Assembly: GCA_024275815.1 (NCBI GenBank)
Contig: JAJRYI010000104.1
Coordinates: 1-28,196 of the forward strand
From: Actinomycetes bacterium
GTDB taxonomy: Bacteria > Actinomycetota > Acidimicrobiia > Spongiisociales > UBA5794
Length of the DNA stretch: 28,196 bases
Direction of reading: 5' to 3'
Shown here: positions 1 to 28,196 of the stretch, piece by piece
How the letters are laid out: the number at the start of each line of letters is the position of its first letter
How positions within the stretch are numbered: the stretch's first letter is position 1
The notes under the pieces: model-generated
What the model was told of the DNA's origin: nothing
Seen by the model: the letters and a program-made list of their open reading frames with translations, nothing else
Databases searched by the model: none
Position numbers and translations under genes: made by a program

Positions 1-2
1 GG

Positions 3-329
3 GGACAAGAGCAGGGGTATCGCGATCTCGGATTCGAGCCGGTGACACACCCGGGCGGTGATGCCTGGGCCCGGTTCTCCCAACGGGCAGCCGAAGCGGT
101 TCAGGCTCTCGACCTCGCAGGTCGTGCCGGTGACGCCCGCGCTTTCGGCAACGGTGAAGTCGAAGCACCCGACGGCCTGCATCGTGTGGGTGAACCCGAC
201 CCTGCGAACAGGTTGATCTCGATACTCGACACGGCCCTCGCCGGGTCAGAGTGGGGAGATCTCGTCACCACCGTTCAGTCACTCGACATCGACATGGAGA
301 CCGTATCTGTCGGGACACCGGCACCATGA
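3..329 (+). CDS. 5'-partial NuoD/49-kDa-like (group 4 hydrogenase large-subunit-related) protein, C-terminal part only
   Basis: Frame is open from base 3 to TGA 327-329. YRDLGFEPVTHPGGDAWARFSQRAAEAVQALDL...VEAPDG...LAGSEWGDLVTTVQSLD aligns by eye with NuoD of this window ([37 protein letters not shown]...VEGPRG...SDSLIADLIAALASTD). The stop overlaps the next start (ATGA). Confidence 0.6.
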   Translation, partial: GQEQGYRDLGFEPVTHPGGDAWARFSQRAAEAVQALDLAGRAGDARAFGNGEVEAPDGLHRVGEPDPANRLISILDTALAGSEWGDLVTTVQSLDIDMETVSVGTPAP

Positions 330-1231
330 CGACCCTGAGCATCCTCGTCCAGGTGGCCGCCCTGCTCACCGGCGGCGCCTACGTCCTGGTGGTGACGGAC
401 CGCCTGATGAGCAGCACGGGCGGCGTACGCTCGGCCCTCGTCTACCCCGTCAGGCGGCTGTCGTTCCTCCTCCTGCAGCCAGCAACGACGACCGAGCGGC
501 CAGATTTCGAGGCGTGGATCCTCGGTCCGGCGTTGCTCATGGCGCTCGCAGCGGTGGGTGCAGTGGCGATCCCCGTCGCAGGACCATCGGCAGGCGGCGA
601 TATCCATGCCGGACTCGTGCTCTTCGGCGCTGCGATGCTCATCGTGCTCGTCGCGGTGTTCATCTTCGGATGGGGGCCGAACTCGGTGTTCCCGATGATC
701 GGTGGATACCGGATGGCTGCCATGGTCCTCTCCGTGGGTATCCCCTTCTCCCTGGTCGTACTCACCACAGCCATCCCGGCCGAGTCGTTGTCGGTCGGGA
801 TGATCGTCGAGGCACAGTCCAGTCTGTGGTTCGTGGTGGTCCAACCGCTCGGGCTGCCCATCTACCTCGTCACGGCAGCCGCGATCGCCTTCTGGGGCCC
901 GTTCGACCTTCCTGAGGGTGCCGATCTCGCCGGCGGTGTCGTCGCTGAAGCGTCCGGCCTGAGACTGGCGATGTGGAGATTCGCACGTGCAGCGTTGCTG
1001 GTGACCCTGTCACTGATGGGCCAAGCCGTCTTCCTCGGCGGCTACCTCGGGCCGATTCTCCCCGGTTGGGCGTGGACGATCGTAAAGACGCTGGTGCTTC
1101 TGGTACTCCTGGCGCTGGCAGGGCGAACGATGGCGCGGATGCGCGTTCAGACGTTCGTCTGGTTCGGGTGGGTCGTGCTCCTGCCCCTGGCGCTGGTCGA
1201 CGTGTTCGTCTCTGGTTGGTTGGCGCTATGA
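326..1231 (+). CDS. nuoH: NuoH-like membrane subunit (divergent paralog)
   Basis: Multi-TM protein with NuoH remnants (GW..NS.FPMIGGYR, PFDLPE, GGYLGP, WTIVKT, ARMR). True start is taken as ATG 326, which overlaps the upstream stop, rather than the ORF start at 251. Confidence 0.8.
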   Translation: MTTLSILVQVAALLTGGAYVLVVTDRLMSSTGGVRSALVYPVRRLSFLLLQPATTTERPDFEAWILGPALLMALAAVGAVAIPVAGPSAGGDIHAGLVLFGAAMLIVLVAVFIFGWGPNSVFPMIGGYRMAAMVLSVGIPFSLVVLTTAIPAESLSVGMIVEAQSSLWFVVVQPLGLPIYLVTAAAIAFWGPFDLPEGADLAGGVVAEASGLRLAMWRFARAALLVTLSLMGQAVFLGGYLGPILPGWAWTIVKTLVLLVLLALAGRTMARMRVQTFVWFGWVVLLPLALVDVFVSGWLAL

Positions 1232-1794
1232 ACCCCGGGCCCCTGTCCTACTTCCTCGTATCGGCGTTCGGTGTCGGAGCCGTGGTCTCGGGCTGGCTGG
1301 TGTTTCGCACGGACTCCATGCTGCGAGCCGCTTACTGGCTCATGGTCTCGTTCGTAGCGGTCGGAGCCATGCTGATCGTCCTCGATGCCCAGTTCCTCGG
1401 GCTGATCCTCATCCTCATGATGTCGGGGGAGATGACGATCATGGCGATCTTCATGATCCTGTTCATGATGAACCCTGCAGGGTTGAACCCGATGACCATG
1501 GTTCACCAGCACCGGACATCGATCATCGCGGGCGTGGGATCCTTCGTCGTCCTCGCCTTCGTCGGAGTCGTTGCCGAGTTCCCGGACCGCCCGGTACCAG
1601 CAGGCGACGCAACGGTCGCGCTCGGCGAGGAGTTGCTCGGACGCTCGATGCTCGTCTTCGAGTCGGCCGGCGTGGCGCTCCTGGCCGTCATGATCGGAGC
1701 CATCGCCCTGGCGGCGAAGCAGGGCCGTTTCGGCGATGCATATGACGGATCACAGGAGCCGAGCATCGACGTCGAGACGGAGGACCGATCATGA
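1228..1794 (+). CDS. nuoJ: NuoJ-like membrane subunit (divergent paralog)
   Basis: ATGA-coupled start at 1228. About 5 TM helices, C-terminal LGEELLGRSMLVFESAGVALLAVMIGAIALA typical of NuoJ, located between H-like and K-like genes. Confidence 0.8.
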   Translation: MNPGPLSYFLVSAFGVGAVVSGWLVFRTDSMLRAAYWLMVSFVAVGAMLIVLDAQFLGLILILMMSGEMTIMAIFMILFMMNPAGLNPMTMVHQHRTSIIAGVGSFVVLAFVGVVAEFPDRPVPAGDATVALGEELLGRSMLVFESAGVALLAVMIGAIALAAKQGRFGDAYDGSQEPSIDVETEDRS

Positions 1795-2093
1795 TCGACA
1801 TCCTCCTCGTCGTTGGAGCCGCCATCTTCGGAATCGGGGTGTACGGAGCTCTCAGCCAGCAGTCCTTCGTGATGATCATGATGGGCCTCGAGCTGATGCT
1901 CAACGCCGCGCTACTCGTGGCGATCACGTTCTGGTGGGCATCGACCGGCGGGAACCCCGCAGGCCAGCTGCTGGTGATCGTGATCCTCGCGGTGATGGCC
2001 ATCGAGGCGGCCATAGGGTTCGCTCTGGTGACGGCGGTGTACCGGTCCCGAAAGGCCGACATCACCGAGAAGCTCAAGAAGCTGCGTAACTGA
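1791..2093 (+). CDS. nuoK: NuoK-like subunit (paralog)
   Basis: 100 aa, 3 TM, MGLELMLN and MAIEAAIGFAL with both conserved Glu. GGAGG upstream and ATGA overlap. Confidence 0.9.
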   Translation: MIDILLVVGAAIFGIGVYGALSQQSFVMIMMGLELMLNAALLVAITFWWASTGGNPAGQLLVIVILAVMAIEAAIGFALVTAVYRSRKADITEKLKKLRN

Positions 2094-4006
2094 TGGTCTG
2101 GCTTCCCGTACTCACGCCGCTGATCGGAGGTGCCATCATCCTGGCACTCAGGCGGAGCCAGATGGCGGCAAGAGTCGCGTCCGTCCTCGTGATGGTGGCC
2201 ACCGTGGCCGCAGCGGCCTTGGTCGCCTCGCTCGAGGCTACGGGTACCTGGTCGTGGGGTGGGCAGTTGGACCTCGCTGTGTCGGTCACAGGGTTCGGTC
2301 GAACGATGGTGGTCCTGGTCCCGGTGATCGCCACCGCTGTGATCGGATTCGCCGCGACCAACTCGGAGGATGATCGATCCATCGTCAAGTTGCTGGTGGC
2401 GCTGACCTGGTTCGTGGCAGCCATGGAGCTTCTCGTGATAGCCGCCGACTTCCTCACACTGCTCATCGGATGGGAGCTGGTCGGAGCCGCGTCGTGGGTG
2501 CTGATCGGACACGAGTGGCGCGACCCGCAGCGTCCCCGATCAGCCCGAGAGGCCTTCGTCACGACTCGCTTCGGTGACCTCGGCATATACGTGGCAGCCG
2601 GCGCCATCTTCGCTGCAACCGGGAGCCTTCGCTACGACGACCTGGCAGCGGTGTCCCCGGGTTGGCTCGCGATCATCGCTGGTGGCCTGGTACTGGCAGC
2701 GGCGGCGAAGTCGGCACAGGTCCCGTTCTCACCGTGGTTGTTCTCGGCCATGGCCGGTCCGACGCCTGTGTCGGCTCTCTTGCACTCCGCAACGATGGTC
2801 GCTGCAGGTGCCTACATCCTCATCCGCCTCCAGCCAACCCTGTCAGCGGTGGGTTGGTTCTCCCCGGTGGTGATCGGGATCGGTCTCACGACGGCACTCG
2901 CCGGCGGGATGGTCACCCTGGCTCAGCAGGACCTCAAGAAGGCTCTCGCAGGCTCGACGTCTGCACAGTACGGACTGATGCTGATCGCCGTTGGGGCGGG
3001 CTTCACCGCAGCCGCCGCAGGACAGCTCACAGCGCACGCCCTCTTCAAGTCCCTGCTGTTCCTCACAGCAGGTGTCGCTCTTCACGCGAGCGGAACACTC
3101 GATCTGTCCAAGCTACGACTCGGGAGCGCTCTGCCTCGGGTAGCGGTGCTCTTCGGCATCGGGGCGCTGGCACTTGCTGCGGTGCCACCGCTCGGAGCGG
3201 CTTTCACCAAGGAAGCGGTACTCGCCGGAGCGTTCCATGCCGGCATATGGGTGGGTCTGGGGACGGCGGCAGCCGGACTGCTCAGTACCCTGTACGCAGC
3301 GAGGCTCCACATGCTTGCCTACGGGCCAGGGCCCACCAGGGACGTCCATACACCGCCACGACGCGGTGAGATGGTGGCTCTCGGGGGACTCGCTGCCCTG
3401 ACACTCTTGCTCGGGGTGCTGTGGCTCCCCGGTGGGGACGCCATCTTGGAACGTGCGGCAGAAGGAGCGATCCTGTCACCGACACGAGCCGAGACGATCC
3501 TGTCGTTGGCCCTCGTCGTGGTCGGACTCACCGCGGTAGCCGTCGCGTGGCGACGCGGCCGACTCGTGACCCTTGGCATGCCGGCTCGAACTCGTGCGTT
3601 CATCGCAGGATGGTGGGGGATCCCAACGGCGGCAAGGGTACTCATCGTCGACCCCGTGTCCCGTCTGGGGAAGTGGCTCTTCATTGCAGACCGCAACGTC
3701 CTGGCACGAATCGCCGACTCGGTTGCGGCCTTCGCCGAGTACACGTCACGCGTCCTCAAGCGGTTGGTCGAGCGAGGGATCGATGGCGTGGTCTGGGGCA
3801 TCGGCGGGGCCACGATTCAAGGTGCAGAGATGTCGAGATTGGCAGACGACCGGGGTGTGGACGGGACAGTTGAAGGTGTCGCGTCCGGTATCGGCGAGGC
3901 GGGAAAGCAGAGCCGCAGGACGCAGACCGGGATGTCCTACCACTACTACACAGCGATGATGATCGGACTCGTGGTGGCGATCGCAGTCGCCACCCTCTGG
4001 AGGTAA
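2093..4006 (+). CDS. nuoL: NuoL-like antiporter subunit (paralog)
   Basis: GWELVG, AFVTTRFGD, AAKSAQVPF.PWL..AM.GPTPVSALLHSATMVAAG, AHALFKSLLF, C-terminal lateral helix plus final TM. TGATG overlap with nuoK. Confidence 0.9.
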   Translation: MVWLPVLTPLIGGAIILALRRSQMAARVASVLVMVATVAAAALVASLEATGTWSWGGQLDLAVSVTGFGRTMVVLVPVIATAVIGFAATNSEDDRSIVKLLVALTWFVAAMELLVIAADFLTLLIGWELVGAASWVLIGHEWRDPQRPRSAREAFVTTRFGDLGIYVAAGAIFAATGSLRYDDLAAVSPGWLAIIAGGLVLAAAAKSAQVPFSPWLFSAMAGPTPVSALLHSATMVAAGAYILIRLQPTLSAVGWFSPVVIGIGLTTALAGGMVTLAQQDLKKALAGSTSAQYGLMLIAVGAGFTAAAAGQLTAHALFKSLLFLTAGVALHASGTLDLSKLRLGSALPRVAVLFGIGALALAAVPPLGAAFTKEAVLAGAFHAGIWVGLGTAAAGLLSTLYAARLHMLAYGPGPTRDVHTPPRRGEMVALGGLAALTLLLGVLWLPGGDAILERAAEGAILSPTRAETILSLALVVVGLTAVAVAWRRGRLVTLGMPARTRAFIAGWWGIPTAARVLIVDPVSRLGKWLFIADRNVLARIADSVAAFAEYTSRVLKRLVERGIDGVVWGIGGATIQGAEMSRLADDRGVDGTVEGVASGIGEAGKQSRRTQTGMSYHYYTAMMIGLVVAIAVATLWR

Positions 4007-4011
4007 TACGG

Positions 4012-5493
4012 ATGTTGACATTGGCTATCGTCGTTCCACTCGTGGTGGCTGCGGTCACCCTGGCGATCCCGAAGCGGCATGAGCATCTCGCGCGCCCTCT
4101 GGCGATCGTCACGAGCTTCCTCCCGCTCGTCGTGGTAGCCATCTCGTGGGCACGCTTCGATTTCTCGACCGGGTTCCAACTGGTGGAGTCGGCGCAGTGG
4201 ATCCCCTCACTCGGGATCTCCTACACGGTGGGGGTCGACGGGCTGTCGCTCCCCCTCGTCGCACTCACTGCCTTGCTGTTCACGGTGTCGATGGTCTTCC
4301 CCTTCGACGTCCTCGGCAAGCCCCGGGCGTACTTTGCAACGTTCCTGTTCCTCGAGGCGATCTCGCTCGGCGTGTTCCTATCGCTCGACCTGATCCTCTT
4401 CTTCGTTTTCTGGGACCTCAGCCTCGTCGGCATGTACTTCCTCATCGGTATCTGGGGTCACGGAGAGGACGCCAAGCGATCGGCCCTCAAGTTCTTCCTC
4501 TACACCCTGCTCGGTTCACTGGCGTTGCTCCTCGGCATCCTCGGCATCTACCTCTACACGGACCCGCGAACCTTCAGCATGATCGAGATCATCGACAAGC
4601 TCCCTGTACCTGCCGGCGGATTGGCCGCCACCTTGATCTTCGTCGCGGTGGGTATCGGGTTTGCGGTCAAGACACCGCTCGTGCCACTCCACACATGGCT
4701 CCCCCCTGCCCATGTCGATGCACCTGCTCCCGCATCCACCATCCTTGCAGGTGTCCTCCTCAAGATGGGAACCTACGGCTTCATCCGGATCTCCCTCCAG
4801 ATGCTGCCCGAGACCTTCCAGCGTTTCGCTCTGCCTCTGGCGATCCTCGCCGTCGTGAGCATCCTCTACGGTGCGCTCGTCGCGATGGCACAGACGAACC
4901 TCAAACGCCTCGTCGCCTACACCAGCGTCAATCACATGGGGTACGTGATCCTCGGCGTCGCAGCAGCAGGGGCGATCGGCCTCGGCAGCGAGGCGTCGCG
5001 CTCGATCGCGATGACCGGCGCGGTCGTCGAGATGGTGGCACATGGGCTGATCACCGGAGCCCTGTTCCTTCTGTCGGGATCGATCTACGCGAGGGGAAAG
5101 ACGTACGAACTCGACCAGTACGGAGGCCTGGCGGGGGCATCTCCGCGCCTGTCGGGGATCATGATGTTGGCAGCGTTCGCGAGCCTCGGGCTACCCGGGC
5201 TGGCAGGCTTCGTCGCCGAGTTCCAGATCTTCGCAGGAACACTGGGAGTGTTCCCCTGGCTCGCCGCGATCGGCCTCCTTGGCATCGTGATCACGGCAGC
5301 GCTGTTCCTTCGCATGATCCAGCAGCTCTTCTTCGGCGATCTCCCGGCCCGCTGGGGTGACTGGAAGGACCTTAAGCGAGCCGAGCTGTACGCACTCGTA
5401 CCCCTGGCGGCACTCGTGGTCGTGATCGGCGTGGTGCCGCAGTGGCTGATCCGGGTCATCGATACGTTCTCCCAGATGGTGGCACGAGGCTGA
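4012..5493 (+). CDS. nuoM: NuoM-like antiporter subunit (paralog)
   Basis: VGVDGLS, AVKTPLVPLHTWLPPAH, AGVLLKMGTYG, AYTSVNHMG, MVAHG, SLGLPGLAGFVAEF. GGAGG upstream of ATG 4012. Confidence 0.9.
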   Translation: MLTLAIVVPLVVAAVTLAIPKRHEHLARPLAIVTSFLPLVVVAISWARFDFSTGFQLVESAQWIPSLGISYTVGVDGLSLPLVALTALLFTVSMVFPFDVLGKPRAYFATFLFLEAISLGVFLSLDLILFFVFWDLSLVGMYFLIGIWGHGEDAKRSALKFFLYTLLGSLALLLGILGIYLYTDPRTFSMIEIIDKLPVPAGGLAATLIFVAVGIGFAVKTPLVPLHTWLPPAHVDAPAPASTILAGVLLKMGTYGFIRISLQMLPETFQRFALPLAILAVVSILYGALVAMAQTNLKRLVAYTSVNHMGYVILGVAAAGAIGLGSEASRSIAMTGAVVEMVAHGLITGALFLLSGSIYARGKTYELDQYGGLAGASPRLSGIMMLAAFASLGLPGLAGFVAEFQIFAGTLGVFPWLAAIGLLGIVITAALFLRMIQQLFFGDLPARWGDWKDLKRAELYALVPLAALVVVIGVVPQWLIRVIDTFSQMVARG

Positions 5494-5526
5494 CATGAGC
5501 CCGACCTCGACTCGAGAGACCCTCCG

Positions 5527-6954
5527 ATGACCGAAGCCATGGGTCAGGCTGCCATCGATATCCTCCCCGTCCTGATCCTGGCCGGGGGAGCCATCCTGCT
5601 GATCTTCTACGCCATGTTCGTTTCGCGGGCGTTGCAGGTGTGGTCCGCGCTCGGTGCGATGATCGTGCTCGCTGCTGCGGGTTTCGCCGCCGGCTGGTAC
5701 CTCGGGGACGCGCCGGACGTCACTTTCTTCGGGACGTTCGCAGCCGATCGGGCGTGGCTGTGGGGGACGCTCATCATCATCGTCGTTACAGCACTGACCG
5801 TCGCGCTCTCGGTCGAGTGGTTCCAGTCGGATTCTCGCCATGGCGAGTACTACGTGCTCCTCCTGCTCTCTGGACTGGGAGCCGTGCTGCTAGCAGGGGC
5901 GATCGACCTGATGGAACTGGTCGTCGCGATGCTCCTTTCCTCCGTCACCGGGTTCGCTCTGGCCGCCTACCACCGCAAGTCGCGAGCCGCCACAGAGGCA
6001 GGGATCAAGTACTACCTCATCGGTGCCCTGGCGAACGGAGCGATGGTGTACGGGGTTGCACTGTTGTTCGGTCTGGCGGGTGGAACCTCCTTCGAGGATC
6101 TTCGTACAGGTCTCGTGGATGCCGATCCGTTGGCCCTCATCGTCGGCTTCGCCATGGTCGCCATCGGTATCGCTTTCAAGTTGGGGTCCGTCCCCGCTCA
6201 TCAATGGATGCCCGATGTGGCCCAGGGGGCGCCCGCACCTGTAGCTGCCTTCTTGCTCGTTGCAGGAAAGGTCGGAGCACTGATCGTCTTGATGCGGCTC
6301 GTGATGGTTCTCCCCGAGTCGGGTGTGGGATGGCGACCGTTGATCGCGGTGATCGCTGCAGTCACGATGACCCTCGGCAACCTGGCCGCACTGTGGCAGG
6401 ACGACGTTCGGAGAATGCTCGGGTGGTCATCCGTGTCACAAACCGGATACGGCCTCCTGGCGGTCGTCGCGATCGGTCGCAGCGATATCGCCGTTTCGTC
6501 GATGCTCTTCTTCCTCGCCGCTTACGCGATGGGGAACATGGCAGCGTTCGGCGTGATCGTGAAACTGCGTGGGCTCACTTCCAGGGAGTCGTTTCGTGGC
6601 CTTGCAACACCCCATCCGTGGTTGATGGGAGCACTCGTCGTGAGCTTCCTCTCCTTCATCGGCATTCCCCCGCTCGGTGGCTTCACGGCGAAGCTCTTAC
6701 TGATGGGCGCCGTCATCGATTCTGGCTACGCCTGGCTCGCCGTACTCACCGTGATCAACTCGGCGATCTCACTGTTCTACTACGCCAGGGTGATGGGCCC
6801 TGCGTACTTCGACGACGCCGCCGAACCTCGACCGCTGATGGGCAGCTTGGCGTCGTGGGCGTTGGGCATCGCGACCGTCGCCGTCATCGCCATCGGTGTC
6901 GCAGCACAGCCCCTGGCAGCCGCGTGGCAGGCACTCGTGCTCCTCACCGGGTGA
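5527..6954 (+). CDS. nuoN: NuoN-like antiporter subunit (paralog)
   Basis: EAGIKYYLIGA, AFKLGSVPAHQWMPDVAQGAP, RMLGWSSVSQTGY, SFIGIPPLGGFTAK, NSAISLFYY. Confidence 0.9.
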   Translation: MTEAMGQAAIDILPVLILAGGAILLIFYAMFVSRALQVWSALGAMIVLAAAGFAAGWYLGDAPDVTFFGTFAADRAWLWGTLIIIVVTALTVALSVEWFQSDSRHGEYYVLLLLSGLGAVLLAGAIDLMELVVAMLLSSVTGFALAAYHRKSRAATEAGIKYYLIGALANGAMVYGVALLFGLAGGTSFEDLRTGLVDADPLALIVGFAMVAIGIAFKLGSVPAHQWMPDVAQGAPAPVAAFLLVAGKVGALIVLMRLVMVLPESGVGWRPLIAVIAAVTMTLGNLAALWQDDVRRMLGWSSVSQTGYGLLAVVAIGRSDIAVSSMLFFLAAYAMGNMAAFGVIVKLRGLTSRESFRGLATPHPWLMGALVVSFLSFIGIPPLGGFTAKLLLMGAVIDSGYAWLAVLTVINSAISLFYYARVMGPAYFDDAAEPRPLMGSLASWALGIATVAVIAIGVAAQPLAAAWQALVLLTG

Positions 6955-6988
6955 GGGAACGCTATCTGCTCCTCGAGCGGTGGCACCG

Positions 6989-7411
6989 CTACTTGGCAAC
7001 ACCGTTGATGGAGCCGGTGGTCTTTTGGAGTGACATGTCGTACGCGAAGCAGATGACCTCGCGATCCCCGACACCCCACGTGTCGGCGGTCGGATACAGT
7101 GACCCGATCTCGTAGATGCTGTCCGCGTACGCTATACCGACGTAGGAAGCGAAGTTCTCGAGACAGACGGCGTCTGCCCGGTTCTTCACCTGATCCACTC
7201 CGGGATACTCCGACCCGGTCAGATCCTGGTTGGCGAAGACCTCGTTGTCGTGAGGCTGATCACAGTCGACGACGGGTACATCGGAGACCTCGTCGTAGGA
7301 ACCCGACGGGTCGTCGAAGCACGTGCCGACCTCGAGTTCGAGCACACTCGCCGAACATGCTGCAAGCAGAACGGCCCCTGCTACGAGACCTACCATCCAA
7401 GTACGATTCAC
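6989..7411 (-). CDS. Septum-formation-family (Septum_form-like) lipoprotein
   Basis: Signal peptide with LAAC lipobox, then GTCFD...VVDCDQPHDNEVF...C...YP...W..GDREVIC, the pattern of actinobacterial septum-formation domains. GGAG 7 nt upstream of the GTG start. Confidence 0.7.
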   Translation of the reverse strand: MNRTWMVGLVAGAVLLAACSASVLELEVGTCFDDPSGSYDEVSDVPVVDCDQPHDNEVFANQDLTGSEYPGVDQVKNRADAVCLENFASYVGIAYADSIYEIGSLYPTADTWGVGDREVICFAYDMSLQKTTGSINGVAK

Positions 7412-7524
7412 GTCGACTCTCCGTTCCGTCCGATTCGCGGTGACATCACTCGATCCCTATCGACCATATCGCGACCGGTCTCGAGGTATTCGCACCCTAC
7501 CCTCGAAAACGAGTAGCGACCTAA

Positions 7525-7554
7525 TTGCACCTACCGCGGTAGTGCATATACGCT
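7525..7554 (+). promoter_or_regulatory. Putative sigma-A promoter of the Fe3+ ABC operon with overlapping palindrome
   Basis: TTGCAC (7525-7530), 18-nt spacer, TACGCT (7549-7554, TANNNT). AGGAG RBS at 7581-7585. Confidence 0.4.
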
Positions 7555-7590
7555 TGACCTGTACCGATGCCGGTTCGCAAAGGAGAATCC

Positions 7591-8589
7591 GTGAAACGCC
7601 TCGCTGTGCTCGCTCTCGTGGTCGCTGTGACAGCGGTCGCCTGTTCCGCTGGGGGTGGCGGCGACGGACTGACGTTGTACTCGGGAAGGTCCGAAGACCT
7701 GGTCCAGCCTCTCATCGACCGGTTCACCGAGGAAACGGGCATCGAGGTCACGGTCAAGTACGCGGGTTCCGCCGACCTCGCCGCGACGCTCAGTGAGGAA
7801 GGCACCGGGTCTCCTGCAGACGTCTTCTTCGCTCAGGATCCGGCATCTCTCGGAACGGTGGCGCTCGCCGGTCTCCTCTCCCCGTTGCCGACCGATGTTC
7901 TTTCGAAGGTCCCGGAACGCTTCTCTGATTCCCAGGGACGATGGGTGGGGACCTCGGGGCGTGCCAGGGTCGTCGTATACGACTCGACCGCCATCGACCC
8001 GGGTGATCTGCCCGAGACGGAGGACGGGTTCACCGACCCACAATGGCGTGGCCGCGTCGGTATCGCCCCGACCAACGGATCCTTCCTCTCGTTCGTATCG
8101 GCCAAGATCCTCGTCGACGGCGAGGACGCCACGCTTCGTTGGCTCGAGGGGATGGCGAACAACGCCTCACCGACGTTCCCGAAGAACTCTGCGATCGTGG
8201 CTGCCGTCAACGATGGACAGATCGAGGTGGGCCTCGTGAACCACTACTACCTGCTGCGGGCACTCGCTGAGTCTCCCGACCTTCCCGGAGCCAACTACTT
8301 CTTCGAGGTCGCAACCCCGGGCTCTCTCGTGATGCCGGCCGGCGTTGGGATCCTCGCCTCCTCGGACAAGCAGGAGTCGGCGAAGAAGTTCGTCGAGTTC
8401 CTTCTCAGCGATGAGTCCCAGTCCTACTTCGCCACCGAGACGTTCGAGTATCCGCTCGTCCCCGACATACCTGCCAGCGAGCTGCTCCCACCCCTCGAGA
8501 CGATCCCGACACCCGATGTCGACCTCTCGATGCTGGCAACAGTTCTCGACACCGCTACCGATCTCGTCGCCCAAGCCGGACTCCTGTGA
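7591..8589 (+). CDS. fbpA: Fe3+ ABC transporter substrate-binding lipoprotein (FbpA/FutA/SfuA family)
   Basis: GTG start after AGGAG, lipobox AVAC, LYSGRSE, ADVFFAQD, GLVNHYY (tandem Tyr iron ligands), FEYPL. Confidence 0.85.
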   Translation: MKRLAVLALVVAVTAVACSAGGGGDGLTLYSGRSEDLVQPLIDRFTEETGIEVTVKYAGSADLAATLSEEGTGSPADVFFAQDPASLGTVALAGLLSPLPTDVLSKVPERFSDSQGRWVGTSGRARVVVYDSTAIDPGDLPETEDGFTDPQWRGRVGIAPTNGSFLSFVSAKILVDGEDATLRWLEGMANNASPTFPKNSAIVAAVNDGQIEVGLVNHYYLLRALAESPDLPGANYFFEVATPGSLVMPAGVGILASSDKQESAKKFVEFLLSDESQSYFATETFEYPLVPDIPASELLPPLETIPTPDVDLSMLATVLDTATDLVAQAGLL

Positions 8590-10223
8590 CAGACCCGGCG
8601 TCCGTCGTTGACGTCGAGCTCATCGCCGGGACTCCGGGGGCGGCTCCAGGAGGCGTATCGGACGCCGGACGATCGGCTCCCTGGTGGCTCTGGGTCGGTG
8701 CCCTCACCGTGCTCCTCCCCGTGGGTCTTCCCGTTCTGTTCCTGTTCCTGCGAGCGGCAGGGGCAACAGATGCCGCCTGGGATACGCTCATGTCGATTCG
8801 CACGGTGCAGTTGGTCGCAAGGAGTTTCCTTCTCACCGCTGTCGTGACGGCATCGGCGACGGCAGTCGGGGTCACGGGGGCGTGGCTGCTCGCACGCACC
8901 GACCTCTCCTTCAAGCGAGTGTGGGGGATCGTCTTCGCCATGCCTCTCGTCGTACCGTCCTACGTGTTGGCGATGGTGTTCATCTCTGCGACCGGCCCCC
9001 GGGGCCTGTTCGCCGATATGACAGGCATCACCCTCCCCCACCTCATCGGTCTCCCGGGTGCATGGCTCGCGTTGACGATCACCACCTACCCCTACGTCTA
9101 TCTCATCACGGCCGCAGCCATCCGCAAGATCGACCCCGCCCTCGAGGAGGCCGCCCGCGGTCTCGGTGCAACACCGACCCGGGTGTTCCGAACCGTGATC
9201 CTTCCCCAACTTCGCCCGGCGATCGGGGCGGGTGCGCTGCTGGCCGCCTTGTACACGCTGTCGGACTTCGGAGCCGTCTCTCTCATGCGATTCGATGCTT
9301 TCACCCGCGTCATCTACGCCCAGTACTCCGGTCGCCTGGATCGCACACCGGCGATCGTCCTGTCGATCGTGCTCATCCTCATCGCCTCGGTCATCATCTG
9401 GGGTGAGCAGCGCACACGCGGGAAGGGCAAGTACTTCTCGCGGTCGGTGACACGCCCCCCGACGCTGTACCGGCTCACCGGGCCGCAACGCATCGCAGCG
9501 ACATCGGCCATGGCGATCGTCGCCGGGATAGGGGCGATCATCCCGGTCGCCGTGCTCGTGTCGTGGGTCGTGCGTGGCGTGCGAGCCGGCTCCGACACTT
9601 CGGTCTCATGGAGCGCCGTTGGTGGATCGCTGACCGCGGGCACGATCGCAGCCGCACTCGCAATGGCCGCAGCGATCCCGATCGTCATTCTCGCTGTCCG
9701 GTTCGCGTCCCGTTCGACCCGCTGGCTCGAACGCGGCGTGTTCGGCCTCTTCTCGCTCCCCCACATCACGATCGCCATCGCCGTCGTCGCCTTCACCGTT
9801 CGCTACACACGGCCCGTGTACCAGTCGCTCCTGGTACTCGGACTCGTGTACGCAGCGATGTTCCTGGCACAAGCGACATCAGCAGCAAAGGCCGCGTTGA
9901 TCCAGGTCAACCCTGCCCTCGAAGACGCCTCTCGGTCCCTCGGACGGGGCCCGATCGCTACCTACGTGAAGGTGACGTTCCCCCTCATGGCGAAGGGGTT
10001 GCTCGCCGGTGGAGCACTCGTCTTCGTGACGACACTCAAGGAACTCCCCGCCACGCTGCTTCTGAGCCCTCCGGGGTTCACGACGCTTGCCGTAAGAATC
10101 TGGGCTGCCGCAGACGAACTCCTCTACACGAGGGCGGCAGCATCCGCTCTGCTCCTCATCGCCGTTTCGATCGTTCCGGTCTACTACCTTTCGATCAAAC
10201 CAAAGGACGCCCTCGACACATGA
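8586..10223 (+). CDS. fbpB: Fe3+ ABC transporter permease (FbpB/SfuB family)
   Basis: Duplicated permease with two EAA loops (ALEEAARGLG, ALEDASRSLG), SDFGA and LKELPATLLL motifs. GTGA overlap with fbpA. Confidence 0.85.
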   Translation: MTDPASVVDVELIAGTPGAAPGGVSDAGRSAPWWLWVGALTVLLPVGLPVLFLFLRAAGATDAAWDTLMSIRTVQLVARSFLLTAVVTASATAVGVTGAWLLARTDLSFKRVWGIVFAMPLVVPSYVLAMVFISATGPRGLFADMTGITLPHLIGLPGAWLALTITTYPYVYLITAAAIRKIDPALEEAARGLGATPTRVFRTVILPQLRPAIGAGALLAALYTLSDFGAVSLMRFDAFTRVIYAQYSGRLDRTPAIVLSIVLILIASVIIWGEQRTRGKGKYFSRSVTRPPTLYRLTGPQRIAATSAMAIVAGIGAIIPVAVLVSWVVRGVRAGSDTSVSWSAVGGSLTAGTIAAALAMAAAIPIVILAVRFASRSTRWLERGVFGLFSLPHITIAIAVVAFTVRYTRPVYQSLLVLGLVYAAMFLAQATSAAKAALIQVNPALEDASRSLGRGPIATYVKVTFPLMAKGLLAGGALVFVTTLKELPATLLLSPPGFTTLAVRIWAAADELLYTRAAASALLLIAVSIVPVYYLSIKPKDALDT

Positions 10224-11239
10224 ACGATCCCCTGATATCGGTGGAGAACGTCTCCGTCTCGTACGGTGACGCAGGTGCCCTCGATGACTTCTCACTCGAT
10301 GTGGCCCAGGGGTCACTCGTGGCGCTCGTTGGGCCGTCTGGATGTGGCAAGACCACAGCACTGCGCGTCATCGCCGGGTTCCAGCACCCCGATGAGGGAA
10401 AGGTGACGATCCACGGAACCGTCGTCGTCGGCAACGGAAAGGACGTGCCGCCCGAGAAGCGCAACGTCGGCATGGTGTTCCAGGAGTACGCCCTCTTCCC
10501 ACACATCTCGGTCGCAGAAAACGTCGGGTACGGCGTGCGCGGCGCAGACCGGATTCAACGGGTTCATGACGTCCTCAAGCTCGTCGGCCTCGAGCATCAC
10601 GGCTCACGGTTCCCCCACGAGCTCTCAGGTGGCGAACAGCAGCGGGTCGCTCTCGCCCGAGCACTTGCTCCACAACCCGACGTCGTCCTTCTCGACGAGC
10701 CCTTCTCGAACCTCGACGCTCCACAGCGCGAACGTATGCGCAGAGAACTCCGCAAGATCCTCAAGGGAGCCGGGGCTACGGCGGTGTTCGTGACACACGA
10801 CCAAGCCGAGGCTCTCGCGATCGCAGACGTGATCGCGATCATGCGTGACGGGAGGATCGTGCAGTTCGGCATCCCGGACGATGTGTACGCCGAGCCTGTC
10901 GATCCGTGGGTCGCCCGATTCCTCGGCGATGCCATCCTGCTGTCCGGTGTGGTCCAGGATGGACATGTCGCAACGATCCTCGGCAGCATCGATACCCGGC
11001 TGCCTGCAGGGTCGCATACAGACGTCATGATCCGTCCCGAGTGGATCTCGCCGCGGATCGATCCCGATGGCCGTGGCAAGGTCGTCGACCGGGAGTTCTA
11101 CGGGCACGATCAACGTGTCGAGATCGAGTTGCCCGGTGGTGAACGTATCGAAGCGCTCGTGCCGACCGCGAACCGGATGACGGTCGGCGACCGCGTCGAC
11201 CTCGAGATCGTGGACGCCATCGTGTGGGAGAAGAAGTAG
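10220..11239 (+). CDS. fbpC: Fe3+ ABC transporter ATP-binding subunit (FbpC/SfuC family)
   Basis: Walker A GPSGCGKT, signature LSGGEQQR, Walker B LLDEPF, H-loop VTHD, C-terminal TOBE-like region. ATG 10220 overlaps the permease stop. Confidence 0.88.
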   Translation: MNDPLISVENVSVSYGDAGALDDFSLDVAQGSLVALVGPSGCGKTTALRVIAGFQHPDEGKVTIHGTVVVGNGKDVPPEKRNVGMVFQEYALFPHISVAENVGYGVRGADRIQRVHDVLKLVGLEHHGSRFPHELSGGEQQRVALARALAPQPDVVLLDEPFSNLDAPQRERMRRELRKILKGAGATAVFVTHDQAEALAIADVIAIMRDGRIVQFGIPDDVYAEPVDPWVARFLGDAILLSGVVQDGHVATILGSIDTRLPAGSHTDVMIRPEWISPRIDPDGRGKVVDREFYGHDQRVEIELPGGERIEALVPTANRMTVGDRVDLEIVDAIVWEKK

Positions 11240-11242
11240 GAA

Positions 11243-11262
11243 GCAAGGTACCTGGTACTTGC
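11243..11262. terminator. Possible hairpin between convergent fbpC and bactofilin-like gene
   Basis: GCAAG(G)TAC-CTG-GTACTTGC forms an 8-bp stem with one bulge just after the fbpC stop. No U-tract. Confidence 0.3.
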
Positions 11263-11339
11263 AGGATCAGTGGGTTCGGTCGGTGAACGGACAGCTCACA
11301 GCCGGAGATCCGGGCCACTTCGCGATGCTCACGCGTCCT

Positions 11340-12791
11340 CTAGTTGCCCGGCAGGCCCCAGGTGTCGGTAGGTGACGTGGGACCACCGTCGGGCTCGTCA
11401 TCCGGGTGAGGCTCGTCCGCCTGTTCGGGTTCGTCGCTGGGCGGCTCGGTCGTGCCACTGGAGAAGCTGATGTCGTCTGGCAGCGGGGATGCATCGTCCA
11501 TCTGTTCGTCTTCTTCGTCCTCCGCCTCGACTGGCTCTGCAGCAACCTCCGGTTCCGCCTGCGGAGCGAGTGGGGGCTCCCAGTCGGGGGGGACGGTCGG
11601 GGCAACGATCAGGCTCTCCGGAAGGAGTGCAACCGGCACCGGGTCTGCCCGCCGTGTGGCGATTGCACCGAGGACCCAGGCGCCGGTGCCCCACACGAGA
11701 CCGATCACGTAGACGACTCCGCCAACGACCGGGATGAGCCAGATACCGAGACGCCAGATGACTGCACCAACGAGGAAGGCCCCGAAGAGTCCGCCTCGTT
11801 TGAGCAGGATCCGGTTGCCGAGCACCGTCACCGCGGGTATCGGGCCGATGATGAACAGTGCAATACCGACGAGCACCAGGAGCACCGCGAGCGGAATGCC
11901 GACGAGCGTGACGGCGAGGAGGGCGACACCCGCCGGCAACACGACGACCGTCACGAATCCGATGAGGAGTGACCGTATCGGGCGGGTCACGAGCGCAGCG
12001 GCTGCCCGCGTGCTCGAGCCCCGCAACACGGTGAGCACGACGATGCCGGCAACGAGGAAGCCGAAGAAGCCGATGACGTTGGCTAGGGCAAGGATGATCC
12101 CGTAGACGAAGTTGCTCTGGGTTGGGAGGCGGGTCGTCGTTCCACCGATGGCCGCGGTCGACGCTATCCCTGCTTCGACGGGGGAGCGGTACAGGACGTC
12201 ACCCTCGATCATCGCCGTGGGTCCAAGCTCGAGTTTCTGCGTCGCCACATCGAGATCTCCCCCGACGGTGCCATCGACGACGAGTCGCATCGTTCGTCCG
12301 CGGACGTCGCGTTCGACGACGCCCTCGATCCGCCCCGTCCCCGCGAAGATCATCGCATCCCTGCCGATGATTCCGGACGGCGTCACGACGACCGATGGGG
12401 CCGTGAGGAACACGTCGTCACCGACCTGCCCGCCGATCGTGGCGCTCACGGCGGTGCCTCGTAGTGATCCATCTATTCGACCGGTCGGTTCGACGACGAC
12501 GGATCCAGAGGAGAACACGGTCACCGTCCCCGTCACCGTCCCAGAGATCGTCAGGTCACCGGTGAAGATCACGAGGTCACCGTCGATGACACCGTCGATC
12601 TTGCCGGACATGGACGTGACGTAGACGTCCTCATCGACCGGATCGTCCTTACTGACGATGAACAGGTCGGTCGTGACGAGAGACGCGAACGTCGTGATCG
12701 ACGGGATCACGACGGCGAACACACCGATCAGCGCCAGAGCGAGATGTCTGGCTCTCGGGGATGGATTCTGATCAGAAAGGAAGTGCGTCAC
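11340..12791 (-). CDS. Bactofilin-like (polymer-forming cytoskeletal-type) beta-helix membrane protein with acidic Pro-rich tail
   Basis: N-terminal hydrophobic segment, about 8 imperfect G-x-(I/V)-x-G-D-(V/L) repeats, a multi-TM block and an acidic P/E/D-rich C-terminus. The start (GTG 12791) is uncertain and overlaps the nuoN stop. Confidence 0.6.
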   Translation of the reverse strand: MTHFLSDQNPSPRARHLALALIGVFAVVIPSITTFASLVTTDLFIVSKDDPVDEDVYVTSMSGKIDGVIDGDLVIFTGDLTISGTVTGTVTVFSSGSVVVEPTGRIDGSLRGTAVSATIGGQVGDDVFLTAPSVVVTPSGIIGRDAMIFAGTGRIEGVVERDVRGRTMRLVVDGTVGGDLDVATQKLELGPTAMIEGDVLYRSPVEAGIASTAAIGGTTTRLPTQSNFVYGIILALANVIGFFGFLVAGIVVLTVLRGSSTRAAAALVTRPIRSLLIGFVTVVVLPAGVALLAVTLVGIPLAVLLVLVGIALFIIGPIPAVTVLGNRILLKRGGLFGAFLVGAVIWRLGIWLIPVVGGVVYVIGLVWGTGAWVLGAIATRRADPVPVALLPESLIVAPTVPPDWEPPLAPQAEPEVAAEPVEAEDEEDEQMDDASPLPDDISFSSGTTEPPSDEPEQADEPHPDDEPDGGPTSPTDTWGLPGN

Positions 12792-14250
12792 GTACCACGT
12801 CTATGAGGATCCATGGCACGATACCGAAAACAACCGTGATCGTGGCGCTGATCACGACGGCGAACCTCGTCGAGAGACTCGGCTCGAGAACCTCTCCGGC
12901 ATCACCATCGCTCGCGAACACCGTCGCGACAACCTTGAGGTAGAAGGCAAGACCGATGACGGTAGTCAGTGTTCCCAGGATCACGAGCCATATGTACCCG
13001 ACACTGCCGGCAGCGATGAACGCGAGGACCTTGCCGACGAACCCGGCGAAGAAGGGCATCCCCGACATCCCGAACATCAGGATCGCCAACAGCCACCCGA
13101 GTTCGGGAGACCTGCGCACCAGGCCCTTGTAATCGGACATGGGTGCAGACGTCGACCCGGGGCCCGACACAGCCGACACGATGGCGAACGTCCCGACGAT
13201 CATGAACGCATAGGTCGAGACGTAGAACCACATACCGGGGATAGCGTCTGCCCCGGCGAGCAAGGCCGTGAGTAGGTACCCGGCCTGGGCGACACCCGAG
13301 TACGCAAGGAGTCGTCTCATGTCGGTCTGGACCAGGGCCATGGTGGTACCGATCACCATGGAGACGGCAGCGATGACGGCCACGATGGGGCCCCATGCAT
13401 CGATCTGGGAGAGCAACCCACCGATGAAGATGCGCCCGAAGGCGGCGAATCCTGCCACCTTGACACCGGCAGCCATCAACCCGACCGCTCCGCTTGGAGC
13501 ACCCTGATAGACGTCGGGAGCCCATTGGTGGAACGGTGCAGCCGAGATCTTGAAGAAGAGGCCGATCAACATGAGTGCCATACCGACCAGCAGGATGCCT
13601 GGCTCGGTGATGAGGTTCAGGGAGAAGAAGTACCTGATCGAGTTCGCCCCATAGATCGTCAGCGACCCCGTTGCTCCGAACGTCAAGGCTACGCCGTAGA
13701 GGAAGAGGGCAGAGGCGAGGCTGCCGAGCATGAAGTACTTGAGCGACGACTCTTCTGCGTTGATGTCGTCCCGTACGAACCCGGCGAGTATGTAGAAGCT
13801 GATCGAGGCGGTTTCGAGGCCCACGAAGATGACGAGGAGGTTCGGGCTCGCGACCATCATGTGGAGACCGGCGAACGCCAGGAGGGACAGCGTCACGAAC
13901 TCTGCCGAACGCTTCCCGATCTTGGTGACGAGATCCCATGATCCGAGGAACCCGGTGAATCCAACGAGGCCGAGAACGATCGCTGCGAAGGCTGAGTACC
14001 CATCCATGACGACCATCGGTGACTTCGTGATCTCGAGTCCGGGGGCAGAGAAGAACATCCCTCCACCGCCGTCGGCAACATCCATCCATTGGAGCACACC
14101 CACCGCACCAGCGAGCAGGAACGTGAAACCTGCCACCGGGCCCCACACCTTGCGGTTTCGATCCATCACGACCGCGACCATGAGCACCGTCAAGGCACCA
14201 ACGATCAACACGATCTCGAAGGCAACAGGAAGCCATGCTGCGTTCTGCAT
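12772..14250 (-). CDS. nuoN: NADH-quinone oxidoreductase subunit N
   Basis: IFVGLE, ESSLKYFMLGS, FKISAAPFHQWAPDVYQGAP, RLLAYSGVAQAGY, GMPFFAGFVGK. Last gene of the canonical operon. Confidence 0.93.
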   Translation of the reverse strand: MQNAAWLPVAFEIVLIVGALTVLMVAVVMDRNRKVWGPVAGFTFLLAGAVGVLQWMDVADGGGGMFFSAPGLEITKSPMVVMDGYSAFAAIVLGLVGFTGFLGSWDLVTKIGKRSAEFVTLSLLAFAGLHMMVASPNLLVIFVGLETASISFYILAGFVRDDINAEESSLKYFMLGSLASALFLYGVALTFGATGSLTIYGANSIRYFFSLNLITEPGILLVGMALMLIGLFFKISAAPFHQWAPDVYQGAPSGAVGLMAAGVKVAGFAAFGRIFIGGLLSQIDAWGPIVAVIAAVSMVIGTTMALVQTDMRRLLAYSGVAQAGYLLTALLAGADAIPGMWFYVSTYAFMIVGTFAIVSAVSGPGSTSAPMSDYKGLVRRSPELGWLLAILMFGMSGMPFFAGFVGKVLAFIAAGSVGYIWLVILGTLTTVIGLAFYLKVVATVFASDGDAGEVLEPSLSTRFAVVISATITVVFGIVPWILIDVVRDALPF

Positions 14251-15821
14251 CAGCCCTCACCTCCCTCGTGCTCGCCGGTATCGACAACGCCGTACTCGGG
14301 CACGATCACATCACCGGGCCGAGAGAACTCGGGAGCCTCGTACTGGGTGACCGCTTCGATCCGGTCGAGAACCAGCTCGATCGACGGTTCGATACGATCG
14401 AACACCGGCTTCGGATACACCCCGATGCCGAGGATGAGGACGATGAGCGGAACCATGATCAGGATCTCCCGAAAGTTGAGGTCGCGCAGCGCCTCGACCT
14501 TGGGGTTGACCTCACCGGTGAAGACGCGTTCGTACGCCCAGAGCAGGTAGATCGCAGCGAGGATCACCCCGGTTGCAGAGATGATCGCCAACACCGGGAG
14601 GGTGAAGTACGAACCCATGAGGATCGTGAACTCGCCGACGAAGCCCGACAGGCCGGGAAGACCGGCAGAAGCGAAGGCGGAGAAGAGGAAGATCCCTGCA
14701 AAGACGGGCATCACCTTGGCCAGGCCGCCGTAGTCCGCGATCTTCCTCGTGTGTGTCCGATCGTACACCATGCCGACGAGGAGGAACAGGGCGCCCGTCG
14801 TGAGGCCGTGGCTGATCATCTGGAACACCGAGCCCTACATCGCCTGGCTGGTGAGCGCGAAGATACCGAGGACGATGAAACCCATGTGCGACACCGACGA
14901 GTACGCGATGAGTCGCTTGAGGTCGGGCTGGACGATCGCCAACGCAGCACCGTAGATGATGCCTATGACACCGAGCAACGCGAGCCAGAACCCGAACTCG
15001 ACCGTCGCCTCGGGGAACAGGGACAGGTTGAAGCGCAACAAGCCGTAGGTGCCCATCTTGAGCAACACACCGGCAAGGATCACTGATCCAGCCGTCGGTG
15101 CCTCGGTGTGGGCATCAGGCAGCCACGTGTGGAACGGGAACAGCGGGACCTTGATGGCGAACGCTATGGCGAACCCGAAGAACAAGAACGTCTCCGTCGT
15201 ACGGGTGAACTCCACTCCGAGCATGTCGCGGAAGTCGAACGACGCGAGGGCGCCGACACTGTCTCCGGTGATGATGCCGAGGGCGATGATGGATGCGAGG
15301 AGGAACGCCGACCCGAAGGCTGTGAAGAGAACGAACTTCATCGAGGCGTACACCCTGTTCTCCGAACCCCACATTGCAATGAGCAGGTACATCGGGATGA
15401 GCACGATCTCGAAGAATGCGAAGAACACGAGCAGGTCGAGTGCGAGGAACACTCCGAGCACCCCGGTCTCGAGGATCAACATCAGCACCATGTACGTCTT
15501 GATCTTGTCCGTCACCGATCGCGACGCTGCGATCGATATCGGGAACAGCAGGGCCGTCAAGGCGACCATGAACAGCGAGATGCCGTCTACCCCCACACGC
15601 CATCCGAAACCGATGGTCGTGCTGAACGTCACGTTCTCCGCGAACTGGAAGCTGGCGTCTCCAACGGCGAAGTTCCACAGGATGTACCCGGCGACCACGA
15701 GAGGCATGAGCGACACGACGATCGCCAGTGGGTAGATCAGTTCCTGTCTCCGCTTGGGGACGAGGCCCACGATGAGCGCACCGAGCAGGGGCAGCGCGAT
15801 GAGGATGGCCAGAACGGGCAT
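14250..15821 (-). pseudogene. nuoM: NADH-quinone oxidoreductase subunit M interrupted by one in-frame TAG (codon 329, 14835-14837); apparent pseudogene, read-through gene or base error
   Basis: ORFs 14835-15821 and 14250-14828 share a frame: FALTSQAM*GSVFQMISHGLTTGALF. Joined length is 523 codons with all NuoM motifs (FFEIVLIP, IKVPLFPFHTWLP, LLKMGTYG, GFVGEF). TGATG overlaps at both ends. Confidence 0.9.
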
Positions 15822-17695
15822 CAGAAGCCTCCTCCGAACGCAACGAGCGCGACGATCAAGAGAACACCTGCAACGGCGATCCCTCCGGCGTAGCTGCGGA
15901 CCTGTCCGGACTGAAGCTGGCGCATACCCTCACCGCTGGAGCGCACCCCGTTGGCGAGCCCGTGTGTCACGCCATCGATCCCCTTCGGGTCGACGGTGTC
16001 GGAGAACCACTCGGAGATCTTCTTGCCGGGAGCGACCACGACCTTTCCATAGAAGTCGTCGACACCGAAGGCGTTGAGACCGGCCTTCCAGAAGCCGCCT
16101 TCTTCGACCGGAAGTTCCTCGCCGCGGTAACGCAGCCACGCCCAGACGATGCCGGCGATGGCGACGGCGACCGTGAACGTCGCGAGGGCGATCAGCAGAC
16201 CCAGTTCTACGGGCTCGGCGTGTTCGAGGAGCGCGAAGGACGGTTCGAGGAAGTGCTCGAAGGTGAGCCGGGCCGGGGTGTTGAACAACCCGGCTACGGT
16301 CGCGAACACAGCAAGGACCATCAACGGGATACCCATCGTGAGGGGAGACTCGTGCGGGTGGGTGTCCTCTGCCCAACGGGGTTTCCCGAGGAACGTCATC
16401 ACATAGAGCCTCGTCATGTAGAACGCGGTCAGCAAGGCTGCGAGAACACCGACGATCCACAAGATCATCCATGGCCCGCCCTTCTCGAACACTGCGGCAA
16501 GCACCTCGTCCTTGGACCAGAAACCGGAGAAGGGGAAGATCCCTGCAATGGCGAGCCACGCAACGGTCATCGTGATGAACGTGATCGGCATGACCTTGCG
16601 CAGGCCACCCATCTTCCGCATGTCCTGTTCGTTCGCCATCGCGTGGATGACCGACCCTGCACCGAGGAAAAGGAGGGCTTTGAAGAACGCATGGGTCGTG
16701 AGGTGGAACACGCCCGCCGTGTAGGCGCCTGCACCGACGGCAAGCACCATGTATCCGAGCTGGCTGATCGTCGAGTACGCGAGAACCTTCTTGATGTCCA
16801 TCTGGGTGACCGCGATCACGGCGGCCAACAGCGCTGTTGCGGCACCGACGGTAGCAACGACACCACCCGAGATCGGTGCGAGCTCGAAGAGAACCGCCGA
16901 TCGGGACATCATGAACACACCGGCGGTGACCATGGTGGCTGCGTGGATGAGGGCAGACACCGGTGTCGGGCCTTCCATGGCATCCGGCAACCAGATGTAG
17001 AGCGGAATCTGCGCCGACTTGCCGGTCGCTCCGAGGAATAGCAGAAGCGTGATCGCCGTCGCCGCTGCGGTGGTCAGCACTGCAGGGGCGGATGAGAAGA
17101 TCACGCCGAAGTCGAACGTGCCGAAGGCCGCGAAGATCATCATCAGAGCGACGAGGAACCCCCAGTCACCGATCCGGTTGACGATGAACGCCTTCTTGCC
17201 TGCTGCTGCAGCGGTCGGCTTCGTGAACCAGAACGAGATGAGGAGATACGACGAGAGGCCCACGAGCTCCCAACCGATGAACATGACCGCGTAGTTGGAG
17301 GCGAGAACGAGGATCATCATCGATGCGATGAAGAGGTTCAGGTACGCGAAGAAACGCGGGTACCGCTCATCCCCATGCATGTAACCGATCGAGTAGAGAT
17401 GGATCAGAGCGCCGACACCGGTGACGATCATCGTCAGGAGTGCCGACAGTGGATCCCAGAGGATCGCGATGTCGGCACCGACGATCGGGATCCAGGAGAA
17501 CAGGTAGATCGTCTCTGGAGATGCCGTCCCCGTGATGAAGGCGAGCGTCGGCATCACAGCAACACCCCAGCCGATACCGACGAGGGCGAACGCGATCCAA
17601 CCGGACAGAGGCTCACCGATCTTCTTACCGAAGAAGAGGTTCAGAGCAGCCCCGAGGAGGGGGAGAGCAACGAGGAGCCAGAGATATTCAGTCAT
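15821..17695 (-). CDS. nuoL: NADH-quinone oxidoreductase subunit L
   Basis: GWELVGLSSYLLI, KAFIVNRIGD, GKSAQIPLYIWLPDAMEGPTPVSALIHAATMV, THAFFKALLFL, GFWSKDE. Confidence 0.95.
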   Translation of the reverse strand: MTEYLWLLVALPLLGAALNLFFGKKIGEPLSGWIAFALVGIGWGVAVMPTLAFITGTASPETIYLFSWIPIVGADIAILWDPLSALLTMIVTGVGALIHLYSIGYMHGDERYPRFFAYLNLFIASMMILVLASNYAVMFIGWELVGLSSYLLISFWFTKPTAAAAGKKAFIVNRIGDWGFLVALMMIFAAFGTFDFGVIFSSAPAVLTTAAATAITLLLFLGATGKSAQIPLYIWLPDAMEGPTPVSALIHAATMVTAGVFMMSRSAVLFELAPISGGVVATVGAATALLAAVIAVTQMDIKKVLAYSTISQLGYMVLAVGAGAYTAGVFHLTTHAFFKALLFLGAGSVIHAMANEQDMRKMGGLRKVMPITFITMTVAWLAIAGIFPFSGFWSKDEVLAAVFEKGGPWMILWIVGVLAALLTAFYMTRLYVMTFLGKPRWAEDTHPHESPLTMGIPLMVLAVFATVAGLFNTPARLTFEHFLEPSFALLEHAEPVELGLLIALATFTVAVAIAGIVWAWLRYRGEELPVEEGGFWKAGLNAFGVDDFYGKVVVAPGKKISEWFSDTVDPKGIDGVTHGLANGVRSSGEGMRQLQSGQVRSYAGGIAVAGVLLIVALVAFGGGF

Positions 17696-17697
17696 CG

Positions 17698-18003
17698 CTA
17701 CCCCTTCATCTCCGCGAGCTCATCGACGTTGGCACTCACCCGTCGCCGGAAGATCGCGATGATGATCGCAAGCCCGACCGTGACCTCGGCGGCTGCGACG
17801 ACCATGACGAACAGGGCTGCGACCTGGCCCTCGATGAGACCGAGCTCTTTGCTGAGTGCAACAAAGGTCAGGTTCACCGAGTTGAGCATCAGCTCGATCG
17901 ACATGAACATCACGAGCGCGTTGCGTCGAATGAGCACGCCACCGACACCGATCGAAAAGAGTGCCGCGGCAAGCAGCAGGTACCAGGTGATCGTCACCGT
18001 CAC
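17698..18003 (-). CDS. nuoK: NADH-quinone oxidoreductase subunit K
   Basis: [31 protein letters not shown]. Confidence 0.93.
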
Positions 18004-18530
18004 AGCACCGCCTCCTCATCCTCGACCTCGTGTCCGAAGTACGCAAGGGCGATCGTCCCGACCGCCGCGATCGTCAGCAGCATCACCGTCGCGAGAAACA
18101 CCACGGTCCACGTCCCGAACAACTCGTCTGATACGTTCTCGATCGTTCCGTTGAGGTTCGGTGTGCCGAAGGCGTCGCTGCCGGTCACCCATGCTGCCCT
18201 CCCGGCAAGCGCGATGGATGCGAACAAACCGACCGACACGACTGCCGTCATGATCCGTTGTGCTGGAACGGCAGGTCCGTACGCGTCGGGCTTGTCGACA
18301 CCGATGAGCATGATCACGAACAGGAACAGGGTCATGACGGCACCGGCGTAGACGATCACCTGGACGATCGCGACGAAGTGTGCATCGAGGAGCACGTACA
18401 TCACCGCGATGGAGAACATCGTCGAGAGCAGACCGATCGCCGAGTAGACGGGGTTCTTCGCGGCAACGATCGCGATCGCGCCGACGAGGGCTACGGCAGC
18501 GAAGATGATGAAGACGATCGTCTCAGCCAT
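18000..18530 (-). CDS. nuoJ: NADH-quinone oxidoreductase subunit J
   Basis: Start MAETIVF at ATG 18530 with AGGAGG upstream. [26 protein letters not shown]. Confidence 0.92.
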
Positions 18531-19182
18531 CGGCCTTTGCCTCCTGGGGGTCTTCGGTTGTGTCGCTGTGAGCACTCTGGCCTGTCTCCGCAGGGAGGTT
18601 CCCGGTGCGCGCCGACGGCGTCCACGCCACGACCCCTTCATAGGCTGCCCGCCCAGCTGGTGACGTCGCTCGCATCCAGCCATCACCTGCGACGAGCTCG
18701 CCGCGGTCGATGAGGTTGGATGCAGGCTGGGGGTGTCTCGGTGTTCCGTCCGGCTCCACGAGGAGCTCATCTTTGGTGAAGATCGCCTAGTCTCGGTCCG
18801 TGACGGACATCTCGAAGAGGTGTGTCATCGTGATCGCCGTCGTCGGGCATGCTTCGACGCACATGGCGCAGAAGATGCACCGCAACATGTTGATCTCATA
18901 GACGAACCCGTACCGCTCCCCCGGACTCACCGGTGCGTCCTGCGGGTTGTCGGCACCCCGAACGTAGATGCAGTTCGCCGGGCACACTCCTGCGCACAGC
19001 TCGCATCCGATGCACTTCTCCATGCCGTCCTCGTACCGGTTCAGGACGTGCCTGCCGTGGAACCGCTGTGGCTTGACACGCTTCTCCTGGGGGTACTTGC
19101 GCGTCACACGCGGCCTGCCGACCTGGCGCATCGTGACCGCGAACCCTCTGAAGGGGCCGAGAAGATCTGCGAACCAACTCAT
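18523..19182 (-). pseudogene. nuoI: NADH-quinone oxidoreductase subunit I interrupted by one in-frame TAG (codon 132, 18787-18789) after both 4Fe-4S motifs
   Basis: ATG 19182 with AGGAGG. RFHGRH, CIGCELCAGVCP, CIFCAMCVEACP, then FEMSVTDRD*AIFTKDELL. The frame continues to TGA 18523-18525, which overlaps the nuoJ start. Confidence 0.88.
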
Positions 19183-19192
19183 AGGTGCCTCC

Positions 19193-20233
19193 TCATGACC
19201 ACGGCATCCCGAAGTCTCGAACACCTATGGCGATGGCGACGAGGATGATCCAGGCGAGAGCCACCGGGATCAGCTTCTTCCACCCGAAACTCATCAACTG
19301 GTCGTAGCGCATCCGGGGCAGCGAGGCCCGCACCCATACGAAGAAGAGGACGAAGGCCCACGTCTTCAACAGGAACCAGAAGATCGGAAGCAGGTAGGTG
19401 AGCCACGTCGGGCCGAAGACGGGACCGTTCCATCCGCCGAAGAACAAGGTCGCGGTCAGCGCCGATATGTTGAACACGGCGATGTACTCGGCAAGGAAGA
19501 AGAGCGCGAACAGGAACCCGGAGTACTCCGTGTGGTAGCCACCGACGATCTCCTGTTCGGCTTCGACGAGATCGAACGGCGGCCGGTTCGTCTCGGCGAA
19601 CCCTGCGATGAGGAAGATGACGAACGATGGAACCAGAACGATGTTCCATGCGGGAATGAACCCGAAGAAGGTTCCTCCCTGCTGCTCGACGATCGTGGCG
19701 ATCGATGTCGATCCGGCGAAGATGACGACGGGCACCAGGGCGAGACCCATCGCTGCTTCATACGAGATCATCTGTGCCGCCGACCGTACCGACCCGATCA
19801 GGGGGTACTTCGATCCTGACGCCCACCCGGCGAAGGTGATCGCGTACACCGCGATCGACGAGATCGCCAGGATGTACAGCAGGCCGATGTTGAGGTCCAT
19901 CGCCACGAGGGGGTACAGCGTGCCGTTGATCTCGATGGGGGCACCGATGGGAATGACGAGGAAGATCAGCAACGCTGTGAGCAGCGCCACGATGGGAGCG
20001 GCGATGAAGAGCGCCATCTCCGCGTTCGACGGCCGGATCGACTCCTTCATGAAGCTCTTCAGGCCGTCGGCGAGTGTCTGAAGGATCCCCCACGGCCCCG
20101 CCCGGTCCGGGCCGACCCGGTTCTGGAGATCGGAGACGAACTTCCGCTCGACCCACACGAGGAGGAGCACGGTGATGAGGAGGAACACGAACGCAACGAT
20201 GACGCGGATACCGGCTTCGATGAAGATACTCAC
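19193..20233 (-). CDS. nuoH: NADH-quinone oxidoreductase subunit H
   Basis: ERKF..DLQNRVGP, LADGLKSFMKE, AQMISYE, ETNRPPFDLVEAEQEIVGGYHTEYSG, LPRMRYDQLM. Confidence 0.95.
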   Translation of the reverse strand: MSIFIEAGIRVIVAFVFLLITVLLLVWVERKFVSDLQNRVGPDRAGPWGILQTLADGLKSFMKESIRPSNAEMALFIAAPIVALLTALLIFLVIPIGAPIEINGTLYPLVAMDLNIGLLYILAISSIAVYAITFAGWASGSKYPLIGSVRSAAQMISYEAAMGLALVPVVIFAGSTSIATIVEQQGGTFFGFIPAWNIVLVPSFVIFLIAGFAETNRPPFDLVEAEQEIVGGYHTEYSGFLFALFFLAEYIAVFNISALTATLFFGGWNGPVFGPTWLTYLLPIFWFLLKTWAFVLFFVWVRASLPRMRYDQLMSFGWKKLIPVALAWIILVAIAIGVRDFGMPWS

Positions 20234-22653
20234 GAGTCACCTCGCATCACGTCTACGGTGACGACAGATTCTGCCGCCAGTCCCTTCGTCGCTTCGAGGT
20301 TGTGTGGCACGACGATCGTTCCGCGGCTCACCTGTTCGTCGAACGCCACGATGAGCTCGTGAGTACCCGACACGAGGACGCTGTCGCCCTCGGCGATCGC
20401 CAGACGTGCCGCATCCGACGGGTGGAGCCGGACGACCGGATCTCGCACAAGGCCTGCGATCGTGTCCGCGTTGCGCACCCACACGCCGTCGTCGTAGAGC
20501 GATGCGGCGAAGTGTGCAGTGAACTCTCCTGTGACGACGGGAACCGAGACCTCGACGGGTATGTAACCGAGCGGCTGAACACCGTCGCCGTGGGGGACAA
20601 CGACCCCTTCGGGTCCGGCTTCGAACGTCAGGAAGTCCATCGTCACGCCAGCGTACGCCGGGGAGACGTCGGCGAGCTCTTTCGAGATCATCGCGAGGTT
20701 CGAGGCTCCGAGCGCAACCCCCATCCTGTTCGCCAGGTCGTCGATGACGTCGTGTGTCGGCCGCACCTGGCCGGGAGGGGCCAGTGATGGCCTGACACGC
20801 TGGACCCTGCCCTCGAGGTTCGTCACCGTTCCGTCGACCTCTCCCCAGACGGCGACGGGGAGGATCACGTCGGCGTGGATGGATGAGTCGGTGACGAATG
20901 CATCGAGTGCGACCACGAACTCTGCCGCCTCGAGTGCTTCGGCTGCAAGCCGGGGATCGGGGAAGTCGCGCACCGGGTCTGCTCCGGCGAGAACCAGCGC
21001 TGAGATGTCCTCTGCCTTCAATGCGCCGAGCACGCCCTCGGTTCCGTGCCCGACGTGTTCGGGCAGCGGCCCCCAGGCTTGCTCGAGGGCCGCAACACCG
21101 GCGTCTGATCCAGTGCTGACGCGGCCGGGGAGCAGCGTCGGAGAGAGGCCCATGTCGAGTGCACCAAAGACGTTCGACCGCTCGAGGAGGGGAAGGATCG
21201 TCGCGTCCGGGAGGTCTCTGGCGAACGCAGCAACGGCCTCCGTGAGTTTGGGGTCCTCAGCGATCGATGTACGTCCAACGAGGGCGACGACGGGTCCCGA
21301 GCCGAGTAGTTCACGAGCGGCAGCGTACTCACCGTCTCCGGCAGAGAGCTTCCTGAGCACGTCTGACCCCGTACCTGCACGGTATGTCACCGTGTGCGCA
21401 GCGACGTCGTCGAGGCCCGTACCGATCGGATGAACGACGACGAGGTGCGCACCGTTGCGGACAGCCTTGCGAACTCTGAGGTACAGCACGGGAAGGGACT
21501 CTTTGAGGTCTGGACCCCAGAGAAGGATCGTCGAGGCTGTATCGAGGTCGTTGATCGTCGCCCGGGGCGTGATCGCTGCGGCGAGGTGCGCCTCGATGCC
21601 GTCACCGAGCTGGGCGTCGATGTGGGCGGACCCGACCACCGTTCGCATGAACTTGGAGAGGACGAACGCTTCTTCGTTCGTGTTGTTCGCTCCACCGATC
21701 ATCGCGACCTCGGCGCCCTGGTAGCCGCCGAGTCTCGATGCGACGACCTCGAGTGCCCTGTTCCAGGAAGCCTCTTCGAACCGGTCACCCTTCCTGATGA
21801 GCGGAGTCGTGATCCTCGTGTCGGAGTGAACGGTGGAGAAGGAGAACCGGTCCTTGTCCGAGAGCCAGCCCTCGTTGACGGCGTCGTTCTCTACGCCGTA
21901 TACGCGCACGATCTTGCCGCGGCTCGTCTGGACGTCGACCGTCGAGTGCACCGGATCGGTGACGGACACCGATGTGGTGTGCTCGAGATCCCATGGGCGG
22001 GCCTTGAAGCGGTAGTCGACCGACGTCAGGGCGCCGACAGGACACAGTTGGACGGTGTTTCCAGAGAAGTAAGAGGAGCACGGCTCGTTTGGGAAGGTTT
22101 GGATCTGCACCGCGTTTCCGCGTTCGGTGAACGTCAGCAGGGCGTCGCCTGCTATGTCATCGGCGACCCTCACACAGCGGTCACAGAGCACACAACGCTC
22201 CCGGTCGAGCAGCACGACGCTCGAGACGGGGATCGGCTTGAGATAGGTTCTCTTCTCCTCGACGAACCGGCTCTCGCCGGCACCGAACCCGTACGCCTGA
22301 TCCTGGAGGGGGCACTCCCCGCCCTTGTCACAGACGGGACAGTCGAGGGGGTGGTTGATGAGGAGGAACTCGAGGATGCCCTCCTGTGCCTTCTTGACCA
22401 CCGCCGACTCGGTATCGACGACCATGCCGTCGGAAACCACCATGGTGCATGACGGCACGAGGGCCTTACCCCTGGGACCTTCGACCTCTACGAGGCACAT
22501 CCTGCACTTGCCTACCGACTCGAGCTTGTCGTGGTAACAGAACCTCGGGATGTACTCACCGATGCCCTCTGCTGCAGAGATGAGGTACTGGCCGGCGTCG
22601 ACGGTGTGGTCCACACCGTTGATCGTGATCGTGACCTGTGCGATGTCAGACAT
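20230..22653 (-). CDS. nuoG: NADH-quinone oxidoreductase subunit G
   Basis: Start MSDIAQ at 22653. N1b (PRFCY...GKCRMC...SC), N5 (HPLDCPVCDKGGEC), N4 (CVLCDRC...CPVGAL), molybdopterin-oxidoreductase-like C-terminal domain. Confidence 0.95.
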   Translation of the reverse strand: MSDIAQVTITINGVDHTVDAGQYLISAAEGIGEYIPRFCYHDKLESVGKCRMCLVEVEGPRGKALVPSCTMVVSDGMVVDTESAVVKKAQEGILEFLLINHPLDCPVCDKGGECPLQDQAYGFGAGESRFVEEKRTYLKPIPVSSVVLLDRERCVLCDRCVRVADDIAGDALLTFTERGNAVQIQTFPNEPCSSYFSGNTVQLCPVGALTSVDYRFKARPWDLEHTTSVSVTDPVHSTVDVQTSRGKIVRVYGVENDAVNEGWLSDKDRFSFSTVHSDTRITTPLIRKGDRFEEASWNRALEVVASRLGGYQGAEVAMIGGANNTNEEAFVLSKFMRTVVGSAHIDAQLGDGIEAHLAAAITPRATINDLDTASTILLWGPDLKESLPVLYLRVRKAVRNGAHLVVVHPIGTGLDDVAAHTVTYRAGTGSDVLRKLSAGDGEYAAARELLGSGPVVALVGRTSIAEDPKLTEAVAAFARDLPDATILPLLERSNVFGALDMGLSPTLLPGRVSTGSDAGVAALEQAWGPLPEHVGHGTEGVLGALKAEDISALVLAGADPVRDFPDPRLAAEALEAAEFVVALDAFVTDSSIHADVILPVAVWGEVDGTVTNLEGRVQRVRPSLAPPGQVRPTHDVIDDLANRMGVALGASNLAMISKELADVSPAYAGVTMDFLTFEAGPEGVVVPHGDGVQPLGYIPVEVSVPVVTGEFTAHFAASLYDDGVWVRNADTIAGLVRDPVVRLHPSDAARLAIAEGDSVLVSGTHELIVAFDEQVSRGTIVVPHNLEATKGLAAESVVTVDVMRGDS

Positions 22654-23938
22654 TGGACACCTCACTTCCACCGATCATGGCTTCGACTTCGGGCATGAAC
22701 CATCTGGTGATCGACGTGATCGGCGAGACCGCCGAAGGGCCGAGCGGGCAGATCGTGGTCATCGCCGGTGGCCAGGCAAGACCGGGTGAGATGCCGTTGG
22801 AGATCTCGAGCAGGAGGTCGATGTCCTCAGGTCGGCCCTTGCCGTCGAGGATTCTGCGCAGAACGTTCTCGAGCCAACTCGTGCCTTCCCGACACGGGGT
22901 GCACTGTCCACAGGACTCGTGGGCGAAGAACCGTACGAGACGATGCGCAGCGGCAACGACGTTGGTCGTGTCGTCCATGACGATCACGGCGCCGCTTCCC
23001 GCCATGGACCCTGCCTGGGCGATGTCGTCGATGGTGACGAGTGTCTCGAGGTGTTCTTCCGGTACGAACCATGGAGCCGAAGCACCGCCGGGGATCCATG
23101 CCTTGAGTTCACGCCCGTCTGGGATCCCGCCACCGATGTCGTAGATGAGATCCCGCCAGGTCATGCCCATGACGACCTCGTAGTTTCCGGGGCGTTCGAC
23201 GTGCCCTGAGAGGCTGAACATCCGGGTTCCTGCCGAGCGCTCCGGGCCGATGGCTGCGTACGCGATACCCGAGTTGTTGATCATCCACGGGATGTTCGAG
23301 ATGGATTCGACGTTGTTGACGATCGTCGGCTTGGCGTAGAGGCCCTCAACGGCAGGGAACGGTGGCTTGAGGCGTGGCTCCCCACGTCGACCTTCGAGGC
23401 TGTTCAGCAGCGCGGTCTCTTCGCCACAGATGTACGCGCCACCGCCGAGGTGGACGGTGATGTCGAGCGAGAAACCCGTCCCGTGGATGTTCTCCCCCAG
23501 GTAGCCGGCCTCGTAGGCCTCGTAGATCGCTCGTTGGACTCTGCGAGCAGGCTTGGGGTACTCGCCGCGGATGTAGATGAAAGCGTGGTGGACGTTGAGG
23601 GCGTAGCTCGAGATGATGACGCCTTCGATGAGCTGATGCGGGTCACGCTCGAGGAGTTGGCGGTCCTTGAACGTTCCCGGCTCCGACTCGTCCCCGTTGA
23701 CGACGAGGTACCGCGGCTCGGTAGCAGCGAGGAACCCCCACTTGACCCCCGTTGGGAATCCGGCACCTCCGCGGCCACGCATGTTCGAAGCCTTGACCTC
23801 TTCGATGATGGTCTCGGGTGTCATCTCCGACAAGGCCTTGGTGAGCGCCTTGTACCCACCGGTGTCGACGTATCTCGCAATGGTGTGGCTGTCGGCGGGG
23901 TGATCGACCATGCGCGACGTGAGGATGAGATCGGTCAT
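22646..23938 (-). CDS. nuoF: NADH-quinone oxidoreductase subunit F
   Basis: Start MTDLIL at 23938 (ATGA overlap). RGRGGAGFPTG, NGDESEPG, GAYICGEETAL, ESCGQCTPCREG...ICPLG. Confidence 0.95.
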   Translation of the reverse strand: MTDLILTSRMVDHPADSHTIARYVDTGGYKALTKALSEMTPETIIEEVKASNMRGRGGAGFPTGVKWGFLAATEPRYLVVNGDESEPGTFKDRQLLERDPHQLIEGVIISSYALNVHHAFIYIRGEYPKPARRVQRAIYEAYEAGYLGENIHGTGFSLDITVHLGGGAYICGEETALLNSLEGRRGEPRLKPPFPAVEGLYAKPTIVNNVESISNIPWMINNSGIAYAAIGPERSAGTRMFSLSGHVERPGNYEVVMGMTWRDLIYDIGGGIPDGRELKAWIPGGASAPWFVPEEHLETLVTIDDIAQAGSMAGSGAVIVMDDTTNVVAAAHRLVRFFAHESCGQCTPCREGTSWLENVLRRILDGKGRPEDIDLLLEISNGISPGLAWPPAMTTICPLGPSAVSPITSITRWFMPEVEAMIGGSEVSNV

Positions 23939-24564
23939 CGATCCTCCCCCACAGATCCGTATGGTCCGAACGCCGGGACGGGGGCGATGGCGCCCTCCGG
24001 TTCGCTCGAACCCCAGTCGAAGGACCGCTGTCCCCCGAAGAGTTGCTGCATCTCGTCCGTCAACACGACTTCGGGCTGGGAATCGGTCAGCCACTCGATC
24101 AACTGACGTGCCTTGTCTGGAGTGAGCCCCTCAACCAGTTCGTAGTTCACCTGTACTGCAGGTGCGCCTCCGCATGCACCGATGCACTCGACGTGCTCGA
24201 CGGAGAAACGGCCGTCTTCAGAAGTCTCTCCATGGTGGATCCCTGTTGCTTCCTCCACTGCCTCGAGCACCTCGTCGGCCCCCTGGAGGAAACACGAGAT
24301 CGATGTGCACACCGACACGAGGTACTTGCCGACACCGTCACGTTTGAACATCGTGTAGAACGACGCGACCGACAGGACCTGTGCCGGGGTCACACCGGTG
24401 AGTTCTGCCACCTCACGCATTGCATCGGGGGAGGCGAAGTCGTGTTCGAGGCTTGCAATGTAGAGGAGAGGCATGATCGCCGAACGCTTCTCGGGGTATG
24501 CATCGAGGATCTTGCCGGCACGCTCCTGGTTGGCGTGAGACCACTGGGAGATCACCTGGTTCAT
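23935..24564 (-). CDS. nuoE: NADH-quinone oxidoreductase subunit E
   Basis: Start MNQVIS at 24564 (ATGA overlap with nuoD). VASFYTMF, VCTSISC, VECIGACGGAP (N1a 2Fe-2S). Confidence 0.93.
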   Translation of the reverse strand: MNQVISQWSHANQERAGKILDAYPEKRSAIMPLLYIASLEHDFASPDAMREVAELTGVTPAQVLSVASFYTMFKRDGVGKYLVSVCTSISCFLQGADEVLEAVEEATGIHHGETSEDGRFSVEHVECIGACGGAPAVQVNYELVEGLTPDKARQLIEWLTDSQPEVVLTDEMQQLFGGQRSFDWGSSEPEGAIAPVPAFGPYGSVGEDR

Positions 24565-25979
24565 CGGTCGACATCTCCCAGGACGGGGTCGGTCGAGGCG
24601 AGTGCTGCGATGAGATCCGCGATGAGGGAGTCGGACATCATTGCAGGCAACGCCTGAACGGCAGCGAACGACGGGGCGCGCCAGTGCATCCGCCACGGCC
24701 GTGTCCCACCCTTGGACACGAGGTGGCAGCCGATCTCGCCTCTCGGCCCCTCGACAGATTGATACGCAGTGCCTGGAGGGACCTCGATGCCGGAGGTGAA
24801 CAGCTTGAAGTGGTGGATCAGCGCTTCCATGGACTCGTCGATGCGCTTGCGTGGCGGCGGCGTGACCTTCGGGTCGGTGGTCCGGTAGTCGCCTGTGGGC
24901 ATCGTGTCGAGGACCTGTTCGATGATCTTGAGAGACTCGCGCAACTCGGCGACGCGCACGATGTAGCGATCGAAGACGTCTCCATGCTGGCCGGTCGGCA
25001 CGTCGAACTCGTACTTGTCGATCCCGGAGTACGGCATGGCCTTGCGGAGGTCCCACTCGATGCCCGATGCCCTTGCGATCGGTCCGGTGATCCCGAACTG
25101 CTTGCACTCTTCGGGTGTGAGCACACCAACACCGAGCGTCCGGTCGAGGAAGATCGGGTTCTCGTTGAGGAGTTCCTCGTACTCGTCGACCCCTGCACTG
25201 ACCACGCCCATGAGACTCACGACGTCGTCCTGCCATCCATCGGGGAGGTCGGCTGCCACACCACCGGGTCGGATGTAGTTGTGGTTCATCCGCAGACCGG
25301 TGACCTTCTCGAAGAAGTCGAGAACGACCTCACGCTCTCGCCAGCCGTAGATCATCATCGAGAGGGCCCCGATGTCCATGCCCATCGTTGCGGTGAACAA
25401 CAGGTGGCTCGCGACGCGGTTGAGTTCCGTCATGAGGATGCGGATCGCATCGGCACGCTCGGGGAGATCGATGCCGAGCAGCTGTTCGACGGTGAGCGAG
25501 AAAGCCAGCTCGTTGAAGAACGGCGACAGATAATCCATCCGGGTGACGTTCGTCGATCCCTGCGTGTAGGTGAGGGTCTCGGCGGTCTTCTCCATACCCG
25601 TGTGCAGATAGCCGATGATCGGCTTCACTCTGCGAACGGTCTCTCCCTCGAGCTCGATCTGAAGACGCAACACGCCGTGGGTGGAGGGGTGCTGCGGGCC
25701 CATGTTGATGATCTGGCGTTCCTCGTCGACGATGCGCGGTTGTTCGAGGAAGTCGTCGTCGACGGCGATACCCCGCTGGATCGCCAGTGCGGGGTCCTCA
25801 TCGCGCGGCAACATCTCTTGTGCGCCCTCGTTCGTCGCTGCTGCAAACGGCATGCGTTCTTCGGTACCTGAGACCCATATCTCATGGCGCCTGCGGCGTT
25901 CGTCGGCTACACCGAGCGTTTCAGGTGTCTGGTCATCCACGGTTTCCGTTGCCTCTGTGGTGTCGGGAGTTTCGGTCAT
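24561..25979 (-). CDS. nuoD: NADH-quinone oxidoreductase subunit D
   Basis: NMGPQHPSTHGVLRL, IGYLHTGMEK, RMDY, GLRMNHNYIRPGG, VEGPRGE, LGDVDR. Confidence 0.96.
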   Translation of the reverse strand: MTETPDTTEATETVDDQTPETLGVADERRRRHEIWVSGTEERMPFAAATNEGAQEMLPRDEDPALAIQRGIAVDDDFLEQPRIVDEERQIINMGPQHPSTHGVLRLQIELEGETVRRVKPIIGYLHTGMEKTAETLTYTQGSTNVTRMDYLSPFFNELAFSLTVEQLLGIDLPERADAIRILMTELNRVASHLLFTATMGMDIGALSMMIYGWREREVVLDFFEKVTGLRMNHNYIRPGGVAADLPDGWQDDVVSLMGVVSAGVDEYEELLNENPIFLDRTLGVGVLTPEECKQFGITGPIARASGIEWDLRKAMPYSGIDKYEFDVPTGQHGDVFDRYIVRVAELRESLKIIEQVLDTMPTGDYRTTDPKVTPPPRKRIDESMEALIHHFKLFTSGIEVPPGTAYQSVEGPRGEIGCHLVSKGGTRPWRMHWRAPSFAAVQALPAMMSDSLIADLIAALASTDPVLGDVDR

Positions 25980-26548
25980 ACGTCGAGACTCCCTGCCTTG
26001 AACTCCACGGGTACCGCACCGACGTCGTAATCCTTGCGAAGAGGATGCCCCTGCCAGTCATCGGGCATGAGGATCCTCGTCAGGTCCGGGTGGCCGGAGA
26101 ACTCGACTCCGAGAAGGTCGTACGCCTCGCGCTCGTAGAAGTTGGCACCGGCGAAAACGTCGGTGAGGGTCGGCACCGATGGGTCGTCGTACGGGACCCT
26201 CGTCGAGATGATGATCCTCTCGGCGTCACCGGTCGACAGGAGGTTGAGCGCCACCTCGAACCGCGGGGCCTCGGAGAAGTGATCGATGGCGGTGAGGTCG
26301 ATGAACGTGTCGAACCCTGCATCCTTCGCTTCGGCCGCGAACGCGACCCAGTCCGCGACCGGAACACTGATCTTGTGATAGACCGTCTCGCTGGACGCGT
26401 ACTTCGCTGTCGTGAAGGGCGCGTCTGGGAAAGACTCGATGAGGGATGCAACGATCGGGACCTCGGGAAGGTCACGAACGGGAGACGCGGCCTCCGCTTC
26501 CTCGGCATGGTCTTGCACTTCGTCGATCTGTGTGCGGTCGTCTGCCAT
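25976..26548 (-). CDS. nuoC: NADH-quinone oxidoreductase subunit C
   Basis: Start MADDRTQ at 26548. DLTAIDH, ANFYEREAYDLLG..F.GHPDLTRILMPDDWQGHPLRKDY. Confidence 0.93.
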   Translation of the reverse strand: MADDRTQIDEVQDHAEEAEAASPVRDLPEVPIVASLIESFPDAPFTTAKYASSETVYHKISVPVADWVAFAAEAKDAGFDTFIDLTAIDHFSEAPRFEVALNLLSTGDAERIIISTRVPYDDPSVPTLTDVFAGANFYEREAYDLLGVEFSGHPDLTRILMPDDWQGHPLRKDYDVGAVPVEFKAGSLDV

Positions 26549-26549
26549 C

Positions 26550-27035
26550 TCAGAGCACCCCCGTGGAGCGCTGGATCTCACCGGACATGATCTTTTCGTG
26601 CAACGTCAGGATCCCGTGCATGAGCGACTGTGGCCCCGGAGGACATCCGGGGACGTAGATGTCTACGGGTACCACTTCATCGACACCCTGGACGATGGCG
26701 TAGTTGTTGAACATCCCTCCCGATGATGCACACGCACCCATCGAGATGACCCACTTCGGCTCGGCCATCTGGTCGTACACCTGGCGTAGCACCGGAGCCA
26801 TCTTCTGGGACACCCTCCCGGCGACGATCATCAAGTCTGCCTGGCGGGGAGAAGCGCGGAACACCTCCATGCCGAACCGTGCAAGATCGTTGTGGGCGGC
26901 ACCGGTACCCATCATCTCGATGGCGCAACACGCCAGTCCGAACGTTGCCGGCCACATCGATTGGGTTCTCGCCCAGTTGACACCCTTCTCGAGCGTGGAC
27001 ACGAGAAAGCCCGGTTCGCTGGACACACCTGCCAT
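26550..27035 (-). CDS. nuoB: NADH-quinone oxidoreductase subunit B
   Basis: [38 protein letters not shown] (N2 ligands). Confidence 0.96.
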
Positions 27036-27457
27036 CAGGCAGCCTCATCCATCTCGGCTCGAGGAGCCACGACCTTGCGGTAGCGCGCACGGCTTGCAAC
27101 GTTCCAATCGAGAGCACCGCGCTTCCAGACGTACGCGAGCGTCTCGATGAGCATCAACATGAACGCGACGATCGCGGCGATGCCCGCCCATCCGAACTGA
27201 TCCATCCTCACTGCCCATAGAAACAGGAAGATGATCTCGACGTCGAAGATCACGAACAGCATCGCAACGAGGTAGAACTTGACGGGGAACCGCTGGACCG
27301 GATCCTGGAGCGGGACGATGCCACACTCGTACGGTGCCAGCTTCTCGGGGGTGGGGTTCGAGGGAGCGAGCATCCCAGACATCACCAACGACATGCCTGC
27401 AAAGGCGATGCCGAGGATGGTCATCAGAGCGATCGGAAGATAGTCAGCCAGCTCCAT
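27035..27457 (-). CDS. nuoA: NADH-quinone oxidoreductase subunit A
   Basis: [30 protein letters not shown]. Confidence 0.95.
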
Positions 27458-27464
27458 CCGCAGC

Positions 27465-27470
27465 AGGTTA
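27465..27470 (-). promoter_or_regulatory. Putative -10 element of a leaderless nuoA-N transcript
   Basis: Minus strand reads TAACCT-GCTGCGG-ATG (TANNNT, 7 nt, start codon). No Shine-Dalgarno before nuoA. Confidence 0.5.
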
Positions 27471-27528
27471 CCGGCCCGCTGCGGCCATCAGAAATCGCCG
27501 GGCAACCGAGTACGAAACGAGACGTCGA

Positions 27529-27558
27529 TTCACGGCAACGCACGGCAGTTCCTAGGCT
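27529..27558 (+). promoter_or_regulatory. Putative leaderless promoter of rex
   Basis: TTCACG (27529-27534), N18, TAGGCT (27553-27558), 7 nt, ATG 27566. No Shine-Dalgarno. Confidence 0.5.
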
Positions 27559-27565
27559 TGCCGCC

Positions 27566-28183
27566 ATGAAGGATCCGATCCCGGAATCGACCGTCGCGAG
27601 GCTGCCTCGCTATCTGCGCTGCCTCTCGGACATAGCAGTCAGCGAGGCGAAGTGCTCCTCGGAGGAGCTCGCTGAGGCCGCGGGCGTCAACAGTGCTCAG
27701 ATCCGCAAGGACTTCTCGTACCTCGGGGCGTACGGAACCCGTGGTGTCGGGTACGACATCGCCGACCTCTCCAGTCAGATCCGCACCGTGCTCGGCCTCA
27801 CCCGAACGTACCCCGTCGTCATCGTCGGGGCAGGAAACCTCGGAAATGCCTTGACGAACTACGGGGGGTTCCGGGCATGGGGGTTCGAGATCGTCGCCGT
27901 CGTCGACATCGACCCGAACAAGGTCGGTCAGCCAGTCGATGGCCTGACGATCGAGCCGATGCATGATCTCGTGAGGATCGTCGACGACAACTCGATCGAG
28001 ATCGGGATCATCGCCACACCAGCATCCGCAGCCCAAACCACCGTCAACCGCCTGGCCGACGCCGGGGTCACATCGATCCTCAACCTCGCCCCGATCATTC
28101 TCAAAGCCCCCGACGGTGTCCAGATCCGCCGCGTCGACCTATCGACCGAACTCGGCATCCTCGCGTATCACCGGAACACCTAA
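27566..28183 (+). CDS. rex: Redox-sensing transcriptional repressor Rex
   Basis: IPESTVARLPRYLR, SSEELA..AGVNSAQIRKDFSYLG.YG.RGVGY, Rossmann GAGNLG, AG(V)TSILNLAP. Confidence 0.95.
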   Translation: MKDPIPESTVARLPRYLRCLSDIAVSEAKCSSEELAEAAGVNSAQIRKDFSYLGAYGTRGVGYDIADLSSQIRTVLGLTRTYPVVIVGAGNLGNALTNYGGFRAWGFEIVAVVDIDPNKVGQPVDGLTIEPMHDLVRIVDDNSIEIGIIATPASAAQTTVNRLADAGVTSILNLAPIILKAPDGVQIRRVDLSTELGILAYHRNT

Positions 28184-28196
28184 CGGCCATCGGCCA

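What the first reader, a model, noticed from the sequence alone, without database searches (positions are those of the whole stretch)
3..6954. Second, divergent complex I-like machine (D-like/H/J/K/L/M/N, no NuoI) that looks rewired away from quinone chemistry
Seen: a mostly overlap-coupled cluster of complex I membrane-arm homologs lies in the same window as a full nuoA-N operon. nuoH abuts nuoJ through an ATGA overlap, so no nuoI sits at its usual place. The antiporter subunits keep their central Lys residues, while the NuoD-like and NuoH-like subunits are degenerate. Established: complex I, Mrp antiporters, group 4 hydrogenases/Ehr and DabAB reuse these modules for different energy-coupled jobs. 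Inference: this is a distinct, possibly uncharacterised ion- or metal-translocating complex rather than a spare NADH dehydrogenase. The upstream genes lie outside the window.
Basis: partly seen in the sequence, partly recalled or inferred. Interest (0 to 1): 0.78.

Follow-up and report, generated by a model that had tools for sequence, protein, structure and literature searches.

The report
Redox-dead complex I relative, metal-linked
The window opens inside a conserved nine-gene operon derived from respiratory complex I that has lost every electron-carrying part but kept its proton-pumping membrane arm. The operon always begins with a small metal-binding protein, so it most likely uses the proton gradient to move a metal ion (probably copper) rather than to respire.

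Summary
Observation confirmed. Window 3-6954 holds the C-terminus of a NuoD-like protein followed by intact nuoH, J, K, L, M and N paralogs, with no nuoI, beside a full nuoA-N operon.

The missing start lies on another contig of the same MAG (C288) and in a same-genus genome. It consists of a YHS-domain gene, a nuoA-like gene and a ~426-aa NuoB~NuoD fusion. There is no nuoC, I, E, F or G.

- **No redox parts.** The fusion has none of the four N2 cluster cysteines in 79 of 79 family members. It has also lost the quinone-binding His/Tyr region.
- **Conserved operon.** The order YHS-A-BD-H-J-K-L-M-N recurs in all 80 retrieved loci, from Actinomycetota, Chloroflexota, Gemmatimonadota and others. 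A YHS gene lies just upstream in 69 of 69 testable loci.
- **Under selection.** dN/dS is 0.06-0.15.
- **Pump residues kept.** The L/M/N Lys/Glu/His chain, the NuoK glutamates and the NuoA Asp/Glu are retained.
- **New methionines.** NuoJ, A and K carry family-specific invariant methionines next to the E-channel residues.
- **Metal neighbours.** 33 of 80 loci carry copper or heavy-metal resistance genes nearby.

Best reading: a proton-driven soft-metal exporter, most likely Cu(I), built on a complex I chassis. It is uncharacterised. The scan reached the same reading on other genomes. Published work mentions only a 'partial NDH-1 operon' in Salinispora and Kocuria.

The parts
3..329 (+). C-terminal ~107 residues of the fused NuoB~NuoD-like cap protein (xBD). 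Residues 1-313 lie on contig C288 of the same MAG (C288:2-940, minus), with about 6 codons missing in the gap.
   Evidence: Weak Pfam Complex1_49kDa hit. 72% identity to residues 320-425 of the 426-aa G007 ortholog. The N-terminal part was found on C288.
326..1231 (+). xH, a NuoH/ND1-like subunit (301 aa). Its start overlaps the xBD stop (ATGA).
   Evidence: Pfam NADHdh 3.4e-43. Best PDB hits are all complex I NuoH/ND1/NdhA. It falls in a single clade with orthologs from other phyla. Residue comparison.
1228..1794 (+). xJ, a NuoJ/ND6-like subunit (188 aa) with a methionine-rich TM3 and a family-specific Glu.
   Evidence: Pfam Oxidored_q3. 13 invariant Met, 12 of them family-specific. E. coli Y59 is replaced by Met in 61 of 62 members.
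1791..2093 (+). xK, a NuoK/ND4L-like subunit (100 aa).
   Evidence: Pfam Oxidored_q2. E36 and E72 are invariant, R25 R26 are replaced by Q Q, and there are extra invariant Met.
2093..4006 (+). xL, a NuoL-like antiporter-type subunit (637 aa).
   Evidence: Pfam Proton_antipo_M. The best NCBIfam hit is NuoL, not MrpA or HyfB. E144, K229, H338, K342 and K399 are invariant.
4012..5493 (+). xM, a NuoM-like antiporter-type subunit (493 aa).
   Evidence: NCBIfam TIGR01972 NDH_I_M scores 501 bits, above its cut-off. K234, H241, K265, H322, H348 and E407 are invariant, and E144 is replaced by D.
5527..6954 (+). xN, a NuoN-like antiporter-type subunit (475 aa), last gene of the operon.
   Evidence: NCBIfam NDH_I_N scores 327 bits, just under its cut-off. 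E154, K158, K217, H224, K247 and K395 are kept. The TM5 Glu (E133) is replaced by Leu/Met/Val.

Best explanation
The cluster is the 3' part of a self-contained nine-gene operon (YHS-domain protein, NuoA-like, NuoB~NuoD fusion, NuoH, J, K, L, M and N-like). The operon descends from true complex I but carries no redox cofactor site. Shown here: it has no N2 cluster ligands, no quinone His/Tyr, and no NuoC, I, E, F or G. Its proton-translocation residues are intact. It is conserved and under purifying selection in several phyla. It always starts with a cytoplasmic YHS/TRASH metal-binding protein. Inferred: the complex works like an Mrp-type antiporter. Protons flow inward through the three antiporter-like subunits L, M and N. 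That flow drives outward movement of a soft metal cation, most likely Cu(I). The YHS protein would hand the metal to the former quinone cavity, which is closed by the B~D cap and by the conserved loops of xH and xA. From there the metal would leave along the former E-channel, where xA, xJ and xK carry family-specific invariant methionines.
For: - **Architecture.** A same-genus genome and contig C288 of the same MAG show YHS, xA and xBD directly upstream of the window genes.
- **Cofactor loss.** No alignment column of 79 xBD proteins has more than 7.5% Cys. The positions of E. coli NuoB C63, C64 and C129 are non-Cys, and the C158 segment is deleted. The NuoD 'HPSTHG' loop is replaced by 'FPxFPPG', and the segment where canonical NuoD carries its quinone-ligand Tyr is shortened by roughly half.
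- **Fold and docking.** The AF2 model has pLDDT 83.6. Its top Foldseek hits are complex I 49-kDa subunits. A profile of the family hits both NuoB and NuoD chains in the PDB. The xH+xA+xBD model scores 0.82 against a best control of 0.55; that mark was reached by 58 of 80 solved complexes and 2 of 110 mismatched pairs. The invariant xBD residues lie in the predicted interface.
- **Conservation.** The gene order is the same in 80 loci from four or more phyla, and every ORF is closest to its X-type paralog. There are 367 clusters at 50% identity with E<=1e-30. dN/dS is 0.06-0.15.
- **Pump residues.**
- **Metal link.** A YHS ORF lies on the same strand within 400 nt of xA in 69 of 69 loci, and Pfam YHS scores above its cut-off. 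X-type members have 13 invariant Met in xJ, 6 in xA and 5 in xK, and nearly all are non-Met in the three Nuo references compared. Neighbours include a copper-resistance multicopper oxidase, CsoR/RicR-like repressors, cupredoxins, P1B ATPases, CusA/CzcA RND pumps, MerR and CopY/BlaI regulators, in 33 of 80 loci. ESM Atlas holds an xBD-like cluster fused to a heavy-metal-binding domain.
Against: - No experiment or transcript bears on it.
- In the window's own genus no metal-resistance gene lies nearby. There the operon sits between two other nuo operons and an ABC transporter.
- The neighbouring P1B ATPase scores best as the Cd/Zn type, and the RND and MerR neighbours are not copper-specific. 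The metal's identity is therefore open.
- YHS/TRASH domains can bind other metals or serve structural roles.
- That the methionines line one pathway follows from their sequence positions next to E-channel residues, not from a structure of the membrane arm.
- The direction of transport is not addressed by any result.
- dS is near saturation, so the dN/dS values are rough.
Confidence: 0.55

Rival explanations
1. It is an Mrp-like monovalent cation (Na+ or K+)/proton antiporter built from complex I parts, used for pH or salt homeostasis. The YHS protein and the methionines would have only a regulatory or structural role. This is close to the published reading of 'partial NDH-1 operons' as marine-adaptation genes.
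For: - All proton-path residues of L, M, N and K are kept.
- No redox site remains.
- MnhG (an Mrp marker) was not found in the five relatives that carry the operon.
- Papers on Salinispora and Kocuria propose Na+/H+ pumping for a nuoA-hypothetical-nuoHJKLMN operon (PMC3314556 and PMC6002675).
- From my own knowledge: deactive mitochondrial complex I has been reported to act as a Na+/H+ antiporter.
Against: - It does not explain the invariant YHS first gene, the family-specific methionines or the copper/heavy-metal neighbours.
- MnhG was also missing from 28 of the 36 relatives without the operon, so there is no complementarity.
- Loci come from soil, groundwater and freshwater MAGs as well as marine ones.
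Confidence: 0.2
2. It is a proton-driven metal importer or a membrane-bound metal sensor/insertase that supplies copper to cuproenzymes, rather than an exporter.
For: It shares the metal-linked evidence: the YHS gene, the methionines, and the cupredoxin and multicopper-oxidase neighbours. In the window's genus it sits among respiratory operons.
Against: - The associated regulators (CsoR/RicR-like, CopY/BlaI, MerR) and partners (P1B ATPase, HME-RND, CopA-type oxidase) are typical of detoxification.
- The YHS protein has no evident signal peptide, which fits cytoplasmic hand-over for export.
Confidence: 0.12
3. It is still a redox enzyme that borrows electron-input subunits encoded elsewhere, for example from one of the two other nuo operons, and reduces quinone or another acceptor.
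For: Three complex I-like operons lie side by side in this genus. Every one of the 5 checked genomes with the operon also has a canonical NuoH.
Against: - The N2 ligands and the quinone-site His/Tyr are absent in all members.
- NuoC and NuoI are never in the operon.
- Outside this genus the operon is not next to other nuo genes.
Confidence: 0.05
4. It is a decaying, non-functional duplicate of the nuo operon.
For: Pfam and NCBIfam scores are low for the H-, J- and D-like parts.
Against: - All ORFs are intact and full-length against their orthologs.
- dN/dS is 0.06-0.15.
- There are dozens of invariant family-specific residues.
- Gene order is conserved in 80 loci of several phyla.
Confidence: 0.01

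Closest known systems
Respiratory complex I / NDH-1 (NuoA-N)
   Same: It has homologs of NuoA, B, D, H, J, K, L, M and N in complex I order. Each of L, M and N is closest to its own Nuo family. xH groups with NuoH and not with HycD. The proton-pump residues are kept.
   Different: It has no NuoC, I, E, F or G. B and D are fused, shortened and lack the N2 ligands and the quinone His/Tyr. The E-channel subunits are relined with methionines. A YHS gene leads the operon.
Mrp (Mnh/Pha) multisubunit cation/proton antiporter
   Same: It is a redox-free, multi-subunit machine of the complex I superfamily, presumed to exchange protons for another cation. This is the best functional analogy.
   Different: It has no MrpB, E, F or G. 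It keeps NuoH, NuoA and a cytoplasmic B~D cap that Mrp lacks. Its L, M and N score far higher against Nuo models than against Mrp models. The proposed substrate is a soft metal rather than Na+.
Ehr (energy-converting hydrogenase-related) complexes and group 4 [NiFe] hydrogenases (Mbh, Hyc/Hyf, Mbx/Mbs)
   Same: The large-subunit homolog lacks catalytic metal ligands. Its function is unknown, and coupling to ion translocation is presumed (PMC6349859).
   Different: As described, Ehr is expected to need an electron donor and carries hydrogenase-type subunits. Here the small-subunit homolog has no Fe-S ligands. The membrane arm is the full complex I set (A, H, J, K and distinct L, M, N). In the tree xH lies within Nuo, far from E. 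coli HycD.
'NDH-1 partial 2' operon of Salinispora, Kocuria flava S43 and sponge Streptomyces (Penn & Jensen 2012; Sun et al. 2018)
   Same: The published gene content is nuoA, a hypothetical protein and nuoH, J, K, L, M, N, with no peripheral-arm genes. It was read as horizontally acquired.
   Different: The papers read it as a Na+/H+-pumping marine-adaptation trait. They did not note the B~D fusion, the loss of cofactor sites, a YHS gene or a metal link. I could not test sequence orthology to the present family, because only metagenome proteins came back.
Copper exporters with cytoplasmic chaperones (CopZ-CopA P1B ATPases; the CusCFBA methionine relay)
   Same: The proposed logic is the same: a small cytoplasmic Cys-containing metal-binding protein, a methionine-lined membrane path, and occurrence in copper-resistance islands.
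   Different: There is no sequence or fold relationship. The energy source would be the proton gradient acting through complex I-type antiporter modules.

Membership tests
Respiratory complex I (NDH-1) | NuoB with four Cys ligands of Fe-S cluster N2 | tested here: not met
   An alignment of the xBD N-domains with E. coli and canonical NuoB shows no Cys at the C63, C64 or C129 positions, and the C158 segment is deleted. No column exceeds 7.5% Cys in 79 sequences.
Respiratory complex I (NDH-1) | NuoD quinone-site His (beta1-beta2 loop) and Tyr | tested here: not met
   The 'GPxHPSxHG' loop is replaced by 'GPWFPxFPPG'. The segment between the N-terminal sheet and the 'ELxRxxxHL' helix, where canonical NuoD has its Tyr, is cut to about half its length.
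Respiratory complex I (NDH-1) | NuoI (two 4Fe-4S clusters) and NuoC present | tested here: not met
   The H and J genes overlap. No I- or C-like ORF occurs in any of the 80 loci.
Respiratory complex I (NDH-1) | Seven membrane subunits A, H, J, K, L, M, N with conserved charged residues | tested here: met
   Pfam and NCBIfam assign every subunit. Residue table. Exceptions: NuoN E133 is replaced by Leu, NuoJ Y59 by Met, and NuoH E157 is variable.
Mrp antiporter | MrpB, E, F and G subunits in the operon | tested here: not met
   The operon holds only YHS and Nuo-type genes. Pfam MnhG was not found in the window's MAG (79.6% complete) or in G007, G009, G029 and G040.
Mrp antiporter | Antiporter subunits of MrpA/MrpD type | tested here: not met
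   xL, xM and xN score 307-501 bits against the NuoL/M/N models and 150-200 bits against the Mrp models.
Ehr / group 4 hydrogenase-related complexes | Descent from membrane-bound hydrogenase modules, with an Fe-S small subunit | tested here: not met
   xH lies inside the Nuo radiation, apart from E. coli HycD. PDB hits of xH are all complex I or NDH. The small-subunit part has no Fe-S ligands.
YHS/TRASH metal-binding domain proteins | Match to Pfam PF04945 above its cut-off, with the Cys-x(n)-Cys-x3-Cys pattern | tested here: met
   The G007 and L043 proteins score 47.6 and 68.5 bits against a cut-off of 30.3. The own-genome copy at C288:1306-1440 scores 48.5 bits. Three Cys are visible and in the cluster listing.
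'NDH-1 partial 2' operon (Salinispora/Kocuria) | Gene content nuoA-hypothetical-nuoHJKLMN, and sequence orthology | tested here: inconclusive
   Gene content matches the papers' descriptions. Sequences of those strains could not be retrieved, and one search returned only unnamed metagenome proteins.
Copper(I) exporter (functional class) | Metal-dependent transport or a resistance phenotype | not testable with these tools
   Only contextual evidence is available.

The most novel reading that the evidence does not exclude
A complex I chassis has been converted into a proton-gradient-driven exporter of Cu(I) or a similar thiophilic metal. A YHS metallochaperone would load the former quinone cavity, and the former E-channel, relined with methionines, would conduct the metal. 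This would be a transporter class with no characterised member and a new use of the complex I coupling mechanism.
Probability: 0.45. Interest if true: 0.9.

Novelty: new variant of a known kind. Interest (0 to 1): 0.8.

Why it matters
If this reading is right, the long-range coupling machinery of complex I can be driven by, or can drive, something other than quinone chemistry. That gives a natural 'redox-free' version of the enzyme for studying how events in the Q cavity and E-channel are linked to the antiporter modules. It would also add a new, widespread metal-resistance system. The family comprises about 370 clusters at 50% identity and was found in 139 species-level genomes of Actinomycetota, Chloroflexota, Gemmatimonadota and others. 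Genome annotation now labels these genes as NADH dehydrogenase subunits or hypothetical proteins, which inflates counts of 'complex I' in metabolic reconstructions of MAGs.

Tried and rejected
- **Conserved non-nuo neighbours at 110 aa or longer**. No family occurred in more than 10 loci. The universal YHS gene appeared only when short ORFs were included.
- **Mrp complementarity**. MnhG was found in 0 of 5 operon carriers and in 8 of 36 others, which is uninformative.
- **Literature searches** for a described YHS-nuo or cofactor-free complex I system. Nothing specific came up. PMC12361115 classifies complex I variants but not this one.
- **Named cultured carriers** through a second protein search. 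Only metagenome entries were returned.
- **Transcription evidence**. No RNA runs hold the sequence, and DNA holders share 11% or less of the sampled words.
- **Decaying-paralog idea.** Rejected.
- **Hydrogenase/Ehr origin.** Rejected.
- **eBC N-terminal row.** It is misaligned or taken from an over-long ORF and was ignored.
Full report
**What is in the window.** The window is an entire 28,196-base contig (C450) of a fragmented MAG: 2.1 Mb, 502 contigs, 79.6% complete. Named homologs place it in the Acidimicrobiia. ORF listing and Pfam give these genes on the + strand:
- an open-ended 108-aa NuoD-like C-terminus (3-329)
- NuoH-like (326-1231)
- NuoJ-like (1228-1794)
- NuoK-like (1791-2093)
- NuoL-like (2093-4006)
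- NuoM-like (4012-5493)
- NuoN-like (5527-6954)

The D/H and H/J junctions are ATGA overlaps, so no nuoI can sit between H and J. On the minus strand lies a full nuoA-N operon (12772-27457), flanked by a Rex-type regulator gene.

**The missing upstream part.** Among 40 relatives, orthologs of the H-like protein (58-82% identity) occur in only four genomes. All other NuoH matches are about 30% identical. In the same-genus genome G007 the region upstream of the H ortholog holds a 117-aa NuoA-like gene. Next comes a 426-aa protein whose N-terminus weakly matches NuoB and whose C-terminal half matches NuoD. Further upstream, on the opposite strand, is a third, 11-subunit-type nuo operon (A, B/C, D, H, I, J, K, L, M, N) with its own membrane genes.

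The window's own MAG has the same arrangement on contig C288, which ends where the window begins. It carries a YHS-domain gene (C288:1306-1440), the NuoA-like gene (934-1284) and residues 1-313 of the fusion (2-940). About six codons are missing in the gap between the contigs.

**The cap protein has no cofactor sites.** A profile of 20 family members hits NuoB/PSST chains with its residues 41-84 and NuoD/49-kDa/NdhH chains with its C-terminal half. The AlphaFold2 model is confident (mean pLDDT 83.6, pTM 0.84) except for an invariant glycine-rich linker at residues 129-156. Its best structural matches are complex I 49-kDa subunits.

In 79 family members no alignment column has more than 7.5% Cys. 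The positions of E. coli NuoB C63, C64 and C129 are non-Cys, and the segment that holds C158 is deleted. The NuoD beta1-beta2 loop 'HPSTHG' is replaced by 'FPxFPPG'. The stretch where canonical NuoD carries its quinone-ligand Tyr is about half as long.

A three-chain model of xH, xA and the cap scores 0.82 against a best control of 0.55. That mark was reached by 58 of 80 solved complexes and 2 of 110 mismatched pairs, and a pass for a family with solved relatives shows likeness rather than proof. The predicted interface contains the conserved loops of xH (TM1-2 and TM5-6), the xA TM1-2 loop, and most invariant residues of the cap.

**A coherent, selected family.** A scan of one genome per prokaryotic species found 139 genomes that encode the fusion protein. 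The 80 retrieved loci come from Acidimicrobiia and other Actinomycetota, Chloroflexota (Limnocylindria and others), Gemmatimonadota, and one MAG labelled Cyanobacteriota. All are MAGs. Every locus has the order A-BD-H-J-K-L-M-N. Every ORF is more similar to the cluster's own paralog than to the canonical or 11-subunit versions, and there are no C, I, E, F or G genes.

The exhaustive profile search gives 367 representatives at 50% identity with E<=1e-30. Against three close relatives, all seven window genes have dN/dS of 0.06-0.15, with dS near 1, so these values are rough.

NCBIfam assigns each subunit to its own Nuo family. L, M and N each go to NuoL, M and N rather than to Mrp or Hyf, mostly below the trusted cut-offs. 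In a NuoH tree rooted on E. coli HycD, the 28 cluster-type sequences form one clade (SH-aLRT 100) on a stem of 2.4 changes per site. That clade lies inside the Nuo radiation, next to the 14-subunit type with support 91, but the long branch makes the exact sister group unsure. The five carrier genomes checked also hold ordinary NuoH genes. This is an old, neofunctionalised offshoot of complex I. It is neither a hydrogenase relative nor a decaying copy.

**What is kept and what is changed in the membrane arm.** Alignment to E. coli subunits shows the following.

Kept:
- NuoL E144, K229, H338, K342, K399
- NuoM K234, H241, K265, H322, H348, E407, with E144 replaced by Asp
- NuoN E154, K158, K217, H224, K247, K395
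- NuoK E36, E72
- NuoA D79, E81
- NuoH R148, E228, R293

Changed, and fixed within the family:
- NuoN E133 is replaced by Leu/Met/Val.
- NuoK R25 R26 are replaced by Gln Gln.
- NuoJ Y59 is replaced by Met, with a new invariant Glu one turn later.
- NuoH E157 is variable, and the TM1-2 and TM5-6 loops are rewritten.
- The NuoA TM1-2 loop gains invariant His, Trp and Arg.

Family members carry 13 invariant Met in xJ, 6 in xA and 5 in xK. Nearly all are non-Met in E. coli and in the two other paralogs, and they lie next to the E-channel carboxylates in sequence. By contrast, L, M and N have fewer Met than their canonical counterparts.

**The metal link.** Clustering of flanking ORFs, once short ORFs were included, revealed a small gene just upstream of xA. 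It is a YHS domain protein (Pfam PF04945, above its cut-off) with three conserved Cys and no evident signal peptide. A family HMM finds it on the same strand within 400 nt of xA in 69 of 69 loci that have enough upstream DNA. It is the only YHS match in the window's MAG.

Beyond the operon no neighbour is universal. Recurrent neighbours are a copper-resistance multicopper oxidase (TIGR01480, 818 bits), CsoR/RicR-like repressors, cupredoxins, heavy-metal P1B ATPases (best subtype Cd/Zn), CusA/CzcA RND pumps, MerR-type and CopY/BlaI-type regulators and SHOCT proteins. At least one of these (SHOCT not counted) occurs in 33 of 80 loci, and in 16 of the 33 loci of 15 kb or longer. None occurs in the window's own genus. 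ESM Atlas also holds an xBD-like cluster in which 95% of members carry a heavy-metal-binding domain.

**Mechanism proposed.** Shown: the complex cannot carry out complex I redox chemistry, yet it keeps the parts that move protons. Inferred, by analogy with Mrp:
- Proton influx through L, M and N is coupled, through NuoK, NuoJ and NuoA, to expulsion of a second cation.
- The invariant YHS protein, the methionine relining of the E-channel subunits and the copper-island context point to Cu(I) or a similar soft metal.
- The metal would be delivered from the cytoplasm to the capped former quinone cavity.

Rivals are an ordinary Na+/K+-proton antiporter (the published reading of similar 'partial NDH-1' operons), a metal importer or sensor, a redox enzyme with borrowed subunits, and a dead paralog. 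The last two are contradicted.

**Novelty and earlier notes.** I found no paper that describes this architecture. Penn & Jensen 2012 (PMC3314556) and Sun et al. 2018 (PMC6002675) list a nuoA-hypothetical-nuoHJKLMN operon in Salinispora and Kocuria as a marine-adaptation trait. I could not test whether it is orthologous.

The scan's earlier follow-ups on other genomes reached the same reading, a cofactor-free, copper-linked complex I relative. I looked those up only after my own neighbourhood analysis.

**Unpublished genomes.** Two genomes flagged as unpublished contributed minor rows. G038 (locus L008) gave one row in the NuoH tree and one comparison. G042 (loci L070, L100 and L108) gave rows. 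No claim depends on them alone.

Noticed in passing
window 14835-14837 (minus strand, nuoM) and 18787-18789 (minus strand, nuoI): The canonical nuoM and nuoI each carry one in-frame TAG, and the reading frame continues after it. At these positions relatives have GAA (Glu) in NuoM (one relative, G007). In NuoI they have GAC, GAT or GAA (Asp/Glu; seven relatives). A Gln codon is therefore not the obvious ancestor. The cause could be real nonsense mutations, strain-mixture consensus errors or sequencing artefacts in the MAG.
   Followed up: partly
G000 contig C288 (L118) and G007:C3 (L014 5050-15247): This genus carries three complex I-like operons side by side: an 11-subunit type without E, F and G (with its own NuoI), the cofactor-free YHS-linked operon, and the 14-subunit nuoA-N. 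Many relatives have two NuoH genes about 20 kb apart.
   Followed up: partly
window 27566-28183 (+): A Rex-type redox-sensing regulator (Put_DNA-bind_N plus CoA_binding domains) is transcribed divergently from nuoA of the canonical operon.
   Followed up: no
window 11340-12791 (-): A 483-aa ORF with bactofilin repeats starts about 20 nt inside the 3' end of canonical nuoN.
   Followed up: no
window 7567-11239 (+): An ABC importer lies directly downstream of the cluster: a solute-binding protein (SBP_bac_8/6 type), a 545-aa permease ORF with two BPD_transp_1 matches, and an ATPase with a TOBE_2 domain. This neighbour is not conserved in other loci.
   Followed up: no
L112 (G041:C84:139312-140202): One Chloroflexota MAG that carries the operon also has a very divergent NuoH-like gene that branches next to E. 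coli HycD. It may belong to a group 4 hydrogenase or Ehr-type complex.
   Followed up: no
ESM Atlas clusters near P0003: Clusters resembling the NuoB~NuoD fusion exist in Pseudomonadota. One has a heavy-metal-binding domain (PF19335) in 95% of members, and another is automatically named 'Copper-translocating P-type ATPase'.
   Followed up: no
xBD residues 129-169 (G007 numbering; on C288 in this MAG): An invariant glycine-rich linker (W-R-G-x-G-P-Y-G-x-G-G-x-G-M-T-G-G-x-P-Y-G-R-P ... R-D-G-L-x-L-D) joins the B-like and D-like halves. It is disordered in the single-chain model, and its C-terminal end lies in the predicted interface with xH and xA. Its role is unexplained.
   Followed up: partly

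Follow-up and report, generated by a model that had tools for sequence, protein, structure and literature searches.

The window analyzed here, which is the whole of a 28,196-nt contig, begins on its plus strand within a run of genes for proteins that resemble the membrane subunits of respiratory complex I (Table 1). The upstream end of this run lies on another contig of the same assembly, C288, which ends where the window starts and carries the gene for a small YHS protein, the NuoA-like gene A2, and the region encoding residues 1–313 of BD2, a cap protein in which NuoB-like and NuoD-like parts are fused. Across the two contigs, the order of the module is YHS, A2, the fused B/D cap, H2, J2, K2, L2, M2, and N2, in which genes overlap at their stop and start codons, as at the junction of BD2 and H2 (ATGA). 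The part of BD2 encoded in the window is 72% identical to residues 320–425 of the 426-aa G007 protein. For H2 and the YHS protein, longer starts (at 251 and at a GTG codon, respectively) were considered and rejected, and the two reading frames were taken from 326 and from the Met residue that precedes KDP(V/I)C.

Table 1. Coordinates of the module genes and of the features within J2 (positions in the window unless another contig is named)
Feature	Coordinates	Strand	Basis
BD2 (fused NuoB/NuoD-like cap), last 108 aa	3..329	+	weak PF00346 match
H2, NuoH-like, 301 aa	326..1231	+	PF00146, 3.4e-43
J2, NuoJ-like, 188 aa, carrier of the Met stripe	1228..1794	+	PF00499, 4.8e-20, 72 bits (cut-off 33)
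J2 TM3, residues 55–79, with invariant M64, M65, E68, M69, M72, M76	1390..1464	+	AlphaFold2 helix limits, conservation
J2 Met-dense 32-aa stretch, residues 64–95, 9 Met	1417..1512	+	translation, density scan
J2 post-TM3 loop, residues 80–94, with invariant M80, M81, NPAGLNP, M89, M91, H93	1465..1509	+	AlphaFold2 model, conservation
K2, NuoK-like, 100 aa	1791..2093	+	PF00420, 1.8e-18
L2, NuoL-like antiporter subunit, 637 aa	2093..4006	+	PF00361
M2, NuoM-like antiporter subunit, 493 aa	4012..5493	+	PF00361; TIGR01972, 501 bits
N2, NuoN-like antiporter subunit, 475 aa	5527..6954	+	PF00361
YHS protein, 49 aa	contig C288, 21 nt upstream of A2		PF04945, 3.4e-13

Gene order, antiporter residues, and redox parts of the module

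The order of the A, cap, H, J, K, L, M, and N genes was identical in all of the 80 related loci, where the contig was long enough, and N2 was the final gene of the module in every locus of sufficient length. Genes for NuoC, NuoE, NuoF, NuoG, and NuoI were not found in the module at any related locus.

The cap protein joins two halves that distantly resemble NuoB and NuoD, and its NuoBCD score was 30 bits, where the cut-off is 1156. No Cys column was conserved among 77 copies of the cap, and 21 of them contained no Cys residue at all. In this genome, the cap has one non-conserved Cys residue in the N-terminal part and none in the C-terminal part, unlike the canonical NuoB encoded in the same window, which shows the usual four Cys residues. 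The latter belongs to a complete canonical nuoA–N operon of 14 genes on the minus strand, including those for NuoE, NuoF, NuoG, and NuoI. The genome also contains a third nuo-like cluster.

The charged residues for proton translocation in L2, M2, and N2 are invariant and align with the conserved Lys, Glu, and His residues of the canonical subunits. These are E128, K206, H231, H315, K319, K373, and E374 in L2, D135, K220, K251, and E403 in M2, and E107, K248, and K389 in N2. The intact pump residues of L, M, and N, together with the disappearance of the redox ligands, indicate that the pump has been kept and that every recognizable electron-transfer site has been lost. The idea, put forward in the preliminary description, that L, M, and N may power a cation conduit in J and K fits both of these features.

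In addition, J2, H2, A2, L2, N2, and the cap missed the NCBIfam equivalog cut-offs for Nuo subunits, which M2 and K2 did not. H2 scored 133.6 against a NuoH cut-off of 305, and the best score of J2 was 48.8 bits against a NuoJ cut-off of 174, all eight NuoJ models remaining far below their cut-offs. L2 also scored below all of the MrpA cut-offs; L, M, and N resemble MrpA/MrpD.

We regard it as highly improbable that the module is still a redox enzyme, that is, a second respiratory complex I with an unrecognized electron donor or cofactor. Such an enzyme would agree with the PGAP annotation of the module genes on plasmid records, where they are named as NADH-quinone oxidoreductase subunits, and with the retention of several channel acidic residues in H2. 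However, the ligands of the N2 cluster are missing along with NuoI, C, E, F, and G, the cap stands far from the NuoBCD cut-off as given above, and the genome is already served by the full 14-gene nuo operon in the window, in addition to the third nuo-like cluster.

The Met stripe of J2 and its surroundings

Translation of the Met-dense stretch of J2 reproduced exactly the 32 residues quoted in the preliminary description, and the nine Met residues counted there are present, at segment positions 1, 2, 6, 9, 13, 17, 18, 26, and 28, as are the three MxxxM motifs. The probability of at least nine Met residues in 32 is 1.8e-8 at the Met frequency of this genome (2.16%) and 3e-6 at a frequency of 4%, and no other 32-aa segment among the 3102 ORFs with 150 aa or more in the assembly is as dense in Met. 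Base composition was rejected as the source of this richness, because ATG is disfavored in a genome with a GC content of 63% and because L2, M2, N2, and H2 are Met-poor (1.9–2.8%).

An AlphaFold2 model of J2 (57-row alignment, pLDDT 84) contained helices at residues 5–25, 31–51, 55–79, 95–115, 128–139, and 141–164, with five TM helices. TM3 corresponds to residues 55–79 and the following loop to residues 80–94 in this model, so that TM3 and its end account for seven of the nine Met residues, and the loop contains M89, M91, and H93. In a Foldseek search with the model, significant matches were limited to NuoJ, ND6, and NdhG chains, the best being 8qby_J, 8e9i_J, and 7p63_J. The Pfam matches of J2 consisted of PF00499 only, with no domain of the known Cu(I) transporters (CusA RND, CTR1, and P1B-ATPase).

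On a helical wheel, M65, M69, M72, M76, and M80 (segment positions 2, 6, 9, 13, and 17), for which a common helical face had been claimed, fell inside an 80-degree arc (80–160 degrees), with Glu68 at 40 degrees, at the edge of the arc. The stripe extends from the middle of the membrane to the cytoplasmic end of TM3, covering the cytoplasmic half only, and no periplasmic exit path from it was identified. The M-S-G-E sequence of J2 aligns on the Y-A-G-A sequence of the canonical NuoJ encoded in the same window (18000–18770, minus strand), in agreement with the replacement that had been noted; M65 thereby takes the place of the canonical E-channel Tyr, and E68 that of the last Ala. Across the Met-stripe J family, the TM3 motif is M-(A/S)-G-E, and the canonical Tyr-Ala/Val-Gly-Ala is absent.

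In 121 homologues with 64–94% identity, M64, M65, G67, E68, M69, M72, M76, M80, M81, M89, and M91 were invariant, and the NPAGLNP motif, V92, H93, and Q94 were likewise unvarying. In 83 operon copies with 51–89% identity, from hosts among the Actinomycetota, Gemmatimonadota, Acidobacteriota, Gamma- and Alphaproteobacteria, and 'delta' MAGs, the stripe Met residues, E68, and H93 were 100% conserved. At position 78, where J2 has Leu, Met was found in 89% of the relatives. The HQH sequence reported after the stripe is present in J2, but only its first residue, H93, is family-invariant; at least 90% of the family have Q94, and position 95 is variable (N, R, P, and others).

The representatives of 50% clusters kept the Met pattern to about 35–45% identity, below which ordinary NuoJ proteins with Y-(A/V)-G-(A/G) were found, and the divergent members P0133, P0134, and P0150 had lost several Met residues while keeping E68 and H93. 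Two unpublished genomes, G027 and G038, gave hits of the canonical type only and underlie none of the conclusions. Because the stripe Met residues were invariant in the 121 homologues and the 83 operon copies, a free exchange of Met for Leu or Ile, on which the preliminary description would have been abandoned, was not seen. Judged from these sequence comparisons, the Met stripe is a conserved hallmark of the J subunit of a cofactor-free relative of complex I.

Family-invariant Met residues were confined to A2, J2, and K2, and they lie 1–6 residues from a channel Glu. In complex I, the E-channel bundle is built from these three small subunits. For A2, the invariant or near-invariant residues are H50 and H56 in the TM1–2 loop, M62, M71, M73, and M76 around E72, and M94 and M96. 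For K2, which retains both channel Glu residues, they are M28, M30, and M31 before E34 and M66 and M69 before E72. For J2, they are M31, the TM3 stripe around E68, M89, M91, H93, M141, and M155. In total, A2, J2, and K2 contain about 20 family-invariant Met residues and three invariant His residues, and where these Met residues stand, V, I, L, A, or F is found in the canonical subunits. Several of the Met residues are spaced by 3, 4, 7, or 8 residues from a retained channel Glu in either direction, and therefore lie on the same helical face as this Glu.

In complex I, TMH3 of ND6 is a mobile helix with a gating role, located on the hydrophilic axis, and the TMH3–4 loop of ND6 and the TMH1–2 loop of ND3 adjoin the quinone site, where the arms meet (PMC10036122). 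From its helical phase and by homology, the stripe would face the central axis of the module. The loop of residues 80–94 in J2 is predicted to be cytoplasmic and to adjoin the cap protein, its side being assigned from the position of the ND6 TMH3–4 loop at the quinone site; by the same homology, the Met and His residues of this loop would meet the cap at the cytoplasmic face, as would the His residues in the loop of A2.

An explanation without metal, to which we give little credence, is that the Met residues serve the plasticity of TM3, in its alpha-to-pi-bulge rotation, or act as an oxidant sink, and that the link to copper described below arises through other parts of the module or through shared regulation. 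The mobility of TM3 in ND6 (PMC10036122) would suit this explanation, Met is both flexible and hydrophobic, and the canonical TM3 already has one or two Met residues. However, the absolute invariance of nine to ten Met residues across phyla, with no Leu or Ile, is unexpected for a merely hydrophobic role, and the explanation does not account for the matching invariant Met residues around the Glu residues of A2 and K2 or for the invariant His residues in the adjoining loops.

Copper genes and candidate operators at the module loci

A metal-related neighborhood, which the preliminary description had anticipated, is present: the YHS gene is directly upstream of the module in this genome, and copper genes recur around the related loci. 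The ORFs around 80 loci were clustered, the representatives were identified with Pfam, and the counts were made on the 70 loci whose flanks spanned 3 kb or more. The core copper genes were defined as those for YHS, CsoR, CopB, multicopper oxidase, P1B-ATPase, DUF326, and cupredoxin proteins. At least one of them was found within the ~10-kb flanks of 46 of the 70 loci, and one besides YHS in 28 of the 70; the YHS gene was directly upstream in 29, and 24 showed no copper gene with the queries used. The same queries matched ~13 places in the present 2.1-Mb genome, corresponding to ~0.06 expected per locus. These counts are descriptive and overstate the support, because loci from related organisms are not independent.

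The recurrent flank families comprised YHS proteins, CsoR-family repressors, multicopper oxidases, CopB, HMA-bearing P-type ATPases, DUF326 Cys-rich four-helix proteins, and cupredoxins. In addition, an RND pump, a two-component system, ArsR-family regulators, and EgtD (in Halomonadaceae only) were found.

Species-representative genomes contained the module in at least 574 places, and 32 plasmid records carried it, among them those of plasmids from Mycobacterium avium, Rhodococcus, Arthrobacter, and Halomonas; the plasmid copies sit in copper or heavy-metal islands. On plasmid 1 of Arthrobacter sp. FB24, genes for a sulfocyanin-like protein and a multicopper oxidase precede the module, the latter directly upstream and in the same orientation. 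On pMAH135 of M. avium, genes for a MerR regulator, a P-type ATPase, and an HMA protein are located near the module. Many of the hosts are marine or halophilic, and soil, plasmid, and clinical-isolate carriers (Arthrobacter, Rhodococcus, and M. avium) occur as well.

About 75 nt upstream of the YHS start, an inverted repeat of 9+9 bp with G-tracts (ACCCCACCC/GGGTGGGGT) stands before the −10-like sequence TGTGATATCC, and this arrangement of the palindrome and TGTGATATCC is conserved upstream of YHS in the relatives. Operators of CsoR are G-tract pseudopalindromes, with the consensus ATATACCCCTNAGGGGTATAT in streptomycetes (PMC3902906). The palindrome before the operon is therefore a candidate operator of the CsoR type. 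Sites of the form TACCC-N-GGGTA precede operons of csoR, YHS, and the module in three loci (L026, L032, and L037); in L079, which lacks YHS, such a site precedes csoR, which is itself directly upstream of the module.

Within the genus of the present organism, two genomes contain a gene for a CsoR protein with the Cys-His-Cys ligand motif. No such CsoR was found in this assembly, which is 80% complete. The sole CsoR-family gene found in it, on contig C196, was rejected as the copper sensor of the operon; the gene product has a CstR-like Cys..Cys pattern, and the gene adjoins one for a rhodanese.

The J subunit itself carries further putative metal-binding elements in the relatives. His/Cys/Met-rich C-terminal tails were found on J2 in 44 of the 49 loci without YHS and in 4 of the 33 loci with YHS. 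In a sister J subfamily, one to six HMBD (PF19335) domains are present on J, and in P0224 the HMBD is located on the C-terminal tail. Since the rich tails occur chiefly in loci without YHS, and HMBD domains in the sister subfamily, these results suggest that YHS, His-rich tails, and HMBD domains are three solutions that can stand in for one another in bringing a metal-binding element to the cytoplasmic side of J.

The same copper context would also be expected if the module handled copper without exporting it through J2, as a Cu(I) importer or loader of cuproenzymes, as a membrane sink that sequesters copper, or as a proton or ion pathway gated by copper, with the stripe serving for sensing; we consider this group of functions rather unlikely. 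The multicopper oxidase gene directly upstream of the module in Arthrobacter sp. FB24 would suit the loading of a cuproenzyme, and the restriction of the stripe to the cytoplasmic half of TM3, with no exit path found, is also consistent with a role other than export. Against this, CsoR-type control and the nearby resistance genes for CopA, CopB, multicopper oxidase, and RND proteins typify detoxification, a cytoplasmic location, as in exporters, is predicted for the His-rich tails and HMBD domains (on the C-terminal tail in P0224), and the three intact antiporter modules favor energized transport over sensing.

For the hard cations, a precedent is the 'partial NDH-1 operon 2' of Salinispora, a membrane-only set of seven genes, nuoA/H/J/K/L/M/N, in which 'NuoJ' was annotated as hypothetical (Penn and Jensen, 2012; PMC3314556). 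This operon has spread horizontally among Actinobacteria and marine Proteobacteria and was read as a Na+/H+ pump for marine adaptation (PMC3314556). Matched by description rather than by sequence, it very likely represents the same family as the present module or a sister family. Copper, the Met lining, and the cap protein are not noted in that account, and in the open literature we found no paper that links the operon of the present module to copper.

The corresponding reading of the present module, as an Mrp-like Na+(K+)/H+ antiporter or ion pump for salt or marine life in which the Met residues are a structural peculiarity of the clade, appears improbable to us. In addition to the Salinispora proposal, it would agree with the many halophilic or marine carriers and with the resemblance of L, M, and N to MrpA/MrpD. 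Hard cations, however, take oxygen ligands rather than thioethers, the soil, plasmid, and clinical carriers (Arthrobacter, Rhodococcus, and M. avium) are not marine, and the YHS protein, the HMBD domains, the His-rich tails, the candidate CsoR operators, and the copper islands would all be left unexplained.

A proposed proton-driven Cu(I) exporter in relation to known systems

Taken together, the comparisons make it somewhat probable, in our judgment, that the module is an exporter of Cu(I), and possibly also of Ag(I), which is driven by the proton motive force and has a Met-lined central channel. Copper export by means of the proton gradient is probable because the module has no electron-carrying parts and is encoded among copper-handling genes in many bacteria. 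The role of J and K as a soft-metal conduit, as suggested in the preliminary description, gains support from the invariance of the Met residues and from the metal-related neighborhood, a support that is comparative throughout; on the same basis we infer metal binding, transport, its direction, and its stoichiometry.

In the proposed mechanism, the small YHS protein, with three Cys residues and one Met residue, would collect Cu(I) in the cytoplasm, and the His-rich tails or the HMBD domains fused to J would take over this role in relatives. Cu(I) would then be passed to a site at the interface between the cap and the membrane, in the region of the former quinone site, which may be formed by the post-TM3 loop of J2 (M89, M91, and H93), the TM1–2 loop of A2 (H50 and H56), and the conserved His and Met residues of the cap. 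From there, Cu(I) would move on thioether ligands that re-line the former E-channel, namely the TM3 stripe of J2 and the Met residues around E72 of A2 and around E34 and E72 of K2.

Protons passing through L2, M2, N2, and the channel glutamates, including the new E68 of J2, would drive this movement, so that the coupling of complex I would run in reverse, in an Mrp-like manner. Expression of the exporter operon would be controlled by CsoR. Several protons per Cu(I) could provide an energy comparable to that of ATP hydrolysis, and for this reason so large a machine may be used.

With confidence that falls a little short of even, we further propose that the module represents an additional class of bacterial copper efflux system beside the P1B-ATPases and RND CusCBA: a cofactor-free derivative of complex I with ~9 subunits, in which several protons are exchanged against one Cu(I), the E-channel is lined with Met residues, and the quinone chamber has become a metal-loading site.

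If the exporter proposal is correct, the module would be an unrecognized and widespread determinant of copper/silver resistance, which surveys of copper resistance miss because its genes are annotated as ordinary 'NADH-quinone oxidoreductase' subunits. For bioenergetics, it would amount to a natural experiment, in which the coupling residues are intact, the redox module is absent, and the central channel carries a heavy and spectroscopically visible ion. The disputed coupling step at the E-channel and ND6 TM3 could then become directly observable, and the long-range coupling of complex I would prove to be detachable from redox chemistry and able to drive the transport of a soft metal.

Compared with the membrane arm of complex I, the module shares the subunit folds and the gene order (NuoA, H, J, K, L, M, and N, corresponding to ND3, 1, 6, 4L, 5, 4, and 2), and it keeps the channel Glu residues of A and K and the Lys, Glu, and His residues of L, M, and N. 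Conversely, it lacks the NADH, FMN, and Fe-S modules, its NuoB and NuoD counterparts are fused and have no conserved Cys residue, and the Tyr-Ala-Gly-Ala sequence of TM3 is changed to Met-Ser/Ala-Gly-Glu.

The Mrp antiporters (MrpA–G) are, like the module, redox-free members of the same superfamily with NuoL/M/N-like and NuoK-like subunits, and they exchange a cation for protons. Whereas the module has NuoH-, NuoA-, and NuoB/D-like subunits, Mrp instead has MrpE, F, and G; furthermore, Mrp moves Na+ or K+ at oxygen-ligand sites, without a Met lining or a link to copper genes.

In the RND protein CusA and in CTR1, transmembrane thioether clusters and MxxxM motifs carry Cu(I) and Ag(I), and CusA is driven by the proton gradient. 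The likeness of the module to these transporters would be a functional analogy in Met and MxxxM chemistry only, since J2 has no kinship with them in sequence or fold, and the subunit architecture is different.

Nuo-type gene sets of the genus

Contig L097 of the same assembly, which holds the head of the copper-linked operon, also carries the start of a third complex I-like cluster, running divergently from the YHS operon. The genes of this cluster comprise a NuoA-like gene (175 aa), one ORF without assignment, NuoC (234 aa), NuoD (394 aa), and the 5' portion of NuoH. The same third cluster, with K and L, is present in G007, the genome of a relative with a related module. Its presence in both indicates that there are three Nuo-type gene sets in this genus.

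In the canonical set of the window, an in-frame TAG between ...LTSQAM and GSVFQM... splits nuoM into two ORFs in the same frame. A fault of sequencing or assembly in this metagenome-assembled genome could account for the stop; alternatively, the main complex I could have a genuine pseudogene at nuoM. The gene for a Rex-type redox-sensing repressor adjoins canonical nuoA in divergent orientation.

Features of the window and of two further contigs of the same assembly
Feature	Location	Strand	Remarks
ABC importer genes	window 7567-11239	+	immediately 3' of N2
Bactofilin-domain protein, 483 aa	window 11340-12791	-	placed after canonical nuoN
In-frame TAG in canonical nuoM	window 14835-14837	-	ORFs 15821-14835 and 14828-14250
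Rex-type redox-sensing repressor	window 27566-28183	+	Put_DNA-bind_N and CoA_binding domains
Second conserved GC hairpin, YHS 5' UTR	L097 (contig C288) 1452-1500	-	CGCCGC...GCGGC/GCGGTG
Third complex I-like cluster, start	L097 (contig C288) 2688-5865	+	
CsoR-family repressor and rhodanese-like gene	L100 (contig C196) 3339-4073		

Variation in J2-like proteins and the cap

For the divergent J2-like proteins P0133, P0134, and P0150, several of the stripe Met residues are replaced by Leu, Val, or Thr, and E68, the NP.G loop, and H93 are retained. The three proteins may belong to a subclade of their own, with a different substrate or a function in decay. In addition, a cluster of cap-like proteins (rank 15 in the protein cluster search) has an HMBD in 95% and Complex1_49kDa in 82% of its members. 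Metal-binding domains may thus be fused to the cap, too, in the sister family, a tentative lead in view of the score of 0.81.

Genes and signals flanking the module

For the importer that follows N2, the solute-binding protein matches SBP_bac_8/6/11, and PhnS/SfuA-like weakly, under the cut-offs; the other parts are a double permease of 545 aa and a TOBE_2-containing ATPase. Candidate substrate classes are the iron(III), phosphonate, and thiamine types. An ORF of 341 aa, of a size that would suit a solute-binding protein, likewise lies 3' of N2 in G007. In Halomonadaceae loci (L049, L051, L052, L057-L059, L063, L068, and L071), the gene for an EgtD-type histidine methyltransferase (PF10017) comes after N2, together with adjacent genes, and this is a hint of a connection between the copper module and the synthesis of thiol-histidines of the ergothioneine type.

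At the head of the operon, the GC hairpin of the YHS 5' UTR is placed between a putative -10 box and a strong Shine-Dalgarno sequence (AAGGAGG). On L100, the CsoR-family repressor has a Cys..Cys pattern without His, which is CstR-like, and the adjoining rhodanese-like gene has a CxGGxR motif. The two genes look more like a pair for the sensing of persulfide than like a copper sensor.

Follow-up and report, generated by a model that had tools for sequence, protein, structure and literature searches.

Amber suppression and TAG reassignment, through supD-type tRNAs, pyrrolysine or NCBI code 15, give rise to in-frame TAG codons in conserved genes whose frames remain open, and the nuo operon described here is alike in this respect. 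It differs in that several residues are aligned with the in-frame TAGs, many genes still end in TAG, the RF1 gene is undamaged and in-frame TGA and TAA also occur; in addition, neither tRNA-CUA nor Pyl genes were found in an assembly that is 79.6% complete. Inflated counts of pseudogenes with internal stops are, on the other hand, a known sign of low-coverage assembly error (Cooley and Wright 2024, PMC11017572). The present case resembles those spurious pseudogenes in its excess of stops relative to a near relative, in the involvement of unrelated and essential genes, and in a fragmented, probably thinly covered assembly. It departs from them in that most of the changes are of a single trinucleotide type, TCG to TAG, which is absent from that paper, and in that error is here a probable rather than a proven cause.

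Artefactual G-to-T changes arising from oxidised template have also been documented (Costello et al. 2013, PMC3616734). This 8-oxoguanine artefact has the context CCG to CAG and a low allele fraction, and its defining test is a read-orientation bias (PMC3616734). Transversions from G:C to T:A likewise dominate among the stops reported here (14 of 16), but their context is TCG to TAG and they stand in the consensus. Because this context differs from the classical one, the technical cause proposed below is not pinned to the 8-oxoguanine artefact.

The two in-frame TAG codons of the nuo operon

The window, which is the whole stretch of DNA that was analysed (28,196 nucleotides), belongs to a metagenome-assembled genome with a GC content of 63% (G000), fragmented into 502 contigs (N50 5.2 kb). 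The features concerned all lie on the minus strand:

12772..27457, minus strand: canonical nuoA-N operon, 14 genes, no further interruption found
14250..15821, minus strand: nuoM, complete frame, internal TAG and genuine TGA stop included
14835..14837, minus strand: in-frame TAG of nuoM, codon 329 of 523, between ...TSQAM and GSVFQMISHG...; next base G
17698..17700, minus strand: genuine TAG terminator of nuoK, two bases 5' of the nuoL ATG
18000-18530, minus strand: nuoJ
18523..19182, minus strand: nuoI, complete frame, internal TAG included; 219 codons, the same number as in the relative
18523-18525, minus strand: real TGA stop of nuoI, overlapping the nuoJ start
18787..18789, minus strand: in-frame TAG of nuoI, codon 132 of 219, between ...VTDRD and AIFTKDELL...; next base G

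Both in-frame TAGs reported in the preliminary description are present in the contig, each followed by G and each in a frame that stays open to a normal TGA, and TAG is also seen as the terminator of the genes at 6989, 11239 and 11340, as had been stated. The further statement that all 14 nuo genes stop at TGA fails at nuoK, which terminates with TAG; the real stops of the operon are therefore not all TGA. A product identical to that of nuoK (101 aa) is called in 13 other public contigs, and the exact match comes only from a sister species whose DNA is about 90% identical.

The proposal that both sites are compatible with Gln holds for nuoM and breaks down at nuoI. More specifically, NuoM is 93-96% identical to its counterpart in the closest relative both before and after the internal TAG. 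The site is CAG (Gln) in 8 of 11 relatives, and one C-to-T substitution in the coding strand turns this codon into TAG. At the nuoI site, 19 relatives carry Asp (17, as GAC or GAT), Glu (one, the closest relative, as GAG) or Lys (one), and none carries Gln; here the TAG amounts to a G-to-T change in a C-GAG context, that is, CGA to CTA. A stop occurs at the nuoM site in none of the 11 relatives and at the nuoI site in none of the 19. Both genes are open in every relative searched (approximately 20) and in 10 public contigs of the sister species, which have GAG at the nuoI site wherever it is covered and CAG at the nuoM site in the four that reach it.

That both lesions are TAG had been considered notable in itself. 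Given the codon usage of this genome, a random single-base nonsense change produces TAG in 57-60% of cases, and the probability that both would do so by chance is approximately 0.33-0.36.

In-frame stops across the genome

The reference for a reciprocal genome-wide comparison was the closest relative (G006), a member of the same genus with about 85% nucleotide identity, of which about 2.0 Mb of sequence was used. Plain tblastn screens for stops returned mostly non-coding frames and in-frame stretches 5' of starts, and were replaced by a strict filter on flank identity, coding score and the excess of third-position mismatches. An intrinsic scan for stops flanked by coding potential, in which TAG was enriched (11 of 15 at the strictest threshold), cannot tell interrupted genes from adjacent genes in the same frame and was set aside.

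Under the strict filter, G000 contains 16 in-frame stops with conserved coding sequence on either side in approximately 394,000 codons aligned with G006: 13 TAG, 2 TGA and 1 TAA. The reverse direction gave a single doubtful in-frame stop in G006 (approximately 399,000 codons). The codons of G006 at the 16 sites are TCG (five), GAG (four) and one each of TCT, TCA, TAC, CAG, GAA, GGT and GGG, and the residues aligned with the 13 TAGs are Ser (seven), Glu (four), Tyr (one) and Gln (one). This census, which the preliminary description had called for, does not bear out recoding: all three stop codons are involved, and four residues are found at TAG alone.

The interrupted genes include those for glutamyl-tRNA synthetase (gltX), the SRP receptor FtsY, FtsW, a carbamoyltransferase and a P-type ATPase. 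All of the stops in essential genes are TAG, that in ftsW among them, and second copies of gltX and ftsY are absent from the assembly. Contig C299 carries two such stops, one of which (at 1007) passed the strict filter; stop pairs thus occur outside the nuo operon. The stops do not cluster at contig ends, with a mean relative distance to the nearest end of 0.51.

Substitution errors and recent mutation

Twelve of the 16 stops, including the nuoI lesion, match TCG to TAG or CGA to CTA exactly, while 14 fit the broader change from G:C to T:A (P ~2e-6 under the lineage's own four-fold-site spectrum). The share of TAG among these 14 stops (11) is in slight excess of the 51% predicted from codon usage (P ~0.04). 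The lesion in nuoM, an isolated C-to-T transition, falls outside the dominant class. In conserved contexts the TCG-to-TAG class comprises 8 stops and 7 missense changes (of the types Arg to Leu, Phe to Leu and Asp to Tyr) in G000, and none in the reverse direction. Over all contexts it comprises 34 nonsynonymous changes against 4 in the reverse direction and 488 synonymous changes against 403, and in the assembly it appears to affect about one such site in 2,000. When changes were polarised three ways with G007 as outgroup (51,188 codons), an approach underpowered for an effect of this size, G000 had no overall C-to-A excess, and the two-way asymmetry between directions, when trinucleotide context is ignored, is suggestive only.

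Both TAGs are probably part of genome-wide substitution noise in a draft assembly, and would then be neither a recoding switch nor the mark of a decaying complex I. As expected of error, the stops are confined to this assembly, blind to selection and narrow in class (16 stops against 1; 12 of 16 from TCG to TAG). Some 25-30 stop-creating single-base substitutions, together with a similar number of missense changes, would be present across the genome and private to this assembly, the dominant change being sequence-specific, TCG to TAG (CGA to CTA when read on the opposite strand). These changes appear to land regardless of gene function or selection, and because they are blind to both, we infer that they did not arise by normal evolution and are most likely errors from base calling, template damage or the consensus step that became fixed in an assembly whose thin coverage is judged from its fragmentation only. 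Substitution error, the last of the options raised in the preliminary description, is thus the one that the sequence evidence appears to favour. In the organism itself nuoM and nuoI would be intact and NDH-1 functional.

No public run contained more than 13% of the words sampled from the stretch, and four public runs assembled there produced only short contigs, from relatives 90-95% alike, which left both sites uninformed. Four exact-pattern scans around the two sites, made for same-species DNA in metagenome and genome collections, returned no match, nor did exact look-ups of the NuoH and NuoJ of the window.

Alternatively, the stops may be real and very recent mutations in the sampled population, produced by a context-specific G:C-to-T:A mutator or by in-vivo damage and sampled ahead of their removal by selection, such that nuoM and nuoI would be null in the cells that were sequenced. 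The strong bias to one class is mutator-like, the pN/pS values given below show that the stops are recent, and two further nuo-like clusters (window 251-6954 and contig C263) mean that loss of one complex could be tolerated. This account is nonetheless unlikely, as the same lesions are found in the single-copy essential genes gltX and ftsY, and at conserved sites the class yields nonsense about as often as missense (8 against 7), and so shows no sign of selection. Moreover, a consensus seldom fixes many rare alleles unless coverage is very low, in which case errors pass too. A technical cause is inferred in preference to very recent mutation.

Loss of MutY was considered as a source of such mutations and is unsupported because a mutY-like gene is present in the assembly, merely split over two contig ends.

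Gene decay, TAG decoding and consequences

Early pseudogenisation had also been suggested, with selection on either side of each stop as its test. The pN/pS of nuoM is 0.07 upstream of the stop and 0.11 downstream, and that of the nuoI tail (0.34) is close to the 0.18-0.24 of intact relatives, so that neither gene shows relaxation downstream. Frameshift-like breaks are not in excess in G000 (7, against 9 in the control). It is true that the operon holds two lesions within 15 kb where the genome-wide rate predicts about 0.2, and that paralogous membrane-arm clusters are present which might make the loss of NDH-1 tolerable. Ordinary pseudogenisation is nevertheless very improbable: lesions also occur outside complex I, including in single-copy gltX and ftsY, and come without indels; the parts downstream of the stops remain under purifying selection; relatives with the same paralogous clusters all keep nuoM and nuoI intact; and a lesion pair is also found on contig C299.

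The phylogenetic and genomic record of TAG itself bears on the idea that this codon is partly sense, whether through an amber suppressor tRNA, pyrrolysine or context-dependent read-through, the efficiency of suppression then tuning the output of complex I. TAG terminates 228 of 917 orthologous genes in G000 (25%) and 222 in the relative, 184 of them shared at the same position. The RF1 gene, prfA (C106:3997-5067), is intact, scoring 485.7 bits against a family cut-off of 423.25 and containing no internal stops. Among 19 tRNA genes detected by ARAGORN in the 79.6%-complete assembly none is a tRNA-CUA, and the best scores for PylS (26 bits against a cut-off of 178) and PylD (18 bits against 150) in the same assembly are below threshold. 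With the assembly only about 80% complete and 19 tRNA genes recovered, a tRNA-CUA could have been missed; 13 of the 16 in-frame stops are TAG, as are all those in essential genes, and the slight TAG excess within the G:C-to-T:A class points the same way. Even so, there is very little to commend a sense reading of TAG, since four different residues stand at the TAG sites, in-frame TGA and TAA stops of the same mutational type occur, and a quarter of genes, nuoK among them, end in TAG at the same positions as in the relative, in the presence of an intact RF1. In addition, PylS and PylD were not found, no relative has TAG at either site, and suppression leaves the missense changes of the same class unexplained. 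The earlier suggestion that complex I is gated by suppression or read-through is thus unsupported, given the state of RF1 and the spread of the stops across the genome; the searches for tRNA-CUA and Pyl genes found none in the 79.6%-complete assembly.

Least probable of all is that the TCG-to-TAG changes are real and that an in-vivo context-specific process writes ambers which a suppressor tRNA, missed in the 80%-complete assembly, reads, with complex I and essential genes expressed through suppression; candidate processes would be damage to or modification of guanine in CGA, or a repair defect.

The amber pair in this textbook operon calls for caution, as it mimics recoding, whereas a genome-wide control reveals lesions of the same kind in gltX and ftsY and in a dozen other genes with no relation to it. 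At 63% GC, TAG is the likeliest outcome of any random nonsense change. If the alleles are true, they would represent an unusual case of mutation-driven amber accumulation. If the sequence is left uncorrected, annotation would label about 1% of genes as pseudogenes, and metabolic reconstructions of the organism would wrongly omit NDH-1.

Two in-frame stops in the nuoA-N operon

The window is the longest contig (C450) of the metagenome-assembled genome G000, an assembly of 2.10 Mb in 502 contigs (N50 5.2 kb, 63% GC, 79.6% complete). Its canonical complex I operon includes the following features.

27457-12772, minus strand: canonical nuoA-N operon
14835-14837, minus strand: in-frame TAG at codon 329 of nuoM, otherwise open for 523 codons
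18787-18789, minus strand: in-frame TAG at codon 132 of nuoI, otherwise open for 219 codons
17698-17700, minus strand: TAG terminator of nuoK, with the nuoL start two bases on (junction 17693-17700)

The two in-frame TAGs reported in the preliminary description are borne out, with G as the next base at both. Its statement that all 14 nuo genes stop at TGA was mistaken; because nuoK ends in TAG, the operon itself employs this codon as a real terminator. The nuoJ reading frame listed at 18000-18770 (minus strand, 256 codons) is over-extended, and by comparison with relatives comprises 176 codons (18000-18530, minus strand) with an 8-base overlap with the end of nuoI.

No stop occurs at either site in the relatives compared (11 for nuoM, 19 for nuoI). 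The proposal that both sites are compatible with Gln holds for nuoM, where 8 of the 11 relatives have CAG, but not for nuoI, where none of the 19 has Gln (Asp in 17, Lys in one, and Glu, encoded by GAG, in the closest relative). Among ten public contigs of a sister species, the nuoI site is GAG wherever covered and the nuoM site is CAG in all four contigs that reach it. Nor does the fact that both lesions are TAG carry the meaning once given to it. With G000 codon usage, TAG is the outcome of 57% of random single-base stop-creating changes under a uniform model, and of 60% when the four-fold-site substitution spectrum of the lineage is applied, because the codons one step away from TAG (GAG, CAG, TCG, AAG, TAC and TGG) are the ones that GC-rich genomes commonly use; the probability that both of two lesions are TAG is therefore ~0.33-0.36.

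Genome-wide stops and their substitution class

As a control, the closest relative, G006, a member of the same genus (~85% nucleotide identity; NuoM and NuoI proteins 94-96% identical), was compared with G000 by tblastn in both directions, using ~2.0 Mb of G006 sequence. Stops were retained when they lay inside a high-identity alignment whose mismatches fell mainly at third codon positions, when the 30 residues flanking the stop on each side were at least 75% identical, and when both flanks scored as coding. Sixteen in-frame stops in G000 passed all filters within ~394,000 aligned codons (13 TAG, 2 TGA and 1 TAA), versus one, doubtful, in ~399,000 aligned codons of G006; extrapolation to the whole genome gives ~25-30 interrupted genes. 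The sites outside the window lie at C299:1007, C194:7013, C324:2884 and 11 more positions in G000.

Fourteen of the 16 stops fit G:C-to-T:A transversions, a type expected to make up 29% of nonsense changes under the lineage's natural spectrum (P ~2e-6). More specifically, 12 share one and the same trinucleotide substitution, TCG to TAG (which reads CGA to CTA on the opposite strand). The nuoI lesion (C-GAG to C-TAG) falls within this class, and the sole transition among the 16 is that in nuoM (CAG to TAG). The same class produced missense changes at highly conserved positions of G000, namely Arg to Leu (three), Phe to Leu (three) and Asp to Tyr (one), at C144:7709, C269:1145, C493:313, C500:1378, C105:481, C248:1101 and C156:4318. 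Nonsynonymous changes of the class in conserved context number 8 stops and 7 missense from G006 to G000 and none in reverse; in all contexts the counts are 34 against 4 for nonsynonymous and 488 against 403 for synonymous changes. The ratio of stops to missense changes is approximately that predicted from target sites, and the substitution process therefore appears to be blind to selection.

The aligned coding sequence also shows strong asymmetries of direction that have no connection with the stops. TTG in G006 faces TCG in G000 3704 times, against 2541 in reverse (z ~15), and such asymmetries suggest a higher CpG and GC content at the variable sites of G000.

The simplest account of these patterns is that the stops are selection-blind, sequence-specific substitution noise private to the G000 draft assembly. 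The counts correspond to one TCG-to-TAG change per ~2,000 TCG sites (~5e-5 per base), a rate within the range possible for a short-read bin of thin coverage, and an excess of internal stops is known to mark assemblies of this kind (PMC11017572). G-to-T artefacts from template damage are also documented; however, their published context differs from the TCG-to-TAG change of G000 (PMC3616734). Alternatively, the same class could record a real, very recent mutational burst. No run containing the window was found among indexed public sequencing runs (the four examined represent relatives), nor was same-species DNA found in public collections, and a burst therefore keeps some small probability. A MutY-deficient mutator is not indicated as its cause, because a mutY-like gene is present in G000, divided between two contig ends (C179:6-179 and C103:8-367) with the middle unassembled; the gene is intact in relatives (~190-200 bits, under the strict mutY cut-off).

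Recoding, decay and the genes affected

Amber suppression, suggested earlier as a switch gating complex I, is very improbable. The predominance of TAG that it anticipates was found (13 of 16), but a consistent aligned residue was not; G006 has Ser at seven of the TAG sites, Glu at four, and Tyr and Gln at one each, and these four residues fit no single decoding rule for TAG. RF1 (prfA) is present and uninterrupted, scoring over its family cut-off, and of 917 orthologous genes, TAG ends 228 in G000 and 222 in G006, with 184 at a shared position. No CUA-anticodon tRNA was detected by ARAGORN among the 19 tRNA genes of G000, and nothing above noise matched PylS or PylD, both weak evidence at 80% completeness.

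Early pseudogenisation, also proposed earlier, has little support. Frameshift-like breaks show no excess (7 in G000 vs 9 in G006, mostly upstream of start codons), and neither stop is followed by relaxation. Between G000 and G006, pN/pS on the upstream side is 0.07 for nuoM and 0 for nuoI; on the downstream side it is 0.11 and 0.34, respectively. Among intact relatives the NuoI tail has values of 0.18-0.24, and the nuoI figure thus gives no sign of relaxation. A second membrane-arm cluster (nuoH/J/K/L/M/N-like; Pfam NADHdh, Oxidored_q3, Oxidored_q2 and three Proton_antipo_M) lies at 251-6954 of the window on the plus strand, truncated by the contig start, and a third, NuoL/M/N-like, lies on contig C263. 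Relatives have the same paralogous clusters and an intact canonical operon.

Besides NuoM and NuoI, the interrupted genes encode glutamyl-tRNA synthetase, the SRP receptor FtsY, FtsW, a carbamoyltransferase, a P-type ATPase, an acyl-CoA dehydrogenase (TAA), two aminotransferases (TGA), an acyl-CoA synthetase, a ClC channel, a VanW/PASTA protein, a PnrA-like binding protein and two proteins without a Pfam match. Among them, gltX, ftsY and ftsW carry in-frame TAG, and the G000 assembly holds no second copy of gltX or ftsY. Because the genes hit are mutually unrelated and include these single-copy genes, the lesions are not a property of complex I.
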